DNA of 64,000 nucleotides, from contig JAGVXT010000023.1 of the NCBI GenBank assembly GCA_018303655.1, forward strand, positions 30,394-94,393, in the 5' to 3' direction. The notes beneath the pieces were generated by a model. That model did no database searches and was not told the origin of the DNA. It worked only from the letters and a program-made list of their open reading frames with translations. Below are positions 1 through 64,000 of this stretch, one piece after another. A program made the translations under genes and the position numbers. This DNA comes from Candidatus Woesearchaeota archaeon (lineage in GTDB: Archaea > Nanobdellota > Nanobdellia > Woesearchaeales > GW2011-AR4). The stretch's first letter is position 1; each line of letters begins with the position of its first letter.

Positions 1-12
1 CTCTCCTTTTGT

Positions 13-2226
13 ATGATTAAGAACTTTGAGCCAAGGCTGTACCAGCAGACTATTCTTGCAACGGCTGCCGAAAAAAACACGTTAGTTGTGCTGCCTACAG
101 GAATGGGCAAGACAAACATCTTTCTCATGCTTACTGCGCAAAGGCTGAAGCATTATCCGAACTCCAAGGTGCTTTTCATAGGCCCTACACGCCCTTTGAT
201 TGAGCAGTACATGAATGTGTTTAAGAACCACTTTGAGATTGATGAAAGGGATATTGCTGTTTTCACAGGCATGGTAAGCCCTGAAAAGAGGAGTGAACTC
301 TGGAAAACATCAAGAATAATATTTTCAACGCCGCAAGGATTGGAAAATGATATAATAAGCAAATCAATCAACCTTGAAGATGTTTGCTTGCTCGGAGTTG
401 ATGAAGCACACAGGGCTGTTGGAGATTACGCCTATGTTTTTGTTGCAAAGCAGTTCATGAAGCTTTCAAGGTTTCCAAGGATAATTGCATTGACAGCATC
501 TCCAGGAAGCGACATGGAAAAAATACAGGAAGTCTGCAAAAATCTGTTCATCGAAGACATTGAAGTCAGGACTGATGATGACCCTGACGTGAAACCATAC
601 ATACAGGAAATGCAGATAGAGTGGGCCAATGTTGAGCTGCCCAAGGTTTTCACAGACATAAAAAGGTTGCTGGCCTTGTTTTTAACGGAAAGGTTTGAAA
701 AGCTGAAAAAAATAGGCATTCTGAAAAGGGCTGATGTAAAGTATGTTTCAAAATCTGACTTGCTGCAGCTGCAGGCAGAGCTAAGGAGCAGGATTTCACA
801 AGGAGAGAAGGATTTTGTTGTGTGGAATGCAATATCAATGCTTGCAGAGGTCATGAAGATCCACCATGCCCTTGAGCTGCTTGAAACTCAAGGAATTGTT
901 TCCCTTCAGAAATATTTTGAGAAGCTGGTTTCTGAGTCAAGGATATCTAAAACAAAAGCAATAAAATCCATAATGAATGATTCAAATTTCAGGCTGGCAA
1001 TGTCCAAGGCAAGGATTCTGCATGAGGAAAAAGTAGAGCACCCAAAACTGATAGAGCTGCAGAATATCATTGAAAAGGAGGTCAGTGCAAACAAGGATGC
1101 AAAAATAATCGTTTTCAACCAATACAGGGACAATGCAGTTGACATTGCAGAGAAATTAAACAGGATTGAAAACGTGACTGCAAAGATTTTTGTAGGCCAG
1201 CAGAAGAAAAATGAGACTGGATTAAGCCAGAAGGAGCAGAAGCACCTGCTTGATGACTTTAAAAATGGGCTGCTTAACGTGCTTGTAGCGACTTCCATTG
1301 GAGAGGAGGGGCTTGACATCCCGAAAGTTGACCTTGTTGTGTTTTACGAACCCATACCAAGCGCCATAAGGAGCATCCAGCGAAGGGGAAGAACAGGGCG
1401 CCAGGATAAAGGCAGAGTAATAATATTGATGGCAAAAGGAACAAGGGACGAGGCTTACAAGTGGGTGGCGCATCACAAGGAAAAAAAGATGTACAGGAAC
1501 CTCACAAATTTGAGAAAAAAGCTAAACCTGTCGCTGCATGAAAGGAAAGAATTGCCAATTGCAAGATTTGCCGAGAATAAGACAAAAATCTTTGCTGACT
1601 ACAGGGAAAAGGGGAGTGGTGTTATCAAGGAGCTTGCCGAAAGCAATGTAACCGTCAATCTAGAGAAATTAAACTATGCTGATTATGTTGTTTCCTCGAG
1701 ATGCGGCATAGAGGCAAAAACAGTTGAGGATTTTGTTGACAGCATAATTGACGGAAGGCTGCTTGAGCAGATTAAGAACTTAAAAAACAATTTTGAAAGG
1801 CCAATTATAGTTATAGAAGGCACGCAGGATATTTATGGAGTGAGGAATGTGCACCACAATTCGATTCTTGGAATGATGGCAACAATTGCCGTTTCTTACG
1901 GAGTTCCGATAATACAGACAAAAAATTTTAAGGAAACCGCTGCATTGCTGCAGATAATCGCCAAAAGGGAGCAGGAAGAAATCGGAAGAGACTTCAGTTT
2001 GCATGCTGACAGGAAGCCAGCAACATTAAAAGAGCAGCAGGAGTATGTTGTCAGCTCATTGCCCGGCATGGGCTTGTCGCTTGCAAAGCCTCTGCTAAAA
2101 AAATTCAAGACAATAAAGAACATTGTGAATGCTTCTGAAAAGGAGCTGCAGGAAGTTGAAAAAATCGGTCCTGCAAAGGCAAAGCAGATAAAGGATGTTG
2201 TTGAAAAGGAGTATAAGGAAAGTTAA
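13..2226 (+). CDS. hef: Hef-type helicase-nuclease (SF2 DEAH helicase + ERCC4/XPF-like nuclease + tandem HhH)
   Basis: Walker A PTGMGKT, VDEAH box, helicase C motifs (TSIGEEGLDIP, QRRGRTGR). C-terminal ERCC4-like block (GIEAKTVEDF) and two helix-hairpin-helix motifs (LPGMGLSLAKPL, KIGPAKAKQI). Confidence 0.85.
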   Translation: MIKNFEPRLYQQTILATAAEKNTLVVLPTGMGKTNIFLMLTAQRLKHYPNSKVLFIGPTRPLIEQYMNVFKNHFEIDERDIAVFTGMVSPEKRSELWKTSRIIFSTPQGLENDIISKSINLEDVCLLGVDEAHRAVGDYAYVFVAKQFMKLSRFPRIIALTASPGSDMEKIQEVCKNLFIEDIEVRTDDDPDVKPYIQEMQIEWANVELPKVFTDIKRLLALFLTERFEKLKKIGILKRADVKYVSKSDLLQLQAELRSRISQGEKDFVVWNAISMLAEVMKIHHALELLETQGIVSLQKYFEKLVSESRISKTKAIKSIMNDSNFRLAMSKARILHEEKVEHPKLIELQNIIEKEVSANKDAKIIVFNQYRDNAVDIAEKLNRIENVTAKIFVGQQKKNETGLSQKEQKHLLDDFKNGLLNVLVATSIGEEGLDIPKVDLVVFYEPIPSAIRSIQRRGRTGRQDKGRVIILMAKGTRDEAYKWVAHHKEKKMYRNLTNLRKKLNLSLHERKELPIARFAENKTKIFADYREKGSGVIKELAESNVTVNLEKLNYADYVVSSRCGIEAKTVEDFVDSIIDGRLLEQIKNLKNNFERPIIVIEGTQDIYGVRNVHHNSILGMMATIAVSYGVPIIQTKNFKETAALLQIIAKREQEEIGRDFSLHADRKPATLKEQQEYVVSSLPGMGLSLAKPLLKKFKTIKNIVNASEKELQEVEKIGPAKAKQIKDVVEKEYKES

Positions 2227-2240
2227 ATAATTTATAAAAA

Positions 2241-2363
2241 ATGGGATATACAAAAGCTAAAACAAAGAAGAGAAAGAAGAATGACATTTTTGATACTTTC
2301 GGAAGATTAAAAAGGAAAGTCTCAGGACAACGGTTTAAAGATAAAGCGAGAAGTGGTTGGTAA
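2241..2363 (+). CDS. candidate 40-aa highly basic micro-protein (MGYTKAKTKKRKKNDIFDTFGRLKRKVSGQRFKDKARSGW)
   Basis: Read by hand; below the ORF-track cutoff. The ATG lies directly after a TTTATAAAAA TATA-like box, so it would be leaderless. No family recognised. Confidence 0.2.
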   Translation: MGYTKAKTKKRKKNDIFDTFGRLKRKVSGQRFKDKARSGW

Positions 2364-2404
2364 ATTATTAAATAAACTTAATTTTAGAAATCTTTATATT
2401 TTAA

Positions 2405-3367
2405 TTGAAAGATTTAAGGAAAATGTTCAGAAAATTCTTGATCTGGCTGGCAAAAAATATAATTATACTGCTTCTTATAACTTTGATATTCTCAACAATC
2501 GCTCTTGATGTGCCGGGCATGGTCAAGGAAATGTTCAAAGACATATTCTCATATGCCTCTCCAGAGACTCAAAAAGAGGTGATTGGCAAGCTTACCGGTG
2601 CATGCTCCGGGCTTGACGGATATAATTCAACTGAAGAAAGTTCTTTGCCTGTGAATTTAAGCAGGATAGGCTCGCTGTGTAAGGACTACCATTCCAATAA
2701 AATAAACGATAAGGAGTTTTTCTTTAATGTTATCGGAAGCGCTGTTCCTGACAATTTCGGGATTGCAAACACAAATGCTGTGAAAAATTATTATGCAGCG
2801 ATGAACTTCCTTAACAACAGCAAAATCATTTACTTCACAATACTTATAGTGCTTTTGCTGGCGCTTTATTTGCTTGCAGGCAGCTTAAATGCTTTCCTTG
2901 TGATTCTTAGCTCAATCTGCTTTAGCATCGGTATGCTGATTTTGGTTCCTTACATTGCAATAATGGCATATGACAAGCTTGTTGGAATTGACACAACGCC
3001 TTTGCTTGAGGCAATTCTTGGAAGCAACCTCTCGCTTGACATCAAAGCCATAGTTAGCCTTGTGCTTCTTCTGCTGCTGAGGACCTATACAAACTTGATA
3101 ATAACATTGGGCATAATATTCACAGCAATAGGAATTACAGGCAAGGTTTACAGATGGAAATTAAAACGGCAAAGCTCAAAACCTGAACCAAAAGAAGACA
3201 AAGGAATTAAAGGAAAAAAATCAAAAAAAGAAAAGCCTGCCAAAGAAAAGCAAACCAAAGAAGAGGAAGACGAAGCTTACAGGCACAGAGACAGAACCAC
3301 AAAAGAGATTCTTGACGAGCTTGAGGACATGCACAAAAAGAAAATGAAGGAAAAGGAAAATGACTAA
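2405..3367 (+). CDS. multi-pass membrane protein with Lys/Glu-rich C-terminal tail
   Basis: Several hydrophobic helices, then a KPEPKEDKGIKGKKSKKEKPAKEKQTKEEEDE tail. The track start is TTG; an in-frame ATG at 2423 is an alternative start. Confidence 0.55.
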   Translation: MKDLRKMFRKFLIWLAKNIIILLLITLIFSTIALDVPGMVKEMFKDIFSYASPETQKEVIGKLTGACSGLDGYNSTEESSLPVNLSRIGSLCKDYHSNKINDKEFFFNVIGSAVPDNFGIANTNAVKNYYAAMNFLNNSKIIYFTILIVLLLALYLLAGSLNAFLVILSSICFSIGMLILVPYIAIMAYDKLVGIDTTPLLEAILGSNLSLDIKAIVSLVLLLLLRTYTNLIITLGIIFTAIGITGKVYRWKLKRQSSKPEPKEDKGIKGKKSKKEKPAKEKQTKEEEDEAYRHRDRTTKEILDELEDMHKKKMKEKEND

Positions 3368-4209
3368 AAGCTCATTGTCCTTAATCTTCTTGTTCTTTCA
3401 TGAGTTGAAGGGTGAGTCATAAATAATCTCAAAAAGCCTGCATTCCTGAAAGGATTGGATATAAACAAATGTGCTGTTGACTGGTTTCCAAATCTCATTG
3501 GATTAATGCCAACATTTTTTTCTATCTTTTCCAATGCATCTGCAAGCGAATTTCCATTTTTTACAAATTTCGCGCCTGCTTCATCTGCTATGTATTCCCT
3601 GCTTCTTGAGATTGCAAGCTGGATTATTGATGCGATTATTGGAGTTATTATTGCTAACAACACTAAGCCTATGACATTGCCTCCTCTGTCGTCATCTCTC
3701 CCGCCAAACATCGCGCTCCACATGAACATATTGGCTACATATGATATGATTCCGGCTATAGTGCCTGCAACAGTGGAAATCAGAATGTCCCTGTTTTTGA
3801 TGTGCGCAAATTCATGCGCAATAACACCTTTTAATTCGTCTTCGTTCAAAATCTTCATTATTCCTTCTGTTGTTGCAACTGCCGCATGTTTGGGGTTTCT
3901 TCCACATGCAAAAGCATTTGGCGAGTTGGTTGGAATCACATAAACCTTTGGCATTGGCAGGTTGCTTAATTTAGATACTTCCTTTACAATTTTGTATAAT
4001 TTAGGGTATTCGCTCTGCTTTGCCTCTTTCGCGCGGTACATCCACAGCACTATCTTGTCAGAGAACCAGTAAGAGCCGATATTCATCAGGCCGACAAAGA
4101 TTAATGCAAAGATAAAGCCTGTTTTTCCAAAAAAGCTGCCTATCCACAGCAATAAGGCTGTAAGCATAGCCAATAATACAGCTGTTTTAACCTGATTTTT
4201 TATTGTCAT
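3364..4209 (-). CDS. htpX: HtpX-like M48 zinc metalloprotease
   Basis: N-terminal TM helices, HEFAH zinc motif (VIAHEFAHIKNRD), downstream EYIADE, C-terminal THPSTHERT. Confidence 0.85.
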   Translation of the reverse strand: MTIKNQVKTAVLLAMLTALLLWIGSFFGKTGFIFALIFVGLMNIGSYWFSDKIVLWMYRAKEAKQSEYPKLYKIVKEVSKLSNLPMPKVYVIPTNSPNAFACGRNPKHAAVATTEGIMKILNEDELKGVIAHEFAHIKNRDILISTVAGTIAGIISYVANMFMWSAMFGGRDDDRGGNVIGLVLLAIITPIIASIIQLAISRSREYIADEAGAKFVKNGNSLADALEKIEKNVGINPMRFGNQSTAHLFISNPFRNAGFLRLFMTHPSTHERTRRLRTMSF

Positions 4210-4315
4210 AGCAAATATGTATGCTTTCCTGATTTAAAAATTTAATGTTTAGTGTTGGCATTGTGGTTACAAAGATTTATAAATCAGTAAATAACTGTGC
4301 ATGAAGGTGGTTTTG

Positions 4316-4870
4316 ATGGCAAATGTTGTCTTATGGTCAATAGTTGGAATTTTGGCATTAATTGTCTTATACATAGTTCTAACATTCAACAGCCTTATAA
4401 TGCTAAGAAACAGGGTGAATAACGCATGGAGCCAGATTGATGTTCAGCTTAAGAAAAGATATGACTTGATTCCAAACCTTGTCAACACTGTAAAAGGCTA
4501 CATGAAGCATGAAAGGGGCACATTGGCAGAAATAACAAAGATGAGGTCCAGCTTGATTTCAGGCTCAATGCAGCAGAAAGCAAAGGCCAACAATGCAATA
4601 AGCGAGGCATTGAAGACAATCTTCGCTGTTGCAGAAAATTACCCAAAATTAGAGGCTTCTGAAAATTTCAAGATGCTGCAGGAAGAGCTGTCAGGGACAG
4701 AAAGCAAAGTGGCATTCTCAAGGCAGTTCTACAATGACAATGTAATGATTTTAAACAACAAGATACAGCAGTTCCCAAGCAACATTATTGCAAGCATGCT
4801 TAGCTTCAAGGAAAGTGAATTCTTCCAGACTGCAGAAGCAGAGAAAAAACCTGTCAAAGTAGAATTTTAA
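4316..4870 (+). CDS. lemA: LemA family membrane protein
   Basis: Single N-terminal TM followed by the typical LemA region (NNAWSQIDVQLKKRYDLIPNLV, ENYPKLEASENF). GGTGG Shine-Dalgarno 5-6 nt before the ATG at 4316; the track start at 4301 is an alternative. Confidence 0.8.
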   Translation: MANVVLWSIVGILALIVLYIVLTFNSLIMLRNRVNNAWSQIDVQLKKRYDLIPNLVNTVKGYMKHERGTLAEITKMRSSLISGSMQQKAKANNAISEALKTIFAVAENYPKLEASENFKMLQEELSGTESKVAFSRQFYNDNVMILNNKIQQFPSNIIASMLSFKESEFFQTAEAEKKPVKVEF

Positions 4871-4871
4871 G

Positions 4872-5768
4872 ATGAATTTATATGAAAATATTTCTTCAAA
4901 TAAAAGAAAGTCAATATTTTTAATTATTATTTTCTTTATAATTATCGGATTTTTAGGATATTCATTCGGGCTTTACATTGGCGATGCATTCATTGGATTG
5001 GGCTTTGCAATTATTTTTTCCACAATAATGGCATTGATAAGTTTCTATTCAGGCGACAGGATGATTTTAGGAATGAGCAGCGCAATGCCTGCTGACAGGA
5101 AAAAATACCCTTATCTTGTCAATACAGTTGAGGGATTGGCAATTGCTGCCGGAATTCCAACTCCAAAAATTTATGTCATTGATGACAGCGCAATAAATGC
5201 CTTTGCAACCGGCAGGGATCCAAAGCACGCCTCTGTGACTGTAACAACAGGGGCAATAAAAAGGCTGAAAAGGGATGAGTTAGAGGGTGTAATATCCCAT
5301 GAGCTTTCTCATGTAAGGAATTATGACATAAGGATGATGATGTTTGTTGTTGTTCTTGTTGGACTTATAGCCTTATTGAGCGATTTCTTTTTAAGGACAA
5401 TGATTTACGGAAAGGGAAGAAAAGACATGAAAGGCGGAGGCATAATTGGAGTTGTAATTATTTTGCTGGGATTGGTTTTAGCGATACTAGCTCCTTTGAT
5501 AGCGCAGCTGATAAAGCTTGCCGTGAGCAGGAAAAGGGAGTTTCTTGCAGATGCTGACGGAGCTTTGCTTTCAAGAAATCCTGACGGGCTGGCAAACGCG
5601 TTGAAGAAGATAAAGGATGACAAGGAGCCGTTAGTGGAAGCTGCCAACAAGGCAACTGCGCATTTATTCATAGAAAATCCGTTAAGGACATTCAGGGGCA
5701 GTGTCAACAGCCTGTTTTCAACGCATCCTGACATAAATGAGAGGATTAAGAGGCTAGAAGCTTTCTAA
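4872..5768 (+). CDS. second M48-family (HtpX-like) metalloprotease
   Basis: TM helices, HELSH zinc motif (VISHELSHVRNYD), REFLADADGA, THPDINERI. Starts 1 nt after the lemA stop. Confidence 0.8.
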   Translation: MNLYENISSNKRKSIFLIIIFFIIIGFLGYSFGLYIGDAFIGLGFAIIFSTIMALISFYSGDRMILGMSSAMPADRKKYPYLVNTVEGLAIAAGIPTPKIYVIDDSAINAFATGRDPKHASVTVTTGAIKRLKRDELEGVISHELSHVRNYDIRMMMFVVVLVGLIALLSDFFLRTMIYGKGRKDMKGGGIIGVVIILLGLVLAILAPLIAQLIKLAVSRKREFLADADGALLSRNPDGLANALKKIKDDKEPLVEAANKATAHLFIENPLRTFRGSVNSLFSTHPDINERIKRLEAF

Positions 5769-6116
5769 ATATGAGTCAATTCCTTCAATCTGCCTGAGCT
5801 TTGTGTGCTTAAATAAGAATTCTCTGAATTTATTATTTATTTTTACGCCATGTTTTTGTAAGTTAGAGTTTAATTTTGAGTAAAGCTGCCTGCCTTCCCT
5901 ATCCAAATCAGTGAGAATGATGCACTCGTCATTGGAACCGGCAACATCTTCAACAATCTGGAAAAGGGGCTTTTTATTCAGTTCGATAACATTGCTAATG
6001 CCCAGTTTCTGCAAGGCTGTCCTGTCTTTTTTTCCTTCCACGATTATCAACGTGTTGTTTTCTCTGATTTTTTCAATGAAACTTTGAATCTCCCCTGTTT
6101 TTTGGCTCATTGCCAT
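5754..6116 (-). CDS. small stand-alone Toprim-domain protein
   Basis: IIVEGKKDRTAL and ILTDLDREGRQL acidic Toprim motifs in a 120-aa protein. Confidence 0.7.
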   Translation of the reverse strand: MAMSQKTGEIQSFIEKIRENNTLIIVEGKKDRTALQKLGISNVIELNKKPLFQIVEDVAGSNDECIILTDLDREGRQLYSKLNSNLQKHGVKINNKFREFLFKHTKLRQIEGIDSYLESF

Positions 6117-6187
6117 TTTAAAGATGCTTGACAGCTTTTAAATATTTTCATCAAAAACCTTAAATAACAAAAAGCGTTCCTAAAATC

Positions 6188-7537
6188 ATGATTCCTATTA
6201 ATGTATCATTAAGCCATTACAAAAGAGAGGAGATTCAGGAAGAAATTATAGCTAATTCCAAGGACAGGGAAGTTGCAGTTAAATTTAACGACAGCTTTGG
6301 CAAAAGGCCAGATGTGCTGAGGCACCAAAGCGATATTCTCGAGCTTGCAAAGCAAGGCGCTACTTCATTTCATGCCTCTGAAGAATTGTGGAGAAACTCC
6401 TTGCAGCTTGACCCTTCATTGAAAAAGCACGAATTGGACAATTTAAGGATTGGCTGGGATTTGGTGCTTGACATTGACTGCGGGTTTTTTGAATATAGCA
6501 AAATTGCAGCTGATTTGATTATCAAGGCCTTGAGGTTCCACAAGGTAAGTTCAGTTTCCTGCAAATTCTCCGGGAACAAGGGCTTCCATATCGGAGTGCC
6601 GTTCGAGGCATTTCCTGAGAAGGTGAGGAATGATGAAACAAAAATTTTTTTTCCTGCTGCTCCAAGGCAGATTGCATTGTACATAAGGGAAATGATTAAA
6701 AAACCTCTTGGGGATAAGATTATGGAGTTTGAAAAGAATAATTTCAACGCTATTATAGAAAAGACAGGCAAAAAAGCAAATGAAATAACATACTATAACA
6801 ACAAAAACAGGGCATTGAATGCAGAGCCGTTCCTGAACATTGACACTTTGCTTATCTCTTCAAGGCACCTGTACAGGATGCCATATTCCCTGCATGAAAA
6901 ATCAGGATTGGTTTCAACTCCTTTAAACCCTGAAAAGGTTCTGCTGTTCAGGAAAGAGTTTGCAATCCCAAAAAATGTAAGGATAAGCAAGCACAGGTTT
7001 CTTAATAAAAATAATGCTGAAAGCAATGAAGCAAAGCAATTACTAACGGAAGCGATGGATTTTGCAATCAAGCTTGAAACAATTAATTCAAAGGGAAAGA
7101 GAGAATTTCAAGCTCCTGAAAATGCATTGCCTGAGGAATTGTTTCCTCCGTGCATTAAACTTATTCTCAATGGGCTTCAAGATGGAAGAAAAAGGGCATT
7201 GTTCATACTTGTTAATTATTTCATCTCAATTGGATGGAGTTATGACATGGCAGAGAAGAAGCTTAAGGAATGGAATGCAAAAAACAAAGAGCCTTTGAGG
7301 GAAGTTTATTTGCTTGGGCAGTTAAGGTATCACAAGCAGATGCAAAAGAAGATATTGCCGCCTAACTGCAGCAATGAGATGTACATGCTTGGCATTGGTG
7401 TGTGCAAGCCTGACAATTTCTGCCCAAAGATAAGGAACCCTGCGCAGTACACAACAAAAAAGGCATGGATGATGAACAGGGGAAACAAAGGAAAAACTAA
7501 AATCAAAGCAGAACCAACGAAAACTGTCGAAAATTAA
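6188..7537 (+). CDS. fused archaeo-eukaryotic primase (PriS catalytic domain + PriL-CTD-like Fe-S domain)
   Basis: AEP motifs LVLDIDC (DxD) and FSGNKGFHIGVP in the N-terminal part. C-terminal part has ELFPPCIKLILNG...GRKRALF plus three more Cys (PPNC, GVC, NFC), as in the PriL 4Fe-4S domain. Confidence 0.75.
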   Translation: MIPINVSLSHYKREEIQEEIIANSKDREVAVKFNDSFGKRPDVLRHQSDILELAKQGATSFHASEELWRNSLQLDPSLKKHELDNLRIGWDLVLDIDCGFFEYSKIAADLIIKALRFHKVSSVSCKFSGNKGFHIGVPFEAFPEKVRNDETKIFFPAAPRQIALYIREMIKKPLGDKIMEFEKNNFNAIIEKTGKKANEITYYNNKNRALNAEPFLNIDTLLISSRHLYRMPYSLHEKSGLVSTPLNPEKVLLFRKEFAIPKNVRISKHRFLNKNNAESNEAKQLLTEAMDFAIKLETINSKGKREFQAPENALPEELFPPCIKLILNGLQDGRKRALFILVNYFISIGWSYDMAEKKLKEWNAKNKEPLREVYLLGQLRYHKQMQKKILPPNCSNEMYMLGIGVCKPDNFCPKIRNPAQYTTKKAWMMNRGNKGKTKIKAEPTKTVEN

Positions 7538-7571
7538 GAATTTTCAGAGTTCTCGCAAATCTAATTTGCGA
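7526..7571 (+). repeat. hairpin-array repeat, copy A (two hairpins with 3-nt loops)
   Basis: CGAAAATT-aag-AATTTTC(a)G at 7528-7547 overlaps the primase stop codon. TCGCAAAT-cta-ATTTGCGA lies at 7553-7571. The lead-in AACGAAAACTGTCGAAAAT resembles copies B and C. Confidence 0.6.
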
Positions 7572-7626
7572 AAACTATTTAAATAACCGAGCAAATAGCA
7601 TATAAATTAAAAATTGAGGTGAGCAG

Positions 7627-7818
7627 ATGGCTTTTGGCGTTCAGGAGATAACACTTGCTATTATCATAGGCACTTTGGCTGCGATAGTATATTCCTTGAG
7701 AATTCTGGTTCTGATGGAAAGAAGAATTGCAAGGATAGAGATGCATATTGAAAGGGTTGTTGACAAGCTTGTTAAGGAAGAGATAAAGATTGAAAGGTCA
7801 ATGAAAAGAAGGCGTTAA
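7627..7818 (+). CDS. small single-TM protein
   Basis: 63-aa ORF with one hydrophobic helix and a charged C-terminus. GAGGTGAG Shine-Dalgarno immediately upstream. Confidence 0.45.
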   Translation: MAFGVQEITLAIIIGTLAAIVYSLRILVLMERRIARIEMHIERVVDKLVKEEIKIERSMKRRR

Positions 7819-8222
7819 GGTTTAATTTTGTAAGATATCAACTCTTCAAATGATATACCATACATGTCGACAACTTTAGAATCAATAACGTACCCACTCT
7901 TTGTTTTTTTTAGATCCTCTAAACTTAAAAATCTCCAATCTTTTTTGGTAAATTTAACTGCAAACCACTCTCTTGCATCAAAAATATCGGAAAAATCCCT
8001 AAGTTGCTTAATATCATAATCAGACAGGTATATTTTGTTGCTTTTTGTTGTTTTACATTCAATAGCTAATCTTCTATTACTTTCTTTATTGCCAACCAGC
8101 AAATCAGGCCCTGGGTATTTCATTGAGCCGGAGCCTGCAGAACGAATTGTAGCAAAATTCTTTGCCCAGAACATGTGCAATAATTCTCTTTCAGCCTTTG
8201 AGCCCTTTTGTTTGACTGACAT
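7815..8222 (-). CDS. hjc: Holliday junction resolvase Hjc
   Basis: KGSKAERELLHMF ... SAGSG ... PDLLVGN ... LAIECKTTK, a PD-(D/E)XK pattern typical of Hjc. Start set at the internal ATG at 8222, which avoids overlap with rnz. Confidence 0.8.
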   Translation of the reverse strand: MSVKQKGSKAERELLHMFWAKNFATIRSAGSGSMKYPGPDLLVGNKESNRRLAIECKTTKSNKIYLSDYDIKQLRDFSDIFDAREWFAVKFTKKDWRFLSLEDLKKTKSGYVIDSKVVDMYGISFEELISYKIKP

Positions 8223-8224
8223 TC

Positions 8225-9115
8225 TTACAGCTCGATTTTCATGAAATCTTTTGCGCATATCACCTTGTCAAATATGTTTCTTGCATCTTCCTCCAGCTCT
8301 TGGGTATTTTTGTACCTTGCGCTGAAATGTATCAGCACAAGCTGCTTGGCATTGGCTTTGTTTGCCAATTGCGCTGCCTGCTTTGCAGTCATATGCCCGT
8401 ATTCCTCGCTCTTGTCAGCAAGCTTTGAGGAGTAAGTTGCCTCGCAAATAAGCAAATCCGCATCATCTGCAATCTTGTAGCAGTTATTGCATATCACAGT
8501 GTCAGTTACATAAGCAACTTTCTTTCCGCTTTCGATATAGGTTACATCATCAGGCATGATTTTATTACCATTGTATTCAATGGATTTGCCTTGCTGCAGT
8601 TTTCCGATCAATGACCCACTGGGAATATTAAATTTTTTAATCTTTTTCATGTCAACTTTTCTGATGTCTTTTTCAACGAACTTGTAGCCAAGAATTTCAA
8701 TCCCATGTTCTAATGAATAAGCCTCTAACTGGAATTCGTTATTTTCAAAAAAAATGCCGCTTTTGACTTCCTTGACATCCAAGCTTATCTTTTTGTCAAA
8801 AACAAATGCCTCAAACATCTTTTCCATTCTTTTCTTTGTGCCAATTGGCCCGTAAATCTCAAGCTTTCCGCTGTAATCCATTGAGCTTAATGTCTGAATC
8901 AATCCAGGCAGCCCAAGCACATGATCGCCGTGCCAGTGGCTAATGAGGATTTTAGTTACTTTTGGAAGGCTTATGCCGGCTATCTTGAATTGGCGCTGGG
9001 TGCCTTCCCCGCAGTCAAACAAAATGCCTTCAGGGCCGTAGCTAAGAAAAACAGCTATCTGGTTTCTCTCCTTTGTCGGCACCATTGAAGAAGTGCCAAG
9101 AAATGTAATTTGCAT
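8225..9115 (-). CDS. rnz: ribonuclease Z (tRNA 3-prime endonuclease)
   Basis: MQITFLGTSS start and the HWHGDH metallo-beta-lactamase motif. I treat the N-terminal 55 aa of the track ORF as a spurious extension; ATG confirmed at 9113-9115. Confidence 0.85.
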   Translation of the reverse strand: MQITFLGTSSMVPTKERNQIAVFLSYGPEGILFDCGEGTQRQFKIAGISLPKVTKILISHWHGDHVLGLPGLIQTLSSMDYSGKLEIYGPIGTKKRMEKMFEAFVFDKKISLDVKEVKSGIFFENNEFQLEAYSLEHGIEILGYKFVEKDIRKVDMKKIKKFNIPSGSLIGKLQQGKSIEYNGNKIMPDDVTYIESGKKVAYVTDTVICNNCYKIADDADLLICEATYSSKLADKSEEYGHMTAKQAAQLANKANAKQLVLIHFSARYKNTQELEEDARNIFDKVICAKDFMKIEL

Positions 9116-9191
9116 GCTGCCTTGTATTCTAAAACACTTTAAAAAGCTTTTTAAACCATCCAGTATACCATTAGCTAATATACTATTTAAC

Positions 9192-9794
9192 ATGACTAAG
9201 AAAAAGGAAGACGCTGAAGAAGTGCTTCCTAAAAAGGAAATAAAGGAAGAAAAAGCCAAAGAACACAGAGAGCCTGTCAAGGCATACTTTTCAAATGAAA
9301 GGGTGCTTACAGAAAGCTCGGATGATGCTAGAGAGTTCTATAACCAAAGCAGGTACGGAAACCTGCTTGAGGACGGAAGGGTTCAGCTTTCACTGATTGA
9401 AGCGCTTTATCTTGTTGAAAAGAAGAGGGTTAAGGTTTACGATTCCAGAAGCAAAGAAATCAGTTACGAAAGCCTTTTGAAAAAATCGCAGAAAACAGAG
9501 CCGAATTTCTGGATAAGGTATTGCGTTTACAGGGACATAAGGAACAGGGGCTACATAATAAAGACAGCGTTGAAGTTTGGCGCTGATTTCAGGATTTATG
9601 ACAGGGGAGTTAAGCCAGGAGAGGACCATGCAAGATGGGTTGTATTTCCTGTGCATGAAGGCTCTACACTGACATGGTATGAATTCGCTGCCAAAAACAG
9701 AGTAGCGCATTCAACAAAGAAAAGGCTTCTTATTGGGATAGTGGATGCGGAACTTGACGTTACGTTTTACGAGTGCCGCTGGTTAAGGCCATAG
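9192..9794 (+). CDS. endA: tRNA-splicing endonuclease
   Basis: LSLIEALYLVEKKRVKVYD and YCVYRDIRNRGYIIKTALKFGADFRIYDRG ... HARWVV catalytic-domain pattern. Start set at the ATG at 9192. Confidence 0.8.
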   Translation: MTKKKEDAEEVLPKKEIKEEKAKEHREPVKAYFSNERVLTESSDDAREFYNQSRYGNLLEDGRVQLSLIEALYLVEKKRVKVYDSRSKEISYESLLKKSQKTEPNFWIRYCVYRDIRNRGYIIKTALKFGADFRIYDRGVKPGEDHARWVVFPVHEGSTLTWYEFAAKNRVAHSTKKRLLIGIVDAELDVTFYECRWLRP

Positions 9795-9826
9795 ACCACT
9801 GGACATCTCTGCCTAAAATATATAAA
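9795..9826 (+). promoter_or_regulatory. conserved upstream motif + TATA box (copy 1)
   Basis: ACCACTGGACATCT, a 10-nt spacer, then TATATAAA. The same 14-mer, the same spacing and TTTATAAA occur at 27458-27489. Confidence 0.45.
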
Positions 9827-9846
9827 GGATGAATTCTACCTATTTT

Positions 9847-9937
9847 GAAAAAGAGAACACGCAAAACTGCAAAATAATGATTTTCGGTTTTCAACACAAA
9901 AATCAATTACGTAGTTTCGCTTAACGTTCTCTTTTTC
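9847..9937 (+). repeat. long imperfect hairpin, a degenerate member of the hairpin-repeat family
   Basis: Perfect 12-bp inverted repeat GAAAAAGAGAAC (9847-9858) / GTTCTCTTTTTC (9926-9937), extended by GCAAAACTGC / GTAGTTTCGC. The apical part contains AAAAT-aatg-ATTTTCGG. The 5-prime end aligns with copy B (AAAAACGAGAAC...). Confidence 0.55.
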
Positions 9938-9987
9938 TTATACTTCAAAGTTTTCAAAGAAAATAAAAACTTTGGAGGTTGATAAAA

Positions 9988-11130
9988 ATGGATTTAGTAA
10001 AACTTAAACAGTTGGATGAAGAAAAGACTCGGGAATTTCATTTATGGGATTTTCAAGATAACTTATTTATTCTTTTGGACAAAGAAGCTAATGACAGATT
10101 TTTCAAAATAATGTATAATCAATTCGGAACTCAACAAGAGTTTGCTAAATTTTTAGGACTATGGAGACAAGAGGTAAATAAATATCATAAACAATTACTT
10201 AAAGACAATGGAAGATATTATCCAGTTTACTTCCCTATTAGATTGTTCAAAAAATGTGTGCCTATTTTAGATAAAGAGTTTATTTGTTATCTAGAACAAA
10301 ATGTATCAGAAATAAGGGCAAGGGTTGGACTAAGTGTCTATAACCCAAAACTTCCAATAAGAGAATCTCAAGAAGTTTATCGAATATTAGCCCACATAAT
10401 AGCAGATGGTTCTGCGAGCAAAGGTAAAACTCCGTACTATGCTAATACTTGTAAGCAGTTAAGAGAACAATTTAAAAAAGACTTAGCAATTTTTGGAGAG
10501 ATGAAAATTTATGAGAGAAAGCCACAAGTAACTGAATTAGTGTTTTTTCCTAAAGTTGTTACAGATTTATTAGCTTCATTGTTTGATATTCAATTTACCT
10601 ATCCAAATAGAATTCCAAAACTTATATTTACAGCTTCAGAAGATTTAAAAAAAAATTTCTTGCAAGCTCTATTTGACGATGAAGGTACAATTTCTGCTCA
10701 ATTAGCTTTAACTATACACAACGTCAGGATAATGGAAGAAATAAAATCCTTGATTATTTCTTTAGGTATAAATGTTAGTAAAGTTATGGTGTATTATTAT
10801 TCTCACAAAACAAATAAAGTATATTTTCAAATTTCCAAGAAAGATTACGAATTGTTTCAAAAGAAAATAGGTTTTAGCCATCCAGAAAAAGCTAAAAAAT
10901 TGGAATTAGCAATAAGAACTCAAAATAGAGAACAAAGGACAAGAAATCCAAATTATATCGAGCAAGAAATTATAAAAATTTTAGAAATGAAGCCTTCACC
11001 CACAATGGAATTGGCTAATAAACTTATGTTAACAATAATGGGAATTAAACCACATCTTGACAGAATGCTTGAAGAAGGCTTAATAATCAAAAGAGGTTAT
11101 AAGAATAAGGTTATTTGGGATATTGCCTAA
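9988..11130 (+). CDS. free-standing double-motif LAGLIDADG homing-endonuclease-like protein with C-terminal winged-helix
   Basis: Motif 1 LAHIIADGSAS and motif 2 LQALFDDEGTI. GGAGG Shine-Dalgarno 9 nt before the ATG at 9988. Visibly more AT-rich than its neighbours. Confidence 0.75.
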   Translation: MDLVKLKQLDEEKTREFHLWDFQDNLFILLDKEANDRFFKIMYNQFGTQQEFAKFLGLWRQEVNKYHKQLLKDNGRYYPVYFPIRLFKKCVPILDKEFICYLEQNVSEIRARVGLSVYNPKLPIRESQEVYRILAHIIADGSASKGKTPYYANTCKQLREQFKKDLAIFGEMKIYERKPQVTELVFFPKVVTDLLASLFDIQFTYPNRIPKLIFTASEDLKKNFLQALFDDEGTISAQLALTIHNVRIMEEIKSLIISLGINVSKVMVYYYSHKTNKVYFQISKKDYELFQKKIGFSHPEKAKKLELAIRTQNREQRTRNPNYIEQEIIKILEMKPSPTMELANKLMLTIMGIKPHLDRMLEEGLIIKRGYKNKVIWDIA

Positions 11131-11185
11131 AATTCTGTTACTACTTACCAAAACTTATTTAAACAAAACTTCTATCTTCTGTTTT

Positions 11186-12076
11186 ATGGAAAAGGCCTTG
11201 GAAACAAGGGAAAGGATTGTTGAAATTGTAAAGCAAAAAGGCCCTGTGCTGCCTGTCCATATTTCAAAAGAGATAGGCAGTGATATTCTGATGGCAAGCG
11301 CGCACCTTGCAGAGCTCACTGCAAGCAAAAGGCTTAAGATTTCAACAATAAAGGTAGGAGGGTCTCCTTTGTATTATCTTCAAGGACAGGAAGAAATGCT
11401 GCAGAAGTTCATAGGCAGCATGAATGACAAGGAGAAAAAGGCATTTGACTTGTTAAGCCAAAGCAAGATATTGAGGGATGCTGAGCAGGAGCCTGTGGTA
11501 AGAGTTGCATTGCGCGAAATCAAGGACTTTGCAATTCCATTGAATGTCACGCATAACAACAACAAAGAAATGTTTTGGAAATGGTACTTGGCAAATAATG
11601 AAGAAGCTGAAGGCCTTATAAAGCAAAAATTGCAGATTCTGGAAAAACCGATAGAAAGAAAGGTTGAGCAAGAAACAATAAAAAGACAGGAAGAAAAACC
11701 AATACAACTAACCCAAAAACAAACAAAAGAAAAAACAACCAAGAAATACAAGCCAAGGGACAAGGAAGACAATTTTTTAAAGGACATTATGAGATTCTTT
11801 GAAAAAAACAGGATAAATGTAATAAGCAGCGAGATAATAAAAAGGGATTCGGAAATAGACTTTTTGGTTGAACTGCCAAGTGTAGTGGGAAACCTGCAGT
11901 ATTACTGCAAGGCAAGAAACAAGAAAAAAATCAGCGATTCTGATTTAAGCAACGCATATGTCAAAGGCCAGTTCAAGAAACTGCCTGTGATTGTTCTTTC
12001 TCCTGGAGAGTTGTCATCAAAAGCGCAGGAAATACTGGCAAAAGAATTAAACAATATAACGTTCAAGAAAATATAA
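11186..12076 (+). CDS. winged-helix DNA-binding protein with C-terminal PD-(D/E)XK-like domain (function unknown)
   Basis: Two wH-like segments (IVEIVKQKGPVLPVHISKEIG..., KKAFDLLSQSKILRD), a Lys-rich linker, and a C-terminal EIDFLVE...YYCKARNKKK block. Start set at the ATG at 11186. Confidence 0.4.
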   Translation: MEKALETRERIVEIVKQKGPVLPVHISKEIGSDILMASAHLAELTASKRLKISTIKVGGSPLYYLQGQEEMLQKFIGSMNDKEKKAFDLLSQSKILRDAEQEPVVRVALREIKDFAIPLNVTHNNNKEMFWKWYLANNEEAEGLIKQKLQILEKPIERKVEQETIKRQEEKPIQLTQKQTKEKTTKKYKPRDKEDNFLKDIMRFFEKNRINVISSEIIKRDSEIDFLVELPSVVGNLQYYCKARNKKKISDSDLSNAYVKGQFKKLPVIVLSPGELSSKAQEILAKELNNITFKKI

Positions 12077-12100
12077 CCTAATTTCAAATTATATAAAATC

Positions 12101-12262
12101 AAAAAACGAGAACGACCTGTCGAAAATCAAAGATTTTCGAGCATGATCGAAAATGCGAAGCATTTATCGACATTTGAAAGCAATCAAGAAGAAAGTAACC
12201 CGTTTTCAATGTATTGGCGAGCTGGGTAGGGTGCCAGCGAGCACAAGATATGCGAAGCATAT
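12101..12262 (+). repeat. hairpin-array repeat, copy B
   Basis: AAAAACGAGAACGAC lead-in. TCGAAAATC-aaa-GATTTTCGA at 12120-12140. TCGAAAATGC-gaa-GCATTTATCGA at 12147-12170. ATATGC-gaa-GCATAT at 12248-12262. About 60 nt is colinear with 43612-43680. Confidence 0.7.
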
Positions 12263-12301
12263 TGATTATCAAAAAATCTAAAATAAAGGTATCAAAATAA
12301 A

Positions 12302-13339
12302 ATGGGAGTAGCCTTAACTGAATTGTTGCTGATAAAGGAGATTGAATTAGGTTTTCTTCATAACAAAGTCCTGATTGTTGATGCTCCGATGTGGCTTTAC
12401 CAGTTTTTAAGCTCAATAAGGCAACGGGATGGATCATTATTGACAGATTCAAAAGGCAATGTTACTTCACATTTGATAGGATTATTGGCAAGAATATCGA
12501 ACCTGACGCAGCAAGACATCAAGCTGGCATTTGTTTTTGACGGCAAGCCGCCTAAGCTAAAGCACATGACTCTTGAAAAAAGAAAGGAAACAAAAATTGA
12601 AGCGCAGAAAAAGTTTGAGAAAGCAAGGGAAAGAGAAGATTTGGAGCTGATGAAAAAGTATGCTGCCCGCACATCAAGGCTGACAGATGAAATGATAGAG
12701 GAGGCAAAGAAGCTTGTCGGGGCATTTGGATTGCCTGTGATTAATGCTCCTTCTGAAGCAGAAGCCCAAGCCTCATTCATCGTGAAAAATGATGATGCAT
12801 TTGCAATTGCAACAAACGACGCGGATGCCTTGCTGTTTGAAGCGCCAAAAATTGTTAGAAACCTTAACATGGCTGGAAAGAAGAAAAGAAAAGATAAGCT
12901 GAGCTATGAGACAATCAATCCAGATATTATTGATTTAAAGGATAATCTTCATCATTTGGAAATCAAGCAGGAGCAATTAATAGCGTTGGCTATGCTGATT
13001 GGAACTGACTATAATTCCGGCGGCATCAAAGGCATCGGGCCGAAAACTGCCCTTAAACTGGTCAAGGCTTACGGCACAAATTTTGAGGCATTATTCAATG
13101 AGGTAAAATGGGATAATTTCTTCGATTTTTCATGGCAGGAGGTCTTTGAGCTGATAAAAAACATTCCGATTGACAATGACTACAATTTGAAGTGGACAAA
13201 TGCTGATGATGGGAAGATAATGAAGCTGCTTGTTGACGGTCATGATTTCTCAGAAGAAAGGGTAAAAAACCAGATTGAAGGGTTGGTGAAGGAAAAAAGC
13301 AAAAAAAATCAAAAGGGATTAAGTGATTTCTTCAATTAA
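12302..13339 (+). CDS. fen: flap endonuclease 1
   Basis: XPG-N/XPG-I pattern (VFDGKPPKLK, APSEAEAQASF, ATNDADALLF), H3TH motif (GTDYNSGGIKGIGPKTA), C-terminal PIP-like QKGLSDFF. Confidence 0.9.
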   Translation: MGVALTELLLIKEIELGFLHNKVLIVDAPMWLYQFLSSIRQRDGSLLTDSKGNVTSHLIGLLARISNLTQQDIKLAFVFDGKPPKLKHMTLEKRKETKIEAQKKFEKAREREDLELMKKYAARTSRLTDEMIEEAKKLVGAFGLPVINAPSEAEAQASFIVKNDDAFAIATNDADALLFEAPKIVRNLNMAGKKKRKDKLSYETINPDIIDLKDNLHHLEIKQEQLIALAMLIGTDYNSGGIKGIGPKTALKLVKAYGTNFEALFNEVKWDNFFDFSWQEVFELIKNIPIDNDYNLKWTNADDGKIMKLLVDGHDFSEERVKNQIEGLVKEKSKKNQKGLSDFFN

Positions 13340-13340
13340 T

Positions 13341-14177
13341 ATGACGAAACGCAACCTAAAATTTTACCTAAAAGATAAATTAACAGCCAAAGAACTGAAA
13401 TTTGCCCCGTCATCTTTTGATGTAGTCGGTGATATTCTGATATTTTCCGAGTTTCCGAAAGAATTGGTTAAAAAAGAAAAAATAATTGGGAGTATAATTT
13501 TGCAGAATTATCATCACATCAAGACTGTACTTAAAAAAACAAAAAAATATTCTGGGAAATTCAGGACACCAAAACTTAAGGTGATTGCCGGTGAAAATAG
13601 AAAAGAAACAATATGCAAGGAAAATGATGTATTCATAAAGCTTGATGCTGAAAAGGTTTATTTCTCTCCAAGAATGTCGAGCGAAAGAAAAAGAATCTCG
13701 CAATTAATAAAGCCAAATGAATCAGTTTTAGTTATGTTTTCCGGAGCCGGGGTATATCCATTGGTTATTGCAAAGAATTCAAAATGCAGAGAGATTTATG
13801 GCATAGAGATTAATCCAATTGCCCATAAATACGCATTGGAAAACAGCAAAAAAAACAAGCTTGAGAATAAAATAAAGCTTTTTTTGGGTGATGTTAAAAA
13901 AATAATGCCGAACTTGAACAAAAAGTTTGACAGGATACTGATGCCTCTTCCAAAAGGAGGGGAGTATTTTCTGGGTTTGGCATTGAAGTTTATTAAAAAA
14001 AATGGGATTATACATTTCTATGATTTCGAGCATGAAGATGAGTTGTACAAAGCAGGGGAAAAAGTAAAAAAATCATGCGAAAAGCCAAAAAGAAAATTCA
14101 AAATCCTTAAAACAGCAAAGTGCGGCCAATATTCCCCAAGGTTTTATCGAGTTTGCGTCGATTTTTTAGTTTATTAA
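13341..14177 (+). CDS. trm5: Trm5/Tyw2-family (Met-10+ like) tRNA methyltransferase
   Basis: SAM-binding VLVMFSGAGVYPL, EIYGIEINPIA, and LMPLPKGG near the C-terminus. The ATG at 13341 directly follows the fen stop. Confidence 0.7.
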   Translation: MTKRNLKFYLKDKLTAKELKFAPSSFDVVGDILIFSEFPKELVKKEKIIGSIILQNYHHIKTVLKKTKKYSGKFRTPKLKVIAGENRKETICKENDVFIKLDAEKVYFSPRMSSERKRISQLIKPNESVLVMFSGAGVYPLVIAKNSKCREIYGIEINPIAHKYALENSKKNKLENKIKLFLGDVKKIMPNLNKKFDRILMPLPKGGEYFLGLALKFIKKNGIIHFYDFEHEDELYKAGEKVKKSCEKPKRKFKILKTAKCGQYSPRFYRVCVDFLVY

Positions 14178-14434
14178 TATTTTTTGGATTTTTCAATCCG
14201 TTTTAATGCTTAACCACTTCTTAATTTTTAATTAAGTTTTTGATGCGGCTTAAGCATTTTTAATATTAATCCTTTTACCTTGGGTTTGATTGGCCTGACT
14301 ATGTAAGCGAAATCACCTCCAGCATATTATTTGTCCTCAAAGTCTTCCATTGTGTTTAAATCCAAAACACTTATGTCAAACTCTTTTTTGCCTTTCATGC
14401 AATTGGCTGATACATCCATATATATAAAGAATTG

Positions 14435-14468
14435 TGGTGATACTTAATCACCATAAAATTTATAAATT
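14435..14468 (+). promoter_or_regulatory. palindromic operator candidate abutting the TATA box of the TrmB-like gene
   Basis: TGGTGAT-actta-ATCACCA (14435-14453) is followed directly by AAAATTTATAAATT. The ATG is at 14489. Confidence 0.4.
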
Positions 14469-14488
14469 AAGCAATACATGCATAAGAC

Positions 14489-15226
14489 ATGTCTCAGTAC
14501 AGGATTTTCCGCTCATTGGGATTGACAGAGAACGAGTCAAAAGTGTACATGACTTTGCTGGACCTAGGGACAGCGCAGGCCGGGCATATAACAGAAAAGT
14601 CAGGAATACATAGAAGGAATGTGTATGATTCGCTCTCAAGACTCATGGGAAAAGGCTTGGTAAGCTTTGTAACAGTGAACAATAAAAAGATGTTCAGTCC
14701 AGTTAATCCAAGAAGGTTCCTTGAGATAATAAGTGAGAAGAAGTTTGAGCTGGAAAACCTGAAAAATGATTTTGGAAAGATAATACCGGAGCTTGAGCTA
14801 AGGACCAGATTGCAGGAAAAGCATGATGTAAGGTTTTTCAAGGGCGTGGAAGGGCTTAAAACTGTCTACGAAGATATAATAAGGACAGGCAGGGATTATG
14901 TTGGCTACGGGCCTGGCCACCAGATTGAAAAGATACTAAAGCATTACTTCAGGCATTATGTAAACAGCAGGATAAATGCCAAGATAAGTCTAAAGCTTAT
15001 TTATGATGAAGCCTCAAGGCATACTGTAAAGAAAAACCCATTAAGCGAGATAAGGTTTATTCCTAACCAATACAGCTCAAGGGCTGCTTTGCGAATTTAT
15101 GGAGACAAAGTGGCCTTATTGCTTCTGACTGAGGAAGAGCCTTTGGCAATTGTAATAAAAAACAATGCAATTGCTGACGGCTATAAAAAATATTTTGAGG
15201 TCATGTGGAAGGCTGCAAAGCCATAG
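14489..15226 (+). CDS. TrmB-family transcriptional regulator
   Basis: N-terminal wHTH LGLTENESKVYMTLLDLGTAQAGHITEKSGIHRRNVYDSLSRLMGKGLV followed by a coiled segment and a C-terminal domain. Confidence 0.75.
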   Translation: MSQYRIFRSLGLTENESKVYMTLLDLGTAQAGHITEKSGIHRRNVYDSLSRLMGKGLVSFVTVNNKKMFSPVNPRRFLEIISEKKFELENLKNDFGKIIPELELRTRLQEKHDVRFFKGVEGLKTVYEDIIRTGRDYVGYGPGHQIEKILKHYFRHYVNSRINAKISLKLIYDEASRHTVKKNPLSEIRFIPNQYSSRAALRIYGDKVALLLLTEEEPLAIVIKNNAIADGYKKYFEVMWKAAKP

Positions 15227-15260
15227 AAACTCTTAAAAACTGATATTCCTTATTTCAGCT

Positions 15261-15337
15261 GGTGCACGCGATGAAGATATGAACACCCTTAGAAGCGCAA
15301 GCTGATGATATGCGGTAGTAACTGCCGAGCGTGCGCC
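15261..15337 (+). ncRNA. candidate structured ncRNA (GC-rich 77-nt element closed by a 9-bp stem)
   Basis: GGUGCACGC (15261-15269) pairs with GCGUGCGCC (15329-15337). The interior carries GAUGA, CUGAUGAU and CCGA, which are C/D-like pieces. It is a GC-rich island in an AT-rich spacer. Confidence 0.3.
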
Positions 15338-15345
15338 TTACTAAA

Positions 15346-15777
15346 ATGGCAAGGAAGAAAATGGAAATTTATGCTTACTTCATTTTAATATTGTTGGCAT
15401 GGGGCTTGTGGGGATTTTTTGGAAAATATGCTTTAAAGTACATAAGCCCGACATCTTTAATATTATTTGAAACAATAGGTGCTATTGTAATACAGCTAAT
15501 TGTTGTAATTTTTCTATTTTATTATAAATATAGGTTTGAGACTAACCCAACAGGAATTACCCTTGCTGTGCTGACTGCCCTTTTTGGTGTTATTGGGACA
15601 ATTCTTTTTTTCTTCACTTTGTCAAAAACAAAAGCTTCTGTTTTAGTTCCTTTAACAGCACTTTATCCAGTCATTACAGTTATTCTGAGTTTTATTTTCC
15701 TAAAAGAAAAAGTAACTTTAGTGCAGAGTGTTGGTATTGTTTTAGCAATTGTCGCTAGTGTGTTATTATCAATCTAG
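15346..15777 (+). CDS. single-EamA-domain (half-size DMT) transporter
   Basis: About 5 hydrophobic helices with an EamA-like pattern. Start set at the ATG at 15346, because the GTG at 15331 lies inside the ncRNA stem. Confidence 0.6.
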   Translation: MARKKMEIYAYFILILLAWGLWGFFGKYALKYISPTSLILFETIGAIVIQLIVVIFLFYYKYRFETNPTGITLAVLTALFGVIGTILFFFTLSKTKASVLVPLTALYPVITVILSFIFLKEKVTLVQSVGIVLAIVASVLLSI

Positions 15778-16928
15778 CCAAACATGCCTATATAATCTTC
15801 TCCTTCTGCTTTTTCCTCTTCCTTAACCTTGTCTATTGCCTTTAGAAAATCTTCCTTGGTTACGAAAGTCCTGTTGCTTCTTATTGCAAAATACCCTGCT
15901 TCTGTGCATACTGCCTTGATTTCAGCGCCGCTGAACCCTTCCATCTTGCTTGTCAGCAATTCAATGTTGATATTCTTGTCAAAGCTCATGTTTTTTGAAT
16001 GTATCTTGAATATTTCAAGCCTTGCCTCCTTGTTTGGCAAGGGTATGTTAAGAAGCCTGTCAAGCCTTCCAGGCCTTATTACAGCAGGATCCAGAATATC
16101 TTTTCTGTTGGTTGCGCCTATGATCTTGACATTATCCAATGGCTTAAACCCGTCAAGTTCTGCAAGCAGCTGCATAAATGTCCTGTTAACCTCTCTTTCT
16201 CCTGATGTTCCGACTTCAATTCTTTTTGCTGCCAGCGCATCCAATTCATCAATAAAAACAATTGCCGGCGCTTTCTTTCTTGCAAACTCAAAAATCTCTT
16301 TTACAAGCTTTGCCCCTTCGCCGATGAATTTTTGCACTAATTCAGATCCAACAACCTCGATGAAAGTGGAGTTTGTGGATGCTGCAACAGCCTTTGCCAG
16401 TAAAGTCTTGCCGGTTCCCGGTTCGCCGTAAAGCAATACTCCTTTTGGTGGAGTGATTCCTATTTTTTTGAACAATTCCGGCTTCTTTAATGGAAGTTCT
16501 ACTACCTCTTTTATTTCCTGTATCTGCTGGTTTAAGCCGCCTATCTCGTCCCATGTGATTGTTGGCTTTTCAACAATAACAAACTTTTCAACATTAAAGC
16601 GCCTTGTTATAGGAATTTTTTTTATAATTGTAAGGTTTTTCTGCTCTACTAGTATCAGATCCCCAGATTTAAGCTTTTCACACTCATTTGATATGTTAAC
16701 AAGAAACTGGTTGCCGTTTGGAATCTTTATGACTGAGGTGTTGCCAAAAATCTCCCTGACTTCACATACCATTAACGGCGATGCCTTGAACCTTTCAATC
16801 TCTTCCTTCAAGCGATTGATTGTTTCTTTCATAATCCTGTTTTCCTCCTCATATGGGTTTGAGGAAGTGGAATAAGAGTACATTATGCTGTCAATTATGT
16901 TTTTTGGCTTTGATTCTTTTGCCGGCAT
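15774..16928 (-). CDS. pan: proteasome-activating nucleotidase (AAA+ ATPase)
   Basis: N-terminal coiled coil, OB segment, Walker A GEPGTGKTLLAKA, Walker B IVFIDELDA, SRH GATNRKDILDPAVIRPGRLDR. Confidence 0.9.
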   Translation of the reverse strand: MPAKESKPKNIIDSIMYSYSTSSNPYEEENRIMKETINRLKEEIERFKASPLMVCEVREIFGNTSVIKIPNGNQFLVNISNECEKLKSGDLILVEQKNLTIIKKIPITRRFNVEKFVIVEKPTITWDEIGGLNQQIQEIKEVVELPLKKPELFKKIGITPPKGVLLYGEPGTGKTLLAKAVAASTNSTFIEVVGSELVQKFIGEGAKLVKEIFEFARKKAPAIVFIDELDALAAKRIEVGTSGEREVNRTFMQLLAELDGFKPLDNVKIIGATNRKDILDPAVIRPGRLDRLLNIPLPNKEARLEIFKIHSKNMSFDKNINIELLTSKMEGFSGAEIKAVCTEAGYFAIRSNRTFVTKEDFLKAIDKVKEEEKAEGEDYIGMFG

Positions 16929-16968
16929 AGTTATTCAAGAAAAATATTTAGTATAAAAAGATTTGTAT

Positions 16969-17913
16969 TTAGGCGTTGAATTTTCCATATTCCATTACTA
17001 TAAGGCCATCAGCATATATTGTGGGATTTTTAATAACAACATCAATATGAAAAGGCACATCAACTTTGCCGCCAAAATGCCTGTTGTTGCCAAATGCAAT
17101 ATGGCAAGTGCTGGTAACCTTCTCGTCCTCTAAAACATTTCCTGTTATCTTTGCCTTACAGTTTGTTCCAATTCCAAGCTCGGCAACGTTCTTATATAAT
17201 TTGTTTTTTAATGATTTTTTGAATTGATTTGCGGTTTTTCCTCCAATAATCTTTGTGATAAATCCGTTTTTGACAATAATTTGAATAGTTTTATCGACTT
17301 TTCCAATGCCGCCTACGCTTGCATCAACTACGATTGTGCCGTTTGTTTTGTTTTCCAAAGGCGCAATAAAAATCTCGCCTGCAGGTAGATTTCCAAAAGC
17401 CCCTTTTTTTGTGTAAATCCCGTAGTCACTAACCCATTTTCTTCTCTTTGTATAAAACTCAACATTTGTTCCTTTTTTTGTTGTTATTTTTATTATATTT
17501 TTGTTTTCTAATTTTTTAATGAGTTTTTCGTTAATTATTTTTATTTTATTGAAATCAACATTTAATGCCCTTTTCATCATTTCAATTGTTATTCCAGGCA
17601 TGCTTGCTATTCTTGCCCCTTTCCTGCTTGCATTTTCCCTTGCTTTGGTATGGCTCAATGACTTTGTTGTGGGCATTAAAATAACATCATATTTCAGCAT
17701 CTCGTTCGCAATGTTTTTACTTGGTTCTGTCCCATGCGCTTCAGGTATTGGTGTCAGGACTAATTTGGATTTCTTAGTTATTTTCAATGAATTTTTATAA
17801 AGAATTTTTCCAATGTTTTTTAATTTTGAATCTGTAATAACCAAGCAACTTTCATTGCTCTTAAGATTCATGCAGTCCTTAAGAATTATTTTTGCGGATT
17901 TGTCAAGCAGCAT
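16969..17913 (-). CDS. M29-family (aminopeptidase T/S-like) aminopeptidase
   Basis: GNLPAGEIFIAP, ELGIGTN and HIAFG/HID blocks typical of the thermophilic metalloprotease M29 family. Confidence 0.65.
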   Translation of the reverse strand: MLLDKSAKIILKDCMNLKSNESCLVITDSKLKNIGKILYKNSLKITKKSKLVLTPIPEAHGTEPSKNIANEMLKYDVILMPTTKSLSHTKARENASRKGARIASMPGITIEMMKRALNVDFNKIKIINEKLIKKLENKNIIKITTKKGTNVEFYTKRRKWVSDYGIYTKKGAFGNLPAGEIFIAPLENKTNGTIVVDASVGGIGKVDKTIQIIVKNGFITKIIGGKTANQFKKSLKNKLYKNVAELGIGTNCKAKITGNVLEDEKVTSTCHIAFGNNRHFGGKVDVPFHIDVVIKNPTIYADGLIVMEYGKFNA

Positions 17914-17914
17914 T

Positions 17915-19693
17915 TTAAGCTACAAAATCCCCGTCTTTTAGAATCCAGTGCTTGTTGCCATTTTTGTCAATCCCGTATACATCAATCTTCTGCCTTGGGG
18001 CATTGAAAACAATGTCCATATGGTATTCTGTGCTCCTGTCAGGCTCGAAACCGCTTCCAAGCGCAATGTGCATCATTCTTGCTATTTTCTCGTTAACAAT
18101 AAGGTATTCGCACAATCTCGCCTTTGGGTTGGTGTTGATTGCGAACTCTCCAATTCTTTCAAAATTATTCTTTTTTAAATTGATTATTTCCTGGGGAATG
18201 CTCTTGTTCTTTTCAGCCTCAAGCAGTAGCTTCATTGCCTCGTCTTTTCTTTTTTTGATTTTATCGATGATTTCCTTTGGTCCATTTGTTATCTTATAGC
18301 TGTCACCATAGCACTCAACAACCAACGGGTTTTTTTCATTTAATGAATAGCTCTGGTCAACATGAACAACAACATCCCCCACAAAGATTCCTTTCATGTA
18401 CTCCGGAGTTGTAAATGCCTCTCCTCCTGGAATGTTGCCCATGCAGCCTGCCCTTATGCCTGTCATTTTCAAGTATTCCCTGTTTAGCTTTTCTTTTACA
18501 TCGGTATCGCTTCTTCTGACCCATCTTCTTGAGCCGTCTTCTTTTATCAATCCAACTTCAAGCTTTGTGACATATTTTTCCTTTAGCTTGCCTTCCACAT
18601 GGATGACATCGCATTTGTCCATTATATCCTTGACTTTCTGGTTTCTTGCCCTTATGTCACTCCAATCAACCAAATTCGTCTCGATAAAAATGTCAATCGG
18701 TATTGTTTCTGTAAAGGCAACCCTTGCCATTGGATCTCTTTTATCATACTTTGTTTGAGGATAGAAATCGAGCTTGTAAATCATCTGTCCGGGAGTCTGC
18801 CATCTTGTTTTTTTATTTGGAGAAGGATATCCAATAATCTCTCCAAAAAGATGCTTTCCGGGATACCCTTTTGCGCTTATTGAAAAAGACAAGTCTATGG
18901 GTTTTATTCTGTCGAGCTTCAGCAATTGTGATAATCTTTTGTATTTCTTAAATGGCCCCTCATCAATGTCCTTTGACAGCTCACATCCAAGCAATGTTGC
19001 CCTTAATTCAGAAACTCTTTCGCTTTTCTCGAGCATGGAGCCTCTAAAAGTGCAGGCATTCATTGTTGGATCCGCGGTTTTTTTTGCGGTTTGCGTCATT
19101 GCCCATATTATGGAGTAAGAGTCAAGATAATCCTCCAAAGGGTGCCCCATCAAATCTTTTGTTGGAATAAGCGTGAAGCCGATGCCTACCCTCTCGCCTT
19201 TTTTCAGAGCATATACCTCTCTCCAAAGAATTTCGGCAGTCTGCATCAGCTCTTTCATTCTGTAGTCATTAAACCACTCTGTGTGGAAAGGCAATTTTAA
19301 TGCGCCTTCAAAATTGTCTTTTCCGGCTTCAAGAATAAAATCCGGCTTTTTGAACAGTTTTCTGAATTCTCCTCTGGCTTTTTTATCAACTTCCTGAATA
19401 AATTCTCCTAAAGCCTTTGTTTTTTCATTTTTTATTCCTTTCTCCAGTTCTTCAAAGCACTGCCACACATCCTTTAGGGCTTCCAGCCCTTCTGATTCAC
19501 CATTTATCCCCACGCAGCTTACATCCGCACCTAATTCATGAAGCGCCCTTGACAAAGGCGCCAATGTGTAGAAATCATTCCTGTTGATTATATCAAATGT
19601 TATAAAGAAAGATTTGTTCTTGGCATTTTTTATTATTTTTTTATAATCGCTGACAGCAGAATTAAATTCATTTTCGTTGTATTTCATGAGCAT
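17915..19693 (-). CDS. M29-aminopeptidase-like protein with large unrecognised N-terminal region
   Basis: The C-terminal half has GNIPGGEAFTTPE, EFAINTN, HIALGSG and HMDIV blocks parallel to the neighbouring M29 gene. I do not recognise the N-terminal ~350 aa. Confidence 0.5.
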   Translation of the reverse strand: MLMKYNENEFNSAVSDYKKIIKNAKNKSFFITFDIINRNDFYTLAPLSRALHELGADVSCVGINGESEGLEALKDVWQCFEELEKGIKNEKTKALGEFIQEVDKKARGEFRKLFKKPDFILEAGKDNFEGALKLPFHTEWFNDYRMKELMQTAEILWREVYALKKGERVGIGFTLIPTKDLMGHPLEDYLDSYSIIWAMTQTAKKTADPTMNACTFRGSMLEKSERVSELRATLLGCELSKDIDEGPFKKYKRLSQLLKLDRIKPIDLSFSISAKGYPGKHLFGEIIGYPSPNKKTRWQTPGQMIYKLDFYPQTKYDKRDPMARVAFTETIPIDIFIETNLVDWSDIRARNQKVKDIMDKCDVIHVEGKLKEKYVTKLEVGLIKEDGSRRWVRRSDTDVKEKLNREYLKMTGIRAGCMGNIPGGEAFTTPEYMKGIFVGDVVVHVDQSYSLNEKNPLVVECYGDSYKITNGPKEIIDKIKKRKDEAMKLLLEAEKNKSIPQEIINLKKNNFERIGEFAINTNPKARLCEYLIVNEKIARMMHIALGSGFEPDRSTEYHMDIVFNAPRQKIDVYGIDKNGNKHWILKDGDFVA

Positions 19694-19712
19694 GGTAATT
19701 CAGAATTTGTTT

Positions 19713-20948
19713 TTAAAACTTTGCACTTGAGCTGGACCTTAAATCAGGCGTCTTAAGCAGATACACAAAGCACAATGCCAGGAAAATCAAGACCATTACT
19801 AATGATATGTCGTAGCTGTACTGCACAATAAGCCAGCCGCCCAATAGGGGACCAAACAATGCAGCCAGCCTGCCGACTATTTGCAAGTAGCCAAAATACT
19901 CCCCCATCTTATCATTTGGCGTCAAGAACACAAAGAAGCTCCTTGAGGCTGCAAGAGAGCCGCCAAATGCAATGCTTCCAAGCAGCCCGGCAATCCAAAA
20001 GGCTGTCAGGTTTTTTGAAATGATGAAAGTTGATATTACTGCCATCCACGTAATAATACAAATCTTCAGCATATTCCTTGAGCCATACCTGTCAGCGAGC
20101 TTGCCAAATATCAAGGCTCCGAAGCAAGCGCCAAACGACTGCCCCATAAACAAGAATATGAAGCTCGCCAGAGTCATTCCTATTTCTTTTTTAGCATACA
20201 GGAAGAAAAAGATGTCTATGGCTGCAAGCGCATTTGAGAAAAGTGCGTAGTATACTAGGAAAGGCAGCATTCCTTTAATATCCATTAATTTCCTTAAATT
20301 CATTATAATAGAAGCGAAAGTTCTTCTAATATCCTGAATGCTTATTTTAAAGTTTTGCTTCTTTACATTCTCATCTTTTACCACAAAAAATAAAGGAAGT
20401 GAAAAGGCAAAAAAGAAAATTGCAATCACGGGGAAAACTGCATTAATGCCAGCGGCTGTTTCCATTGTGTCATTGGCAAAGTACCAAAGGGTAATATAAG
20501 CAACAAAGAGGCTTAACAGGGTGCCTATGAAGCCAGTAGCCATGCCAAGACCAGAAATTTTTCCCATTTCTTTGTCTGAAGCTAGGGTTGGCAGGAGCGC
20601 ATTGTATATGGATAAACTCAAATTATAAAGTATTGTTGCAATTCCTGCAAGAATCAGGTTCCAGAACAAGTTTGTCAATGGCAAAATTGCAATTATGATT
20701 ATCATTAAAAATGTCGGAATCACGATGAATGGCTTTCTTACATTAGTTTTATCGGAAATCGCCCCTGCAATCGGAACAATGATGCTAAAAACAAAAATTG
20801 CGATTGCGACTGTCAGCCCGATGTGAAATTCATTTCCCCCTAAGATGGAGGTAACTAAAAGCGGCCAGAATATAGTTACAAATGGTGATGTGAATGCCGT
20901 GTTGGCTAAGTCGTACAGCGCCCATGCAACAATTTTTTTACTTAACAT
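19713..20948 (-). CDS. MFS transporter (Atg22/UMF1-like)
   Basis: About 12 TM helices and an N-terminal AWALYDLANTAF motif. Confidence 0.65.
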   Translation of the reverse strand: MLSKKIVAWALYDLANTAFTSPFVTIFWPLLVTSILGGNEFHIGLTVAIAIFVFSIIVPIAGAISDKTNVRKPFIVIPTFLMIIIIAILPLTNLFWNLILAGIATILYNLSLSIYNALLPTLASDKEMGKISGLGMATGFIGTLLSLFVAYITLWYFANDTMETAAGINAVFPVIAIFFFAFSLPLFFVVKDENVKKQNFKISIQDIRRTFASIIMNLRKLMDIKGMLPFLVYYALFSNALAAIDIFFFLYAKKEIGMTLASFIFLFMGQSFGACFGALIFGKLADRYGSRNMLKICIITWMAVISTFIISKNLTAFWIAGLLGSIAFGGSLAASRSFFVFLTPNDKMGEYFGYLQIVGRLAALFGPLLGGWLIVQYSYDISLVMVLIFLALCFVYLLKTPDLRSSSSAKF

Positions 20949-20953
20949 TTTCC

Positions 20954-21346
20954 CTAGCTTTTTCCAGTTCTCTTGCCTTTATCGGCAATCAAAAACACTG
21001 CCGTCGCAATTGCATAACTGCGGTCGTGGCTTATGCTCAAATCACAGCTTAACATTTTTAAATTATTTTTTAAAAATGGCTTCTGAATCCGTAAAACTGG
21101 TTTTTCCCCGCTTAATTTTTGTATTAAAATATCATGCCATCTTAATTGGTTGAACACCTTCTTACAGCTTTCTTTTGCAGCAAACAATCCAGCCAAGGTT
21201 TCAGGTTTCGCGTTCCTAATCTCACTCTCATGGAATATCTTATGCAGAGGCTCTCTGCCCAAATTTTTGAATCTCTTGATTTCTACAATATCGCAGCCAA
21301 TCCTTATATTTAAGCCTCCGATCTTGGAATTATTATGGATTGCCAT
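20954..21346 (-). CDS. acpS: 4-prime-phosphopantetheinyl transferase (holo-ACP synthase type)
   Basis: GCDIVEIKRF, LFAAKESCKKV and SISHDRSYAIA motifs. Start set at the ATG at 21346, 4 nt after the upstream stop; the track start at 21376 is an alternative. Confidence 0.75.
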   Translation of the reverse strand: MAIHNNSKIGGLNIRIGCDIVEIKRFKNLGREPLHKIFHESEIRNAKPETLAGLFAAKESCKKVFNQLRWHDILIQKLSGEKPVLRIQKPFLKNNLKMLSCDLSISHDRSYAIATAVFLIADKGKRTGKS

Positions 21347-21350
21347 TGAA

Positions 21351-23720
21351 TCACAATTCCCCAACTTTTTGCTCAAGAATTCTTGCTATTTCCTTATATG
21401 GCTTGTTGGTTATTTCACTTGGGTCAATCAACTTCCCAAAAGTAACGCTTGTTTTTCCAAATTTAGGTATTGTTTTTCCTATTGGGAGGACTTCAAAGAG
21501 GCCTTTTAGCCTTACTGGCACTATGGGGATTTTCATGCTTGTTACTATAAGTCCCACTCCACTTTTAAATTCGTGTATTTTACCGTCCAATGTCCTCTTC
21601 CCTTCGGGGAAAAATATTACAGAAAATTTCCTGTCCATCATCTCACCCATAAAATCCATACTTTCATCTATTCCGATAGTGGCTCCAAATGGGAAGGCAT
21701 TATATGAAAAGATACTGTAGTAGCCCAGCATTTTTTTCAAATTCCTCTTAATAAATCCCTTGACTCCAATGCCAAATACAACCACGCCATCTGCTGCAAC
21801 TGCCAAAGGGATTTTAATGTGTTTAATCATTAAAGGCACATCGAATGCACTTTGGTGGTTGCTTACAAATATTACAGGATATTTTATGCCTTCGAGATTA
21901 TCAAGCCCAAAATATTGCGTTTTGGTAAAAAATCTGGCTATTGGAAAAACGAGCAACTTTTGGTAAACTTTCCTTAACACCTCAAACAATCTCGTAGTAG
22001 GCCAAGATCGGAACTTTATGCGATAAACAACTCTTTGGTTTGTGAGCTTTTCAAGATCAAAAACTGTTGTATTTTGGTCCAATTTCATTTCATCTATCTC
22101 GACATCAAAATGATTTTCCAGCTCTGTAATGAGTTCAATCCTCTTTAGAGAGTCCATGCCGATATCAACAAGATTGGAACTCTGGTTGATTTTTTTACCC
22201 GGCACGAGTATCTGATCTATGATTTTGAACAGTTTCTTTTCATACGAGAATTTTTCCAATGCTGCCCTATTGCTGCCTAGTTCCTTCATTAATATAAACT
22301 TTTTAACCTTGCCAGTTGGAGTTTTTGGAAATTCATTTTTCCAAACAGTATAACCTGCAATTTTCTGATGACTTAGCAATTTCTCATTCGCCTGCTTTAT
22401 TATTTCCTTAGGGTTTTTTCCCTCTTCAAGGATTAAGATTGCTTGCACTTTATTGTCTTTTTGGACAACACAGCTTTCCTTCACGCCATTTATTGAATTG
22501 AGTACAGGCTCTATGTCCGAGGGATATGCCTTCAAGCCGCTTGGGGTTATGATGATATCTTTCTTGCGCTCTTTAATGTAGAGGTAATCATCCTTTATCT
22601 CGCCGACGTCGCCTGTCTTAAACCACCCATTTTCAAAAGATGCCTTTGTTTTTTCTTTGTCGAGGTAGTAGCCTATTGAAATGTTGGCTCCCTTGACTAG
22701 AATCTCTTTGTCAGGACCAAGCTTGACGCTTATCCCATAGGCTATTTTGCCGGCACTTCCAGTTCTTGATGCGAAAGGCGCATTGATGCTGACAACAGCG
22801 GCTGTCTCTGTCAAACCATACCCTTGCAGCACAAAAATATATTTCCTCTTCCACCACTTTTCTACCTCGGGTTCCAGGGCAGCGCCTCCCACGCCTATAA
22901 TCCTAAATTGAATTCCAAGATTGCATGCAACACACTTGTCTTCCAAATGTTCTCTCAGATTTGCCAAAATTCCCGGCACAAAGATTGCTGCGTGGATTCT
23001 TTTGTTTCTTATAAGGGCAATCAATTTTCTAGGCTGTACCGTATCGGTAAAGAAAACGTTATAGCCAAAATGAAGAGGCAAAAACAAACCCATTATTTGT
23101 GCAAATATATGGCTTAGCGGCAGAACATTCAGAAATCTCAAGTGCAGCCTTATATTGATTGTTTTTACAGCAACCTGCACAGCCGTATAAATGTTGTCAT
23201 GGGTTAATATAACACCTTTTGGGTCTCCTGTTGTGCCAGAGGTGTATTGTATTTCAATGATATCATTTGGCTTAATTTCAGGATATGGGATTTCTTTAAA
23301 TACTCCATCGTCTAAGTGGTTTTCAAGCTCTTCCAAAAGATAGCTCTTTACATTTCTGATTGAATGATTGATGAATTCTCTTTGAAAAATTGCCTTTGCG
23401 TTAACCTGATTGTTTATTTTTTTAACGAGCTTTTTATCTGACATAACATCAAGCGGCACCACAATAATTCCAGACAGGATGCATGCCAAATATACTACAA
23501 CCCACTCTATTGAGCTGTATCCCAGAATTATTATTTTATCTCCTTTTTTTATTTTGTTATTGTCAAGAAAAATCCTTAGTTTTTGGATTTTTCCATGTAA
23601 CTCATTGCCGCTGACATGCCTTGTCCTATATCCTATTTTTTGGCTGTACAGCGTCCTTTGGGTGTTTGATGATATGGCTTTCAGAATAAGCTCTTGCAGA
23701 GGGGAAAGCTTTTGACTCAT
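21351..23720 (-). CDS. tri-domain protein: acyl-AMP ligase / carrier protein / PlsC-type acyltransferase
   Basis: Adenylation motifs YTSGTTGDPKG, GYGLTETA, WFKTGD, PKTPTGKVKK (aa ~60-480). Carrier motif GMDSLKRIEL with Ser523. Acyltransferase HX4D NHQSAFD (aa 621-627), FPEGKRT, IPIVPV. Confidence 0.85.
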   Translation of the reverse strand: MSQKLSPLQELILKAISSNTQRTLYSQKIGYRTRHVSGNELHGKIQKLRIFLDNNKIKKGDKIIILGYSSIEWVVVYLACILSGIIVVPLDVMSDKKLVKKINNQVNAKAIFQREFINHSIRNVKSYLLEELENHLDDGVFKEIPYPEIKPNDIIEIQYTSGTTGDPKGVILTHDNIYTAVQVAVKTINIRLHLRFLNVLPLSHIFAQIMGLFLPLHFGYNVFFTDTVQPRKLIALIRNKRIHAAIFVPGILANLREHLEDKCVACNLGIQFRIIGVGGAALEPEVEKWWKRKYIFVLQGYGLTETAAVVSINAPFASRTGSAGKIAYGISVKLGPDKEILVKGANISIGYYLDKEKTKASFENGWFKTGDVGEIKDDYLYIKERKKDIIITPSGLKAYPSDIEPVLNSINGVKESCVVQKDNKVQAILILEEGKNPKEIIKQANEKLLSHQKIAGYTVWKNEFPKTPTGKVKKFILMKELGSNRAALEKFSYEKKLFKIIDQILVPGKKINQSSNLVDIGMDSLKRIELITELENHFDVEIDEMKLDQNTTVFDLEKLTNQRVVYRIKFRSWPTTRLFEVLRKVYQKLLVFPIARFFTKTQYFGLDNLEGIKYPVIFVSNHQSAFDVPLMIKHIKIPLAVAADGVVVFGIGVKGFIKRNLKKMLGYYSIFSYNAFPFGATIGIDESMDFMGEMMDRKFSVIFFPEGKRTLDGKIHEFKSGVGLIVTSMKIPIVPVRLKGLFEVLPIGKTIPKFGKTSVTFGKLIDPSEITNKPYKEIARILEQKVGEL

Positions 23721-23732
23721 GTTACTTTGACC

Positions 23733-24806
23733 TTATCCAATCGTTAATAAATCTTTTGATGTTTTTGTAAGAGTTGTAATCCTATTTTTGAACAATAGAG
23801 TATCTTCTATCCGAATGCCGAATTTTCCTGGGAAATAAATTCCCGGCTCGATTGTAAAAACCATATTATTCCTTATTTTGTCTTTTGAATTTAGCGTAAG
23901 ATTCGGCAGTTCATGAATTTCAACTCCAACCCCATGCCCGAGCCCGTGAGTAAAATTTTTTTTGTATTTTCCAAGGCTTTTGTTTGTGTAATTATAAAGT
24001 TCAGAGCATTTTTTATCGTTCTTTATCTGGTTAATTGTGTTTTGTTGTATTGACAGAAGCATATTGTATATCTCTTTTTCCTTTTTTGATATTTTCCCAA
24101 TGAAAATTGTTCTTGTGATGTCAGAGCAATAACCCATATATTCCACTCCAAAATCTATGACACAGAATCCTCTTTTGATTTTTGTATTTGACGGCTCGTG
24201 ATGGGGCATGCTTCCGTTGCTTCCGGAAGCCACGATTGGATTAAAGGAAATCTCCAGCCCATTTTTCTTTGCTTCGTATTCAAGAAAAGCTGCCGCTTCG
24301 CTTTCTGTTTTGAAGCTTTTGAAATTTTTTATTGCCTTTTGGAGTATTTTGTCAGCATAAGCGCATGATTTTTTAAGAAAGTGCGTCTCTTTTTCTGTTT
24401 TTATTTCTCTTAGCCTCATGCAATCCAATGAGATGTCCTTTGTTTTTGCTCTTTTGAATTGTTTTTTAAAATGCTCATAGGAATTCAATGTAAAGTTATT
24501 CTTGTCTATTGCAATGTCTCTTGTTTTTAGTTTATTCTTTTTTACGATTTTGTCGATTGACTCAAAGAACTTCTTTTTTTCCATTGAATAGGCTTTTTTA
24601 ACCATTGATTTTCTTGCCCTTTCAATCTCCATGTCGGGCGCTATAAGAAAAGCCGGCTTGCTTTCAGGCACAACCAAGGCTCCAACTCCTTTGTAGCCTG
24701 AGAAATAAAGCATATTGGCATTGTATCTTGATGAGTCTAAATTGTAGAAGATTGCGAAATCAACTCTTTTTTTCCCAAGAATTGACTTAAATTCATTAAT
24801 TCTCAT
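23733..24806 (-). CDS. M24B Xaa-Pro aminopeptidase/dipeptidase
   Basis: Pita-bread metal-ligand blocks VIDFG, DITRT, HGLGHGVGVEIHE, TIEPGIY, IRIED. Confidence 0.85.
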   Translation of the reverse strand: MRINEFKSILGKKRVDFAIFYNLDSSRYNANMLYFSGYKGVGALVVPESKPAFLIAPDMEIERARKSMVKKAYSMEKKKFFESIDKIVKKNKLKTRDIAIDKNNFTLNSYEHFKKQFKRAKTKDISLDCMRLREIKTEKETHFLKKSCAYADKILQKAIKNFKSFKTESEAAAFLEYEAKKNGLEISFNPIVASGSNGSMPHHEPSNTKIKRGFCVIDFGVEYMGYCSDITRTIFIGKISKKEKEIYNMLLSIQQNTINQIKNDKKCSELYNYTNKSLGKYKKNFTHGLGHGVGVEIHELPNLTLNSKDKIRNNMVFTIEPGIYFPGKFGIRIEDTLLFKNRITTLTKTSKDLLTIG

Positions 24807-24851
24807 TATAATTCAAAAATCTTATATACCATTTAAAGTTTTTCCTTTGGC

Positions 24852-26060
24852 ATGGAGAAATGCAGGCTGAAGAACGGTATCACCCTTATCTTTGAGAAGA
24901 ACTCTTCCAAGTCAGTTGCTGTTGAGGTCATGTTCAAGTTCGGCTCTAATTTTGAAAGCAAAAAGACAGCCGGAATCGCTCATTTTCTTGAGCACATGCT
25001 GTTTGAAGGCACAAAAAACAGGAAAGACTCAAGGGAGATTGCCAATGAGATTGAAAAATATGGAGGGGAATTCAATGCCTATACAACAGGCGACAGGACA
25101 GCTTTCTTTATCAAGATAATAAACAAAAGGCTTGACACAGCCTTGGATATTTTGAGCGACATGGTTGCCAATCCGATTTTTGACGAGAAGATCATTGAGA
25201 AGGAAAAGCAGGTCATTCTGAAAGAGATAAACATGGTTACTGACGACTCAAGGCTGCACCAATGGATTTTATTCCAGAAGACATTATTTGACAGGCATCC
25301 TGCAAGAAACCCCACTTATGGGACTGTTGAGGCTGTCAAAAGCTTTGACAGAAAAAATGTAGCATGTTATTACTACAGCCATTACATTCCGAACAATATG
25401 GTTATTTCTGTTATAGGCAATGTCAAAAATGTTAAAGCCAATATACAAAAATATTTTGGCAATTTAAAGCCGAGAAACCGGATTAAAAGGGCCATGGTAA
25501 AAGAGCCTTTGCAGAAAAAAATCAAAAAGTTTGTTGAGAAAAAGAAGACGCTTAATTCCTATATGATTTTAGGCTACAAAACCGTGCACAGGCTGCACAA
25601 CGATAGTTATGTTCTTGATGTGATAGCGGCAATACTTGGAAGAGGACAATCTGGATGGATTTTTGACGAGATAAGAAACAAGCGCGGATTAGCGTATCAA
25701 GTTGGGGTAAACGATGAAAATGAGATGGATTACGGAACGTTTGCTGTCTACACGGGCATGGACAAGAAAAACATAGAAAAGGCAAAAGAAATTATTTTGC
25801 AGCAGTTCAGAAGACTTGAAAAAACAAGCAAAAAGGACTTGGAAGAGGCAAAAACATTCATTGAAGGAAATCATGCACTTGAAACAGAGGACAATTTTAC
25901 AAGAGCCGACAACCTTGCTGTCTGGGAAACAATAAAGGATGCTAAGCTTGCAGACTCTTATTTGAAAAACATAAGAAGAGTCACAATTAATGATGTAAAA
26001 AGAGCTGCAAAAAAATATCTTAATAACAAGTATACTTTGGTTGTGATAGAGCAGGAATGA
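24852..26060 (+). CDS. M16 (insulinase/pitrilysin-like) zinc peptidase
   Basis: Inverted zinc motif HFLEHMLFEGT and a downstream Glu block (GGEFNAYT). Confidence 0.8.
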   Translation: MEKCRLKNGITLIFEKNSSKSVAVEVMFKFGSNFESKKTAGIAHFLEHMLFEGTKNRKDSREIANEIEKYGGEFNAYTTGDRTAFFIKIINKRLDTALDILSDMVANPIFDEKIIEKEKQVILKEINMVTDDSRLHQWILFQKTLFDRHPARNPTYGTVEAVKSFDRKNVACYYYSHYIPNNMVISVIGNVKNVKANIQKYFGNLKPRNRIKRAMVKEPLQKKIKKFVEKKKTLNSYMILGYKTVHRLHNDSYVLDVIAAILGRGQSGWIFDEIRNKRGLAYQVGVNDENEMDYGTFAVYTGMDKKNIEKAKEIILQQFRRLEKTSKKDLEEAKTFIEGNHALETEDNFTRADNLAVWETIKDAKLADSYLKNIRRVTINDVKRAAKKYLNNKYTLVVIEQE

Positions 26061-26061
26061 T

Positions 26062-27135
26062 CTATCTCGTCACTTCAAACTTTTTTATTGTTTCCAAGAG
26101 CTTTTTTAATTTAGCATCTTTCCCAAACCTTTCCCTGACTGGCTTTATCATCTCATTTATGTGGTATGAAACAGCAGCCTTCAAATCTGCGGGGTGTATT
26201 GTTCCTTCCCTGTATAATTTTTCCAGCTCATTGTAATTCTCAATTACAACATCGCCTCCAAATTTCTCCTGCCTTTTGATTTCCATTGTGTTAAATTTCT
26301 CAAATACGAGGTATTTTGAATACTCAAGAACAGGGTTTTCATGAATAATTTTTGCCGGGCAATACGCCTTGCTGATTTTTCTTTTGATTTCTTCTTCGCT
26401 GTCATTCATGAAGATTGCAGTATCAGGCCTTGATTTTGACATTTTCAAGTCAATAATCCTGTCCTCTCCCTGCGTTTTTGGAGGCTCTCCCAATCCCATA
26501 AGCATGTGGTGGCTTACAACAACCGGCTTCCAAAAGCCCAAGCTTTGTCCGATTTCCCTTGCAAGCACATTCACTTTTCTCTGGTCCATTCCAAGCTGTG
26601 TGATGTCTGCCTTCAATTGGAAGATATCGGCGCATTGCATGCAGGGGTACAAAATTTGAGAGGCTTGCTGCACCTCATTTTCTTTTCTTCCCATTATCTG
26701 GCCTGTGCGTATTATCCTGTTTACAGTTGAGTTTCTTGCAACATTCATTACCTTTTTCCAGTATTCAGGATCTTTTACATAATCGCTTACCCATACAAAT
26801 TCCACATTTTTCAGGTCCATTCCGCAATGGCGCCAGACTTCAATAAGGTAATGGCCTACTGTCTGTATCTTGTCTAAATCCCCTCCCATCTTGTTGTTTG
26901 CCCATGCATGCCAGTCGGCAACAAGCATCTTGAACTTGATGCCTGCCTTGGTCATCTTGTTGACATTAATAGCCCTTAGAATTCCCTGCGCAATGTGTAT
27001 GTCCGTGCCAGAAGGCTCAAAGCCGTCATAGGCAACAGGATGCTCTTTTGTTTTTAACAGGTGCCTTAGCTCTTCTTCTGTTAGTATCTCTTCCCCAACC
27101 TGCTTTATCAATTCTATTTTGCCTTCTGCATCCAT
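26062..27135 (-). CDS. tyrS: tyrosyl-tRNA synthetase (archaeal type)
   Basis: AYDGFEPSGTDIHIAQG (HIGH-type), LVADWHA, KMSKS. Class Ic pattern; TrpRS is less likely. Confidence 0.8.
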   Translation of the reverse strand: MDAEGKIELIKQVGEEILTEEELRHLLKTKEHPVAYDGFEPSGTDIHIAQGILRAINVNKMTKAGIKFKMLVADWHAWANNKMGGDLDKIQTVGHYLIEVWRHCGMDLKNVEFVWVSDYVKDPEYWKKVMNVARNSTVNRIIRTGQIMGRKENEVQQASQILYPCMQCADIFQLKADITQLGMDQRKVNVLAREIGQSLGFWKPVVVSHHMLMGLGEPPKTQGEDRIIDLKMSKSRPDTAIFMNDSEEEIKRKISKAYCPAKIIHENPVLEYSKYLVFEKFNTMEIKRQEKFGGDVVIENYNELEKLYREGTIHPADLKAAVSYHINEMIKPVRERFGKDAKLKKLLETIKKFEVTR

Positions 27136-27170
27136 AAAGAACCAGTTTTACTGTTGATATTTAAAGTTTT

Positions 27171-27425
27171 TCAGTGGTTTTGCTTGAAAATCATCTGTGA
27201 AGCTATGCCGACAGAAATCCCAATTATCTCCAATGCAAAGAATATAATCATGCTGAATGGCAGATTGCTCATATAAGTGCTGAAGCCTGTGGTGCTTAAA
27301 ACTGCGTCGCCTGTTGGTATTATAGTTGCTGGTGTGCCTCCCTCTCCATATATCGGAAGCATAAAGTAAACAAGCAAAGCAACAAATGCCCCAATATATG
27401 CTCCTTCTTTCATAAAGCGCTTCAT
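27171..27425 (-). CDS. small two-TM membrane protein
   Basis: MKRFMKEGAYIGAFVALLVYF..., with two hydrophobic helices. Start set at the internal ATG so that the divergent promoter region stays non-coding. Confidence 0.45.
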   Translation of the reverse strand: MKRFMKEGAYIGAFVALLVYFMLPIYGEGGTPATIIPTGDAVLSTTGFSTYMSNLPFSMIIFFALEIIGISVGIASQMIFKQNH

Positions 27426-27457
27426 GGAAGTTTTAGAATAAAAAGGTTGTGGTTTAT

Positions 27458-27489
27458 ACCACTGGACATCTTCGCACAAACTTTATAAA
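27458..27489 (+). promoter_or_regulatory. conserved upstream motif + TATA box (copy 2)
   Basis: ACCACTGGACATCT, a 10-nt spacer, then TTTATAAA. The ATG of the Cas4-like gene lies about 23 nt downstream, so the transcript is likely leaderless. Confidence 0.45.
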
Positions 27490-27511
27490 CCCATTTCTTA
27501 GCTTGTTGTGT

Positions 27512-28363
27512 ATGAAAATCTCAGTTTCTTTATTATCATCTTATCTGTACTGCTCGAGAAAGCTGTTTCTTGAAAAGGTTTTGCTGCTGGAAGAGCCTCC
27601 TAAGGAGAGCATTGTAATGGGCTCAATTAGGCATGAAACCTATGACAATATAAACAAAAAGGAAGGGGAAATTGTGACTTCTATAACAGAAAAACATGAT
27701 TCAGAGCATATACAGGCTCTTTACAAGCAGAGATATCTTCAGATTTTAAGGAAAGCAATAGCCAGCAATAAAAAAAGGCTGGAAGAGGTCAATATCAACA
27801 TGCTTGAAGCCTACAGAAAGAGCTTTCCGTTCATCATGGAAGAGTCTTCGGTAAGGTCAGACAACATTGTTAATTTTATAAAATCAAACAACGTCTTTGG
27901 AGAGGAATTATGGCAGAAACTTACTCCAAAGATAATATCGGAATTAAGGGTTGAATCTGACGAATTAAAATTAAAAGGAATTATAGACAAGGTTCATGTT
28001 TATGATAATGAGTATGTGCCTTTTGAGCTCAAAACAGGCAGAACTCCAAGTGATGGAATTTGGCCATCTCACAGAATCCAGATAGCAGCTTACTCATTGC
28101 TTTTGCAGGAGAAATTCAACAAACAGGTAAAAGGGGGATTTGTTGTTTACCTTGACACAAAGGAAAAAAGGCACATTGCTATAAATCCTTTCATGAAGCA
28201 GGAGATAAGGCAGTTAGTTGATGAAGTTATAGCGTTGCTTGAAAGCAAAGAACTGCCAGATTTCTGCAATAATGAAAACAAATGCAAAAAATGCGGCTTA
28301 AAGCAAACCTGCTATAATGAGGAAGAAGTGAATAATTTACTAAAAATCAAGGTTAGTGGTTAA
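27512..28363 (+). CDS. Cas4-like / RecB-family PD-(D/E)XK exonuclease with 4-Cys cluster
   Basis: N-terminal Cys (LSSYLYCSRK), core IDKVHV ... PFELKTG, C-terminal CNNENKCKKCGLKQTC. Start set at the ATG at 27512. Confidence 0.7.
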   Translation: MKISVSLLSSYLYCSRKLFLEKVLLLEEPPKESIVMGSIRHETYDNINKKEGEIVTSITEKHDSEHIQALYKQRYLQILRKAIASNKKRLEEVNINMLEAYRKSFPFIMEESSVRSDNIVNFIKSNNVFGEELWQKLTPKIISELRVESDELKLKGIIDKVHVYDNEYVPFELKTGRTPSDGIWPSHRIQIAAYSLLLQEKFNKQVKGGFVVYLDTKEKRHIAINPFMKQEIRQLVDEVIALLESKELPDFCNNENKCKKCGLKQTCYNEEEVNNLLKIKVSG

Positions 28364-28449
28364 ATTGTGTATGTTTAATTCTATGTGGCGAAACATTTAA
28401 ATATAACTTGCCCTACAATCTCTGAGTATTAACTGTAGAGGGATAAACA

Positions 28450-28713
28450 ATGCCTGAAGATGATAAAAAGTTCTCAAAGCAACTGATTGGAAAGACAGTT
28501 GTAAGCAAGACCGGAAAGAGGTTTGGAGAAGTTGGCGACATTATTTTTGAGACAAGAAGCGGAGAGCTGATTCACATGGTGCTTCACAACCCGACTTCCT
28601 ACACTGAAAAGCTTGAACTTGAAAAAGACAAGGAAGGCCACATACTGATTCCTTTCAGCGCAGTCATTGCAATAGGTGACTTTATGGTTGTTGCCGAAGA
28701 GGATATTATTTAG
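28450..28713 (+). CDS. PRC-barrel domain protein
   Basis: LIGKTVVSKTGKRFGEVGDIIFETRSGELIHMVL ... ILIPFSAVIAIGDFMVV. Confidence 0.7.
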   Translation: MPEDDKKFSKQLIGKTVVSKTGKRFGEVGDIIFETRSGELIHMVLHNPTSYTEKLELEKDKEGHILIPFSAVIAIGDFMVVAEEDII

Positions 28714-28741
28714 ATTACTTCCCATAACTTATTTCTTATAA

Positions 28742-29224
28742 CTAATATCTACTCAATACAAGAGTATTTAAGAGACCGAAGATGACTAGGGATATTGAAA
28801 GTGCAGCGTATTGTATTTTTTCACTCGCCCTTAATAAGAAAGACAATATAGTACTCCCTATGATAAGACCCAAAACTTCTGGAACAAATATTGGAGCTTT
28901 TATATACAAACTAAGGTTCTTAAAAACAAAAATAAGAAGAGTAATCTTTAAAAAAATATTTATACCAACTGTAATCCATATATAACTTAGAATTTTTTTA
29001 TATTCTATATCGGAAGCAAATATGAGCCCTAATACCAGTGGAAAAATGTATAGGCTTAAATACAGTGCAACAAATTTAATGTAACCTATGTTATAAAAAG
29101 TTTTTTCAATTAGAGTAAAAATGTGAAAAGGAGAAAGAATAGGATTCCTAAAAACAACATTTATAATAAAAAATATCAAAGTAAAAATACTCAAGAAAGC
29201 GACAAGTGCTTTTGTGACCTTCAT
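28742..29224 (-). CDS. multi-pass membrane protein (unknown)
   Basis: 160 aa, 4-5 hydrophobic helices, very AT-rich. Confidence 0.45.
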   Translation of the reverse strand: MKVTKALVAFLSIFTLIFFIINVVFRNPILSPFHIFTLIEKTFYNIGYIKFVALYLSLYIFPLVLGLIFASDIEYKKILSYIWITVGINIFLKITLLIFVFKNLSLYIKAPIFVPEVLGLIIGSTILSFLLRASEKIQYAALSISLVIFGLLNTLVLSRY

Positions 29225-29290
29225 ATACTATTGGTAAAATGATTTATTTAAATACCTTTTTAAACAATATTTGGTTTCTCAGGGTATTAA

Positions 29291-30253
29291 ATGGAACAAA
29301 ATAGCGCTCTGTGGACCGAGAAGTACAGGCCATCAGATTTCTCTGATATAAAAGGCCAGAAAGAGATAGTCAAAAGAGTCAAGGCTTTTGTGGAGCAGCA
29401 AAACCTGCCACACTTGCTTTTTGCAGGGCCTGCAGGTGTTGGAAAAACAAGTTTGTCTTTGGTGATAGCAAAAAAGCTATTCAAGGACCTATGGAGGCAG
29501 AATTTTCTTGAATTAAACGCTAGTGATGAAAGGGGAATTGACATAATAAGAAACAAGGTAAAAGACTTTGCAAGGACAAGGGCAATTGGAAATGTGCCGT
29601 TCAAGATAATTTATTTGGATGAATGTGATGCCCTGACAAGAGAGGCGCAGCAGGCATTGAGAAGGACAATGGAAAACTACACTCAAACGTGCAGGTTTGT
29701 TCTTTCTGCAAACTATTCATCAAAAATAATCGAGCCTATACAAAGCAGGTGCGTTGTCTTCAGGTTCAAGCAGCTGGATAAGAAAGATATCATAGAAATC
29801 ATTGAAAAAATCTCAAAGGATGAAAAATTAAAAATTGATGAAAAAGCCAAAGAAGCCTTGTATGAGATATGCGAAGGCGACTGCAGAAGGCTTGAAAACA
29901 TACTGCAAAGCTCGGCTGCAATAGCCGACCACATAACAGAAGATTTGATTCATTCAATGGCTTCTGTTGCCAAGCCAAAGGAGATAAAACAAGTTTTGGA
30001 GCTTGCATTAATCAATAATTTTATTGAAGCCAGAAACAAGCTGCTGGACTTGATGCTGAGCTATGGATTAGCGGGCATTGACATAATAAAGCAGATTCAA
30101 AAGGAGATATTGGAGCTAAACATTGACAACAAAGCCAAGATGATTCTCATAGAGAAGTGCGGTGAAATAGAGTTCAGAATGACAGAAGGATCTGATGAGT
30201 TTGTCCAGTTAGAGGCTTTGCTAAGCCAGTTTGCATTGGCCGGGAACAGCTAA
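29291..30253 (+). CDS. rfcS: replication factor C small subunit
   Basis: WTEKYRP, GPAGVGKT, YLDECDAL, SRC motif (IQSRCVVFRF). No intein. Confidence 0.9.
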   Translation: MEQNSALWTEKYRPSDFSDIKGQKEIVKRVKAFVEQQNLPHLLFAGPAGVGKTSLSLVIAKKLFKDLWRQNFLELNASDERGIDIIRNKVKDFARTRAIGNVPFKIIYLDECDALTREAQQALRRTMENYTQTCRFVLSANYSSKIIEPIQSRCVVFRFKQLDKKDIIEIIEKISKDEKLKIDEKAKEALYEICEGDCRRLENILQSSAAIADHITEDLIHSMASVAKPKEIKQVLELALINNFIEARNKLLDLMLSYGLAGIDIIKQIQKEILELNIDNKAKMILIEKCGEIEFRMTEGSDEFVQLEALLSQFALAGNS

Positions 30254-31296
30254 GAAGCAACTCCGCCTTCTGTTGCCAAATGCTTTACAAGAACCTTAGT
30301 TTCTTTATTGTCAAGGACATTATATAAAAGCCTTATGCCAACAGTTTTCTCCAAGTCAAGCCTGTCTGTTGCCAAGTCGGCTGTGCAGGTTATTGTTCTC
30401 TTGCCGCTTACTAATTTGACAACTCCCTTATGACCAGCATCTAGACCACCGCATTTGGGGTTTGAAAAAACCGGATCAACTGGCATCTCAAGGATTTCAA
30501 CGCCAACATTGCTTTCGCGCTCCCTTCTTGCCCTTGGGTCGCGAGGGCATCCAGTGTCAAAGCTGGATGGCTTGCTTTCCTGCTTGTCCCAGAATATGTC
30601 CACATTGCCGCTCAAGCTGATGTCAAAGCTGAAAGAAAGCTTGTCCTTACCTACCACAGTCTGCCTGAAATTGCTTACTTGCACAGGAGCTGCTGAGCTG
30701 TAGACTGTCCTGCTTGATGTAGGCTTGCAAAGGCTGTCGTCCCTTACATTTATCATATCCTTTAATACACAAACCTTTGTATTTGCCTCTGTCTTGTAAT
30801 GGTAGCAGGCATCTGCCCTGAAAGTGAATTCTGTGTTGCCGCTGAATTTTCTTGGATTAAAAAAGGCGCCTGTTCCGCCTTTTGGGAATGTCGCGAATGT
30901 TGTTGTACCATCCACAATGTTGCCCTCTGCATCCCTCTTTTTTGCATCCAAAAGGTCTTCTGGCTGCTGGTCTTTCAAGTCTTCAAAATTTTTGCCAAAA
31001 TCGTTTGGGTCAAATCCGACAAGGTTTAGCTTTATATCATTCTTTTCAACCTTTGCTTCACCATCATTTTTCAACCTTACAATCGCATTAAATGAAAATG
31101 ACTCATCATCAGTCACTTCTGGCGGTGGTGAGTCTTTCTCAAAATTTATTGTGATTCCTGATGTTCCTCCTATGAAAGGAGTTCTAGGAGCTCCTCCTGC
31201 AGACGCTCCGCTTTTTTTGCATGCAGAAACCAAAAGAATCAGGCAAATAAGCAATGCAACAGCATAATATCTCTTGTTCATATTGCCTCTTTTCAT
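30250..31296 (-). CDS. secreted lipobox protein, paralog 3 of unrecognised family
   Basis: Signal peptide ending in LLVSAC. Shares the motifs GITINF..SPP, RLKNDG, ACYHYKT..VCV, AAPVQVS, TITC and RLLYNV with the two upstream genes. Alternative ATG at 31281. Confidence 0.6.
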   Translation of the reverse strand: MKRGNMNKRYYAVALLICLILLVSACKKSGASAGGAPRTPFIGGTSGITINFEKDSPPPEVTDDESFSFNAIVRLKNDGEAKVEKNDIKLNLVGFDPNDFGKNFEDLKDQQPEDLLDAKKRDAEGNIVDGTTTFATFPKGGTGAFFNPRKFSGNTEFTFRADACYHYKTEANTKVCVLKDMINVRDDSLCKPTSSRTVYSSAAPVQVSNFRQTVVGKDKLSFSFDISLSGNVDIFWDKQESKPSSFDTGCPRDPRARRERESNVGVEILEMPVDPVFSNPKCGGLDAGHKGVVKLVSGKRTITCTADLATDRLDLEKTVGIRLLYNVLDNKETKVLVKHLATEGGVAS

Positions 31297-31343
31297 TGAG
31301 CTGTTTATTTTGATGTTGGTATATAAAGTTTTTGGTTTGATGG

Positions 31344-32423
31344 CTATTGAGGCCCGTACCATTCAGAAGAAGGTGAGCTAGTTGAAGGTGTTGACACACC
31401 ACTGCTTCCTCCCAACCCGCTTACTTCTTGCTTTATCTGAATTTTTTTTTCTATGCTGTTTCTGTAGATATATACTAAACTAATAGTCATCGGCGTTATA
31501 TATGCTGTTTTGCTTCCGTAATCTGAGCTTGGCAATTCACATATCACAAAGCCTTCTCCATTAATCAGCCTTACATCACCGCCCCTGCCTCTCGCGGCAC
31601 TGCCGCCTGTATCCGTGAATGGCCCGCATGTGAGCTCTTTGTTTCCTATTCTGACTTCCTGGAGATGTACCCTATCCACTTCTTCTCTTAATATTTTTTC
31701 GCCTGAAGGCCCGCATTTGTTAAGCATATCATACTTTATAACTTCGCCATTTCCTGCATTTTTAATCGTTATCTTAAATTGTGTTTTTGTTGCAAAGGCT
31801 TCTTCATCTATTTTTGTTATAGCTACAGGGGCGCCTTGGCTTGACAGGGAAATATCCTGCACTTGGCATACTTTCTTTTCATTTGTAGTTGAATAGGGAT
31901 TTGGATCTATGCATACTGACGGGCCGGCAACTGTCTGGTAGAAATAACAAGCTGTTGCAAGTAAAGTCGGCTCGTACTTATCCACATTTAAATTGTCGAC
32001 TTGGATAACACCTTTGAATGTTGCTATATCAAGGCCGCCATTTGGGTTTATAGTGCTTTTGCCTTCCAACGCCTTTCTGTTTGTATCTTGGATATTGGTG
32101 TCTCTGAAGTTTATAATGTTTGGATCATAACCACTTAAATAAATTTTACCATCTGGTGCTGTGCCTTCGTTTGGCTGGGGGAAGGCTCCTTTATTTCTCA
32201 TTTCCAAAACAACTTCAAAACTATTGGCATTTTCACCAGCCCCTTTTTCAACGTGTATTGTTGTGGGCGGCGCATTAGCCAGAAAATTCATAGTAATTCC
32301 TTCTGTTCCTGTTCTTATCTCCTCCAAGGATTTTTCGTTGCTTTTTTTGCCTTTGCACCCGGAAATCAGGATTAATAAAGCAATAAACAAGATAAAAACC
32401 AGCCTTTTTTTCAATTTTATCAC
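31344..32423 (-). CDS. secreted lipobox protein, paralog 2 of unrecognised family
   Basis: Signal peptide ending in LISGC. Motifs GITMNFLANAPP, EMRNKGA, ACYFYQT..VCID, KKVCQVQD, GAPVAITKI, VICE, SLVYIY. Ser/Gly-rich C-terminal tail. Confidence 0.6.
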   Translation of the reverse strand: MIKLKKRLVFILFIALLILISGCKGKKSNEKSLEEIRTGTEGITMNFLANAPPTTIHVEKGAGENANSFEVVLEMRNKGAFPQPNEGTAPDGKIYLSGYDPNIINFRDTNIQDTNRKALEGKSTINPNGGLDIATFKGVIQVDNLNVDKYEPTLLATACYFYQTVAGPSVCIDPNPYSTTNEKKVCQVQDISLSSQGAPVAITKIDEEAFATKTQFKITIKNAGNGEVIKYDMLNKCGPSGEKILREEVDRVHLQEVRIGNKELTCGPFTDTGGSAARGRGGDVRLINGEGFVICELPSSDYGSKTAYITPMTISLVYIYRNSIEKKIQIKQEVSGLGGSSGVSTPSTSSPSSEWYGPQ

Positions 32424-32462
32424 TCTTTGCTCAAAACTTGGTGTTTTTGTATATAAAACTTT

Positions 32463-33467
32463 TTATCTTGCTGTTTTTTGTGTTAAGTAACTGGCTGAGA
32501 TTGATTGTGTATATCCATAAGTCATGTCTATCCTGAGTGGCTTTAGAAACGGGTCCTGGTTGTTTTGGATTCCTTCCTTGAAAGCGCACCTTATAATGTC
32601 TTTTTTGTCTTTAAGTTTTACATAGCCTTGTTTTTCTTTGTTGCCTTTTTCTTTTGGCTCGCAGTCAAGCTCTTCTCCCAGACCTGTGCCTGGGAAAAAT
32701 GCCTTTACGGTTATTGTGTTGAACTTGTCGCTGCTTACTTTTCCCTGTGTGCAGAATTCTTTTACAGCATCGTTCTTTATAACAATGCCTGTTCCCTTAT
32801 TCTCAACATAAATCAAAAATTGGGGAGTTATTTTTCCGGAATCCTGGCTTGGAAGCATCTGGACTTCTATTTTGCTTATTGCAACCGGAGCGCCCTGGCC
32901 GTTTGCAAATGCCAAGTCCTGCAGTTTGCATACTTTTTTTCCAGGCCTTAAATTGTTTGGATCTGTGTCCATGCAGAATGTTGCATCTAATACAGTTTTG
33001 TAAGGATAGCATAATGTTGCAATTGCAGCTGAGCTGTGGAATTCGCTTTGGGGGTCAACTTTTCCTGCCACAAGATTGTAGCTTATAACTTCCTCTCCCC
33101 CTTTTTGGTTTATTATGCTTTTTCCCTCTATGCCAAAAGAAGCGATATTGTTAAGTCCTGAAAGCGGTTGCACATTTCCGCTCGTCAGCAATTCTATATT
33201 TTTAGTGTAATCCTTTTCAAATCCAATGGATATAAACGCTGCATTGCTTTTTATGTCGGCAGCCCCGGAATTTCTTACTTTTACCACAACAGGAAACTTG
33301 TCGCCTTCGAAAATTCTTTGAGGCGGGGTGTTCTTGAGGAACTCCATTTTTAGTCCATCAAAGCCTACTCTCACATCTATGTCCTGTGTCTTTTTAGTGG
33401 AGGTTCCTGTGCAGCTTATTATAAAAATAATCAATAACGAAGTTATAAGAATTGTTTTTTTGTGCAT
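32463..33467 (-). CDS. secreted lipobox protein, paralog 1 of unrecognised family
   Basis: Signal peptide ending in FIISC. Motifs GLKMEFLKNTPP, KVRNSGA, LCYPYKT..FCMD, KKVCKLQD, GAPVAISKI, IIRCA, DMTYGY. Confidence 0.6.
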   Translation of the reverse strand: MHKKTILITSLLIIFIISCTGTSTKKTQDIDVRVGFDGLKMEFLKNTPPQRIFEGDKFPVVVKVRNSGAADIKSNAAFISIGFEKDYTKNIELLTSGNVQPLSGLNNIASFGIEGKSIINQKGGEEVISYNLVAGKVDPQSEFHSSAAIATLCYPYKTVLDATFCMDTDPNNLRPGKKVCKLQDLAFANGQGAPVAISKIEVQMLPSQDSGKITPQFLIYVENKGTGIVIKNDAVKEFCTQGKVSSDKFNTITVKAFFPGTGLGEELDCEPKEKGNKEKQGYVKLKDKKDIIRCAFKEGIQNNQDPFLKPLRIDMTYGYTQSISASYLTQKTAR

Positions 33468-33482
33468 TTTTGAAAATTATGA

Positions 33483-36400
33483 TTATTTAGTCATGTATTC
33501 TTTTGTTCCAGAATATTGTCCTTCATTGTTATATGCATAAACAGTATAAGTATATGGTTTTCCTACTATTAATTTTAGTCCGCCGTAATCAAAACAATAA
33601 TTGCCTGAGCCATCTTCTTTGATATCCTGGCAGCCTTGTACAATAACCTCTGGTTCGTCTGCAGAAAATCTTGTAACATCATAACTAATTACCTTTGGAC
33701 TAGACGGTTTATCCCAGCGAATTGTAACCACTTGGGTTTGATAATCGTAAGAAGCACGCACAATTATGGGTGATATATCTGGAATATTCTGTGTGTCTGT
33801 TTGCCCACTTTCTGATTCAATGCGTATAAACTGTACATCTTCTTTAGATAGATAATCTCCAATACCTGATTTATCAATAATTACACCATTCTTAATCTTA
33901 TTGGCTGTGTCCAAAATTTTTTCAACATAGTTTATAGTGCCTTCTACACAGCCATTAAAGCATTTATTGTAATCTTTTGAATTTGCGCATGCCTTTTGAC
34001 ACTTCGCTTCTGGTCTGCATCCCCATCCATTATATGCTCTTAATGTGGCTTTTATGTCCCTGTAGCTTAAATATTTCTGATGCCTATCTTGATATTTCCA
34101 TTTGGGGCAGAATGGCTCAAGACTTGAAGAACTTATGCCTCCTTTAGATTTCTGATATTTTTCGTTTAATAATTTTAAGCCAACTTTTATATTGCACTCT
34201 TTATTATAAATAGTTTGTCCTTTAGTGCAAATAGTTGATAAACCTTCATGAATCTTATTTACCTGCATTACACCAACGCTAGTATCATCATAACTCGTTA
34301 AAATTTTATCAGGTCCACAAGAAGTATCCTCACTTGCTTTGCAATCACTCCAATGATTTTTACCGCTTTCTGCGCAGCAATGCCTCCATCTGCTTTCAGT
34401 AAGAGTCAATGCAGAGATTAAATCCATACTCAAACCTGGGAAGTAAATGTCTGTTCCTGGTTTGAATTCTATAGCAGACTTTGTAATCCAATCAGGGACC
34501 GTTTCCACTAATTGCACAGGAAGCTGCTCAACATTAACAGTCACAGAATTCTCGAGCAGATAGTTATATCTCGCCCTAACCCTGAAATACCTTGTTGTTA
34601 TTGGTGAATCACCAAGCACTGCCGAACTTGGCTCGAACCTGCACACAAAGCTTCTGGACTTGTCTATGTCCTTGTTTAAATCCTTGAACTGCTTGCTGCC
34701 GACATCAAGCGCATACGCATTGTATTTTTCTTGAGTAGAACCTTCTCCTTCATTGGTTTGGAACAAAAAAGCGCATTCTTGATTGCACTTATCAAAAACA
34801 GTTTGGCATTCCTTTATGCAATTGTTCTTATTTTCATCAGAGCCACCTACATTGCTACAAGCTACTGTACAAGGAACTACAACATTATTAGTACATGAGC
34901 CAAAACAATCAGTTAATTCATACTTCTTAAACGGCATGCTGCAGGGGCATTCCAATTTTTCCAATTCTGTTTTTGGGTCTTCACATTTTTCAAGCTTATC
35001 GGAAGTGCCAAGTGTAATTCCGTATGGCGTCAGTAAAATTAATTCTGTTATGTTTTTTATTTTTCCTTCCCATCTTGTGATAATTTTCTTATCTTTGTCC
35101 TGAATTTCCTTTCTGTTGGTTAGTGTAATGCCTATGATCGGCTTTATGGCATAGCCTTCGCTTACTGTAACAAGAGGACCTACGCCTAAGCCGATTTCAA
35201 CAGGCCCGTTTGTGAAAACTGCTGCAGGAGTCTTGTCTTTTATCCCAAATTGTGTCAATGGATCAATTCCCTCTCTTGAACTTGCCCTGAATCTTTCCCT
35301 GTCCATAAAGTATGTTTTCAGATAAGAATCGGTGCCAAAATTATACTCTGCTGATAATGTAACTATATTAGCTCCTGCTGGTATTTTGTTTTCATCTTTT
35401 GGCAGGAACGTGCATTGGGTGTCAACTTCCTCCAATGTGAATATTGGGAATTTTATTTCTGGTATTATCTTATCTGCATATATCCTTTTACTGTCTTTCC
35501 ATCTGCTGCAGTTGAAGCTCACAATTACTGCATCTTTGTATGTTTTGCTCCTTATAGTGCCCCACACAGTAATCGGCTCGTCAGTATAAAATCTTGGGTC
35601 AGAAGCCCTTATATTGCCGAAATAGACTCCAAGGCTTTCATATCTATTTTTTTCAACGTTGCCCCTGTACAGGCCTGCTGTGGCGATGTCAAGCCTGCCT
35701 TCAATGAACCCTTTTAGGTTGGCTGTAAATGAACTGTAAAACTCTGTGAATGTTGTACCTTGTTTTGCTATGTAGGGGATGGTATTTGTTTCAAGCCCTG
35801 CAACATTTACAGTCATTATTAAAAAAAATGTTACCAATAAAATAAATGCCATCACAGGATAAGTTGCTTTTTTCTTGCCATCAATTTCATTCGATTCTTT
35901 AACATAGCAATAGGGAATTACAAATAATGTAAGCGGTGGAATAAACTTCAAAAATAAATACTCAGAATTCCATAAAAACCCATACCCAAAAAAATCAATT
36001 ATCAGAAGACTGGGCATGTAGAGATATGTTAAATAAGGTTGTGTTCTTTCTTTTTGCTTTATATAAACAAATCCAAAAAAAATGATATATATTGCATGAA
36101 GCCATGCCCTTATGTTGCCCTGCCATCCATTATTGAGCCAAAAAAATGAAAAAACAAACATTGCATAAAGCGAAGAGAAAAGCCCCGCGACTTCACCCTC
36201 CTTATAGTTTCTATCAAATTTCCATACCAACCATCCTAAAAACAAAAAAAGCAAAATCATCCCATATTGACCTAATGGTATTGAAAAACTTATGTTTAAA
36301 TAAGATGGAAAAATTTTTGGAATGAAATAATTTGATATAATAATTATGCCAAATGCGAGTATAAAAGCTCTGTATTCTTTTTCTATTATTTTAAAAACCA

Positions 36401-37091
36401 TGTTAATATAAAACAATGCAAAAGTAAAACTAGAAGTTAGCACTGGCAGCAAACTTAAGGATAAAAGACCTAGTGGAGGTAATTCAAACCCCCTATATGG
36501 TGGCCAACCCGGTATAAGCCAAGCCGGTGCCATGTCTAGCAGCCAAATAGCAAGGACTCCTGCGATGAAAAATCTTGAAATTTCATTTTTAGTAAATCCT
36601 GTAACAAGCCCCCATCCAATGAAAATCACTATTATAATTATTGCTAGTAACCCTACTATTGTAATACCAACACCAAGCACAAAAGTACGAAACCCATAAA
36701 TATTCTTATAATACGCTGATATAAACAAAATCAACCCCAGTAAAAACCACGCCCAAAAAGTCTTGCTTTTAGCTGTGTTAATGGTGATTTCTGTTGCGCG
36801 GTTTATAAGTGCATCTTTTTTTTCATTTACTGTGTTTCTTGCTCCTTGAATTCTGCCGCCTAAAGTTTGCCTTTGCCTTTCTTCTTGCCGATCTTCTTCT
36901 TCAATCCTTCGTCTTTCTATTTCCTCTTGTCTTTCTCTTGCAGATTCTGCTCTTTCTCTGGCTGCTGCTTCAGCTTGTTCTCTTGATAAGGCAAGTCTTT
37001 CACGCTCTAAAGAAAGTCTTCTCCTTTCAGCTTCTGCTGCCTCAGCCGCTTCCCTTCTAGCTCTTTCTCCTGGGGTTTCACGACGTGCCAA
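33483..37091 (-). CDS. 1202-aa envelope protein: Arg/Glu coiled-coil, ~12 TM helices, paralog-like ectodomain with Cys-rich insert, SLT lytic transglycosylase domain, FN3
   Basis: TTG start 6 nt after a GGTGA Shine-Dalgarno, with no in-frame ATG nearby. SLT motifs LTESRW, GVMQVN and AYNGWG at about 34020-34440. The C-terminal ~95 aa look FN3-like (WDKPSSPKVISYDV...YTYTVYAYN). Confidence 0.7.
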   Translation of the reverse strand: MARRETPGERARREAAEAAEAERRRLSLERERLALSREQAEAAARERAESARERQEEIERRRIEEEDRQEERQRQTLGGRIQGARNTVNEKKDALINRATEITINTAKSKTFWAWFLLGLILFISAYYKNIYGFRTFVLGVGITIVGLLAIIIIVIFIGWGLVTGFTKNEISRFFIAGVLAIWLLDMAPAWLIPGWPPYRGFELPPLGLLSLSLLPVLTSSFTFALFYINMVFKIIEKEYRAFILAFGIIIISNYFIPKIFPSYLNISFSIPLGQYGMILLFLFLGWLVWKFDRNYKEGEVAGLFSSLYAMFVFSFFWLNNGWQGNIRAWLHAIYIIFFGFVYIKQKERTQPYLTYLYMPSLLIIDFFGYGFLWNSEYLFLKFIPPLTLFVIPYCYVKESNEIDGKKKATYPVMAFILLVTFFLIMTVNVAGLETNTIPYIAKQGTTFTEFYSSFTANLKGFIEGRLDIATAGLYRGNVEKNRYESLGVYFGNIRASDPRFYTDEPITVWGTIRSKTYKDAVIVSFNCSRWKDSKRIYADKIIPEIKFPIFTLEEVDTQCTFLPKDENKIPAGANIVTLSAEYNFGTDSYLKTYFMDRERFRASSREGIDPLTQFGIKDKTPAAVFTNGPVEIGLGVGPLVTVSEGYAIKPIIGITLTNRKEIQDKDKKIITRWEGKIKNITELILLTPYGITLGTSDKLEKCEDPKTELEKLECPCSMPFKKYELTDCFGSCTNNVVVPCTVACSNVGGSDENKNNCIKECQTVFDKCNQECAFLFQTNEGEGSTQEKYNAYALDVGSKQFKDLNKDIDKSRSFVCRFEPSSAVLGDSPITTRYFRVRARYNYLLENSVTVNVEQLPVQLVETVPDWITKSAIEFKPGTDIYFPGLSMDLISALTLTESRWRHCCAESGKNHWSDCKASEDTSCGPDKILTSYDDTSVGVMQVNKIHEGLSTICTKGQTIYNKECNIKVGLKLLNEKYQKSKGGISSSSLEPFCPKWKYQDRHQKYLSYRDIKATLRAYNGWGCRPEAKCQKACANSKDYNKCFNGCVEGTINYVEKILDTANKIKNGVIIDKSGIGDYLSKEDVQFIRIESESGQTDTQNIPDISPIIVRASYDYQTQVVTIRWDKPSSPKVISYDVTRFSADEPEVIVQGCQDIKEDGSGNYCFDYGGLKLIVGKPYTYTVYAYNNEGQYSGTKEYMTK

Positions 37092-37196
37092 TCAAAATCA
37101 CCATTTTAGCCATTTTCAAAATAACAATCTCTAAAGAATTCTTCCCAAGCCACCTCTTCTTTTTTAATGGATTATGAAATAAAATAAGCATTATAA

Positions 37197-38369
37197 TTAA
37201 GCCAGTTCTATCTTTAGTTCAACAACTTCCATGTCTTCCAGAGGCTCGAGCCTCAGGTAATTGTTGCCTTCTGAAATCCTGCTGTTGATGTTCTTTGAAA
37301 ATGCTGCCTTGTCTGTTTCTATGGTTTCAATGTGCCCGTTGACATCAAGCTTTGCCCTTTTCTGTTTGTTGTCATCTACAAGCTTGATTGTCAATACCGC
37401 ATCATCATTTCCATTTCTTATGCTTTGGAACGCATCGCTGCTTACCTCAAAGAAGTATGTCTTTACAGCAGGCTCTTTGAACTCAAGAGCAATTCTTATC
37501 TGCTCTACAGAGTAGCTGCCTTTGGATGTCTTGAAAACAATGTTGTTCTCGCCTTCGTTCAATGCGCTTTTCGGCACGCTCTGCCTGTAGGCATTGTCGC
37601 ATACAGGAACTGAGGAAAAGAGCTTTTTGTTGTTTATATAAATATCAAGCGTTCCAAGATCATTCACATTGCCGCAGTATGGTATGAACTTGAGTGTGGC
37701 TTTGTCCATGCTGGAAAATTCTGAATCGCTTAATGTAAAGAGGTTTGTGCTTTCCTGTTTGCTTGTGTCTGTGATGTCGCCGATTATCCTAACGTTCTCA
37801 AGGCTGTACTCATTTGTTGTCCAGAACTTTAAACCGACAGAAGAAACGCTGAACTCAAGCAAATTTGTCTTTTGAAGCAGTTTCTTGTCAAGCTTTACAG
37901 GCTCTATAATTTCGCTTGTTAATTCATTCTCAAAAACAATCACATTATTCAGCTTTATGGTCAAAATGCCTTCTCTTTTCTTTGCTGTGAAGGAAACAAC
38001 TACATTGTCTGTGTTGTCGGGGTCTTCAAGCCAGAAATCAATCTTCTTTGCTTTTTTGTCAAACCATCCGCTTCTTACAATGAAAGGGTTTATCTTTTCC
38101 ATCTCCTTTGCATTGGTTGTCTCCACCAAGAATATGTTCGGGATTTCTTTCTCGTCTTCTAAGTTGCTGGATGTGCTGAGCATTCCCGGAAATGCCTTTA
38201 ACAGCACATTAGATGTGTCTCCTCCTGAAGTTGTCTCTGTTGCCCTTTCTTCAATAAGCTTCTTTCTTTCAGAGCTTGGCAAAAATACAATATAAAGAAT
38301 GATCAAGCCGGCGATGATAGCGACTAAAACCGCTGCATTCATGCCTCCTTGTGACTTCTTATGCATCAT
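37197..38369 (-). CDS. N-terminally anchored surface protein with three internal beta-rich repeats
   Basis: MMHKKSQGG followed by a 22-aa hydrophobic helix (anchor or class-III-like signal). Three ~85-aa modules each end in an ENVRI / EQIRI / ELKIE-type strand. Confidence 0.55.
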   Translation of the reverse strand: MMHKKSQGGMNAAVLVAIIAGLIILYIVFLPSSERKKLIEERATETTSGGDTSNVLLKAFPGMLSTSSNLEDEKEIPNIFLVETTNAKEMEKINPFIVRSGWFDKKAKKIDFWLEDPDNTDNVVVSFTAKKREGILTIKLNNVIVFENELTSEIIEPVKLDKKLLQKTNLLEFSVSSVGLKFWTTNEYSLENVRIIGDITDTSKQESTNLFTLSDSEFSSMDKATLKFIPYCGNVNDLGTLDIYINNKKLFSSVPVCDNAYRQSVPKSALNEGENNIVFKTSKGSYSVEQIRIALEFKEPAVKTYFFEVSSDAFQSIRNGNDDAVLTIKLVDDNKQKRAKLDVNGHIETIETDKAAFSKNINSRISEGNNYLRLEPLEDMEVVELKIELA

Positions 38370-38454
38370 AGCACCTTTTTTAAATTGATTTTACTACAAT
38401 AATGTGAATAACTTAACATAAACATATTTAAATGTTTTTATTTTAGTGTTGTAT

Positions 38455-39528
38455 ATGAAACTGCTGCATTCCAACTTAAAGAAAGGGGAAGTAAAGGTAA
38501 TGACGCAAAACCTTGATGATTTGTGGTATTTGAGCGCTATTATAGAGCCAAAGGACATTGTACAGGGAAAGACCTTGAGGAAGATAAAAGCAGCTTCAAG
38601 CGATGAAAAATCAAAAGAAGCTTCAAAAAAGCCTGTCTTTATAAGGATTGAAGTAGAAAAGGTTGAGTTCAGCAAATACTCCAATGTGCTGCGCGTTCTC
38701 GGCATTATAAAGGAAGCTCCTGAGGAGGTTCCGCTTGGAGAGCATCATACATTCAATGTGGATGACAACACTGCAATCACAATAATAAAGCAGGACTGGC
38801 TCAAGTACCAGCTTGACAAGCTGAAAGATGCTTGCTCAGAGAAGAAAAGCTCATTGCTGATATGCGTGCATGACAGGGAAGAAGCGTATTTTGCATTGTT
38901 TAAGAAATATGGATATGAGATTTTGACGCATATGCAAGGCGAGGTTCAAAAGAAAAGGGAGGAGAATATAAAGAAAGAGAATTTTTATTTGATAATCATA
39001 AACAAGTTAAAAGAGTATGTCGAAAGATACAAAATAAAACAGGTTATCTTGGCATCTCCGTCATTCTGGAAAGAGGACTTGATGAAGGAATTGAAAGACA
39101 ATGAATTAAAACAAAAGATAATTCTCGCAACATGCTCCTCAGCAACAAAAAACGGCATTGACGAAGTTATAAAAAGGCCTGAGGTGAGGGAAGCTTTAAA
39201 ACAGGAAAGGACAGCTAAAGAGATAAATAAAGTTGAAGAATTGTTCACAGAAATTGCAAAAAACAACCTTGCTGTTTATGGACTGGAAGAAACGCAAAAG
39301 GCTGCTGAAATCGGCGCTGTAAAGGAGCTTTTGATAACAGATTCATTTATAATAAAATCCAGAAATGAAAATTTTTATAATAATGTAGAGCATATTATGA
39401 AAACTGCTGACAAGGCAAAGGGAGAGGTTGAGGTAATAAGCTCCGAGCACGAAGCCGGAAAAAAGCTTGATGGATTGGGAGGAATTGCCGCAATCTTGAG
39501 GTTTAAGCTGAATTATACTCACGGATAA
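38455..39528 (+). CDS. pelA: Pelota (Dom34) ribosome-rescue factor
   Basis: N-terminal DDLWYLSAIIEPKD, central and eRF1-like C-terminal domains (ILASPSFWKEDL, LAVYGLEETQKAAEIGAV..LLITD). Start set at the ATG at 38455. Confidence 0.85.
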   Translation: MKLLHSNLKKGEVKVMTQNLDDLWYLSAIIEPKDIVQGKTLRKIKAASSDEKSKEASKKPVFIRIEVEKVEFSKYSNVLRVLGIIKEAPEEVPLGEHHTFNVDDNTAITIIKQDWLKYQLDKLKDACSEKKSSLLICVHDREEAYFALFKKYGYEILTHMQGEVQKKREENIKKENFYLIIINKLKEYVERYKIKQVILASPSFWKEDLMKELKDNELKQKIILATCSSATKNGIDEVIKRPEVREALKQERTAKEINKVEELFTEIAKNNLAVYGLEETQKAAEIGAVKELLITDSFIIKSRNENFYNNVEHIMKTADKAKGEVEVISSEHEAGKKLDGLGGIAAILRFKLNYTHG

Positions 39529-39532
39529 TAAT

Positions 39533-39557
39533 AATTGAGCAATAATTATGCTCAATT
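39533..39557 (+). terminator. hairpin immediately after the pelota stop
   Basis: AATTGAGCA-ataatta-TGCTCAATT, a perfect 9-bp stem followed by a T-rich tract. Confidence 0.35.
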
Positions 39558-39629
39558 ATTTGTTGCCTTTACTATATTAAGAAAGGTTTAAAAATAGTTT
39601 TAATAGACTATATTAAAAAGAGGTGTATT

Positions 39630-41591
39630 ATGTCTTACATTGACTCAATTCTGAAAGAAAACAGGATTTTCTATCCGAGCCATGAGTTCAGCAGGAAATC
39701 CCATATAAAAAAAATACAGGAATATTCAAGGATTTACAAAAAATCTATTGAGAAGCCTGAGGCTTTCTGGGCAGAAAAGGCTTCGCAGCTTGACTGGTTC
39801 AGGAAATGGGACATTGTTTTCAGGAATGACCAAGGTTTTTTCAAGTGGTTTGAAGGAGGCTACCTTAATGCCTGCCATAACTGCCTTGATAAGAACATCA
39901 AGTCAGGAAAAAAAGACAAGATTGCCTATATATGGGAGTCTGAATCAGGAGAGCACAAAACCTATACTTATGGGCAGTTATTGAAAGAAGTATGCAGGTT
40001 GGCAAATGTATTAAAGAAAAAAGGCGTTAAAAAAGGACATGTTGTTGAAATCTATTTGCCTATGATACCGGAATTGCCGATTGCAATGCTTGCATGCGCA
40101 AGGATTGGCGCAATACACTCTGTTGTTTTTGCAGGGTTTAGTTCTGATGCATTGAAAGACAGAATACAGGACTCAAATGCAGAGTTGCTGATAACAGCAA
40201 ACGGGAGCTTCAGAAACGGAAAGATATATCCGTTAAAGGACAATGCTGATATTGCCCTGAAGGATTGTCCTACAATAAAAAATGTTGTTGTTGTAAAAAG
40301 AGCAGATAATAATGTTAATATTGCTGATGGAAGGGATTTTTGGTGGCATGAATTAATTAATGAAAAAGATATTGATGATTTTTGCGAGCCTGAAAGCATG
40401 CACTCTGAGGAGTCATTATTTATTCTATATACAAGCGGCACAACAGGCAAGCCAAAGGGAATTCTGCATACACAAGCCGGCTATCTGCTTTTTGCTTATC
40501 AGACTTTCAAATGGATTTTTGACATAAAAGACAATGATATTTATTTCTGCACAGCAGACATTGGATGGATTACAGGCCATTCCTACATTGTTTATGGCGC
40601 ACTGTCAAATGCAGCAACTATTGTCATGTATGAGGGCTCTCCTACATATCCAAATCCAGACAGGTTCTGGCGCATAGTTGAAAAATTTAAAGTGACTATT
40701 TTTTACACAGCTCCCACAGCGATAAGGGCGCTTGCGAAAGAAGGTGATGAATGGCCAAGCAAATGCAACTTAAGCAGCTTGAGATTGCTTGGCACAGTCG
40801 GCGAGCCGATAAACCCGGAAGCCTGGATGTGGTATCACAACATAATTGGAAAAAATAAATGCCCGGTAGTTGACACCTGGTGGCAAACCGAAACAGGCGG
40901 GATTATGATATCACCATTGCCAGGCGCAACTCCACTAAAGCCAGGATCCGCAACAAAGCCGTTTTTTGGAATAATTGCAGATGTCTTGAGGGAGGATGGA
41001 AGCAAAGCAAATGTCAATGAAGGGGGTTATTTAGTCATTAAAAATCCATGGCCTGGCATGCTGAGAACTGTATGGAATGATCCTGAAAGGTACAAGCACA
41101 CATATTTTGAAAAATTTGGAGTGTATTTGACAGGAGACAGCGCAAAGATCGATGAAGATGGCTATTTCTGGATCATGGGCAGGATTGATGATGTAATAAA
41201 AGTTGCAGGCCATAGAATTGGGAGCGCAGAGGTTGAAAGCTCTTTAGTCAGCCATGAGTCAGTTGCAGAAGCAGCTGTTGTGCCGTTTCCACATGAAATA
41301 AAAGGCCAGGCAATTTATGCCTTTGTTGTTTTAAAGAAAGGAATAAAAAAAAGCGAGGAATTGAAAGAAAAATTAAAAAATCATGTTTCGCAGCATATTG
41401 GCCCGATTGCAAAGCCCGATAAAATACAATTTGCAGATGACCTTCCAAAAACAAGAAGCGGCAAGATAATGAGGCGAATTCTGAAAGCTATAGCAGAAGG
41501 CTCAGCAGATTATGGCAATATAATGACCTTGGCAGACCCGAGCGTTGTTGATAATCTTGCAAAGAATAGAGTGAAGAAGCGATACATTTAA
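39630..41591 (+). CDS. acs: acetyl-CoA synthetase (AMP-forming)
   Basis: 653 aa. YTSGTTGKPKG, WWQTETGG, YLTGD, PKTRSGKIMRR; full-length Acs architecture. Confidence 0.9.
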   Translation: MSYIDSILKENRIFYPSHEFSRKSHIKKIQEYSRIYKKSIEKPEAFWAEKASQLDWFRKWDIVFRNDQGFFKWFEGGYLNACHNCLDKNIKSGKKDKIAYIWESESGEHKTYTYGQLLKEVCRLANVLKKKGVKKGHVVEIYLPMIPELPIAMLACARIGAIHSVVFAGFSSDALKDRIQDSNAELLITANGSFRNGKIYPLKDNADIALKDCPTIKNVVVVKRADNNVNIADGRDFWWHELINEKDIDDFCEPESMHSEESLFILYTSGTTGKPKGILHTQAGYLLFAYQTFKWIFDIKDNDIYFCTADIGWITGHSYIVYGALSNAATIVMYEGSPTYPNPDRFWRIVEKFKVTIFYTAPTAIRALAKEGDEWPSKCNLSSLRLLGTVGEPINPEAWMWYHNIIGKNKCPVVDTWWQTETGGIMISPLPGATPLKPGSATKPFFGIIADVLREDGSKANVNEGGYLVIKNPWPGMLRTVWNDPERYKHTYFEKFGVYLTGDSAKIDEDGYFWIMGRIDDVIKVAGHRIGSAEVESSLVSHESVAEAAVVPFPHEIKGQAIYAFVVLKKGIKKSEELKEKLKNHVSQHIGPIAKPDKIQFADDLPKTRSGKIMRRILKAIAEGSADYGNIMTLADPSVVDNLAKNRVKKRYI

Positions 41592-41743
41592 ATATTAGTT
41601 ATCTATATAGTGTAATAACTCATCAGTTAATATAACTAATTACCATTTTGTAATGGAATTACTACTAACTGATAAAAAATAATAACATTTTAATAGTAGT
41701 GGTTTTTATCCCCTACCCAATAATAAAAGGGGGGTGTGTTTAA

Positions 41744-42542
41744 ATGATAGTTAAAGATGAATTTTTGGGCAAACTGAGGGGGTTCTTTTCACTGAACCTT
41801 TACGAAGTAAAGATATGGACTGCTTTGCTTAGCAGGGGGGTTTCTACAGCAGGAGAGCTTTCTGATATAGCAAACGTGCCAAGAAGCAGAAGCTACGAAA
41901 AAAGGGTTTGTTGTGATGAAGCTAGGCAAGCCTATAAAATATATTGCTGTGCCTCCAAAAGAGGTTGTTGAGAGAGTAAAGAAAAACGTGCAGGATTATG
42001 CAAAGGAAGAGGTGAAAAAATTAAGTGACTTGAAAAATACAGAGGTTATTGATGAATTAAGCACTCTGCATACTCAAGGCGTTGAACTTATTGAGCCAGC
42101 TGATTTAAGTGGTTCCTTAAGGGGAAGGCATAATTTGTACAACCATTTGGAATTGACAATAAGGAATGCAGAGGAAAGCGTCACATTGATGACAACTTCC
42201 CAAGGATTTTTAAGAAAGGTTGAGGGCTTAAAACCAACTTTTGAAAAATTAAAGAAAAGGGGAGTTAAGATAAGAATAGCTGCTCCTCTTACAAAAGAGT
42301 CGTTGCCTGCCTTGAAAGAGCTGCAAGGGATTGCAGAAGTCAGGAACACAGACAATAGAGCAAGATTCTGCATTGTTGACGGCAAGGAGATGATATTTAT
42401 GGTTTTGGATGACAATGAAGTCCATCCAACATATGATGTTGGCATTTGGGTCAACACTCCGTTCTTTGCAAGCGCCCTTGAAAACCTGTTCGAGCTTGCG
42501 TGGAAAAACATGAAGCCCGCATCTGAAGTTGTAAAAAGATAA
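41744..42542 (+). pseudogene. TrmB-like regulator interrupted by a frameshift inside the wHTH
   Basis: Frame 1 gives LYEVKIWTALLSRGVSTAGELSDIANVPRSRSYE, then nonsense. The +1 frame continues KKGFVVMKLGKPIKYIAVPP and on to the end. The switch is at the A6 run at 41898-41903. Confidence 0.55.
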
Positions 42543-42613
42543 TTCTTCTTTTTTATTTTAATTTTTAATGCAAAAGTATAAAAAATAAGGCTAATTCTAT
42601 ATACATAAATAAG

Positions 42614-43459
42614 ATGGCAAAAAAATACCTTGTTTCAGGTTTAAATCAAAAAGCAAAAGAATTAAGAAAGGACATCATAACTATGATTTACAATGCCCAA
42701 TCCGGCCATCCTGGAGGGTCATTAAGCGCGATTGATGTTCTTGTTGGATTGTATTACCACAAATTAAGGGTTGATTCCAAAAATCCTTTGTGGCAGGACA
42801 GGGACAGGTTTGTGCTCAGCAAAGGCCATTGCAGCCCTGCAATATACTCTGTTCTGGCTGACAAAGGCTACTTTCCAAAATCTGAACTTGAAGGATACAG
42901 AAAAATCAACAGTATGCTTCAGGGACATCCTGAGTTAAGCACGCCAGGAATTGATTTTGCAGGCGGGGCGCTTGGCCAGGGTGTTTCGTTTGCGCTTGGA
43001 ATTGCGCTTGCTTGCAGATTGGATAAAAAAAATTGCAGTGTTTATGCTATGATTGGCGATGGCGAAATGCAGGAAGGCGCTGTATGGGAAGCTGCGATGG
43101 CGGCTGTTTTCCACAAACTGGACAATTTAATTGTTATTCTTGACAAAAACCAGGTGCAGCAGACAGGAAAAACCAAAGAGATTATGGACATTGGGAATGC
43201 TGGCCTGAAATGGAAGGCATTTGGGTGGAATGTCATAGACATCAACGGGCATGACATGCAGCAGATTTTGAAAGCCCTTGACAAAGCCTCTAAAATAAAG
43301 AATAAGAAACCTACAATTATTATTTCAAACACCATCAAGGGAAAAGGCGTTTCATTCATGGAACTTAATCATAAGTTTCATGGCAAAGCACCAAATGATG
43401 AAGAGTACAAAAAGGCAATTGAAGAGATAGAAAAGATTGATGTTAAAAAGTTTAAGTAA
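42614..43459 (+). CDS. transketolase, N-terminal (TPP-binding) subunit
   Basis: GHPGGSLS, LSKGH, GDGEMQEG motifs in a 281-aa split-type subunit. Confidence 0.9.
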   Translation: MAKKYLVSGLNQKAKELRKDIITMIYNAQSGHPGGSLSAIDVLVGLYYHKLRVDSKNPLWQDRDRFVLSKGHCSPAIYSVLADKGYFPKSELEGYRKINSMLQGHPELSTPGIDFAGGALGQGVSFALGIALACRLDKKNCSVYAMIGDGEMQEGAVWEAAMAAVFHKLDNLIVILDKNQVQQTGKTKEIMDIGNAGLKWKAFGWNVIDINGHDMQQILKALDKASKIKNKKPTIIISNTIKGKGVSFMELNHKFHGKAPNDEEYKKAIEEIEKIDVKKFK

Positions 43460-43468
43460 AACAACCGT

Positions 43469-43697
43469 TCCGCCAGTTGACGGCGGGAAACTATCGAAAA
43501 TGCTTTGCATTTTCGGAAATTGCGACTACGTCGCAAATTGGAGAATTTAAGGAATTCTCCAAAGTCCCAAAAACCTTTGGTTTTTGATACTTTTTTGCGA
43601 AAAAATTTTCATCAAATGTCGAAAATCAGAGATTTTCGAGCACGACCGAAAATTGCAAAGCAATTTATCGGCGAAATGTACCATCTTCGATGGCACG
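43469..43697 (+). repeat. hairpin-array repeat, copy C (about 9 consecutive short hairpins)
   Basis: Successive stems: CCGCC/GGCGG, TCGAAAATGC-ttt-GCATTTTCG, TTGCGAC-tac-GTCGCAA, GGAGAATT-taagg-AATTCTCC, CAAAAACC-ttt-GGTTTTTG, TTTTTT-gcg-AAAAAA, TCGAAAATC-aga-GATTTTCGA, CCGAAAATTGC-aaa-GCAATTTATCGG, CCATC-ttc-GATGG. Confidence 0.75.
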
Positions 43698-43719
43698 AAA
43701 AATAAAAGATTAAATAAAA

Positions 43720-44661
43720 ATGTCAGAACAAAAATTAGCAACAAGAGACGGGTATGGCAAGGCTCTGCTGGAATTGGGAAAGATAAATCCAAATGTTGTT
43801 GCCCTTGACGCTGACTTGAGCGACAGCACAAGAAGCGAGTATTTTGCAAAGCAGTTTCCAGAAAGGTTTTTTTCAATGGGAATTGCAGAGCAGGACATGG
43901 TAGGCGCTGCAGCAGGTCTTGCTTTTTCCGGAAAGATTCCATATGCAAGCACGTTTGCTGTCTTCAGCGAAAGGGCTTATGAATTTGTAAGGAATGTTGT
44001 GTCCAGAAATAAATTGAATGTTAAAATAACTGGCTCGCATGCCGGTATTTTCACGGGCGAAGATGGCAAATCAGCGCAGGCAATCGAGGACATTGCTGCT
44101 TATCGCGCTTTGCCGAACATGGTTGTTCTGCAGCCTTGCGACTCAGTTGAGGCTGAGAAGATGGTTTTTGCATTGGCTGACTATAAAGGCCCAAGCTACA
44201 TGAGAATGCACAGAAATCCTGTGCCCATAATTCATGATTCTGATTATAGGTTTGAAATAGGCAAAGGCGAAATTTTAAAGCAAGGCAAGGATGCTGTTAT
44301 TTTTGCAACAGGTACTCTGGTGCATGAAGCTTTGAAAGCAGCTGAAATTCTGAAAAGTGAAAGAATTGACGTTTTTGTTGTTAACATCCATACAATCAAG
44401 CCTCTTGATGTTAATTTAGCTATTGACTTGGCAAAGAAAACAAACTGCGTCATTACAGCAGAAGACCACAATGTAATTGGAGGATTGGGAGGGGCGGTTG
44501 CTGAAACTTTAAGCGAGAACTATCCCTGCATCATGAAAAGAATTGGATTAAATGACAAGTATGCAGAATCCGGCAAGCCTGATGAGCTGTACAGGAAGTA
44601 TGGACTGGATGCTGATTCAATTGCAGAAGAAGCAATGAAATTTATCAATAAGAAGAGATAA
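43720..44661 (+). CDS. transketolase, C-terminal (pyrimidine-binding + C-terminal domain) subunit
   Basis: ATRDGYGKAL, FFSMGIAEQDMVG, GSHAG ... EDGKSAQAIEDIA. 313 aa. Confidence 0.9.
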   Translation: MSEQKLATRDGYGKALLELGKINPNVVALDADLSDSTRSEYFAKQFPERFFSMGIAEQDMVGAAAGLAFSGKIPYASTFAVFSERAYEFVRNVVSRNKLNVKITGSHAGIFTGEDGKSAQAIEDIAAYRALPNMVVLQPCDSVEAEKMVFALADYKGPSYMRMHRNPVPIIHDSDYRFEIGKGEILKQGKDAVIFATGTLVHEALKAAEILKSERIDVFVVNIHTIKPLDVNLAIDLAKKTNCVITAEDHNVIGGLGGAVAETLSENYPCIMKRIGLNDKYAESGKPDELYRKYGLDADSIAEEAMKFINKKR

Positions 44662-44757
44662 ACAATACAATGAACATTTATAAAATTCAACAAAACGAGA
44701 GCGACTTTTATATGTATATGGTGATAAAAGTGAACCGTTTTTGATTGCTTAAATAAA

Positions 44758-45186
44758 ATGCAAAGCTGGGTTTTTTACGGGATTGTTGCTGCAATTTGCT
44801 TTGGAATTAACACAATACTTTACAAAATTGCCTCCCAAAAGGGAAATTTTTCTCCTGCATTTGGCAGCCTTGTTTTTGGAATCGGGATTCTGATTGCTTT
44901 TCTTGTTTATTTTTTTGCAAAGCCTTCATTGCAGTTTGAGTGGAAATCAACTATACTTGCAATTGCTGCAGGAATAATCTGGGCGATAGGCTTTTTAGCC
45001 ATAGCAATTGCAATATCTCAAAAAGGTGAAGTTGCAAAGCTAGCCCCTTTGTATAATGCGAATACAATAATTGCAGTTATTCTTGGGATTGTTTTGCTCA
45101 AAGAAGTTCCTGACATGTCGCAGATGTGGAGGGTGGTTGCAGGAGCAGTAATGATTGTTGTAAGAGCTGTTTTGGTGAGTGTATAG
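44758..45186 (+). CDS. single-EamA-domain (half-size DMT) transporter, second copy
   Basis: 142 aa, ~5 hydrophobic helices, EamA-like. Confidence 0.55.
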   Translation: MQSWVFYGIVAAICFGINTILYKIASQKGNFSPAFGSLVFGIGILIAFLVYFFAKPSLQFEWKSTILAIAAGIIWAIGFLAIAIAISQKGEVAKLAPLYNANTIIAVILGIVLLKEVPDMSQMWRVVAGAVMIVVRAVLVSV

Positions 45187-45244
45187 AAGGAAAAAGTGTT
45201 GAAGAAGAAGTTAATTAAATAAAATTTATTATTGAGGTGGAATT

Positions 45245-45436
45245 ATGAAATCTACAGTAAAGGGCGGAATAAAAGAAGATATTTATAATATTGTTATGGA
45301 TAAAAAAATTGATACCTTAAGGAAAGAAATTTGGATTACAATATTCAAAGAGCGTGGAGATTTATCAGATTGTGATGTTGTTATGGCATTAGGTATTGTT
45401 CAATACGAATTAATACATCATTCTGACGAAAAATAA
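45245..45436 (+). CDS. 63-aa hypothetical protein
   Basis: Strong GAGGTGG Shine-Dalgarno 5 nt before the ATG. No family recognised. Confidence 0.45.
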   Translation: MKSTVKGGIKEDIYNIVMDKKIDTLRKEIWITIFKERGDLSDCDVVMALGIVQYELIHHSDEK

Positions 45437-45480
45437 TCCCCAAACAAACCTTTTTATACCATATTTCTAATCTTCAAATT

Positions 45481-46617
45481 ATGCCTCAACAATACAACAT
45501 TAAAGACGCAAAAAGTCATGAATCTGCTCATGACAGGAAAGTTAAGGAATTGGAGGAAGAGCTTTCAACTACAAAGTACAATAAAAAAACCCAAGGCCAT
45601 ATTGGGTTAGTAAAGGCAAAACTAGCCAAAATAAAGGAAGAATACCAAAGAAAAGCTGCTTCAAAGGGAAAGGGAGAAGGTTTTTCAGTTAAAAGAAGCG
45701 GAGATGCGACTGCAATAATTGTAGGGTTTCCAAGCGTTGGAAAATCAACATTGCTCAACGCAATAACAAATGCAAACTCTCCAGTTGGGGCATATGCATT
45801 CACAACCTTGACATGTATCCCTGGATTAATGGAATACAACCATTCAAAGATACAGGTATTGGATGTTCCAGGAATTGTTGAAGGTGCTGCAACAGGAAGG
45901 GGAAGAGGCAAAGAAGTTCTAGCGTGCGCGCAAAGCGCTGACTTGGTCATTATCCTGCTTGATGTCTTTCACCCGGAGCATCTTGAAGTTGTCAAAAGGG
46001 AAATATTTGAAACCGGATTAAGAATAAACCAAAAGCCGCCCCAAGTCAAGATTTCAAAAAAAGCAAGAGGGGGCATTGATATTGGTACAACAGTAAAACT
46101 GACAAAAATAAATAAAGAAACAATTATGGGGATTTTAAAGGAATTCAGGCTGGACAATTCCAGCATTGTGGTAAGGGAGGACATAACTGATGACCAGCTG
46201 ATTGATGTGATAGAAGGCAACAAAAAATATATCCCGTCTATAACTGTGCTGAACATGATAGACATGGTTAGTGCAAAGGAACTGGAAAGAATCAAGTCAA
46301 TCACAAAGCCTGACATCTGCATATCAGCTGAAAAGAGAATAAGCACAGAAGAGCTTAAAGGGCTGATTTTCAAGAAGCTTGATTTTATAAGGATTTTTTG
46401 CAAGGAAGTTGGCAAAAAAGCTGATGTTGATGTTCCCCTGATAATGAGAAAAGGAAACAATCTGAGAAACGTTTGCGAAAAGCTTCACAAGGATTTCATT
46501 TCAAAATTCAGGTTTGCAAGGGTCTGGGGAAAAAGCGTGAAGTTTGATTCAATGATTATAAAAAACCTTGAGCACAGGCTGGAAGACAGGGATATTGTTG
46601 AGATACATTTGAGTTAA
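45481..46617 (+). CDS. DRG/Rbg-type Obg-family GTPase with TGS domain
   Basis: G1 GFPSVGKSTLLN, G3 DVPG, and a C-terminal TGS-like VWGKSVKF...RLEDRDIVEI. Confidence 0.85.
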   Translation: MPQQYNIKDAKSHESAHDRKVKELEEELSTTKYNKKTQGHIGLVKAKLAKIKEEYQRKAASKGKGEGFSVKRSGDATAIIVGFPSVGKSTLLNAITNANSPVGAYAFTTLTCIPGLMEYNHSKIQVLDVPGIVEGAATGRGRGKEVLACAQSADLVIILLDVFHPEHLEVVKREIFETGLRINQKPPQVKISKKARGGIDIGTTVKLTKINKETIMGILKEFRLDNSSIVVREDITDDQLIDVIEGNKKYIPSITVLNMIDMVSAKELERIKSITKPDICISAEKRISTEELKGLIFKKLDFIRIFCKEVGKKADVDVPLIMRKGNNLRNVCEKLHKDFISKFRFARVWGKSVKFDSMIIKNLEHRLEDRDIVEIHLS

Positions 46618-47112
46618 ATGGTAACATTAAATGAAATTGTGAAAGGAGCAGTAAATTTCTTTAATATCGAAAAGTACGTAAAACCAGAACTAGAATTGGA
46701 CGAAAGAATGAACCAACATTATAAACCTATGTTTACAATAGTTAATCATGAGCATGAATTACCACATATTGTAAAAAATCTCTATGCAAATGCTCTTGAT
46801 GCAATTACAGAGAAATTTGGTAAATATCATAAAACTAGAGGTGTGTTACGATTAAAAACTTATATAAAAGATGATTATGATGTTCTTGAAATTTTTGATA
46901 ATGGTATAGGAATGGATGAAGAAACAAAGCGAAGATTTCATGAAGATGGATTCACAACTAAAAAAGGTAAAGACCAATTGCGGCTATGTGGAGGAGTAGG
47001 AATAGGAATGAATGGATTTTTAAGAACTCTAGGATATTATCATGGCAGATATGAGCTAGAATCTAGACTGAATGAAGGCACAACATTCAGATTGTTTTTG
47101 TTACCAAAATAA
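46618..47112 (+). CDS. orphan histidine-kinase-type ATPase (HATPase_c/GHKL) domain protein
   Basis: N box NLYANALDA, G1 DNGIGM, F box GFTTKKG, G2 GGVGIGMN, GTTFRLFL. No DHp/His-phosphotransfer segment. The ATG directly follows the drg stop. Confidence 0.65.
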   Translation: MVTLNEIVKGAVNFFNIEKYVKPELELDERMNQHYKPMFTIVNHEHELPHIVKNLYANALDAITEKFGKYHKTRGVLRLKTYIKDDYDVLEIFDNGIGMDEETKRRFHEDGFTTKKGKDQLRLCGGVGIGMNGFLRTLGYYHGRYELESRLNEGTTFRLFLLPK

Positions 47113-47393
47113 TTCCTTCTCGCAACATTTAAATACAACTTCAACTTACCAAATTGCTTCAAAAATGATAAAAAAAACTGAAAATCTAATGGCTAATGTC
47201 GGGTTTGCCTTCTACAGATTATTTTCAAGCTTCAAGTACTTCTTTTTTATTTTTAGGTATTGATTAGCTATACGTTTTCAAAAGCTAATCCCGCTGTCTA
47301 AACATGATAAAACTACAAATAATGGCAAAGAATATAAATCATGATGTGTTGCTTAGCCATGATTTCATCAAAAGCTAAATGAGGTGGGTGAAA

Positions 47394-47900
47394 ATGAATA
47401 TAACTCTGATTGGTTTCAGGGGAACAGGCAAAACTTCCATTGCAAGGCTGCTGGCTGAAAGGCTTGGCAAGAAGCTGATTTCTACAGACGACGAGATATC
47501 CAAAAAGATGAAGATGAATCCGTCAAGCTTTGCAAAAAAGCACGGCCTGGACAAGTTAAGGGAGATTGAGTCAGATGTTATAGAGTACGTAAGCGATTTT
47601 GACGAGTGTGTTTTTGACACGGGCAGCAGCATTGTGATGAGAAATGAGAATATCATCAACCTAAAAAAAAATTCGTTGATAGTAATGCTTACAGCAGATA
47701 TAAGCACGATAAAGAATAGGCTGAAAAAAAGCAGGATGCCTTCCGGGCCAATGGCTTTTTTTGACAAAATAAAAGACACTCTTTACGAGCATGAGGCAAG
47801 GTGCAAAAGGGCTGCAGACTATGCAATAGACACCTCAAGATTAAATCCTGAAGAGGCCTGCGATTTGATAACTCATTATTTGCTGATGGAAATGCAGTGA
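47394..47900 (+). CDS. AroK-type P-loop kinase (shikimate-kinase-like)
   Basis: ITLIGFRGTGKTSIARLLAERLGKKLISTDDEI, then DKLREIESDV and a DTGSS block. GAGGTGG Shine-Dalgarno before the ATG at 47394. Confidence 0.6.
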   Translation: MNITLIGFRGTGKTSIARLLAERLGKKLISTDDEISKKMKMNPSSFAKKHGLDKLREIESDVIEYVSDFDECVFDTGSSIVMRNENIINLKKNSLIVMLTADISTIKNRLKKSRMPSGPMAFFDKIKDTLYEHEARCKRAADYAIDTSRLNPEEACDLITHYLLMEMQ

Positions 47901-47958
47901 AATGCTGTTGGGGCATTATTAGGAATTATCTGGAGCATTTGCCTAAAAAAATGTTAAG

Positions 47959-49479
47959 ATGGAAATAAAGAAACTAGCGGAAAGCTTGAACCCTTCTGAG
48001 AGGAAAGTTTTCAAAGTTCTTGATAATTTCAGCTCTTTTCACGACATCATGAAAGTCACTGGATTAAAAGATGTTGAGGTCATGAGGGCGCTGCAGTGGT
48101 TGCAGAACAAGAATGTTGTAAAAATAGAGGAAAAGCAAAAAGAGCTTGTTTCGCTTGATGAAAACGGGCATAATTACTTAAAATATGGATTGCCTGAAAA
48201 GAGGTTTTTGGAGGCTGTAGAGAAATCAGAAAATATTTCAGGAATTTCTAAAAAAACAAATTTGAGCAGCGAAGAGATAGCAATATCATTAGGAACTTTA
48301 AAATCAAAAAATGCGATTGAGATAGAGAAAGGCAAGGAAATTGTTGTTTCCATCACAGAGCACGGAAAGCACCTTCTTAAGCATGGCTTTCCGGAAGAGC
48401 AGTTTTTAAAGGAGAATTTTCCAAGGGAGTTAAGCTCGTTAAATGAAGAAGAAAAGCTTGCTCTTGACAGCTTAAGAAAAAGAAAAAAAATTGTCAAAGT
48501 TGAACTGTCAAAGATAATCAGCGCAGAATTAACAGATATCGGGAAAAAGCTGCTGAAAGAGAATATTGATGATAATCTGATAGAAAAAATTACCCCATCT
48601 TTAATAAAAACAAATGCATGGAAAGGCAAAAAATTCAGAAGATTTGATGTAAAGATTAATGTCCCTTCAATTTTTGCAGGCAGAAAGCAGCATTACAGGA
48701 GATTTCTTGATGAGGTGAGGCAGAAATTTATTGCGCTTGGCTTCAAGGAGATGACAGGACCCTTGGTTGAAACTGATTTCTGGGACATGGACTCTTTGTT
48801 CATGCCGCAGTTCCATGCTGCAAGGGACATACATCAAGGATATTATATTAAAGAGCCAAAATATGCTAAGGATTTGCCAGAAAATGTTGTGAAAAATGTA
48901 AAGGCAGCGCATGAAAATGGGTTTAATACTGGCTCGAAAGGCTGGCGATATGAGTTTGATGTAAAAAGAACTCACAGGCACATGCTGAGAACTCAGGGAA
49001 CTGCATGCTCTGCAAGAATGCTTGCATCCAAAGACTTACAAATACCGGGCAAATATTTTGCAATAGCAAGGTGCTTTAGATATGACGTAACTGATGCAAC
49101 ACATTTGTCCGATTTTTTCCAAACAGAAGGCATAGTTGTTGAAGAAGGTTTAAATTTTAGGCACTTGAAAGGCTTGCTTAGAATGTTCGCTGAGGAGTTT
49201 ACAGAAACTTCTCAAATAAAAATAGTCCCGGGATATTATCCCTATACAGAACCCAGCGCTTCATTATATGCGAAACACCCACAGCTTGATTGGATAGAGC
49301 TGGGAGGCTCTGGAATTTTCAGGCCAGAAATGGTTAAGCCATTGCTTGGAAGGGAAGTTCCTGTTTTGGCATGGGGCATAGGAATCGACAGGTTGGCAAT
49401 GTTCAAGCTTGGAATCAAGGATATCAGGCAGTTATTTTCTCATGATTTGGAATTTTTAAGAAACGCTAAGGTGGTTTAA
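47959..49479 (+). CDS. pheS: phenylalanyl-tRNA synthetase alpha subunit
   Basis: N-terminal wH repeats plus the class II catalytic core (FWDMDSLFMPQFHAARD, LRTQGT, RCFRYD, GSGIFRPE, GIGIDRL). Confidence 0.9.
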   Translation: MEIKKLAESLNPSERKVFKVLDNFSSFHDIMKVTGLKDVEVMRALQWLQNKNVVKIEEKQKELVSLDENGHNYLKYGLPEKRFLEAVEKSENISGISKKTNLSSEEIAISLGTLKSKNAIEIEKGKEIVVSITEHGKHLLKHGFPEEQFLKENFPRELSSLNEEEKLALDSLRKRKKIVKVELSKIISAELTDIGKKLLKENIDDNLIEKITPSLIKTNAWKGKKFRRFDVKINVPSIFAGRKQHYRRFLDEVRQKFIALGFKEMTGPLVETDFWDMDSLFMPQFHAARDIHQGYYIKEPKYAKDLPENVVKNVKAAHENGFNTGSKGWRYEFDVKRTHRHMLRTQGTACSARMLASKDLQIPGKYFAIARCFRYDVTDATHLSDFFQTEGIVVEEGLNFRHLKGLLRMFAEEFTETSQIKIVPGYYPYTEPSASLYAKHPQLDWIELGGSGIFRPEMVKPLLGREVPVLAWGIGIDRLAMFKLGIKDIRQLFSHDLEFLRNAKVV

Positions 49480-49661
49480 TGAAAAAGCAATACACAAAAA
49501 TCTGCCCGAAATGCGGAAGCATAGATTTGCCTATTAAGACAAATTTTGTTGAAATGCTTATGCCAACTCCGGAGAAATGCAGGAAGTGCAATTACAATGG
49601 TTTATTTCCGGAAATTGAAATCAATGAAATTGAAAATTTCAGAAAAGATTTAAAAAAATAA
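49479..49661 (+). CDS. 60-aa zinc-ribbon protein
   Basis: CPKCGS ... CRKCNY four-Cys ribbon. The ATG overlaps the pheS stop (TAATG). Confidence 0.5.
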   Translation: MKKQYTKICPKCGSIDLPIKTNFVEMLMPTPEKCRKCNYNGLFPEIEINEIENFRKDLKK

Positions 49662-49662
49662 A

Positions 49663-51321
49663 ATGCCAACCATAACTTTTTCACTGAAGGATTTGCAGCA
49701 CTTGATAGGCAAGAAAATAACAATTGAAGAAATCCATGAGCTTTCTCATTACGGCAAGGGCGATTTTGAAGGCTATGATGAGGAAAGTGATGAGGTCAAG
49801 ATAGATTTTGGCGACACTAACCTGCCTTATTTGTGGAGTGTTGAGGGTTTTGCCAGATTAATCAAGGGAATTCTTGGGATGCAGAAAGGAATTCCCAAAA
49901 TAAAAATCAGCAAGGGCGATTACCAGGTTGTTGTTGACAAGTCTGTTGTCAAGTATCGCCCATTTATTTCCTGCTTTGCCGCAAAAGGAAAAAAAGTTGA
50001 TGATTATCTGATAAAGCAGCTTGTGCAATTGCAGGAAAAATTCTGCGAAACATATGGAAGAAGAAGGCAGAAAGTCTCAATTGGGCTGTATTCTTACAGC
50101 AGGCTGAAGTTTCCGGTGCACTATAAGGCAGCCGATCCATTGTCAGTAGAGTTTGTTCCTCTTGAATTCAAATCCAAGATGAATTTAAAGGATATACTTG
50201 CAGAGCATCCCAAAGGAAAAGAGTACTCATGGATTCTTGAAGGCTTTGAGAAATACCCTTTGCTTACAGATGACAAAAATGAAGTCATGAGTTTGGTTCC
50301 AATTATTAACTCAAATTTCACAGGAAAGATTGAGATTGGCGATGAAAACATGCTTTTTGAGGCCACAGGCACGGATGATGAAGCGGTGAACTTGGCAGCA
50401 GTTATATTTGCATATGCCCTGCACGAAAGGGGCTTTGAGCTGCATTCTGTTGAAGTTAGGTATCCTGACAGGAAAAAAACATCTCCTGATTTAGAGATTA
50501 AGGATGTTGCAATAAAAAATGAGCAGATAAAGTACTTGTTTGGGTTGGAACTGAAAGAAAGTGAAATTAAGCATCTGCTTGAAAAGGCACAGTTTGAATT
50601 TGAGAATCAAAAGGTAAAGGTTCCCCCTTACAGGAAAGACATTCTTCACCCTTATGATGTAATCGAGGACATCGGCATAATGTACGGATTTGACAAAATA
50701 AAAGAGTCCCAGTTGCAGACATTTACCGCAGGCTCCATATTAAGAATAAACGAGTTTATTGACAAAATAAGGGAAATTGCTGTCGGCCTCGGGTATCAGG
50801 AAGTAATGAGCCCTATCCTGACAAACAAGGATTTGCTGTACAAAAATATGAACGTTGATGACTTCGGCACAATTGAGATTGATGACTACATGTCTGAAAC
50901 ATACTCTGTTGTCAGGAGCTGGCTATTACCAAATCTTATGGAAGTTCTGTCAAGGAACAAGCATGTCTCATTTCCGCAGAAAGTATTTGAAGAAGGTCTT
51001 GTAAATACAAGAAAAGGCGATGATGTCAAAGAATGGAGCAGGATTGCAGTTGCATCTTCCCATGATAATTCAAATTATACAGAGATGAAGCAAATTCTTG
51101 ATTACATTTTGAAATGCTTTGGATTAAAATGCGACATTGAAGAAGCTGAGCATAATTCATTCATTGAAGGAAGGGTTGGAAGGGCAATTGTAAAAGGAAA
51201 AAAAGTAGCTTATTTGGGGGAGATAAATCCAGTTGTTTTAACAAACTGGGGACTGGAAATGCCTGTTGTCGCTTTGGAATTGAATCTGAGCGAGTTGTTT
51301 GAAATGGTGGAGAGGAAATGA
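49663..51321 (+). CDS. pheT: phenylalanyl-tRNA synthetase beta subunit
   Basis: Archaeal-type B3/4 and B5 domains. 552 aa, directly downstream of pheS. Confidence 0.85.
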   Translation: MPTITFSLKDLQHLIGKKITIEEIHELSHYGKGDFEGYDEESDEVKIDFGDTNLPYLWSVEGFARLIKGILGMQKGIPKIKISKGDYQVVVDKSVVKYRPFISCFAAKGKKVDDYLIKQLVQLQEKFCETYGRRRQKVSIGLYSYSRLKFPVHYKAADPLSVEFVPLEFKSKMNLKDILAEHPKGKEYSWILEGFEKYPLLTDDKNEVMSLVPIINSNFTGKIEIGDENMLFEATGTDDEAVNLAAVIFAYALHERGFELHSVEVRYPDRKKTSPDLEIKDVAIKNEQIKYLFGLELKESEIKHLLEKAQFEFENQKVKVPPYRKDILHPYDVIEDIGIMYGFDKIKESQLQTFTAGSILRINEFIDKIREIAVGLGYQEVMSPILTNKDLLYKNMNVDDFGTIEIDDYMSETYSVVRSWLLPNLMEVLSRNKHVSFPQKVFEEGLVNTRKGDDVKEWSRIAVASSHDNSNYTEMKQILDYILKCFGLKCDIEEAEHNSFIEGRVGRAIVKGKKVAYLGEINPVVLTNWGLEMPVVALELNLSELFEMVERK

Positions 51322-51515
51322 TTAAGGTACTTTTCCCTAGACTGTTGGATAATTTATCTGAACCAAAGAAAAGAATCATGCTTACTTATCCATTTGTCAA
51401 TATATTTATGGATGGAGATTTAGAACCAGATATTTTTCTAGATAACCTAAACTCATTTGAACAAGACTTTATGAAGAAAGGATTATCCAAACAAGACATA
51501 GATGTACCTCATTAA
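51318..51515 (+). CDS. 65-aa acidic hypothetical protein
   Basis: ATGA overlap with the pheT stop and a GGTGGAGAGG Shine-Dalgarno upstream. No family recognised. Confidence 0.4.
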   Translation: MIKVLFPRLLDNLSEPKKRIMLTYPFVNIFMDGDLEPDIFLDNLNSFEQDFMKKGLSKQDIDVPH

Positions 51516-51620
51516 TTATTTGCCAGAGATGTCGTGATGCCATTGTTGCATTTTGGGAAGGAATCCAAGAAAAAATGAGAAAAAAGTTTTTTAAAAGAAT
51601 TAGAATAATAAAATAAAAGG

Positions 51621-52106
51621 TCACTCCTTTTTCTTAGGAGTTATTTTTTTCTCTTTCGGCTTTGCTGCTTTCTTTTCTGTTTTTTCTTCTTTTTTGTCTT
51701 CATCCAATCCGGCTTTTTGCTCCAAAGTCGCTTCTTTTGGTTCTATTTTTTCTTCCTTTTTCTTTGGCTTGAATATGTTCCTTAATTTTCTTTTTTCTTC
51801 CTTTCGAACTCGAAGCTGCTCTGGTGTTTTTCTTTTCTTCAATGGTTTTGCAGTTTTTTGCTTTGGCTTTGTATGCAACGCTTTTATTCCCAACTCATCC
51901 AAAGCTTTTGAAACTTCATCGTGAGAAGCGTTCTTTTTAATCTCAATTTTTTGGTTTAAAGGCTCTACATGAAGAATATTTACCTTTCTTCTTCTTGTTT
52001 CGCCATCAATCAAGACATATTTGTCATCAAGAATATCTATTATTATACATTTTTTGCCGGCGTCCCTGCCCGCAATCTTAACGCACAATCTTCCTATTTC
52101 AATCAT
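51621..52106 (-). CDS. rpl14e: ribosomal protein eL14 with ~70-aa Lys-rich C-terminal extension
   Basis: MIEIGRLCVKIAGRDAGKKCIIIDILDDKYVLIDG KOW core, then a KPKQKTAKPLKKRK...KKKE tail. Confidence 0.85.
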   Translation of the reverse strand: MIEIGRLCVKIAGRDAGKKCIIIDILDDKYVLIDGETRRRKVNILHVEPLNQKIEIKKNASHDEVSKALDELGIKALHTKPKQKTAKPLKKRKTPEQLRVRKEEKRKLRNIFKPKKKEEKIEPKEATLEQKAGLDEDKKEEKTEKKAAKPKEKKITPKKKE

Positions 52107-52203
52107 TTTGTTCCTCCGATCACTTCAGATTAAACGGTGTCGCCATCCGCTCAAGTGATTTCATTGTTGTTTTAATTTTTATTATGATAATTTTAAAATG
52201 AAT

Positions 52204-52470
52204 CTATTGCCTTGTTTTGTCTATTATTGCCTGCCGCATGCACCTGCTGCACAATACCCCTCCATAAGGCCTCTCCGGCCTTTTCTTTGTCTTTGCCATG
52301 CTTCTCATCCTGAATGGAAAGGCTCTTGGCACTCCTTTCAATGAAGCTCCGCAGTTGCCGCACTTTGCAGTTTTTGGCCTTTTTTTCTTATGGTGCAGAC
52401 TGACTCTTCCGCCAGGAACTTTCCTGAATACTTTCCTTAAGCTTCTTGACCTTAATCTTGGTGCTGGCAT
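52204..52470 (-). CDS. rpl34e: ribosomal protein eL34
   Basis: RSRSLRKVFRKVPGGRVSLHHKKKRPKTAKCGNCGASLKGV ... CSRC zinc-ribbon pattern. Start set at the ATG at 52470. Confidence 0.85.
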   Translation of the reverse strand: MPAPRLRSRSLRKVFRKVPGGRVSLHHKKKRPKTAKCGNCGASLKGVPRAFPFRMRSMAKTKKRPERPYGGVLCSRCMRQAIIDKTRQ

Positions 52471-52537
52471 ACCTGCTTGGAATATATATTTATTTAAAAA
52501 GGTTAGCATAATGTTTAAATATTAATGCCTCAAACTA

Positions 52538-53041
52538 ATGAATAGCAGAATGCAAGGCATTTTCAGCTCAAAAAAAGGGGTATCGCCATTGATAGCTACA
52601 GTTCTTTTGATAGCATTTGCAGTGGCGCTTGGCTCTGTTGTCATGAACTGGGGCTTGAACCTTAACATAGGCAAATCTGCAGATATGTGCAGGAATGTTG
52701 AAATCAAGTTGAGGAATATAGATATGAGCGAAGTGTGCTTTGGAGGCTTTGGACCGAGAGGCTACGTCAATTTTATAATAGACAACACAGGCACGATTGA
52801 CATAAATGGATTGGCTGTGTGGATTGTGGGTGAAAAAGGCACGATGCTTTTTGACCTGGACAATATCTTGATAGGAAAAGGTTCTTTATACGACAAAAAG
52901 GACAAGGAAGTCATATATGATTTCTCGGCATTTGGAAACATAAAGCAAGTGCAATTCATACCAAAAGTCAGATCAGGTCAGTCAACAGAAATCTGCCCGA
53001 AGAATGCCATCAAGGCTGACAAGATTGGGGCTTGCTCTTAA
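52538..53041 (+). CDS. archaeal type IV pilin-like protein (class III signal peptide)
   Basis: KKGVSPLIATVLLIAFAVALGSVVMNW is the canonical archaeal pilin N-terminal motif. Alternative ATG at 52550. Confidence 0.75.
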   Translation: MNSRMQGIFSSKKGVSPLIATVLLIAFAVALGSVVMNWGLNLNIGKSADMCRNVEIKLRNIDMSEVCFGGFGPRGYVNFIIDNTGTIDINGLAVWIVGEKGTMLFDLDNILIGKGSLYDKKDKEVIYDFSAFGNIKQVQFIPKVRSGQSTEICPKNAIKADKIGACS

Positions 53042-53784
53042 TATACTTTCATAAATTTTCTTAAAGTCATTGTGAATATTATTGAGAAAATGATGTAAGT
53101 TCCAAGCCATCCAAGCTTCCAGCCGAATAAGTTCAGTATCTTCCTTGAATTGTAGTCAATCTGAATTGATTTTATTGCGCCGCTTGTTTTTTTGATTGGC
53201 TCTATATATTTTTCAGCATTTGTTATTAATATGCTTTTTTGCTGTTTCTCATTGTTATAGGCAAATTCCAGAATATGCTCGCCTTCTTCTCCTTTTAATG
53301 TCCACGTTGCCTTGCCATTTTCAATTTTTTTATTTTTCTCATTAGTTATTTCTATTCCTTCAGTAATTATGATTTCCGCGTTTCCATCTGCATTCTTGTC
53401 AAAAAATGCGCTGATAGAAAACTCTTGATTTGGCTTGATGCTTTCATAGGCAAATGTCGAGCTCATCCAGCCGAATATCAATATTATGGGGATAAATGTG
53501 ATAATTGTCGGCTTTAAGGAATGCATCATGTACTTCATGTTAAGTTCCATTGCCTTTTTCTGCACTTCCATAGCCTTTGCAGGGTTACCTTTCAGTTCCT
53601 TTATCTGCTTTTGATAGTCTTTTATGTCATCTTTCAGCTTCTTCATCAAAGTCTGGTCAGTTGTGTATTTTGTTATGACTATTATTATTACAGAAACGAT
53701 AAATGACAGGATAATTACTACCCATAAAACAGGTAGCTTAAGCAAAGGCGCGAATATAATGTTCAGGAAATCGTAATATGCCAT
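53038..53784 (-). CDS. DUF106/EMC3-type (archaeal YidC/Oxa1-like) membrane insertase with extra extracytoplasmic insert
   Basis: TM1, a coiled region (LMKKLKDDIKDYQKQIKELKGNPAKAMEVQKKAMELNMKYM), TM2, a ~100-aa insert, then TM3. Occupies the conserved position downstream of secY. Confidence 0.7.
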   Translation of the reverse strand: MAYYDFLNIIFAPLLKLPVLWVVIILSFIVSVIIIVITKYTTDQTLMKKLKDDIKDYQKQIKELKGNPAKAMEVQKKAMELNMKYMMHSLKPTIITFIPIILIFGWMSSTFAYESIKPNQEFSISAFFDKNADGNAEIIITEGIEITNEKNKKIENGKATWTLKGEEGEHILEFAYNNEKQQKSILITNAEKYIEPIKKTSGAIKSIQIDYNSRKILNLFGWKLGWLGTYIIFSIIFTMTLRKFMKVY

Positions 53785-55200
53785 TTATCCGCCCATGAAC
53801 TTTCTCATCATCGGGTTCATGTCCATCATGTGCTGCTTTGATATGTCCTCATACAATCTGTAGACAATCATTACAGTAAGCAGAATTCCTGTTCCGCTGC
53901 TCAAAGCTCCTGTCAAATCAGCCAATGCCGCAAGAAAACCTACAGTTATTCCTCCCATAATTGTCAAAGGCCATATGTACCTGTTTAGCAATCTTTCAAG
54001 AACTCTCTCATCTTTCCTGAAGCCGGGAATCTGAAGCCCGCTTGAAATCATCTGCTTGGCCTGGGATTTTGCATCCATGCCTGCAGTCTGCACCCAGAAA
54101 AAGCTGAACATCACACTGCCTACAATAAAAAACAGCATGTAAACAAGAGCCTGCAGATAAGGCGAAATTCCAATAAGCACCGTATGCTGCTGGATTACAC
54201 TCCTTATTATGTCAGGTCCCTGCAGCCAGTAAACAAATCCGGATATTGGCTGCCCGCTTGAGGTACTAAAAGTGCCAAGCAAAGGCCATCCTATATTCTG
54301 CAGTAATCTCCCCCACAATTGAAAGTTTGCAATCAATGCAGCTACCAAAATAACAGGAATGTTTGAAGTGTAAATAAATGACAGAGGCCATCTGATTCCA
54401 TGCCCTCTTATCATGCCGAATGACAACGGAATCTCAACCTTCATTGACTGCGCATACACTGCAATAGCAAACACAAAGATAGTTGAAAGCAAAGCCGATA
54501 TCATTATCAGCGCTGTTGTTACATCACCACTGACAAGGCTCTGGAAGAATGCCGGCACAGCCCCTGATGAATATGTAACTCCAGCCAGGCCGCTTGGCCC
54601 GGGTAGCCAGTTAAATGCCTGTATGAAAAGGCTTTTGCTGACTCCTGCAGCTATAAACAGGCTTATTCCGCTGCCAAATCCCCACTTGCTTACAACCTCA
54701 TCCAAAAACATGATAAGCAAGCCGCCTAAAAACAGCTGGAATATCAAAATAAGCTGAAGCTGGAAATATAAGCCTGTTCCCCTGAACTGCTCAGTTGGCG
54801 CTAAGCCGCCTAAAAAAATGTATATTGCACTTTCAAAAATAATAAAAAACAATGACAAAAATTTCTGCGTACCTTGAAAACTTTTTTTGCCTTCTGGATT
54901 TGTTAAATCAAATTTCCATATGCCTGAGCCATTAAGCAGCTGCAATACTATAGAGGCTGTTACTATGGGACCTATGCCAAGCGATATCAATGAGCCGAAT
55001 TCTGCCCCCAATATTATTGACAGTGTCTCAAATCTCTGCAAAGCATTTATTCCCAATCCAAACAATGGCATCAATCCCAAGACAAAGAATATCACCAAGA
55101 CAATGCCTGTCCATTTTAATTTCTCGCGAAAAGAAAGGAATTTTTGCGTAGGTCCTTCAACTTCCGGAAGGTTTGAGATAATATTTTTCCAAAGGGACAT
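53785..55200 (-). CDS. secY: preprotein translocase subunit SecY
   Basis: 471 aa, 10 TM helices, at the conserved position at the end of the spc cluster. Confidence 0.9.
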   Translation of the reverse strand: MSLWKNIISNLPEVEGPTQKFLSFREKLKWTGIVLVIFFVLGLMPLFGLGINALQRFETLSIILGAEFGSLISLGIGPIVTASIVLQLLNGSGIWKFDLTNPEGKKSFQGTQKFLSLFFIIFESAIYIFLGGLAPTEQFRGTGLYFQLQLILIFQLFLGGLLIMFLDEVVSKWGFGSGISLFIAAGVSKSLFIQAFNWLPGPSGLAGVTYSSGAVPAFFQSLVSGDVTTALIMISALLSTIFVFAIAVYAQSMKVEIPLSFGMIRGHGIRWPLSFIYTSNIPVILVAALIANFQLWGRLLQNIGWPLLGTFSTSSGQPISGFVYWLQGPDIIRSVIQQHTVLIGISPYLQALVYMLFFIVGSVMFSFFWVQTAGMDAKSQAKQMISSGLQIPGFRKDERVLERLLNRYIWPLTIMGGITVGFLAALADLTGALSSGTGILLTVMIVYRLYEDISKQHMMDMNPMMRKFMGG

Positions 55201-55242
55201 TTTTAATGATTAGATTAAATTATTTTTAAATTTATTGAAAAT

Positions 55243-55698
55243 TTACTCATTAGCCACTAAGCCACTTACTTCCCCGCCTGCTTCTTTGACTTTCTCCACA
55301 GCTGTTTTAGAAGCGTAAGGGGTTTTGATTTTAAGTTTTGTTGATATTCTTCCGTCCCCGAGCAGTTTGTTGTATCCAAGCTTTTCAAGGTCTACAATGT
55401 AGAAATCGTTTTCTTTTTTTATTGTGTTATTTAACAAAAATCTGATGATATGCTGCTCCAAAAAGTTGATGTTAACCGCATTAATCTTTACTTTTGGAGT
55501 CTTGCTTACAAACCCATATTTTCCAAAATAATTTTTATCTTTCCATATGCTTGGCTTTTTTGAATCTGCTCTTTTGCCGGTGCCGGCCATTCCTCTTCCT
55601 CCGCGATTGCCCTGCCCCCTGTGCTTTTTCTTTGCACCCCATCCATGGGTCATAGAGCCTCTCTGCCTGTCATTCTTCTTTCGTTTGTTGACTGTCAT
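55243..55698 (-). CDS. rpl15: ribosomal protein uL15
   Basis: RQRGSMTHGWGAKKKHRGQGNRGGRGMAGTGKR. Confidence 0.9.
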   Translation of the reverse strand: MTVNKRKKNDRQRGSMTHGWGAKKKHRGQGNRGGRGMAGTGKRADSKKPSIWKDKNYFGKYGFVSKTPKVKINAVNINFLEQHIIRFLLNNTIKKENDFYIVDLEKLGYNKLLGDGRISTKLKIKTPYASKTAVEKVKEAGGEVSGLVANE

Positions 55699-55724
55699 TG
55701 TCTTTAGATTTTATTTTAATTGTT

Positions 55725-56183
55725 TCAAACCATCCTCTTAATCAGGTCATTTATCTTCTCTCCCCTGTAGCCAAGGGCTCCGCCGCTTGTGAACGGATTC
55801 TTGATTCCTTTTCTTCCAAACCCTTTTCTTGGGGCGTTTAAGCGGAAATACTTCTTTATTTTCCTGTTGTTGATGACAACAAAATCATTGTACTTTATTT
55901 TTCCTTTTGAATCTGTTTCCTTTCCCTTAAATTCTTCTCCTCTTTTCTCAACAAGCGTGTTGAAAGTCTCGTCATCAATCTCCCCCCATGTGATGTAGTC
56001 TTTTGCCCTCTTCAGCATGCCTGCATATACTGGCATGTTTGGAACCACGCAGCAGTAATTCTTTTTGTACAGCCTTAGCATTCTTAGATTGTCTTCTATC
56101 TTAGTTCTTATTTCTGTCAATCCCCTTACCCTTATGGCTGCCAATCTTTTGCTTGTGTCAGTTTTTGCTGCTTGATGTTCCAT
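55725..56183 (-). CDS. rpl30: ribosomal protein uL30
   Basis: LAAIRVRGLTEIRTKIEDNLRMLRLYKKNYC. Confidence 0.9.
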   Translation of the reverse strand: MEHQAAKTDTSKRLAAIRVRGLTEIRTKIEDNLRMLRLYKKNYCCVVPNMPVYAGMLKRAKDYITWGEIDDETFNTLVEKRGEEFKGKETDSKGKIKYNDFVVINNRKIKKYFRLNAPRKGFGRKGIKNPFTSGGALGYRGEKINDLIKRMV

Positions 56184-56184
56184 T

Positions 56185-57069
56185 TTAAATTACTCCTTTT
56201 GAAGAGCCTTCAATAATACCCAGAGTTTCCTCATTTTTCTGGCTTAGCTTGAACTGCATCAGGTTTTTAAGGGCTTCAAAGCACGCATACAACAAGTTGA
56301 GTTTGCTTCTGGTTTGACCCTCTGTCCTTGACCACACGTCTTTGATGCCTGCCAATTTCAAGATTTTCTGACATTCCTTCTCAACTTTCAATCCAGTTCC
56401 TTTTGGAGCCGGAATTAGCATGATTTCCACTGAGCCGTATTTGCCTCTTACCTTGAAAGGCACTGTGTGCGCATCTCCACACCCACATCTCCAGTTACCG
56501 CATCCTCTCCTTATTTTTATCACATTTAGCTTTGCTTGCCTGATTGCCTTTTCCCTTGCAGGAACTGTTTCCTTTGATTTTCCATATCCAACGCCAATGT
56601 ACCCGTCTTCATTTCCCACAGCTGCGAAAGTGCCAAAATTTGGCTTGTTGCCCTCTTGGGTCTTTTTTTGGGTTTGCTTGAATACCCTTTTCTGCCCTCC
56701 GCCGAATTTTCCTTTTGCCTGACCTACCATCAGTAACTCAGTTGAGAGATTAGGCAGCAAAGCATCCACTATCTCCGGCTCGAGCACCTTTATTCTCTGG
56801 TCCAGCACGTATGAAATATTGTTTACAACTCCATTTTTTACATTTATTCCGAGAGATGTTTTTGGCTTCCATGCACCTTTTTCAAAAGCGCCTTTCTTTT
56901 TGACTTCCTCAACTATCTCTTCTTCAAGCTCCTTTACTTCGCCAAGCTCGACTGCTAATCCTTCTTTTGGCTTCTCAATTATTGCTTCTTCTTCCTGCAA
57001 ATCCTCAACTTTCTCAACTTCTTTTTCTTCTTTCATTTCAGCTTTTTCTTCGGTTTTCTTTTTAGCCAT
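56185..57069 (-). CDS. rps5: ribosomal protein uS5 with ~60-aa acidic N-terminal extension
   Basis: Core GNEDGYIGVGYGKSKETVPAREKAI ... IPAPKGTGL, with an N-terminal KEEKEVEKVEDLQEEEAIIE segment. Confidence 0.9.
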   Translation of the reverse strand: MAKKKTEEKAEMKEEKEVEKVEDLQEEEAIIEKPKEGLAVELGEVKELEEEIVEEVKKKGAFEKGAWKPKTSLGINVKNGVVNNISYVLDQRIKVLEPEIVDALLPNLSTELLMVGQAKGKFGGGQKRVFKQTQKKTQEGNKPNFGTFAAVGNEDGYIGVGYGKSKETVPAREKAIRQAKLNVIKIRRGCGNWRCGCGDAHTVPFKVRGKYGSVEIMLIPAPKGTGLKVEKECQKILKLAGIKDVWSRTEGQTRSKLNLLYACFEALKNLMQFKLSQKNEETLGIIEGSSKGVI

Positions 57070-57640
57070 TTATCTTTACCTTTATTTCATTAAAGTGTTT
57101 TACAATATCTGCCGGGTTGAGTCCTTTTTTCAAATAATTGGAAAACTGCCTTTTGTAGGTTTGCTCATTTTTTTCAAGGTGCTGCGCGTATTTTGCAATA
57201 TGCTCTCCTGAAATTCTGTCTTTTGATGGGAGCACTTCCGGGTTAAATGGTATGCTTAATCCAGCGTCCACTGCGCCTGCAAGCGCAGCATACCGTCTTG
57301 AGCCCTTTGTGGAATTGTGGAATCCCAGGTCAAGCACAGCTTCTTTTATTCCCTTTTCAAGAGCCTTTTTTCCTGCAAGAGCCCCTATCAGGTACGCACT
57401 TGGGATGTTTCCATTGTCACCCTTCCAGCCGAGCTTTGCCAGTGCCTTTGAGTCAACTGTGAACAGAACTTTGTCGCCTTTTGCGCTGTACTCTATGACT
57501 GATGCCTGAAAGTTCTTTAATGAGCTTCTGACTACAAATCTTGACTTGTTGGACATCAGCATCCTCAGCCTTTTCCTGTAATAGGTTCTTCCCTGCCTCT
57601 TCCTTCTGAAAGGCACGTTGAAAACATTATTTTCTCTCAT
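57062..57640 (-). CDS. rpl18: ribosomal protein uL18
   Basis: FRRKRQGRTYYRKRLRMLMSNKSRFVVRSSLKN. Confidence 0.9.
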   Translation of the reverse strand: MRENNVFNVPFRRKRQGRTYYRKRLRMLMSNKSRFVVRSSLKNFQASVIEYSAKGDKVLFTVDSKALAKLGWKGDNGNIPSAYLIGALAGKKALEKGIKEAVLDLGFHNSTKGSRRYAALAGAVDAGLSIPFNPEVLPSKDRISGEHIAKYAQHLEKNEQTYKRQFSNYLKKGLNPADIVKHFNEIKVKING

Positions 57641-58082
57641 TTTTTACAAGACCCCTCTCATTTACATACAGGCTTAAGTGCCTTAAGCTTCTGAAAAATC
57701 CGCTTTTGCTTTTCATGTAAAGCTCGTGATAAGCCGCGCTTGTGATCGTATTTTTGTCCCTTAGTGATTTTATAAAGCCTCTTTGCAACCTTATCTTATT
57801 CATCCATGTCCTCTTTGGATTCAGCCTTGCTGTCTTTTTCCCTTTCCTTGAGCCAAACCCCTTTTGCTTGCCATAGCTTTTTTGTTCCTTTCTCTTTCTG
57901 GCCCAGAACCTTGATGTGTTAAGCAGCCTTTTTTTTGATATTACTCCCTCGCCTATTAATGACCTGATGTCTGTTTTTGTTATTGCTTCCTTTATGTCCT
58001 CAAGCCTGTCTGGATCAAACCTTACCCTGTTCCTGCCGCATTTTAATATCTGCGCTGCCAGCCTTTTTTGCACATTAAGCAT
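57627..58082 (-). CDS. rpl19e: ribosomal protein eL19
   Basis: LNVQKRLAAQILKCGRNRVRFDPDRLEDIKEAITK. Confidence 0.9.
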   Translation of the reverse strand: MLNVQKRLAAQILKCGRNRVRFDPDRLEDIKEAITKTDIRSLIGEGVISKKRLLNTSRFWARKRKEQKSYGKQKGFGSRKGKKTARLNPKRTWMNKIRLQRGFIKSLRDKNTITSAAYHELYMKSKSGFFRSLRHLSLYVNERGLVKNERK

Positions 58083-58084
58083 TT

Positions 58085-58666
58085 TTATGTCCTTTTTGTC
58101 AGGATTTTATCCTGTTCTTTCTTTTCAATTTCTTTTTTGTCTTTGTCGCTTAATTCTGTATTTTCTTTTGATTTTTCTGATTCGACTTTTGCCTTTGTTT
58201 CTTTCTCTTTCTTAACTTCCTCTTTTTTTGCTTCAGGAGCTTTCTTCTTTTTGGAGCTGATGAAATCTTCAATTTTTTTGATTTGCTCGTCAATATTCAA
58301 ATTCAAGATGTTGATGTTGAGTTCCTTTGCTTTTTTGAATACCTCCAGTCTTTTTTTCATGCCTGTGGCTTTTGCCACGATGATTCCTTCCTTGTCCCTG
58401 TTGATTTTTTTAAGTTCGCCTATTGAGTGCACATTAACAATCTCCAGTCCGCTTGAGTGCAATCCCTTTACTTCTGCCGGCGACTTGTAGCCCGGAGAGG
58501 GCATCTTCCTCCTGCCCTTGAACTTGTGCCTGATTTTTGAGTGTATGCCTTTTGGCTTGCGCCATTTGTCATTTACTTTCATCCTTTTTGGATTGTCCTG
58601 CCTGATAAAATCTGGCTTCCTTTCCTTGATCTCTTTCCTGATTTCCAAAAGGTTTTGAATGCTCAT
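58085..58666 (-). CDS. rpl32e: ribosomal protein eL32 with Lys/Glu-rich C-terminal extension
   Basis: KWRKPKGIHSKIRHKFKGRRKMPSPGYKSP core, then a SSKKKKAPEAKKEEVKKEKETKAK... tail. Confidence 0.9.
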   Translation of the reverse strand: MSIQNLLEIRKEIKERKPDFIRQDNPKRMKVNDKWRKPKGIHSKIRHKFKGRRKMPSPGYKSPAEVKGLHSSGLEIVNVHSIGELKKINRDKEGIIVAKATGMKKRLEVFKKAKELNINILNLNIDEQIKKIEDFISSKKKKAPEAKKEEVKKEKETKAKVESEKSKENTELSDKDKKEIEKKEQDKILTKRT

Positions 58667-58672
58667 TTTATC

Positions 58673-59239
58673 TTACTTTAAATCTCTCCCGTCTTTGTTT
58701 ATGATATAAATTCCGTCCTGGAAAATTCTGGTGTCAAAGCCCGGCCTTCTTGTCAATTGCTCTATATCTGCGCTTGTTTGGCCTGCAATTTCCTTGCTTG
58801 CGCTTGCAACATGTATTAAATCACCTTCAATCTTCACATCAGCGCCGTGCTTCAGCTGCAGGACTCTTGACACCTTTTCTCCGAGAAAATTTTTAACAAT
58901 GAACTTGCTGCCGGACATACTTACATTCATTGGAAAGTGCCCTGAGCATATTTTAAGAATATAAACATGGTTCTGCATGCTGCCTCTTATCATGTTTTTG
59001 ACATGAGCTGCCAGCGACCCAATTATTTTTTTGTCTTTTTTCGTTCCTCTTTTGGATTCAAGTGTAATCTTTTTGTTTTCTATTTTGATTGAAATATTGT
59101 GCTGGTTGATTTTCCTGTTGGATTCACCTTGGGGACCCTTGATTAATAAAATCTGATTATTAATCGATGCGCTTACACTGTCATCTAGATCTATATTCTT
59201 GGTTATTTTCCCATTGCTTCCGGATTTTCTTTTTTCCAT
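58673..59239 (-). CDS. rpl6: ribosomal protein uL6
   Basis: Two-repeat uL6 pattern at the conserved position between uS8 and eL32. Confidence 0.85.
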   Translation of the reverse strand: MEKRKSGSNGKITKNIDLDDSVSASINNQILLIKGPQGESNRKINQHNISIKIENKKITLESKRGTKKDKKIIGSLAAHVKNMIRGSMQNHVYILKICSGHFPMNVSMSGSKFIVKNFLGEKVSRVLQLKHGADVKIEGDLIHVASASKEIAGQTSADIEQLTRRPGFDTRIFQDGIYIINKDGRDLK

Positions 59240-59629
59240 TTAATAGCAATAGGCCAAAAGCCTTCCTCCTGTTTTTTTTGATTTGGCATCGTAATGGGTC
59301 ATGATTCCCCTTGGGGTTGATACAAATAGTATCCCTATGTCCTTTGCCGGCAGATACCTTGTTTCAAATGCTTCAAATTCGTTGCTTTTGACGCTGTACC
59401 TTGGCTTTATCACGCCGCACTTGTTTATGTTTCCTGTCAAAGTCAGCGTTATGTAATTGCCCCTGCTGTCTTCTGTTTCCTTGAACTCCCCGACATAGCT
59501 GTTTTCTTTCATTACCCTTAAAAGTTCCTTTATTATTTTTGAAACAGGCTTTATCAAACAGTCTGATTTGCCGATTAGCTCATTGTTCAATATTAATGAC
59601 ATCACGTTTGCCAATGGGTCGTTTAACAT
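59240..59629 (-). CDS. rps8: ribosomal protein uS8
   Basis: MLNDPLANVMSLILNNE ... GGRLLAYCY. Confidence 0.9.
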   Translation of the reverse strand: MLNDPLANVMSLILNNELIGKSDCLIKPVSKIIKELLRVMKENSYVGEFKETEDSRGNYITLTLTGNINKCGVIKPRYSVKSNEFEAFETRYLPAKDIGILFVSTPRGIMTHYDAKSKKTGGRLLAYCY

Positions 59630-59642
59630 TTTTGTCTTTACC

Positions 59643-59873
59643 TCAACTGTATTTTTTGAATCCTAAGCTTGTTGCTATTTCCCTGAAGCATGTCCTGCAA
59701 ACCCCCAGCCCATATTTGCTTATGTGTCCTCCGGGCCTGCCGCAGCGCCTGCATTTTTTTGTTGCTCTTCCGTATTTTCTCGGCTTTGGGGCATTGTGTT
59801 TTATGTATTTCTGCATCTTGACAGGCTTTGATTTCAGCTGCTTGAACACTTTCCTGTAGTCGCTGTAGGTCAT
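59643..59873 (-). CDS. rps14: ribosomal protein uS14 (zinc type)
   Basis: [25 protein letters not shown]. The 76-aa ORF abuts the uL5 stop; an internal ATG at 59816 would give the usual ~57 aa. Confidence 0.85.
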
Positions 59874-60392
59874 CTACTCAGCCTCCACTTTTGTATTGAA
59901 ATTGCTTGCCATGAAGTCTATTGCTTCCTGCTTGGATATCCTGTGCCTTAACGGTATTTTTCTCTGCAGCAATTTTCGCCTCTTGATTCTGAAGCCCGGC
60001 CTTTCAAGAGTCACGCAGACCTCAAGCCCCATTATGCCGATTTTTGGATCATATTTTACACCAGGGATCTCTATGTATTCGTGGATTCCAAAAGCGATGT
60101 TGCCGTTTTGATCAAATTGCCTTTCCATAAGCTTGTTTTCAACAGCTTCCAGCAATCTTGGAAGTATTTTAATTATATTTGCTTTTCTTAAGGTGAGCTT
60201 GCAGCCTATTGGCAATCCTGGCCTAAGCCCCCATTCCTGGATTCTTTTGCTTGTTATTGTTTTTATAGGAGTTGTGTTGGTGATTGCCTTGAGCAGCATT
60301 ATTCCTTTCTCTAGCCTTGCCTGATCTTTGCCAGCGCCGATATTCAATGTTACTTTCTCTACCTTGATGTTTTTCATATTGTGCATCTTCAT
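59874..60392 (-). CDS. rpl5: ribosomal protein uL5
   Basis: IKVEKVTLNIGAGK ... GLEVCVTLERPGFRIKRR. Confidence 0.9.
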   Translation of the reverse strand: MKMHNMKNIKVEKVTLNIGAGKDQARLEKGIMLLKAITNTTPIKTITSKRIQEWGLRPGLPIGCKLTLRKANIIKILPRLLEAVENKLMERQFDQNGNIAFGIHEYIEIPGVKYDPKIGIMGLEVCVTLERPGFRIKRRKLLQRKIPLRHRISKQEAIDFMASNFNTKVEAE

Positions 60393-61078
60393 CCAAGAGT
60401 GATTGATGTATTGCTGTCCCCAACAACAAAAGCGTACTTCTTTGAGGTTTCAATCAAATCCCCTTTTGAGTCTTTGTAGATTACCTTGTCTTCAACAATA
60501 TTTTCAACATTGCCAATTTCCCCTATGTGCTTTCCGCCTGCCAAAAATATTGTTGAGTTCTTGCCAAGCTTAATGTGCTTGCTTATTTTATCCTGGGGCA
60601 ATGCCAGCAGCAGAGTGTCGCCTACCTTGTATGTGCCATCATCAGCGAATATGTTCTTGCCATCGAATAAGTTTAACTGAAGTTTTCCCCTTACCATTGT
60701 CTTTCCTATAATTTTGCAGGGTTTTAGCAAAGCCTCTTCCTTCTTTATCTTTATTATGCCCAGCTTGCCCTTTTTGTTTAGCACAATCCTGAAAAATTCG
60801 TTTGTGTTTGTGAACTCAATTGTATCAAAAATGCCGACAGGAAATCTAAAATTTTTTCTTGTTTTTCCGTCTATTTTGATGTCATTGGTATTCAGGATTT
60901 TTTTTGCCTCTCTTGTTGTGACTGCGTAATTCAGGATTTCTTTAAGCAGTATGTTAAGGGATGTTCCTGTCTCCAGGCTGTGCGGCCCTGGCATGGGCTT
61001 TGTTATATATTTGATTTTCTTTCTCTTTACGTGCCATGTTTTTGGCGCTGCCAATCTTTTAATGTGGTCTTTGCCCAT
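60389..61078 (-). CDS. rps4e: ribosomal protein eS4
   Basis: GKDHIKRLAAPKTWHVKRK, followed by S4 and KOW segments. Confidence 0.9.
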   Translation of the reverse strand: MGKDHIKRLAAPKTWHVKRKKIKYITKPMPGPHSLETGTSLNILLKEILNYAVTTREAKKILNTNDIKIDGKTRKNFRFPVGIFDTIEFTNTNEFFRIVLNKKGKLGIIKIKKEEALLKPCKIIGKTMVRGKLQLNLFDGKNIFADDGTYKVGDTLLLALPQDKISKHIKLGKNSTIFLAGGKHIGEIGNVENIVEDKVIYKDSKGDLIETSKKYAFVVGDSNTSITLG

Positions 61079-61079
61079 T

Positions 61080-61457
61080 TTATTTTCTCTCCAATGCTTT
61101 CTGCCTCATTTTGTCATCCAAGTTTAATTCTGTGATTATCAAGTTTGAGGGGTGCAGCGCAAGCTGTTTTTTTGTCCCGTCTCTTTTTGTGAGCTCTGCC
61201 CCGCTGACAAAAACCCTTGTTTTTTTAAGGTCGACCCTTTCAATCTTTCCTTCATGCTTTTTGAATTTGCCATGCATTATTTTTACCTTGTCTCCTTTTC
61301 TTACTCCAGCGCTTCTCTTGCCATATTTCTTCCTCAAGTCTTTTGAGATGTGTGATTGAATGAATTTTTGCTTGATGTGCAACGGAGCATTTAACCTGTA
61401 TTTTCTCTGTTTTCTCGGCTTCCTGCTGCTTTTCCACATGCTTGAAAATTTTTCCAT
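61080..61457 (-). CDS. rpl24: ribosomal protein uL24
   Basis: KOW motif GDKVKIMHGKFKKHEGKI. Start set at the ATG at 61457 to avoid overlap with rpl14. Confidence 0.85.
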   Translation of the reverse strand: MEKFSSMWKSSRKPRKQRKYRLNAPLHIKQKFIQSHISKDLRKKYGKRSAGVRKGDKVKIMHGKFKKHEGKIERVDLKKTRVFVSGAELTKRDGTKKQLALHPSNLIITELNLDDKMRQKALERK

Positions 61458-61465
61458 ATTAATCC

Positions 61466-61867
61466 CTAAACCACTATGCTGGCTATTTTTGCGATTGCCG
61501 GCCACCTCTCGCATGCCTCTTTTGCAATTGCCCCCTTGAATATCGTGCCCTTTGGATTTCCTTTGTTGTCTTTAAGCACAACTGCTGAGTTGTCCTCAAA
61601 TTTTATTCTTGTCCCGTCCACCCTTCTATATTCCTTTTTCTGCCTCACAATAACCGCAAACACAACCTGTTTTCTGATATCGGGCCTGCCGCTTAGCACA
61701 GACGCCATAACCAGGTCACCAACTCCACAGCTTGATATCCTTCCCTTGACTGTTTTTGATCCCACAACAGTAAAAATTCTGATTATCTTTGCCCCGGAGT
61801 TGTCGCATGTCTCAAGTCTGCACCCTACTGGAAGGGCCTTTGTGACTCTAGATTTGATTGGCTGCAT
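61466..61867 (-). CDS. rpl14: ribosomal protein uL14
   Basis: RLETCDNSGAKIIRIFTV ... GTRIKFEDNSAV. Confidence 0.9.
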   Translation of the reverse strand: MQPIKSRVTKALPVGCRLETCDNSGAKIIRIFTVVGSKTVKGRISSCGVGDLVMASVLSGRPDIRKQVVFAVIVRQKKEYRRVDGTRIKFEDNSAVVLKDNKGNPKGTIFKGAIAKEACERWPAIAKIASIVV

Positions 61868-62300
61868 TTATTTCTCCTTTGGATTTAACTTCATCTTCTG
61901 TTTTTGCTGTTATCTTTATTTTTCCAGATTCCCTTGCTTCCATTTTCTCCTTGAATCCTTTCTCAATACCTATATTTTCTATGATGACAAAATTCTTAGT
62001 TTTGCTGAGGGGCCTGCATTCCATGATCCTCACTATGTTCCCGTCTTTTGCATTGATGCATTCCGGATTGTGCACTTTTAATTTCGTCCTTCTTTTTTCG
62101 TATCTCTCATATTTTTTCAGAAAGTGCAGCCTGTTGAACTCTATCACTGCTGTCTTCCTCATCTTTGTTGAGACAACTATGCCAGTGAACTGCCTTCCCC
62201 TGATGCTTAAATTGCCATGAAACGGGCATGCTGTGCTGCTGCATTTCTGCTTTGGCGCTTCCAGTGCAATTCCTATATTTCTTGATTCTGTTTTTGCCAT
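61848..62300 (-). CDS. rps17: ribosomal protein uS17 with charged C-terminal extension
   Basis: CPFHGNLSIRGRQFTGIVVSTKMRKTAVIE ... ECRPLSKTK core, plus a ~40-aa tail. Confidence 0.9.
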   Translation of the reverse strand: MAKTESRNIGIALEAPKQKCSSTACPFHGNLSIRGRQFTGIVVSTKMRKTAVIEFNRLHFLKKYERYEKRRTKLKVHNPECINAKDGNIVRIMECRPLSKTKNFVIIENIGIEKGFKEKMEARESGKIKITAKTEDEVKSKGEINAANQI

Positions 62301-62320
62301 TTTAGTGATATTCTGAAAAT

Positions 62321-62629
62321 TTATCTTATTTCAACGCTGCTTGGGGCAAATCCGTGCCTAATCAAAATTTTTTTTGCCTTTTGCTTGTGCTCGCCCTGAA
62401 GCTCTATTTTTCCGCCCTTTGTTGTGCCGCCGCACGCAAGCTCTGATTTAAGCTTCTTCGCCAGGTCCTTCAGGTCTATTTCCTTCTCGTCAATGCCTTC
62501 AACAATGGTGTAAAATTTGTTGAATTTTTTCTTCTCAACATAGACCAGTATTTTCTGGCTTTCTTTTGCTATAGTCTCGCATACACACAGCTCTTTCACC
62601 AAGCCGCAAATCTGGCATATTTCACTCAT
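62321..62629 (-). CDS. translation initiation factor aSUI1 (eIF1 homolog)
   Basis: N-terminal CQICG...CVC zinc knuckle and a SUI1 fold pattern (KFYTIVEGI ... LKSELACGGT). Confidence 0.85.
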   Translation of the reverse strand: MSEICQICGLVKELCVCETIAKESQKILVYVEKKKFNKFYTIVEGIDEKEIDLKDLAKKLKSELACGGTTKGGKIELQGEHKQKAKKILIRHGFAPSSVEIR

Positions 62630-62859
62630 TCCTTTTTACTTCCTCCTTTGTTTTGTTTTTTGCTTTTGATGTGTGCCTTCTCATTATTTATGCTTAATAT
62701 CTTTGCAATTGTTCTTTTTATCTCCCTTACCTTGCCTGGGCTTTTTGGCACAGTTCCTGTTGCAATCTGCGAATTGATCTTCATTAATTCCTTTTTCAGG
62801 TCAGCCAGCTTGATGCTGGTGTCCAATTCATTCATCAGCCTTAGTTCCTTCGCTTTCAT
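62626..62859 (-). CDS. rpl29: ribosomal protein uL29
   Basis: MKAKELRLMNELDTSIKLADLKKELMKINSQIATG. Confidence 0.9.
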   Translation of the reverse strand: MKAKELRLMNELDTSIKLADLKKELMKINSQIATGTVPKSPGKVREIKRTIAKILSINNEKAHIKSKKQNKGGSKKE

Positions 62860-63565
62860 CTTTTTTTGCTTCTTTTTTTCTTTTTCTTTTCGGTCTGGTT
62901 TTTTTTGCTTCTTCTTTTGGCGTTTCTTCCTTTGCTTTTTCTTTTATTTCCTCAACGATTAATTCTTTTTGCTCAACTAACTGTATGTCGTCCGGCAGTT
63001 TGATGTCAGGAGGCATTATGCTCACTTTGATGCCTATTATGCCTGTTTTTAATTTGGCCTGTGCATTGGCTTTTCTGACACCCATTATCGCTATGTCGCC
63101 GCATTTTTTTAAGTATCCTGAGTAAAAACGCCATGACTTGGCTCTTGCGCTTGGCACTTTACCGCTTACAACAATCTCTATGCCAAGGGCCCCTGACCTC
63201 ATTACTTCAGTCATTATCTTGTGGCCAACGGCCTTGAATTTTTCAGATCCGAATCTCTCCAATGCATCAACAATCTTCTCTGCCACTATGTTTGCATCCA
63301 GACTTGGATTTTCCACTTCACTTATTTCTATCTGCGGATTTTCCAGGCTAAACCTCTTTTTCAGGGTCTTTGTGAGCTGCTTTATGTTTTGCCCTTTCCT
63401 TCCGACAATTAAGCCTGGTCGTGATGCAAAGATTATTATTTTTTCTCCTAATGGGGTTTTAACCATTTTTGTGTGGCTGTGACCAACATTCTCCAAGTTC
63501 TGTGTTATATACTCCTGTATCTGGAATTCTTTCATTTTTTGCGCGACAAATTTTCTCTCAATCAT
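62828..63565 (-). CDS. rps3: ribosomal protein uS3
   Basis: KH domain (IIIFASRPGLIVGRKGQNIKQL) and the uS3 C-domain, plus a Lys/Glu tail. Confidence 0.9.
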   Translation of the reverse strand: MIERKFVAQKMKEFQIQEYITQNLENVGHSHTKMVKTPLGEKIIIFASRPGLIVGRKGQNIKQLTKTLKKRFSLENPQIEISEVENPSLDANIVAEKIVDALERFGSEKFKAVGHKIMTEVMRSGALGIEIVVSGKVPSARAKSWRFYSGYLKKCGDIAIMGVRKANAQAKLKTGIIGIKVSIMPPDIKLPDDIQLVEQKELIVEEIKEKAKEETPKEEAKKTRPKRKRKKEAKKDESEGTKADE

Positions 63566-64000
63566 CTTTTCCCTGCTTTTTCTTTTTTCACTTTTTCCAT
63601 TGCCTTTGTTTTTGCCTTTTTATTAAATTCGTCTTTATTTGCCGTTTCCTCAACAATAATCTCGACATTTGTCCTTTTCATTCTTCTTCTGGATTTTCTT
63701 CCGAAATGCCATGTCTTTCCAGCTTTATGCGCGCTTACATGCACTATGGTTAAGTTTGATGTGTTCAAGCCTCTGAATTGCGCATTTGCCTCGACATTCT
63801 CAATCAGTTTGATGAATTCTTTGGATGCTTTTTCAGGATACCTTGCAGGCCCTATCTTCTTTTTGTGCCCCAAATCCCAGTTATATCTTTTGAAGGGGAT
63901 CGCTGACTTTTTTTTCACAACATTCTGCAGCATTTTTTTTGCATCATTAACATTTTTATTCCCTATAAACCTGCATATCTCAACGCTCTGTTTGAATGAA
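63562..64000 (-). CDS. rpl22: ribosomal protein uL22 (5-prime end runs off the window)
   Basis: The frame stays open upstream of the track ATG: 63934-64000 reads SFKQSVEICRFIGNKNVNDAKK, which is typical uL22 N-terminal sequence. The gene is therefore truncated by the window edge. Confidence 0.85.
   Translation of the reverse strand, partial: SFKQSVEICRFIGNKNVNDAKKMLQNVVKKKSAIPFKRYNWDLGHKKKIGPARYPEKASKEFIKLIENVEANAQFRGLNTSNLTIVHVSAHKAGKTWHFGRKSRRRMKRTNVEIIVEETANKDEFNKKAKTKAMEKVKKEKAGKR

Follow-up and report, generated by a model that had tools for sequence, protein, structure and literature searches.

Acyl-ACP synthesis, lysolipid flipping and re-acylation are coupled in the E. coli Aas/LplT system, in which an ANL-type acyl-ACP synthetase and a PlsC-family lysophospholipid acyltransferase share one polypeptide (Aas) whose gene is operon-linked to that of an MFS transporter (PMC11416262; see also the LplT-Aas fusions PRK06814/PRK08633). 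Vibrio AasS and chlamydial AasC are ANL enzymes that charge a phosphopantetheine carrier with exogenous fatty acids destined for phospholipids, acting on free housekeeping ACP that feeds separate PlsB/PlsC enzymes, with the ecological logic of host-dependent organisms (PMC6167442, PMC12208996). In Myxococcus xanthus ElbD, an N-terminal FAR1-like reductase domain is followed by an acyl-CoA-synthetase-like domain, an ACP and an AGPAT-like acyltransferase; its ACS and ACP domains are active in vitro, acyltransferase activity could not be demonstrated in vitro, and other bacterial phyla have ElbD-like homologues that lack the FAR1 domain (PMC9131029). Metagenome-assembled genomes of DPANN Woesearchaeia are also reported to give 'ElbD hits' (PMC11868695).

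The 64-kb stretch of DNA analysed here (hereafter the window; assembly GCA_018303655.1), from a tiny symbiotic archaeon of the Woesearchaeota, carries three consecutive genes. On our analysis they are best read as functionally analogous to Aas/LplT and as related to ElbD, minus its FAR domain, while being orthologous to neither. With somewhat better than even confidence, we read them as one self-contained operon, serving to salvage fatty acids and acylate glycerolipids and probably obtained in a single acquisition from Bacteria. The features are as follows.

21351..23720, minus strand: tri-domain fusion gene (ligase, carrier, PlsC-type acyltransferase), 789 aa, stop codon counted (ORF call, Pfam/NCBIfam, AlphaFold2)
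22266..23720, minus strand: ANL fatty-acyl ligase domain, residues 1-485 (PF00501, best PDB matches, motif conservation)
22035..22238, minus strand: carrier (ACP-like) domain, residues ~495-562 (PF00550 and NCBIfam acyl carrier protein models)
21927..22004, minus strand: predicted basic/aromatic amphipathic helix ahead of the acyltransferase, residues ~573-598, WPTTRLFEVLRKVYQKLLVFPIARFF (hydrophobic moment, AF2)
21354..21926, minus strand: PlsC/AGPAT-type (LPLAT) acyltransferase domain, residues 599-789 (PF01553, TIGR00530, 5KYM alignment)
20954..21346, minus strand: AcpS-type 4'-phosphopantetheinyl transferase, 130 aa from ATG (PF01648, TIGR00556, shared motifs)
19713..20948, minus strand: UMF1/Atg22-like MFS transporter, 411 aa, ~12 TM segments (MFS_1 and PF11700)

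The ORF coordinates bear out the gene order and spacing given in a preliminary description of this DNA, with the phosphopantetheinyl transferase gene 4 nt beyond the fusion gene and the MFS gene after it. The fusion gene stops with TGA (21351-21353) and is separated by TTCA from the AcpS ATG at 21346; AcpS stops with TAG (20954-20956), and a 5-nt gap precedes the MFS ATG at 20948. Both short gaps count in favour of an operon. An upstream TTG at 21376 would lengthen the AcpS ORF; the ATG start agrees better with relatives.

Pfam matched all three domains proposed for the fusion: AMP-binding (PF00501, residues 31-352, E=1e-57), with a weak AMP-binding_C match slightly under cut-off (403-471), PP-binding (PF00550, 506-556, E=6e-10, 39.7 bits against a cut-off of 20.8) and Acyltransferase (PF01553, 611-738, E=8e-14, 52 bits against 23). 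AlphaFold2 modelled it with high confidence as a single multi-domain protein (mean pLDDT 90.7, pTM 0.88), and the five motifs originally quoted sit where they were placed. The ligase domain holds the ANL core motifs A3 (YTSGTTGDPKG, 159-169), A5 (GYGLTE, 300-305), A7 (TGD, 369-371), A8 (R385) and A10 (K471, within PKTPTGKVKK, 465-474). Its best PDB matches by both sequence and fold are FadD13 (3R44) and MenE, the closest fold neighbours being the fatty-acyl-CoA synthetase FadD13, MenE and 4CL, and it matches Vibrio AasS (8HSY) significantly in sequence (E=8e-21). Since the domain is closer to CoA ligases than to CoA-rejecting FAALs, acyl-CoA might also be made. The predicted phosphopantetheine-attachment serine of the carrier is Ser524 (nt 22149-22151), within GMDSLKRIEL (521-530).

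In the acyltransferase domain, the HX4D motif NHQSAFD occupies residues 621-627 (nt 21840-21860) and block III FPEG residues 704-707 (nt 21600-21611; FPEGKRT, 704-710). The best specific model is TIGR00530 (1-acylglycerol-3-phosphate acyltransferase, E=2e-14), and alignment with Thermotoga maritima PlsC 5KYM (E=1.5e-9) puts both motifs in register. The preceding helix has the highest helical hydrophobic moment (1.63) in the scanned linker (residues 555-626) and AF2 places a long helix there (H577-598); we propose that it is a membrane-interface anchor, as the N-terminal helices of PlsC (5KYM) would suggest by analogy.

This architecture is shared by more than 100 full-length homologues (E-values down to 0), a match far beyond chance, and clustering at 50% identity (E<=1e-30) gives the fusion family at least 148 clusters. 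It is common in bacteria and in Woesearchaeota/Nanoarchaeota rather than peculiar to this assembly, and its bacterial holders are widespread, including TM6/Babeliales, Omnitrophota and Chloroflexota. Among 199 full-length homologues, Ser524 (199/199), H622 (199/199), D627 (198/199) and PEG (198/199) are conserved, and the ANL motifs are invariant or nearly so. The acyltransferase residues, on which the lipid reading had been made to depend, are thus intact, and the near-invariance of catalytic residues in all three domains would fit selection on all three activities. The fusion corresponds to the FAR-less "ElbD-like" ACS-ACP-AGPAT proteins already mentioned in the literature.

Comparison with the described systems modifies the Aas/LplT analogy first drawn for this locus: the ligase/acyltransferase parallel holds, but the genes are not orthologous and the transporter is no relative of LplT. 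NCBIfam Aas models (PRK08633/PRK06814) match the ligase and acyltransferase parts of the fusion at about one tenth of their curated cut-offs, and identity with Aas is 25% in the ligase and confined to a 47-residue match in the acyltransferase. Whereas Aas places its acyltransferase before the ligase and uses free cellular ACP, the fusion runs ligase-carrier-acyltransferase, with the carrier built in and an AcpS gene of its own. It differs from AasS and AasC in having carrier and acyltransferase in cis, in a domain of life normally without ACP. With PlsC it shares a fold family and the HX4D and FPEG motifs, but it falls under the equivalog cut-offs (TIGR00530, 53.4 bits versus 103; PRK15018, 16 versus 501), and its acyl donor would be tethered in cis. 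ElbD, compared by domain description and not by sequence, has the same core order; the fusion lacks the FAR1-like domain and elbB, elbC and elbE neighbours, and is linked in archaea to AcpS and a UMF1 MFS instead.

The AcpS assignment follows from PF01648 (E=8e-8, 32.7 bits versus 25), TIGR00556 (50.7 bits versus a cut-off of 45.35) and the motifs GCDIVEI, FAAKES.KK and SISHD, common to relatives. That the third gene encodes a 12-TM MFS transporter agrees with its ~12 predicted hydrophobic segments and its MFS_1 match (E=6e-31). It also matches ATG22 (PF11700, E=9e-30), which is present in all of its homologues (JGI naming: 'UMF1 family MFS transporter'). The role of LplT-type lysolipid importer earlier given to it found no backing: BLASTP gave no match to E. 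coli LplT and NCBIfam none to an LplT model. The LtaA flippase 6S7V gave a weak single-sequence match, and SV2A, NorA and GlcP rank above it with the family profile; the LplT and LtaA comparisons thus tie the MFS to no known lipid transporter in particular. The Pfam name describes the yeast Atg22-family member as a vacuolar effluxer, and we know of no established substrates for the bacterial and archaeal members of the UMF1/Atg22-like family. Because the MFS is UMF1/Atg22-like and not an LplT homologue, lysolipid import is suggested solely by gene linkage and analogy.

Co-conservation of the three genes, the remaining point raised in advance, is clear among archaeal relatives at 39-65% identity. 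Across 13 assessable, non-duplicate archaeal-clade loci, AcpS adjoins the fusion gene in all 13, and in 12 the gene for the same MFS is no more than 2 kb away, while flanking genes and gene order vary. In bacteria the fusion usually stands alone, with AcpS in 2/23 loci and an MFS in 2/23, which means that the enzyme can do without the transporter; in two bacterial loci the MFS gene overlaps the fusion gene, and its product is 29-32% identical to the window MFS (E 1e-39 to 1e-60). AcpS linkage, seen at all the archaeal loci and at a TM6 locus, goes with hosts that would be expected to have no ACP machinery themselves.

The window itself is archaeal. Ribosomal proteins L32e, S4e and L5e, SecY, Hef, eRF1 and RFC are encoded on the same contig, the synteny is shared by an independent assembly from Woesearchaeota and by one from Logan, and other family members adjoin genes for archaeal RNA polymerase subunits or TFIIB. 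The operon GC (0.379) lies within that of neighbouring bins (0.366-0.404; window range 0.328-0.424), and base composition does not suggest recent transfer. All three gene families are typically bacterial, as a bacterial fragment misjoined to archaeal sequence would be, but the shared 64-kb sequence, the even GC, the repeated synteny and the archaeal neighbours of other members leave such an artefact next to no probability, and contig context already refutes it. Given the relationship to bacterial homologues, the bacterial origin originally suspected is plausible; a single transfer from Bacteria into an ancestor of the Woesearchaeota/Nanoarchaeota lineage probably accounts for the operon.

We infer substrates, direction of transport and order of events as follows. 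The co-encoded AcpS would attach the phosphopantetheine arm of CoA to Ser524, converting the carrier to its holo form; Archaea, to our knowledge, normally lack ACP and AcpS, so a dedicated phosphopantetheinyl transferase fits. The ANL domain would use ATP to convert a free fatty acid, probably medium- or long-chain, to an acyl adenylate and then thioesterify it to the arm of its own carrier, which would hand the acyl group to the C-terminal domain, held at the cytoplasmic membrane surface by the amphipathic helix. There, the HX4D His/Asp pair may join the chain by an ester bond to a free hydroxyl on a glycerolipid; a lysophospholipid or lysophosphatidic acid is the likeliest acceptor, although glycerol-3-phosphate or an archaeal mono-ether could also serve. 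The UMF1-type MFS may provide the lipid substrate, flipping or taking in lysolipid or fatty acid that comes from a host or the surroundings. An operon that looks built for fatty-acid activation and esterification would mean, if this reading is true, that a Woesearchaeota lineage probably handles bacterial-type ester lipids. Archaeal membranes are classically composed of ether lipids, which, like the Atg22 effluxer name and the absence of lipid-transporter likeness, weighs against this reading. The 64-kb window contains no glycerolipid head-group or glycerol-phosphate genes, nor did we find other lipid genes within it; published Woesearchaeota genomes do contain other bacterial-type lipid genes (PMC8204110, PMC10936187).

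The main competitor, which we consider unlikely although the best of the alternatives, is that phosphatidic acid is made de novo from fatty acids taken up from outside. The domain would act as a GPAT/LPAAT on G3P and/or LPA, standing in for PlsX/PlsY/PlsC in a genome that has no ACP-dependent fatty-acid synthesis, and the MFS would import a polar precursor or fatty acid. TIGR00530 as best specific model and the PlsC 5KYM alignment accord with this, as do G3P dehydrogenase and some fab genes in published Woesearchaeota genomes (PMC8204110, PMC10936187), and a bacterial variant with two tandem acyltransferase domains (A-ACP-AT-AT, P0156) is what two successive acylations would lead one to expect. 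However, the window protein has one such domain, scoring far under PlsC equivalog cut-offs (53 bits versus 103), no inspected locus links G3P or CDP-DAG pathway genes, and close linkage with a transporter gene, frequently joined by an esterase gene, suits salvage better. Fatty-acid salvage is likewise preferred to a small NRPS-like loading and release system making a lipoamino acid, an acylated sugar or polyol, or a surfactant for export by the MFS, a reading we judge less likely still. An A domain, carrier, releasing transferase, PPTase and MFS are a typical secondary-metabolite layout, the Atg22/UMF1 family is named after an effluxer, and the PlsC family includes enzymes with non-glycerophospholipid acceptors, such as OlsA. 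Yet the A domain falls among fatty-acyl and aryl CoA ligases rather than amino-acid adenylation domains (TIGR01733 scores well below FACS models); the inspected loci contain no linked condensation, thioesterase or tailoring genes; and the operon, unlike accessory clusters, is near-universal in one genome-reduced archaeal clade beside housekeeping genes. The grouping of the fusion with the fatty-acyl-CoA/ACP synthetases FadD13, MenE and AasS, and not with amino-acid-adenylating NRPS loaders, settled a doubt raised at the outset.

Two further readings turn on ether lipids. Hybrid lipids, part ether and part ester, would arise if the acyltransferase used a fatty acid to acylate an archaeal lysolipid with a single ether chain, such as a mono-alkyl or mono-geranylgeranylglyceryl phosphate derivative, and this would suit an archaeal host. 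When eukaryotes make ether lipids, 1-O-alkyl-G3P is acylated by AGPAT-type enzymes, and ElbD, the nearest characterised multidomain relative, is required for ether-lipid formation (PMC9131029). No archaeal lipid genes are linked in the window, however, and we think this slightly less likely again than an NRPS-like system. The G1P stereochemistry would also differ from that of known PlsC substrates. An ElbD-type synthase, reducing the fatty acid before building it into an alkyl ether, is very improbable despite the common ACS-ACP-AGPAT core and the Woesearchaeia 'ElbD hits' (PMC11868695): the AMP-binding domain begins the protein (Pfam, 31-352; NCBIfam match from residue 12), Pfam and NCBIfam detect no reductase or NAD-binding domain in the fusion, and elbB-, elbC- and elbE-like genes are not adjacent in the window or in the relatives' loci inspected.

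Additional genes accompany the fusion in some relatives. A membrane-anchored alpha/beta-hydrolase (esterase) homologous to 5G59 clusters with it in about one third of archaeal relatives, though not in the 64-kb window, and where present could produce the lyso-form and free fatty acid. A TMEM164-family gene neighbours the fusion in one relative's locus, as does an acyl-CoA dehydrogenase gene in one bacterial lineage. Together with the A-ACP-AT-AT variant, these neighbours give the family a lipid or fatty-acid context that speaks for salvage and acylation.

Our analysis confirmed the arrangement of the preliminary description, in which a 789-residue tri-domain protein (hereafter the fusion) is followed by genes for an AcpS-type phosphopantetheinyl transferase (PPTase) and an MFS transporter, the three genes being tightly packed within 19713-23720 on the minus strand:

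21351..23720, minus strand, fusion gene (789 aa), an ORF with a TGA stop
ATG at 21346, end at 20954, minus strand, AcpS gene (130 aa), starting 4 nt after the fusion TGA
ATG at 20948, end at 19713, minus strand, MFS gene (411 aa), 5 nt after the AcpS gene

A Pfam search recovered the ligase, carrier and acyltransferase (AT) domains in the order described, and each motif quoted for them was found at its assigned position. The close spacing of the AcpS gene, and the MFS gene beyond it with about 12 hydrophobic segments, were likewise borne out. The domain matches of the fusion are as follows:

residues 31-352, AMP-binding (PF00501), E=1e-57
residues 403-471, AMP-binding_C, a weak match slightly under its Pfam cut-off
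residues 506-556, PP-binding (PF00550), E=6e-10, 39.7 bits against a cut-off of 20.8
residues 611-738, Acyltransferase (PF01553), E=8e-14, 52 bits against 23

The host is an archaeon in which the operon is resident. Assembly and binning errors are ruled out as its source, misassembly being in our view vanishingly improbable. The window encodes ribosomal proteins L32e, S4e, L5e/L18, S5 and L6 along with SecY, Hef, FEN1, RFC, eRF1, PriS-PriL primase and aminoacyl-tRNA synthetases, and the GC content of the operon (0.379) is close to that of adjacent bins and inside the window range. The nearest named homologues come from Candidatus Woesearchaeota and Nanoarchaeota MAGs, about 10 genes around the operon are syntenic between the window and a 234-kb Woesearchaeota contig (GCA_016187465.1), and other family members adjoin split archaeal RpoB and RpoH, or TFIIB. 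Flanking peptidase genes (M24 upstream; a 592-aa protein and M29 downstream) were considered as operon members and rejected because they are kept solely in the closest relative (L002/L003) and missing from other archaeal loci. The 592-aa protein (17915..19693, minus strand) has just a weak C-terminal M29 aminopeptidase match, and a 314-aa M29-type protein (16969..17913, minus strand) is encoded 1 nt downstream of it. This pair lies directly downstream of the operon, yet does not accompany it in other lineages; it is conserved in L002, a Woesearchaeota relative whose 313-aa partner protein has a NicX match as well.

Judged by sequence, all three domains of the fusion look functional. The ligase has the fold and all core motifs of the ANL fatty-acyl-CoA/ACP synthetase class, namely A3 (T/S-G-T-T-G-x-P-K-G), A5 (Y-G-x-T-E), A7 (T-G-D), the A8 Arg and the catalytic A10 Lys, whose key positions are kept in 197-199 of the 199 full-length fusion homologues in our conservation alignment. 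Its nearest relatives by sequence and fold are FadD13 (a fatty-acyl-CoA synthetase), MenE and 4-coumarate ligases, with target TM scores of 0.77-0.85 for FadD13 and MenE in a fold search with an AlphaFold2 model; it is also similar to a Vibrio acyl-ACP synthetase, and FAALs and NRPS adenylation domains are poorer matches. The best-matching models are those of long-chain fatty-acyl-CoA synthetases (PRK06187, E=8e-71), every one of them under its curated cut-off. FAALs are distinguished by an insertion or helix of their own and by a CoA pocket that is blocked (PMC8460268); in a whole-sequence comparison, the ligase matched FadD13 over a single continuous stretch (E=1.5e-42) versus two stretches of FAAL 3PBK (E=3e-19). 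The ligase lies nearest to fatty-acyl-CoA/ACP synthetases rather than grouping with the NRPS-like loading enzymes named as a contrary case in the preliminary description, and these neighbors suggest that its substrate is a fatty acid. The carrier has a PP-binding fold with the serine of the (D/S)-S-L motif, is also matched by ACP models, and retains Ser524 in all 199 homologues.

The AT contains both HX4D (block I) and FPEG (block III), which together define the LPLAT/AGPAT (PlsC) family, and can be aligned to T. maritima PlsC, whose structure is solved (5KYM, E=1.5e-9), both motifs falling in register. H622 of HX4D occurs in 199/199 homologues, and D627 and the block III PEG each in 198; the loss of catalytic residues that had been raised against the earlier reading is not seen, both motifs being intact in the alignment. 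By equivalog, the AT is not a canonical PlsC (TIGR00530, 53.4 bits vs 102.95), and the PlsC model PRK15018 scores only 16.4 bits against a cut-off of 501. In the AlphaFold2 model, made from 80 sequences (pLDDT 90.7, pTM 0.88), a long helix (residues 577-598) sits between carrier and AT. This segment is strongly amphipathic, with many basic and aromatic residues, and by analogy with PlsC may act as a membrane-interface anchor. Fold searches with the whole model returned mostly ANL enzymes and found no solved A-carrier-AT structure.

The PPTase is of the AcpS type (group I), which is defined by a single ACPS domain in a protein of about 120 aa (PF01648, 32.7 bits vs 25; TIGR00556, 50.7 bits vs 45.35). 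It falls under the holo-ACP synthase equivalog cut-off (TIGR00516, 49.1 vs 59.8 bits), and its motifs are common to the AcpS proteins of relatives. The MFS protein is UMF1/Atg22-like (PF11700, 104.3 bits vs 24.1, residues 45-396); PF11700 is found in all of its homologues, and JGI labels them as UMF1 family. Homology to LplT was not borne out: the best BLASTP match to E. coli LplT had E=3.8, the NCBIfam matches include no LplT model, and E. coli LplT is without the ATG22 signature. To our knowledge, no substrate is established for bacterial and archaeal members of the UMF1/Atg22 family, and our literature search found none. A single-sequence PDB search placed the lipid flippase LtaA (6S7V; see PMC8866510) first, at E=3e-5. 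We reject a flippase assignment on this basis as generic MFS similarity because SV2A, NorA, an Rv1410-like transporter and GlcP all rank above LtaA when the family profile is used.

Linkage of the three genes was assessed at ten sites from an exact-protein look-up and 80 metagenomic loci, with partner genes found using HMMs built from the partner proteins and counts restricted to loci flanked by 2.5 kb or more on each side, duplicates excluded. An alignment of 17 archaeal and bacterial sequences (A1) held no stretch conserved enough for a metagenome search pattern, and an archaeal-only alignment (A2) worked. In the archaeal clade (fusion homologues of Woesearchaeota/Nanoarchaeota type, 39-65% identical to the window fusion at these loci), AcpS was adjacent at 13/13 loci, a UMF1-type MFS lay within 2 kb at 12/13, and a membrane-anchored alpha/beta-hydrolase was present at 4/13. 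The corresponding bacterial fractions (2/23, 2/23 and 1/23) are rough, since archaeal sequences supplied the search patterns and a single high-GC lineage is dominant among the bacterial loci. The genes are therefore co-conserved in archaeal relatives, as the earlier reading needed, and because gene order and flanks differ among archaeal loci, this linkage is more than synteny. Where present in bacteria, the MFS gene overlaps the fusion gene, and its products are full-length matches to the window MFS at 29-32% identity; AcpS adjoins the fusion gene in a TM6 genome too. At the Omnitrophota locus L007, a TMEM164-family gene (10658..11401) adjoins the fusion and MFS pair.

The alpha/beta-hydrolase is homologous to esterase 5G59, has a GFSLS nucleophile motif and has no counterpart in the window. 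It is conserved and belongs to the cluster in many archaeal relatives, lying at 9701..10498 in locus L004, 5072..5929 in L005 and 5279..6148 in L009, and occurring also in L015, L016, L018, L020 and L080. Beyond the counted loci, several shorter contigs carry it too. Most recurrent neighbors at bacterial loci were rejected as spurious antisense clusters (stop-to-stop ORFs on high-GC contigs), those that looked real being limited to an acyl-CoA dehydrogenase and a metallo-beta-lactamase fold. Locus L001, a Lachnospiraceae ANL enzyme from a single-protein genome-contig query, proved unrelated.

The tri-domain architecture represents a large family, given both cluster counts and protein lengths: the carrier-AT half as query recovered 148 clusters (50% identity) at E<=1e-30, a number that grows to 1302 at E<=1e-10, and among the best 150 matches about 60% were 780-860-aa proteins aligned at their C-terminal end, the remainder being mostly shorter, apparently truncated or carrier-AT-only sequences. 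Named bacterial members belong to Omnitrophota, TM6/Babeliales and Chloroflexota, and bacterial relatives include an A-carrier-AT-AT variant with two AT domains (P0156, 1115 aa) and an A-carrier-AT-glutaredoxin variant (P0175, 939 aa). In neighbor-joining (NJ) trees, DPANN sequences form one clade amid several deep bacterial clades, with a core Woesearchaeota group in 199/200 bootstraps. The 42 sequences of the archaeal clade group on their own in only 62-70/200 bootstraps, whereas support rises to 200/200 when P0069 joins the archaeal set; we therefore claim one well-supported, mainly archaeal clade and not a strictly monophyletic one. The P0069 protein (locus L012, GCA_027452025.1) comes from a bacterial-looking contig (GC 0.67, with OEP/outer-membrane-factor and RND efflux neighbors) and could represent the donor lineage or a back-transfer from archaea to bacteria. 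From this unrooted and crude tree, one main inter-domain transfer is likely and at least one additional transfer probable. The donor was probably bacterial and the recipient the DPANN lineage, because bacterial members are more diverse and all three genes are typically bacterial.

The Aas/LplT system of E. coli, to which the operon was originally likened, stands as a functional analogy and not as a homologue. The two share a logic of acyl-ACP synthesis, a PlsC-type lysolipid AT and an operon-linked MFS (PMC11416262). However, E. coli Aas has its AT (15-137) ahead of its AMP-binding domain (233-568) and is without a PP-binding domain, whereas the fusion has the reverse order with the carrier in cis. 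The ligases are 25% identical, similarity of the ATs is barely detectable, the fusion scores far below Aas-type models (PRK06814 and PRK08633, 139 and 125 bits vs cut-offs of 1349 and 1221), and the UMF1/Atg22-like transporter is without similarity to LplT. By described domain layout, the closest multidomain relative is the Myxococcus ether-lipid enzyme ElbD, a FAR1-like reductase followed by ACS, ACP and AGPAT (PMC9131029). Ether-lipid synthesis of the ElbD type is nonetheless very improbable for the operon, as the fusion starts at its AMP-binding domain and Pfam and NCBIfam searches found no reductase or NAD-binding domain in it. In other phyla, most ElbD-like proteins are without the reductase domain, and even for ElbD itself no AT activity was detected (reviewed in PMC9131029).

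'ElbD hits' have been listed in Woesearchaeia MAGs (PMC11868695), and FAAL-like domains joined to lysophospholipid acyltransferases have been mentioned in bacteria (PMC8460268); databases thus already contain this architecture, though it is uncharacterised. PlsC homologues have been noted in DPANN (PMC6431249), as have further lipid genes of bacterial type in Woesearchaeota (PMC8204110, PMC10936187), and a 2026 survey reported no LPLAT candidates among the archaeal genomes it examined (PMC13500770). Our literature search found no description of the operon as a three-gene unit in archaea, of its dedicated AcpS or of the UMF1 link, and nothing usable on TM6 lipid scavenging.

The preliminary interpretation is thus partly supported, and we consider it somewhat better than an even prospect that the operon carries out fatty-acid salvage and lysolipid acylation, a role for which we infer the substrates, acceptor and transport direction. 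AcpS would attach phosphopantetheine from CoA to Ser524, and the ligase would adenylate a free fatty acid and load it onto the cis carrier; the acyl chain would then pass to the membrane-apposed AT, which would esterify a lysolipid or LPA-type acceptor, with lipid substrate supplied by the MFS. In some relatives, the esterase may yield the lyso-form and free acid. AcpS is always linked in archaea, is linked in a TM6 genome and is mostly not adjacent in other bacteria, a pattern that fits uptake of the operon by hosts without ACP machinery. The operon could alternatively serve de novo phosphatidate synthesis, which we hold to be unlikely; a specialised acylated product exported by the MFS is less likely again, and formation of hybrid ether/ester lipids carries slightly less weight than that. 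On the salvage reading, the operon would be a form of the bacterial pathway for fatty-acid salvage and lysolipid acylation in which the carrier is in cis, a PPTase is supplied and a UMF1 transporter is linked, and which has become fixed in a major DPANN lineage.

DPANN archaea are thought unable to make their own lipids. For obtaining membranes, the operon offers a conserved, mechanistically explicit and directly testable route, with ATP-driven fatty-acid activation on a built-in carrier and acyl transfer to a lipid acceptor, and brings a PPTase that the archaeon would otherwise lack. If salvage and lysolipid acylation holds, a large archaeal lineage would handle bacterial-type ester lipids, which matters for the lipid divide and for host range, whether the hosts are bacterial or archaeal. 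It would also give a function to FAR-less ElbD-like proteins, widespread in TM6, Omnitrophota and other bacteria, and suggest a lipid substrate for UMF1/Atg22-type transporters. More tentatively, and as something less likely than not, Woesearchaeota/Nanoarchaeota-type DPANN may as a rule use ester-linked fatty-acyl glycerolipids for part of their membrane, taken as lysolipid and free fatty acid from bacterial hosts or detritus and re-assembled inside by the operon, the UMF1-type MFS being an unrecognised lysolipid/fatty-acid flippase. A whole archaeal lineage would then cross the lipid divide through salvage rather than synthesis, and the UMF1/Atg22 family would gain its first prokaryotic substrate class. 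Should the acceptor be a non-lipid, the finding shrinks to one horizontally acquired enzyme without an assigned role.

Several other genes in the window merit mention. The AMP-forming acetyl-CoA synthetase at 39630..41591 (plus strand; ACAS_N, AMP-binding and AMP-binding_C), a second ANL enzyme in the window, implies CoA-dependent metabolism, CoA being the AcpS donor too. Five consecutive genes at 30250..38369 (minus strand) have no Pfam match: three encode 334-370-aa proteins in which an N-terminal signal sequence is combined with a lipobox-like cysteine (LLVSAC, LISGC, IISC), one a 1202-aa polytopic membrane protein with an Arg/Glu-rich N-terminus (33483..37091, minus strand), and the fifth a 390-aa N-terminally anchored protein. 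These genes may form a surface or lipoprotein cluster, and if their products are lipid-modified, their acylation could be a source of lysolipid. A split transketolase (N- and C-terminal halves at 42614..43459 and 43720..44661, plus strand) lies about 19 kb from the operon, and the marine relative L004 has this split transketolase (5127..6943) immediately upstream of its fusion gene. Elsewhere, PriS and PriL primase domains are joined in a single 449-aa protein (6188..7537, plus strand), a LemA gene sits between two M48-family metallopeptidase genes on opposite strands (3364..5768), and a 383-aa ORF with a LAGLIDADG_3 homing-endonuclease-like domain (9979..11130, plus strand) is followed by a 317-aa ORF without a family match. 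A 167-aa protein without a Pfam match (52538..53041, plus strand) carries a signal peptide of the archaeal class III (type IV pilin-like), KKGVSPLIATVLLIAFAVALG.

What the first reader, a model, noticed from the sequence alone, without database searches (positions are those of the whole stretch)
30250..38369. Five-gene envelope cluster built around a repeated unrecognised ectodomain: candidate undescribed surface or host-interface apparatus
What the sequence shows:
- Five co-directional, nearly contiguous minus-strand genes.
- Three of them (334, 359 and 370 aa) are clear paralogs. Each has a signal peptide ending in a lipobox-like Cys.
- They share ordered motifs: G-[IL]-x-[MI]-x-F-x3-4-PP; [RK]-N-x-G; [AL]-C-Y-x-Y-[KQ]-T ... 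[VF]-C; K-K-V-C-x-x-Q-D; G-A-P-V-A-I-[ST]-K-I; [IV]-x-C; and a terminal x-Y-x-Y strand.
- By eye, the ectodomain of the 1202-aa protein begins (LGVYFGNIRASDPRFYTDEPITVWGTIRSK) and ends (SFVCRFEP ... RYFRVRARYNY) with the same pattern. That makes four copies of the fold in the cluster.
- The fifth gene encodes an anchored protein with three internal repeats.

I do not recognise the paralog domain as any named family. My inference is a dedicated cell-surface machine joining a membrane-embedded platform, a glycan-cleaving enzyme and accessory surface proteins. In a reduced, DPANN-like archaeon it could mediate attachment to, or penetration of, a host envelope.
Basis: partly seen in the sequence, partly recalled or inferred. 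Interest (0 to 1): 0.85.

Follow-up and report, generated by a model that had tools for sequence, protein, structure and literature searches.

The report
Conserved Woesearchaeota envelope gene cluster
Five neighbouring genes of a tiny DPANN (Woesearchaeota) archaeon encode membrane-tethered surface proteins of unnamed families that always occur together, and in this genome one of them carries an enzyme that cuts bacterial cell-wall sugar chains, so the set is a good but unproven candidate for the device these archaea use on bacterial cell walls.

Summary
The five minus-strand genes exist as described. Three are true paralogs (BLASTP E 1e-32 to 1e-7), and each has a conserved lipobox. The claimed fourth copy in the 1202-aa protein D has only weak support: hhalign P≈0.004, limited to the last ~50 residues. 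The three repeats in E390 are marginal.

None of the five proteins matches a curated family, apart from D's C-terminal SLT (GH23) and fn3 domains. The AF2 model shows paralog B as tandem generic Ig-like β-sandwiches, and D's ectodomain as β-sandwich-rich.

The order E-D-C-B-A, between Pelota and RFC, is kept in all 31 species-level genomes found, nearly all labelled Woesearchaeota, and survives at ~25% identity.

New points:
- The wall-cutting head is optional and exchangeable: SLT, GH73 glucosaminidase, a Cys-rich tail, or nothing.
- D's ectodomain core, E390 and A are nearly as conserved as housekeeping genes. D's membrane domain and distal parts evolve fast.
- N-glycosylation sequons are almost purged from the extracellular parts, except for two conserved sites on D.

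Large SLT proteins of Woese- and Pacearchaeota are already published. I found no description of the cluster.

Best reading: a lineage-wide envelope complex that here displays a peptidoglycan-cleaving head aimed at bacterial walls. Function is inferred, not shown.

The parts
37197..38369 (-). Gene E (390 aa). A bitopic surface protein: short basic N-terminus, one near-invariant TM helix, then about 320 extracellular residues that look like three beta-rich, CBM-like repeats.
   Evidence: ORF. 603 homologs, the 120 best at 67-100% identity, no Pfam domain. Invariant TM residues. Repeat test is marginal. Weak Pfam CBM-like and Sialidase_N hits, E 0.002-0.013.
38277..38339 (-). TM anchor of E390 (residues 11-31, NAAVLVAIIAGLIILYIVFLP).
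   Evidence: Kyte-Doolittle peak of 3.08. N11, A12, A13, L15, I19-I23, Y26, F29-P31 are invariant in 35 orthologs.
33483..37091 (-). Gene D (1202 aa, TTG start). Polytopic platform protein with a modular C-terminus.
36807..37091 (-). D residues 1-95: cytoplasmic Arg/Glu/Ala-rich helical region.
   Evidence: R 23, E 21 and A 15 of the first 85 residues. AF2 predicts helix. The L038 homolog has an analogous AEAKAEKE coil. Only 29% mean identity.
35742..36806 (-). D residues 96-450: membrane domain of about 11 predicted TM helices (my count; N-in, C-out).
   Evidence: 8 strong hydrophobic segments, plus weaker ones that I counted from the AF2 helices. 41% mean identity. Only about 5-6 TM helices in L036 and L038 by my reading of the sequences. 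No PDB fold match.
34506..35660 (-). D residues 478-862: conserved beta-sandwich ectodomain. Signature motifs YESLGVYF (484) and TNGPVEIG (627). It ends with ...RYFRVRARYNY.
   Evidence: 72-75% mean identity outside the insert. AF2 pLDDT about 80-90 and all-beta. Weak collinear similarity to the paralogs.
34722..35003 (-). D residues 697-790: Cys-rich insert holding a predicted long alpha-helical hairpin with four CX3C pairs (C729/733, C741/745, C758/762, C769/773).
   Evidence: Cys positions. AF2 model helices 636-657 and 662-686, which correspond to D residues 726-747 and 752-776. Eight of these Cys are invariant. The insert is absent from the L036 and L038 homologs. Disulfide stapling is inferred.
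35505..35513 (-). Conserved N-glycosylation sequon region on D (N527-C-S here; N525-F-S in 32 of 47 orthologs).
35046..35054 (-). Conserved sequon N680-I-T on D (40 of 47 orthologs).
33822..34505 (-). D residues 863-1090: Cys-rich SLT/GH23 lytic-transglycosylase domain. Catalytic-type Glu is E899 (codon 34395-34397, in LTLTES). Also S938-x-G-x-M-Q943 and A1019-Y-N-G-W-G.
   Evidence: Pfam SLT scores 20.9 bits against a 21.3 cutoff for this copy; 15 of 16 orthologous domains match, best 1.7e-19. Invariant E, S-G-MQ, N, Y. PDB profile hits to MltC, Slt70 and EmtA at E 0.004-0.1. Residue positions.
33486..33821 (-). D residues 1091-1202: C-terminal fibronectin type III domain.
   Evidence: PDB profile hit to fibronectin at 2.7e-6. 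Pfam fn3 E 0.011. Foldseek hit to the beta4-integrin FNIII domain, TMt 0.69.
32463..33467 (-). Gene C (334 aa): lipoprotein paralog (lipobox IISC19), tandem beta-sandwich.
31344..32423 (-). Gene B (359 aa): lipoprotein paralog (lipobox ISGC23). AF2 shows two tandem Ig-like beta-sandwiches. Six further conserved Cys.
   Evidence: AF2 pLDDT 87.2. Foldseek results.
30250..31281 (-). Gene A: lipoprotein paralog. The likely true product is 343 aa starting at MNKRYY (lipobox VSAC). The mechanical ORF extends to 31362.
   Evidence: 65-70% identity in the five loci, 25-86% across all 31 loci.
38370..38445 (.). Divergent intergenic region between gene E and Pelota, with an A/T-rich TATA-like element (TTTAAATA at 38425-38432) and GGTG just upstream of the E start codon.
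   Evidence: Read directly from the sequence. No promoter test was possible for archaeal promoters.

Best explanation
The five genes encode one vertically inherited envelope complex that, as far as these searches reach, is confined to Woesearchaeota.

**Proposed anatomy**
- Membrane-proximal base: the conserved beta-sandwich ectodomain of polytopic protein D, the bitopic protein E390, and three lipid-anchored tandem Ig-like paralogs A, B and C.
- D also links to the cytoplasm through a charged helix. At its distal C-terminus it displays a fast-evolving, exchangeable head.
- In this genome the head is a Cys-rich SLT/GH23 lytic transglycosylase plus an fn3 domain, mounted beyond a Cys-rich helical hairpin.

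**Proposed action**
SLT and GH73, the two heads found at this position, are both peptidoglycan-glycan-cleaving families. I found no report of a murein wall in these archaea. The head therefore most likely acts outside the cell on bacterial peptidoglycan, either to open a partner's or prey's sacculus at a contact site or to harvest murein fragments.

**Shown**
- Gene set and paralogy.
- Lipoboxes and predicted topology.
- Conserved synteny.
- SLT-motif integrity.
- Head modularity.
- The conservation gradient.
- Sequon avoidance.

**Inferred**
- Physical complex formation.
- Enzymatic activity.
- The bacterial target.
- The biological role.
For: 1. **Co-inheritance.** The order Pelota | E-D-C-B-A | RFC is found in all 31 GTDB-species loci and in further contigs. 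It persists where E, D, C and A are only 24-26% identical and Pelota 34%.
2. **All five are extracytoplasmic and membrane-tethered.**
   - Conserved lipoboxes. Lipoproteins are prevalent in DPANN (PMC12462473).
   - E390 has an invariant TM anchor.
   - By my count D has about 11 TM helices followed by a Cys-rich ectodomain.
3. **Conservation gradient.**
   - Conserved: E390 65-79%, A 65-70%, D ectodomain core 72-75%. Housekeeping genes for comparison: RFC 85-90%, Pelota 79-85%.
   - Variable: D TM domain 41%, hairpin 45%, SLT 35%, fn3 25%.
   - This fits a conserved interacting base with a variable exposed tip.
4. **The head is a real SLT.** E899-S, S-x-G-x-MQ and AYNGWG are invariant or nearly so. 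15 of 16 orthologous domains hit PF01464, and PDB profile hits are to MltC, Slt70 and EmtA.
5. **Same slot, different heads.** The position holds GH73 glucosaminidase in other genomes (PF01832), a Cys-rich tail (L033) or nothing (L036, L038).
6. **N-X-S/T sequons are nearly absent from the extracellular parts.**
   - B: 1 observed vs 112 expected. A: 0 vs 47. C: 2 vs 52. E390 repeats: 2 vs 144. D distal parts: 5 vs 192.
   - Not depleted: D TM region 60 vs 65; 147 ORFs without TM segments, ratio 0.92.
   - Two sequons on D are conserved.
   - This points to a surface complex under shared, unusual constraint.
7. **Not mobile.** No match in PHROGs (for A-D), PADLOC or IMG/VR.
8. **Independent proposals.** Published work proposes that large SLT proteins of these archaea target bacterial walls (PMC8204110, PMC9723730).
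Against: - No experiment, expression data or structure of a complex exists. Complex formation is inferred from synteny alone.
- The hydrolase is missing from the most divergent clusters, so the core function is not peptidoglycan cleavage and remains unknown.
- High conservation of E390, A and the D ectodomain is not what an arms-race host interface usually shows.
- No Woesearchaeote-bacterium pair has been cultured or imaged, to my knowledge.
- The window's own SLT domain scores just under Pfam's cutoff and carries unusual Cys-rich insertions. Activity and substrate (murein, pseudomurein or chitin-like glycans) are untested.
- The AF2 model of D has pTM 0.45, so domain arrangement is uncertain.
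- I could not check these genomes for peptidoglycan-synthesis genes.
Confidence: 0.45

Rival explanations
1. A structural envelope layer of the archaeon itself, either a scaffold close to the membrane or an S-layer-like lattice made of tethered Ig-like modules. It would have no dedicated host role, and the SLT or GH73 head would be a late add-on for scavenging free murein.
For: - Archaeal S-layers are generally built of Ig-like beta-sandwich domains and are membrane-anchored (general knowledge; reviews PMC5744192 and PMC12175726 were listed but not read).
- The cluster sits in a housekeeping context at a fixed locus.
- E390, A and the D ectodomain are close to housekeeping-level conservation.
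- Clusters without a hydrolase exist.
Against: - There is no similarity to any known S-layer family.
- Archaeal S-layer proteins are typically glycosylated, whereas these proteins are almost purged of sequons.
- Five different subunits, one of them an 11-TM protein, is unusual for an S-layer, which is made of one or two proteins.
- Woesearchaeota metatranscriptomes already report separately annotated, highly expressed S-layer genes (PMC11606122).
- There is no codon-usage sign of very high expression, though this genome shows no gradient at all.
Confidence: 0.25
2. A glycan capture-and-import locus, analogous to a polysaccharide utilisation locus. E390 and the lipoproteins would bind a glycan, D's head would cut it, and D's membrane domain would import the products.
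For: - Tandem beta-sandwich lipoproteins next to a glycoside hydrolase resemble the SusE/F-type surface glycan-binding proteins of Bacteroidetes (my own knowledge).
- E390 gives weak CBM-like and CBM40 hits.
- D has a polytopic domain with conserved polar residues: D186, N254, N320, H332, D366.
- Murein-recycling enzymes are reported in the related Pacearchaeota (PMC11537232).
Against: - D's membrane domain is the poorly conserved part (41% identity). By my reading it shrinks to about 5 TM helices in L036 and L038, which is unlike a transporter.
- It matches no transporter family or fold.
- No carbohydrate-binding family reaches significance.
- Clusters without a hydrolase exist.
Confidence: 0.15
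3. Remodelling of the archaeon's own glycan cell wall or septum. This would be a divisome-like or elongasome-like complex whose hydrolase cleaves an endogenous murein-like polymer.
For: - A membrane-anchored lytic transglycosylase combined with a polytopic protein that has a cytoplasmic tail recalls bacterial wall-remodelling complexes (my own knowledge).
- Conservation is high and the genomic context is housekeeping.
Against: - The literature I searched contains no report of murein or pseudomurein synthesis in Woesearchaeota.
- The hydrolase is dispensable or swapped across lineages, which is unlikely for an enzyme matched to an essential endogenous polymer.
Confidence: 0.07
4. A remnant of a mobile element, virus or conjugation system. 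In those systems a wall-piercing SLT is fused to a membrane protein, as in VirB1/VirB6-like or Gram-positive conjugative hydrolases, or in phage tail lysins.
For: SLT and fn3 domains fused to membrane segments occur in T4SS and phage proteins (my own knowledge). One ortholog tail hits Phage_lysozyme2 weakly.
Against: - The cluster is at the same chromosomal locus between Pelota and RFC in all 31 species found.
- No ATPase, relaxase, integrase or capsid genes lie nearby.
- PHROGs and PADLOC are negative, apart from one weak unknown-function PHROG hit for E390.
- No IMG/VR contig carries the D signature.
- Base composition is native.
Confidence: 0.02

Closest known systems
Large extracellular SLT-domain proteins of Woesearchaeota and Pacearchaeota (protein family fam00969, Module 98; Castelle et al. 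2021, PMC8204110; also Vigneron et al. 2022, PMC9723730)
   Same: Protein D is a large Woesearchaeal membrane and extracellular protein with a murein-type lytic transglycosylase domain. The published hypothesis, binding or degrading bacterial walls, is the same one reached here.
   Different: Those papers, as far as I read them, describe the SLT protein family only. They do not describe the fixed five-gene cluster, the paralogous lipoproteins, E390, the GH73 and head-less variants, or the sequon avoidance. I could not verify by sequence that D belongs to fam00969; the supplement search found nothing.
Bacterial family-1 lytic transglycosylases (GH23; Slt70, MltC, EmtA)
   Same: D's domain keeps the catalytic Glu-Ser motif, the S-x-G-x-MQ motif and the AYNxG motif. 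Profile searches hit MltC, Slt70 and EmtA.
   Different: Here the domain is fused to an approximately 11-TM archaeal protein and carries Cys-rich insertions (HCC..C..C). Sequence similarity is borderline (20.9 bits against a 21.3 cutoff for this copy). Activity is untested.
Peptidoglycan hydrolases of conjugation and type IV secretion systems fused to or paired with polytopic membrane proteins (VirB1/VirB6; Gram-positive PrgK- and TraG-type; from my own knowledge)
   Same: Both combine membrane-embedded segments with a wall-piercing SLT displayed outside the cell. The functional analogy is local opening of a sacculus at a cell-cell contact.
   Different: There are no secretion ATPases, coupling proteins or relaxases, and the cluster is not on a mobile element. 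No sequence or fold similarity exists beyond the SLT domain.
Surface glycan-binding lipoproteins of Bacteroidetes Sus-like systems (SusE/SusF; from my own knowledge)
   Same: Both have several paralogous lipoproteins made of tandem beta-sandwich domains, encoded next to a glycoside hydrolase.
   Different: There is no SusC/SusD pair and no significant CBM family match, and this is an archaeal single-membrane envelope. This is analogy only.
Archaeal S-layer systems with membrane anchors (SlaA/SlaB of Sulfolobus, PMC10903991, title and abstract only; lipid-anchored Haloferax S-layer glycoprotein, from my own knowledge)
   Same: Ig-like beta-sandwich building blocks tethered to the membrane by a TM segment or lipid.
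   Different: No homology. This system has five distinct subunits and near-total absence of glycosylation sequons, whereas S-layer proteins are typically glycoproteins.

Membership tests
SLT / GH23 lytic transglycosylase (Pfam PF01464) | Sequence match to the family profile above the curated cutoff | tested here: inconclusive
   The window's domain scores 20.9 bits against a cutoff of 21.3 (E 2.7e-4). 15 of 16 orthologous domains match, best 1.7e-19. Several orthologs carry precomputed PF01464 hits.
SLT / GH23 lytic transglycosylase (Pfam PF01464) | Catalytic Glu in an E-S motif, plus the S/G-x-G-L/I-MQ and A-Y-N-x-G motifs | tested here: met
   E899-S900, S938-V-G-V-M-Q943 and A1019-Y-N-G-W-G. 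E, S, G, M, Q and Y are invariant, and N and W nearly so, in the alignment.
SLT / GH23 lytic transglycosylase (Pfam PF01464) | Cleavage of the MurNAc-GlcNAc bond of peptidoglycan with 1,6-anhydro product | not testable with these tools
   Needs a biochemical assay.
Fibronectin type III domain | Profile match and beta-sandwich fold at the C-terminus of D | tested here: met
   PDB profile hit at 2.7e-6. Foldseek hit 6hyf at TMt 0.69. Pfam for the single sequence gives only E 0.011.
Lipobox lipoproteins (archaeal AliA/AliB-dependent type) | N-terminal basic region and hydrophobic core, followed by [LVI][ASTVI][GAS]C | tested here: met
   LISGC23 (B), IIISC19 (C), LVSAC (A). Conserved in 17 of 17 A orthologs; 20 of 22 B and 24 of 25 C by regex, one B match being a false positive in a truncated ORF. 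The two B misses still show ...YGC and ...PGC, and the C miss is a truncated ORF.
Lipobox lipoproteins (archaeal AliA/AliB-dependent type) | Actual lipidation of the Cys | not testable with these tools
   Needs mass spectrometry or labelling. The prevalence of lipoproteins in DPANN is a prediction (PMC12462473).
Known archaeal S-layer protein families | Homology to a described S-layer family or fold | tested here: not met
   No Pfam, NCBIfam or PDB match. Foldseek gives only generic Ig-like hits at TM 0.22 or less.
Known archaeal S-layer protein families | Glycoprotein with N-glycosylation sequons | tested here: not met
   Sequons are nearly absent: 1 vs 112 expected in B orthologs, 0 vs 47 in A, 2 vs 144 in the E390 repeats.
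Archaeal type IV pilin-like proteins (class III signal peptide), considered for E390 | [KR]-[GA] cleavage motif immediately before the hydrophobic helix | tested here: not met
   The conserved N-terminus is K-K-A-Q-G-G-[ML]-N-A-A, with Gln or Gly rather than Lys or Arg before the Gly. There are no pilus ATPase or platform genes nearby. I compared it with the motif by eye only.
Type IV secretion or conjugative PG-hydrolase modules | Association with VirB4/VirD4-type ATPases and a mobile element | tested here: not met
   The flanks are housekeeping genes at a fixed locus in 31 species.
CARDB / DUF11-type Ig-like cell-adhesion domains, considered for A, B and C | Profile match | tested here: inconclusive
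   C334 vs CARDB: E 0.14, 12.9 bits against a cutoff of 22.7. The best BFVD structural hit is a DUF11 protein at TM 0.20.
Paralog family itself: is the D ectodomain a fourth member? | Statistically supported alignment to the A/B/C profile | tested here: inconclusive
   hhalign P 0.004 over 48 C-terminal columns, above the reversed and shuffled controls, but HH probability is only 8% and HMMER scores are 7 bits or less. No structural superposition was possible.

The most novel reading that the evidence does not exclude
The cluster is the conserved base of a previously undescribed archaeal cell-contact machine. In this reading a glycan-free, five-protein platform is universal in Woesearchaeota, and different lineages have mounted interchangeable wall-breaching heads on it (GH23, GH73 or Cys-rich modules, on a Cys-rich helical stalk). 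It would be the physical device by which these uncultured DPANN archaea attach to and open bacterial partners, implying archaeon-on-bacterium episymbiosis or predation.
Probability: 0.25. Interest if true: 0.85.

Novelty: new variant of a known kind. Interest (0 to 1): 0.6.

Why it matters
Woesearchaeota are among the most widespread uncultured archaea, and nobody knows who their partners are or how they contact them.

A five-gene envelope module found in every related genome located here gives concrete targets for antibodies, cryo-ET labelling, metaproteomics and heterologous assays. Its tip is a bacterial-wall-cutting enzyme in many lineages.

The exchangeable GH23 and GH73 heads are the strongest sequence-level hint so far that the target is bacterial peptidoglycan.

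The three protein families involved are large and unnamed. The paralog family alone has 2,714 clusters at 50% identity.

The near-complete avoidance of N-glycosylation sequons, with two conserved exceptions, is an unusual and testable property of a surface complex.

Tried and rejected
- **Curated libraries.** Pfam, NCBIfam, PHROGs and PADLOC scans of all five proteins found nothing significant apart from SLT and fn3 in D.
- **PDB sequence-profile searches.** The paralog and E390 profiles found nothing.
- **Foldseek, paralog B.** Against PDB and BFVD it returned only generic tandem Ig-like hits: pilins, integrin legs, transglutaminase barrels, DUF11. All had TM 0.22 or less.
- **Foldseek, D.** It returned only complement MG domains, transglutaminase and fn3, and nothing for the membrane domain.
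- **Fusion partners.** Long relatives of the paralogs showed only fn3.
- **Codon adaptation.** I used the window's ribosomal-protein genes as reference, looking for an S-layer-like expression signal. This genome shows no gradient: all genes fall between 0.69 and 0.77.
- **E390 repeats.** The self-comparison was not significant as a whole.
- **Literature.**
  - The supplement search of PMC8204110 for fam00969 and Module 98 found nothing.
  - Searches for Woesearchaeota plus lipoprotein and cell surface, pseudomurein, peptidoglycan biosynthesis, or sequon depletion found no description of this cluster.
- **Viral contigs.** The scan for the D signature was negative, but it uses exact patterns only.
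- **Archaeosortase-like or GT-C-like enzyme.** I considered this for D's membrane domain and rejected it. There was no profile or fold match, the candidate Cys and His residues are not kept, and the domain shrinks in L036 and L038.
- **Genome-wide sequon test.** I could not tell whether sequon avoidance extends to the whole secretome, because too few other secreted proteins were in hand. One secreted protein in L029 has 10 sequons against 2.5 expected, which argues against a general purge.

Full report
**1. What is there**

The region 30250-38369 holds five minus-strand ORFs:
- E390 (37197-38369)
- D1202 (33483-37091, TTG start)
- C334 (32463-33467)
- B359 (31344-32423)
- A370 (30250-31362)

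Gaps between genes are 15-105 nt. The block is bounded by a convergent RFC small-subunit gene (29291-30253) and a divergent Pelota gene (38446-39528).

The rest of the window is archaeal housekeeping: Hef-type helicase/nuclease, a primase with small- and large-subunit domains in one ORF, a proteasome-type AAA ATPase, PheRS, SecY and what look like ribosomal-protein genes at 55-63 kb. Every named best hit of the cluster proteins is labelled Candidatus Woesearchaeota or Nanoarchaeota. Base composition across the cluster is unremarkable.

**2. The paralogs**

- BLASTP among the five proteins gives B-C E 1e-32 (27% identity, full length), A-B 4e-16 and A-C 1e-7.
The lipobox Cys (C23) is invariant.
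- Lipoboxes are present in essentially all orthologs recovered from 31 genomes.
- Gene A almost certainly starts at M28 (ATG at 31281). Every ortholog begins M-N-K-[KR]-Y-Y, and a TTTATATA box lies about 40 nt upstream.
- AlphaFold2 on B, using its alignment, gives a confident all-beta model (pLDDT 87.2, pTM 0.78) with two tandem beta-sandwiches.
- Foldseek against PDB and BFVD finds only generic tandem Ig-like matches at TM 0.22 or less: CfaB and FimA pilins, integrin alpha legs, transglutaminase barrels, a DUF11 protein.
- Pfam, NCBIfam and PDB sequence searches find nothing.
- The family is large. A profile search of 1.84 billion representatives finds 2,714 clusters at E<1e-3 and 1,098 at E<1e-30, almost all 300-370 aa. 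The three sampled members that carry an organism label are Woesearchaeota hypotheticals. Longer members add only fn3.

**3. Protein D**

Sequence, alignment and an AF2 model of residues 91-1202 (pLDDT 77.9, pTM 0.45) give this architecture:

| Residues | Feature |
|---|---|
| 1-95 | Arg/Glu/Ala-rich cytoplasmic helix |
| 96-450 | about 11 TM helices (my count) |
| 478-862 | beta-sandwich ectodomain |
| 697-790 | Cys-rich insert within the ectodomain, holding a long helical hairpin with four CX3C pairs |
| 863-1090 | Cys-rich SLT domain |
| 1091-1202 | fn3 domain |

- The SLT assignment is borderline for this copy: 20.9 bits against a cutoff of 21.3.
- It is secure at family level. 15 of 16 orthologous domains hit PF01464, best 1.7e-19.
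- The catalytic-type E899-S, S-x-G-x-MQ and AYNGWG motifs are conserved.
- The profile hits MltC, Slt70 and EmtA in the PDB.
- fn3 is confirmed by a profile hit at 2.7e-6.
- No fold or profile match exists for the membrane domain or the ectodomain.

**4. Is D's ectodomain a fourth copy?**

- BLASTP and the first profile-profile comparisons were negative.
- I rebuilt broader profiles from the 31 genomes: 67 paralogs and 31 D ectodomains, including two that lack the Cys-rich insert.
- hhalign then gave P=0.004 for 48 columns.
- A relaxed alignment is collinear and also pairs A-C-Y-x-Y-x-T with A-E-Y-N-F-x-T.
- The score exceeds the reversed control and 120 block shuffles.
- HMMER places the same segment in nearly every D ortholog, but at 7 bits or less.
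- Verdict: suggestive remote homology of one segment, not a demonstrated fourth copy.

**5. E390**

- It has 603 homologs. The best 120 are 67-100% identical, and none carries a Pfam domain.
- Its TM helix (NAAxLVAIIAGLIILYIVFLP) is essentially invariant. This suggests specific helix-helix contacts within the membrane.
- Three beta-rich units share a ...G-x-L-x-I-x-[LI]-N... and ...L-x-E-G-x-N-x-[IL]... pattern by eye. Only units 1 and 2 approach significance (E 0.04).
- Weak CBM-like and CBM40 Pfam hits are the only family hints.

**6. Synteny**

- In five contigs reached through homologs, and in all 31 loci from a scan of 185,579 species genomes, the order is Pelota (divergent) | E-D-C-B-A | RFC (convergent), often followed by a PRC-barrel gene and Cas4.
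- This holds even in L038, where Pelota is 34% identical and E, D, C and A are 24-26% identical.
- Some records are titled 'uncultured Methanosarcinales archaeon' and one 'Aenigmatarchaeota'. Their flanking genes are 58-96% identical to the Woesearchaeota ones, so I treat those labels as doubtful.
- The scan uses exact peptide patterns, so absence elsewhere is not shown.

**7. The hydrolase is an optional, exchangeable head**

- Orthologs of D carry SLT with fn3, SLT alone, a GH73 glucosaminidase (PF01832; for example L001, L003/L020, L031) or a Cys-rich tail with no enzyme (L033).
- In the two most divergent clusters D stops right after the ectodomain and also lacks the Cys-rich insert: L036 at 512 aa and L038 at 682 aa.
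- The invariant core of the system is therefore E, D (membrane anchor plus ectodomain) and the three lipoproteins.
- SLT and GH73, the two enzymatic heads found, both cut the peptidoglycan glycan strand.

**8. Conservation gradient**

Identity to the window's proteins in the same genomes:

| Protein or region | Identity |
|---|---|
| RFC | 85-90% |
| Pelota | 79-85% |
| E390 | 65-79% |
| A | 65-70% |
| B | 42-64% |
| C | 43-56% (67% over a half-length match in L003) |
| D overall | 32-51% |
| D ectodomain core | 72-75% |
| D Cys-rich insert | 45% |
| D TM domain | 41% |
| D SLT | 35% |
| D N-terminal helix | 29% |
| D fn3 | 25% |

This is a conserved base with a fast-evolving tip.

**9. Sequon avoidance (new observation)**

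N-X(not P)-S/T is almost absent from the extracellular parts:

| Sequence set | Observed | Expected from composition |
|---|---|---|
| B orthologs, mature part | 1 | 112 |
| A orthologs | 0 | 47 |
| C orthologs | 2 | 52 |
| E390 repeats | 2 | 144 |
| D insert, ectodomain end, head and fn3 | 5 | 192 |
| D TM region (control) | 60 | 65 |
| D cytoplasmic N-terminus (control) | 8 | 11 |
| 147 ORFs without TM segments, same loci (control) | 203 | 220 |

- The exception is two conserved sequons in D's ectodomain core: N680-I-T in 40 of 47 orthologs, and N525-F-S in 32 of 47 (N527-C-S in the window).
- One unrelated secreted protein in L029 is sequon-rich, with 10 against 2.5 expected.
- Orthologs are not independent samples, but the contrast within single proteins is hard to explain without selection.
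- I read it as evidence that these organisms N-glycosylate surface proteins, and that this complex must stay unglycosylated except at two fixed sites.
- It also argues against a classical glycosylated S-layer.

**10. Interpretation**

The best-supported reading is a lineage-wide envelope complex with a conserved membrane-proximal base and a modular distal head. Here the head is a GH23 lytic transglycosylase. I found no report of a murein wall in these archaea, so the likely substrate is bacterial peptidoglycan, either at a cell-cell contact or as free wall material. This matches published proposals for the SLT proteins alone (PMC8204110, PMC9723730; cited in PMC12352652).

Steps that remain inferred:
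- that the five proteins form a complex;
- that the head is active;
- that the target is bacterial;
- what the role is.

The core function in clusters without a head is unknown. Rivals, in order of likelihood:
1. A structural envelope layer.
2. A PUL-like capture-and-import system.
3. Remodelling of the cell's own wall.
4. A mobile-element remnant, which is effectively excluded.

**11. Novelty**

The D-type SLT proteins are known in outline. In the searchable literature I found no description of the five-gene cluster, the lipoprotein and E390 families, the head modularity, the Cys-rich helical insert or the sequon avoidance. I rate it a new variant of a known kind (DPANN surface proteins that carry murein hydrolases). 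There is roughly a one-in-four chance that it is a genuinely new contact machine.

Noticed in passing
window 33486-38276 (extracellular parts of all five proteins) and their orthologs: N-glycosylation sequons are almost absent from the extracellular domains of all five proteins across dozens of orthologs. Two sequons on D are conserved (N680-I-T, and N525/527). Cytoplasmic and TM parts and control ORFs are not depleted.
   Followed up: partly
window 28450-28713 (+): An 87-aa PRC-barrel protein next to RFC is 90-100% identical across the Woesearchaeota loci, and 97-100% in all but one. RFC is only 79-94% and Pelota 34-96% in the same loci. That is unusually strong conservation for a small protein of unknown role.
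   Followed up: no
window 21351-23720 (-): A 789-aa protein combines AMP-binding, phosphopantetheine-binding and acyltransferase domains. This looks to me like the bacterial Aas-type lysophospholipid acylation enzyme, a bacterial-style fatty-acid function in an archaeon.
   Followed up: no
window 6188-7537 (+): A single 449-aa ORF carries both primase small-subunit and large-subunit domains, so it appears to be a fused PriS-PriL primase.
   Followed up: no
window 9979-11130 (+): A 383-aa ORF has a LAGLIDADG_3 homing-endonuclease-like domain.
   Followed up: no
window 52538-53041 (+): A 167-aa ORF has an N-terminus (…SSKKGVSPLIATVLLIAFAVALGSVV…) that looks like an archaeal class III (type IV pilin-like) signal peptide. 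It lies just upstream of a 248-aa two-TM ORF (53038-53784) and the SecY gene on the opposite strand.
   Followed up: no
L015 9526-12387: In one related genome the RFC gene matches in two pieces separated by about 1.9 kb. This suggests an intein or an inserted element in RFC.
   Followed up: no
L013, L015-L019, L021, L024, L026, L027, L034-L036 (record titles): Thirteen GTDB-representative records titled 'uncultured Methanosarcinales archaeon' carry this Woesearchaeota-type locus. Where flanking genes are present they are 58-96% identical to the Woesearchaeota ones. The organism labels look wrong.
   Followed up: partly
L028 and L037 (same MAG); many 4-8 kb contigs: Assemblies often break inside gene D. 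L037 ends in D's N-terminal part and L028 begins in its C-terminal part. This is consistent with population-level hypervariability of D.
   Followed up: no
L023 and L031 (both from MAG NC_groundwater_554): One MAG holds two versions of the cluster, one with a GH73-type D and one whose D has a 320-aa tail whose type I did not map. This could be strain mixture in the bin or a real duplication.
   Followed up: no
L038 8191-9675 and 9506-11068: In the most divergent, G+C-rich relative, the C-type paralog has a Cys-rich C-terminal extension and the B-type paralog carries a large insertion. The lipoproteins therefore also accrete modules.
   Followed up: no

Follow-up and report, generated by a model that had tools for sequence, protein, structure and literature searches.

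What does a domain of the type that cuts bacterial murein do on an archaeal polytopic membrane protein? The question arises from a gene in a 64-kb window (the whole stretch of DNA analysed here), in which a first-pass annotation had recognised an SLT/GH23-like domain. We consider it probable that the gene product is a surface-tethered, catalytically competent muramidase of the lytic-transglycosylase type, acting on bacterial walls at contact. The gene and the landmarks of its hydrolase module are the following.

33483..37091, minus strand: scaffold-plus-hydrolase gene, an ORF of 1202 aa
33849-34487, minus strand: Cys-rich SLT / lytic-transglycosylase module, aa 869-1081 (213 aa)
34386-34412, minus strand: ALTLTESRW motif, aa 894-902
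34395-34397, minus strand: codon for E899, the putative catalytic Glu of T-E-S-R-W, assigned by conservation and alignment to the canonical E-S
34248-34277, minus strand: VGVMQVNKIH motif, aa 939-948
34020-34043, minus strand: LRAYNGWG motif, aa 1017-1024

The three motifs that had suggested the domain were all located, with G-x-M-Q and A-Y-N-x-G in the order expected for SLT; the span noted originally, 34020-34440 (aa ~885-1025), covers them and is shorter than the whole module. Pfam SLT matched the full protein at 17 bits (E 0.0045) and the isolated module at 21.3 bits (E 2e-4), a score equal to the gathering cut-off. Matches were also obtained in 22 of 26 orthologous modules, with a best E of 1.5e-8. 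Other members of the same protein family carry canonical SLT modules, which match Pfam SLT at 2.4e-17. When the profile of the Cys-rich module was aligned with these modules by hhalign, a probability of 98.7% (E 4.7e-16) was obtained, with the E-S and G-x-M-Q columns in register. PDB sequence searches with the module alone or with its profile gave no useful match. Judged at the sequence level, the match to SLT is solid and beyond chance, borderline for the query alone and clear for the family, so that the SLT/GH23-like assignment of the first-pass annotation stands. The class supported is SLT/GH23-type, as lytic transglycosylases and hydrolytic lysozymes of the goose type cannot be told apart by sequence alone.

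The putative active site is highly conserved. Among the 78 representatives carrying the Cys-rich module, the E-S motif (E899-S900) has Glu in 77 and S or T in 76; the G-x-M-Q positions (G940-V-M-Q943) are kept in 74-78 and the Y-N-G positions (A1019-Y-N-G-W-G1024) in 66-74. The catalytic Glu, whose conservation among orthologs had been raised as a point to check, is identical in all 26 orthologous modules.

The AF2 model of the module (pLDDT 91.4) is helical and places E899 at the C-terminal end of a helix. In a Foldseek search against PDB, the top ~30 matches were Slt70, MltF, MltE, LtgA, MltD and DslA, each individually non-significant (best E 0.24), and the top viral matches in BFVD were tail lysins and LT_GEWL virion proteins (best E 7.7e-3); TM-scores were 0.3-0.43, with no match at E <= 1e-3 in either library. 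The order of E-S, G-x-M-Q and A-Y-N-x-G is common to the module and to family-1 bacterial lytic transglycosylases (Slt70, MltC/D/E/F, LtgA; PF01464, GH23). In the model, the two would also share a Glu at a helix end and an all-alpha, lysozyme-like fold, such enzymes being the top, albeit weak, fold matches. Unlike them, the archaeal module has a very divergent sequence, scoring no higher than the Pfam cut-off, and its 213 aa hold 12 Cys and long insertions, among them a CxxxC-rich loop that precedes the last helix; the Cys-rich insertions seen at first pass are therefore genuine. Also unlike these periplasmic proteins or lipoproteins, it is fused to an 11-TM scaffold and encoded by an archaeal gene, in a host presumably without murein.

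From N- to C-terminus, the ORF comprises a cytoplasmic R/E-rich segment, ~11 TM helices, a conserved ectodomain, the Cys-rich SLT module and an FN3 domain. Its parts outside the module are as follows.

36795..37091, minus strand: Arg/Glu-rich N-terminal segment, aa 1-~99, variable among orthologs in the alignment
35796..36770, minus strand: polytopic membrane domain of ~11 TM helices, aa ~108-432, from hydropathy and AF2 helices
34512..35699, minus strand: ectodomain core of tandem Ig-like beta-sandwiches, aa ~465-860, highly conserved
34773..34907, minus strand: helical hairpin bearing four CX3C motifs, modelled by AF2 as a pair of long antiparallel helices
33513..33746, minus strand: C-terminal FN3-like domain, aa ~1116-1193

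The N-terminal segment is probably a cytoplasmic coiled coil; 30 K/R fall within the first 137 aa, and its sole matches among PDB sequences were low-complexity E-rich regions. The ~11 helices counted by hydropathy and in the AF2 model are close to the 'about 12' of the first pass. Since the R/E-rich N-terminus is followed by 11 TM helices, and 28 of the 29 Cys fall in the ectodomain (~770 aa of the 1202-aa protein, SLT module included), we infer that the C-terminus lies outside and that its module is displayed outward, in agreement with the external display proposed earlier.

The ectodomain core contains near-invariant blocks such as RLDIATAGLYRGNVEKNRYESLGVYF. Its AF2 block-mean pLDDT is mostly ~72-92, with one block at 65, and the model of the scaffold as a whole is of moderate quality (pLDDT 74.7, pTM 0.51). 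Foldseek with the ectodomain returned generic Ig-like matches only, to transglutaminase barrels, MSCRAMM adhesins, C3 and RbmA. In the hairpin, the CX3C pairs C729/C733, C741/C745, C758/C762 and C769/C773 are made of eight invariant Cys, and the hairpin may form a rigid stalk element stapled by predicted disulfides. The FN3-like domain is sub-threshold in the query (Pfam fn3, E 0.011) and matched in 10 of 23 orthologs (best E 1.4e-5); it is probably an adhesion or spacer module.

The scaffold, with its 11 TM helices, Ig-like domains and CX3C hairpin, matches no known family. With 23 full-length orthologs, a Pfam scan at E <= 1 gave only compositional TM noise for it (DUF2207_C, 7TMR-DISM), a PDB search with the whole-protein profile returned only low-complexity or FN3 noise, and the TM domain had no Pfam, NCBIfam, PDB or fold match. 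A GT-C or AglB-STT3-like TM domain was considered and rejected, as neither Pfam nor NCBIfam gave a match and Foldseek returned nothing for the TM region; the only STT3-type match was weak (E 5e-3, TM 0.12) and fell on the soluble Ig-like portion of the P. furiosus protein.

The gene lies on a chromosome of Woesearchaeota (DPANN). The window encodes Hef, a fused PriS-PriL primase, FEN1, RFC, Pelota and a ribosomal-protein/SecY cluster, all archaeal. The 51 scaffold orthologs (~1000-1250 aa each) have Candidatus Woesearchaeota as source name, and each of the 31 genome loci belongs to a Woesearchaeota-type MAG, some of these bins bearing the placeholder title 'Methanosarcinales' and one short contig being labelled Aenigmatarchaeota. 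The family comprises 763 cluster representatives, all of them, where named, from Woesearchaeota-type MAGs. The membrane protein is thus archaeal, as first described. It is encoded together with four other envelope proteins.

37197..38369, minus strand: up390, 390 aa, which opens the operon and encodes an ectodomain held by an N-terminal TM anchor
32463..33467, minus strand: predicted lipoprotein paralog A, 334 aa, directly downstream of the scaffold gene
31344..32423, minus strand: predicted lipoprotein paralog B, 359 aa, assigned by paralogy, lipobox and conserved position
30250..31296, minus strand: predicted lipoprotein paralog C, ~348 aa from an internal Met, assigned by paralogy (E 2e-12)

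The order up390, scaffold, three lipoproteins, between Pelota and RFC, was found in 36 of 36 loci with enough flank, up390 being directly upstream of the scaffold gene in every such locus. The five-gene operon is strictly conserved, vertically inherited and chromosomal. Comparison of the loci shows stronger conservation of all four partners than of the scaffold. Identity of up390 across loci is 26-91%, or 50-91% apart from two distant loci. Paralogs A and B are related at E 8e-30; the lipobox Cys of A is invariant and its position is conserved across loci. Paralog C is the best conserved of the three lipoproteins, at 44-86% identity save in a few distant loci, and this includes loci in which scaffold identity drops to 34-40%. 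The up390 ectodomain gives weak CBM-like or lectin-like jelly-roll signals, with sub-threshold matches to the CBM-like PF14683 in 18 of 24 orthologs (best E 1.8e-4). NCBIfam had no match to any of the five operon proteins, PDB sequence searches with two of the partners gave low-complexity or FN3 noise only, and paralog B had no family match in Pfam, NCBIfam, PDB sequence and other searches. By BLASTP, the ectodomain core has no detectable homology to the three lipoproteins or to up390.

Two further identities were discarded. A reading of up390 as an archaeal class III (pilin-type) signal-peptide protein does not fit, as judged by inspection of the consensus: its conserved N-terminus KKAQGG-x-NAA departs from [KR][GA][ALIFQ][ILMVTAS]. 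A T4SS/Ced-type DNA-transfer machine with a VirB1-like enzyme was rejected because no ATPase or pilin genes lie nearby; the locus holds five envelope proteins only, flanked by Pelota and RFC.

On this conserved scaffold, the C-terminal module is frequently exchanged. The Cys-rich SLT module was found in 78 cases, canonical SLT in 28 plus 3 and a GH73 glucosaminidase (Pfam E ~3e-17) in 15; the phage-tail lysozyme PF18013 and SLT plus Amidase_3 occur in one representative each. A minority of scaffolds have non-hydrolase tips (beta/gamma-crystallin, propeller, or FN3 only). The boundary falls directly after the ...RARYNYLLENSVTV block. In a nearest-neighbour comparison of cores among 126 representatives, 45 carry a module of another class than their nearest core relative; P0035 and P0013, for example, have 91% identical cores and different modules. 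By analogy, such exchange looks typical of target-facing 'warheads'.

These alternatives bear on the substrate. The first-pass annotation had left a choice between action on bacterial walls and re-targeting to another glycan. Because orthologous scaffolds carry canonical SLT, GH73, phage-tail lysozyme and Amidase_3 modules, which share only murein as substrate, we favour the former and infer that bacterial murein is the common substrate. Lytic transglycosylases require the C6-OH of MurNAc, which is absent from the talosaminuronic acid of pseudomurein.

The arrangement may be compared with polymorphic toxins and contact-dependent effectors (Rhs, CDI), in which a conserved N-terminal scaffold likewise serves for delivery and the C-terminal effector is sharply delimited and often replaced. 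Unlike these, the Woesearchaeal system lacks an immunity gene (a producer without murein would not require one), its effectors are nearly all wall hydrolases, not nucleases or other toxins, and its scaffold has no homology to Rhs or CdiA. Phage tail lysins (PRD1 P7) and VirB1-type secretion transglycosylases would offer another analogy, that of a muramidase mounted on a larger structure and opening a local hole in the sacculus on contact; viral tail lysins and LT_GEWL virion proteins are the best, though weak, structural matches in the viral library. In contrast to these, the present gene is chromosomal and syntenic across species, not part of a viral or secretion-system locus; no ATPase, pilin or tail genes lie nearby, and tblastn of 50,697 phage genomes gave no match to the module. 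A profile search with the module recovered only three further proteins. The Cys-rich subtype looks lineage-specific and old, not a recent acquisition.

Taken together, these results suggest the following model. With its R/E-rich N-terminus in the cytoplasm and its ~11 TM helices as anchor, the protein would project the SLT module and terminal FN3 off the membrane on a rigid stalk of Ig-like sandwiches and the CX3C hairpin. The four co-encoded envelope proteins, up390 with its weak CBM-like signals and the three lipoproteins, probably act with it. Upon contact of the archaeon with a bacterium, the module would cut MurNAc-beta-1,4-GlcNAc bonds of the sacculus, with E899 as general acid/base as in family-1 lytic transglycosylases. 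Local opening of the wall might then allow attachment or penetration, or free wall material for uptake.

Some observations count against this contact-dependent muramidase. A membrane-tethered enzyme cannot reach a diderm sacculus without crossing the outer membrane. That the partners are better conserved than the scaffold would be expected more of a housekeeping envelope machine than of a device for host interaction. Amidase_3 and the phage-tail lysozyme are single occurrences, and some tips are not hydrolases. The query itself is borderline against Pfam SLT, its fold matches are non-significant and its PDB sequence searches are empty. The wider proposition, that the operon is a lineage-wide Woesearchaeal machine for contact-dependent breach of bacterial walls, with warheads swapped to fit the wall chemistry of the partners, is put forward only tentatively.

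Nutrient salvage, also among the options of the first-pass annotation and compatible with action on bacterial walls at contact, would have the enzyme release anhydromuropeptides from bacterial walls or debris, to be imported by the fused TM domain or another permease, much as a lytic transglycosylase and AmpG cooperate in recycling, and so feed an archaeon that lacks amino-sugar or amino-acid synthesis of its own. The reduced metabolism encoded by DPANN genomes agrees with such a need, and invariant alignment columns in the TM domain include the polar residues D186, S220, N254, H332 and D366, of which D186, N254, H332 and D366 are unlike what a passive anchor would carry. The murein-recycling enzyme muramoyltetrapeptide carboxypeptidase (LdcA) is reported to be abundant in Pacearchaeota genomes (PMC11537232). 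However, searches with the TM domain retrieved no transporter, by fold or by family; ldcA, nagZ, anmK and ampG-like genes are absent from the operon and were not seen in the 64-kb window; and rapid tip swapping fits target matching more than bulk scavenging. We regard salvage as the purpose as unlikely.

Alternatively, the module might be freed by proteolysis or carried on vesicles as an antibacterial weapon lysing distant competitors. Module swapping does resemble polymorphic toxin diversification, and P0053 and P0054 are small stand-alone TM-anchored proteins sharing the Cys-rich SLT signature. A GH25 lysozyme of Aciduliprofundum, reportedly described by Metcalf in 2014, is said to be a secreted archaeal peptidoglycan hydrolase. 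Secreted peptidoglycan hydrolases of the haloarchaeon Halogranum salarium, also archaeal enzymes directed at a bacteria-only polymer, kill bacteria in experiments (Strock 2025; PMC12352652). These Halogranum and Aciduliprofundum enzymes are small, secreted, of other hydrolase families and from non-DPANN hosts, whereas the Woesearchaeal enzyme is membrane-tethered, encoded in an operon and found in a reduced-genome lineage. Its module is covalently joined to the 11-TM scaffold, as it is in every one of the 178 representatives extending to the scaffold end; the stretch between scaffold and module showed neither a cleavage site nor a secretion signal, and bacteriocins are not usually encoded in a strictly conserved operon of five envelope genes. 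A released weapon therefore appears quite unlikely.

The hydrolase could instead act as an autolysin on a murein-like or GlcNAc-rich glycan of the archaeon's own envelope, for growth, division or insertion of surface structures. This would suit a chromosomal, vertically inherited operon with housekeeping flanks and partners that are 50-91% identical save in two distant loci. SLT, GH73 and Amidase_3 form the classic bacterial autolysin set, and some GH23 enzymes cut chitin-like substrates. Nevertheless, we know of no archaeon that synthesizes murein; the 64-kb window showed no genes for murein synthesis, and a full-text literature search gave no report of such genes for Woesearchaeota. Swaps between cutters of different bonds on scaffolds up to 91% identical are also hard to square with a fixed endogenous substrate, which makes self-remodelling improbable. 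Finally, a non-catalytic adhesin retaining the SLT fold solely as a glycan-binding attachment module, which would agree with the scaffolds ending in binding domains (beta/gamma-crystallin, FN3, propeller) and with the distant representative P0117, where Gln replaces the catalytic Glu, is scarcely credible, since a Glu kept in 77 of 78 representatives and the other, almost invariant active-site motifs indicate selection for catalysis.

The domain itself is not new to the lineage. Castelle 2015/2021 and Vigneron 2022 (PMC8204110, PMC9723730) reported that Woesearchaeota and Pacearchaeota have murein-like lytic transglycosylases, and proposed that these act on bacterial walls, so that both the domain and the bacterial-host idea are already published, and the first-pass annotation overrated their novelty. 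Compared by description, the Woesearchaeota/Pacearchaeota family fam00969 (Castelle 2021) shares lineage, domain call and proposed bacterial-wall role with the present protein, which is likewise a large extracellular protein of Woesearchaeota genomes with a lytic-transglycosylase domain. NCBI names some orthologs 'transglycosylase SLT domain-containing protein'. The portions of published Woesearchaeota and Pacearchaeota accounts retrieved by keyword make no mention of the 11-TM scaffold, the five-gene operon or the SLT/GH73/lysozyme/amidase exchange. What is added here is a scaffold of no known family, a conserved five-gene operon and the exchange of C-terminal modules.

To our knowledge, no member of Woesearchaeota has been cultivated with a defined partner; these abundant, tiny archaea may depend on bacteria, on archaea or on neither. 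A conserved, outward-facing, murein-cutting enzyme would be the most direct genomic hint of a relationship between archaeon and bacterium. With its defined scaffold, four fixed partners and exchanged tip, the system offers ectodomains that can be tested for activity and host range; the operon could serve as a marker for FISH or cryo-ET targeting, and the type of module may predict the wall type of the host. If the operon is indeed a wall-breaching machine, it would provide a molecular handle for host finding, and a major DPANN lineage would live on Bacteria, not Archaea.

The first-pass annotation had pointed to the three signature blocks of an SLT/GH23-like domain in their expected order, and all three were located in a single minus-strand ORF:

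33483-37091, minus strand: scaffold ORF containing the region of interest, 1202 aa
34386-34412, minus strand: motif ALTLTESRW, aa 894-902
34248-34277, minus strand: motif VGVMQVNKIH, aa 939-948
34020-34043, minus strand: motif LRAYNGWG, aa 1017-1024

The Pfam SLT profile remained below threshold with the full-length protein (E 0.0045, 17 bits for a cut-off of 21.3), whereas the isolated module (aa 869-1081) scored 21.3 bits, exactly the cut-off. No matches were obtained in PDB sequence searches with the module. Pfam SLT was matched by 22 of 26 orthologous modules (best E 1.5e-8). A profile of the Cys-rich module aligned with the canonical SLT modules of orthologous scaffolds with a probability of 98.7% (E 4.7e-16), the E-S and G-x-M-Q columns being in register; these canonical modules match Pfam SLT with E 2.4e-17. 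The catalytic Glu is conserved in 77 of the 78 cluster representatives and followed by S/T in 76/78, while G-x-M-Q is conserved in 74-78 and Y-N-G in 66-74 of them. Taken together, the ortholog matches, the alignment to canonical SLT and the motif conservation make the proposed assignment firm at the family level.

Variants of the module were also observed. P0117, a distant scaffold representative, carries a degenerate Cys-rich SLT module in which Gln replaces the catalytic Glu (…AMAAQSKFIHC…) and, as judged from sequence, may be an inactive, binding-only variant. P0053 (381 aa) and P0054 (282 aa) are small proteins without the large scaffold, in which an N-terminal TM helix anchor is joined to the same Cys-rich SLT signature (…RAYNGWGC…YVEK…).

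AlphaFold predicts the structure of the module with confidence (pLDDT 91.4). The approximately 30 PDB entries that best match the model are without exception lytic transglycosylases (Slt70, MltF, MltE, LtgA, MltD, DslA), and among viral proteins it best matches tail lysins and LT_GEWL virion proteins. Since each of these matches is individually weak (best E 0.24 in PDB and 7.7e-3 in BFVD, TM-scores 0.3-0.43), the predicted fold is consistent with SLT identity but not decisive.

The scaffold protein begins with an R/E-rich segment followed by ~11 TM helices (aa ~108-432, from hydropathy and the AlphaFold model), which would place the C-terminal ~770 aa, with 28 of the 29 Cys, outside the cell. 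The TM domain contains conserved polar residues and gave no match in Pfam, NCBIfam, PDB sequences or PDB folds. The ectodomain core (aa ~465-860), very strongly conserved in the ortholog alignment, consists in the model of tandem Ig-like sandwiches and a long helical hairpin that bears four invariant CX3C motifs; generic Ig-like matches were all that Foldseek returned for it. An FN3-like domain lies C-terminal to the SLT module.

With a cut-off of E <= 1e-3 the scaffold family comprises 763 cluster representatives, of which 270 remain at E <= 1e-30. The exchangeable C-terminal domain, or tip, was classified in the 166 representatives that extend to the scaffold end and have a tail 60 aa or longer. 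Cys-rich SLT (78/166) was found together with canonical SLT (28/166) and GH73 glucosaminidase (15/166, Pfam E ~3e-17), and 45/166 were left unclassified by local profiles. A Pfam scan covering 23 of these 45 tails identified three further SLT, one of them also with Amidase_3, one phage-tail lysozyme (PF18013), a few beta/gamma-crystallins and one propeller. Tip class does not track scaffold relatedness, as the nearest core relative differs in class in 45 of 126 representatives. P0035 (canonical SLT) and P0013 (Cys-rich SLT) have cores 91% identical; likewise, the query core is 72% identical to those of the GH73-tipped P0004 and P0039, but only 52% to that of P0050, which carries the same module type as the query. 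In the alignment, the junction is sharp, immediately past the conserved ...RARYNYLLENSVTV block. A conserved delivery scaffold whose tip is replaced this often is typical of target-facing effectors.

The scaffold gene belongs to a five-gene minus-strand block bounded by RFC (plus strand) and Pelota (plus strand). The other members, of which the lipoproteins were predicted from paralogy and lipobox, are:

37197-38369, minus strand: 390-aa TM-anchored protein
32463-33467, minus strand: predicted lipoprotein A
31344-32423, minus strand: predicted lipoprotein B
30250-31296, minus strand: predicted lipoprotein C

The three predicted lipoproteins are paralogous (E 8e-30 and 2e-12) with an invariant lipobox Cys. 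CBM-like matches of the upstream protein, consistent in 18/24 orthologs but sub-threshold (best E 1.8e-4), weakly suggest a jelly-roll that binds glycans. Gene order is kept in all 36 related loci whose flanking DNA extends far enough, even where the ortholog scaffold is only 30-40% identical, and the flanks are usually kept too. The partners are better conserved than the scaffold (upstream gene 50-91% and lipoprotein C 44-86% identical, with two to four distant loci set aside per partner). This conservation of order and flanks across divergent loci indicates that the operon is chromosomal and vertically inherited rather than a mobile island.

Named scaffold orthologs are from Candidatus Woesearchaeota, and a scan in which each GTDB species was represented by one genome recovered 31 operon loci, all in Woesearchaeota-type MAGs. 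Many GTDB-representative bins with this Woesearchaeota-type operon are titled 'uncultured Methanosarcinales archaeon' (L009, L011, L014, L016-L019, L024-L026, L031, L033, L034); these titles appear to be placeholders or taxonomic errors. Two MAGs apparently carry two divergent operon copies each, with scaffolds 55% and 35% (JACPMR; L022, L029) or 44% and 30% (JACPMV; L028, L035) identical to the query; either the operon was duplicated and the copies bear different tips, or the bins are mixed.

The window itself belongs to a DPANN-type archaeal chromosome, with Hef, fused PriS-PriL primase, FEN1, RFC-S, Pelota, PheRS and a ribosomal-protein cluster (L32e, S4e with SecY). Its other genes include:

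3364-5768, both strands: LemA-family gene between two M48 metallopeptidase genes of opposite orientation
6188-7537, plus strand: the primase, 449 aa, one ORF matching small and large subunits
9979-11130, plus strand: free-standing ORF with a LAGLIDADG-like homing-endonuclease domain match
11123-12076: the next ORF, 317 aa, no family match
17915-19693, minus strand: 592-aa ORF without Pfam match, between M29-like peptidase and MFS/ATG22-like transporter genes
21351-23720, minus strand: 789-aa fusion with domain matches to AMP-binding (acyl-activating), phosphopantetheine carrier and PlsC-type acyltransferase
27449-28363, plus strand: stand-alone Cas4 / PD-(D/E)XK nuclease gene without CRISPR-cas neighbours

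The Cas4 gene also adjoins RFC in related genomes (L001, L003, L005). In L005, the operon-flanking RFC small-subunit gene (11499-14063) encodes 854 aa with an intein; the window copy encodes 320 aa without one. The 789-aa fusion is similar to the Aas-type enzymes by which bacteria recycle fatty acids and lysophospholipids; it is unusual in an archaeon and may bear on bacterial lipid use.

The module types cut MurNAc-GlcNAc, GlcNAc-MurNAc and MurNAc-L-Ala bonds, and the sole substrate they have in common is bacterial murein. Moreover, a lytic transglycosylase requires the MurNAc C6 hydroxyl, which pseudomurein, with its uronic acid, does not offer. Re-targeting to another glycan, raised in the first-pass annotation beside action on bacterial walls, is therefore unlikely for pseudomurein and for unrelated glycans alike, and module swapping favours bacterial walls. 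We favour, with some confidence, a surface-tethered enzyme that would act on the walls of touched bacteria as part of a five-protein envelope assembly. It could serve attachment or penetration, the freeing of wall material for uptake, or killing. Salvage of bacterial wall material seems unlikely as the main role, and a released weapon is a similarly doubtful proposition. Remodelling of an endogenous polymer is kept alive by the strong conservation of the operon partners, yet we consider it quite improbable. A purely adhesive role is the least credible.

The core finding, a lytic transglycosylase in Woesearchaeota, is a rediscovery, as it was reported by Castelle et al. (PMC8204110), who describe murein-like lytic transglycosylases in Woesearchaeota and Pacearchaeota, propose that they act on bacterial walls and cite prior sightings (Rinke 2013, Castelle 2015), by Vigneron et al. 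2022 (PMC9723730), who found GH23 genes in Woesearchaeota MAGs and proposed predation on bacteria, and by later surveys making the same point. Other archaeal peptidoglycan hydrolases have been shown experimentally to kill bacteria (Strock et al. 2025, PMC12352652). The relevant passages of these papers are silent on the 11-TM scaffold, the fixed five-gene operon and the hydrolase module exchange. Novelty is modest, the protein being a divergent new instance of a type already described; with the architecture and comparisons added here, the question of the host becomes more open to testing.
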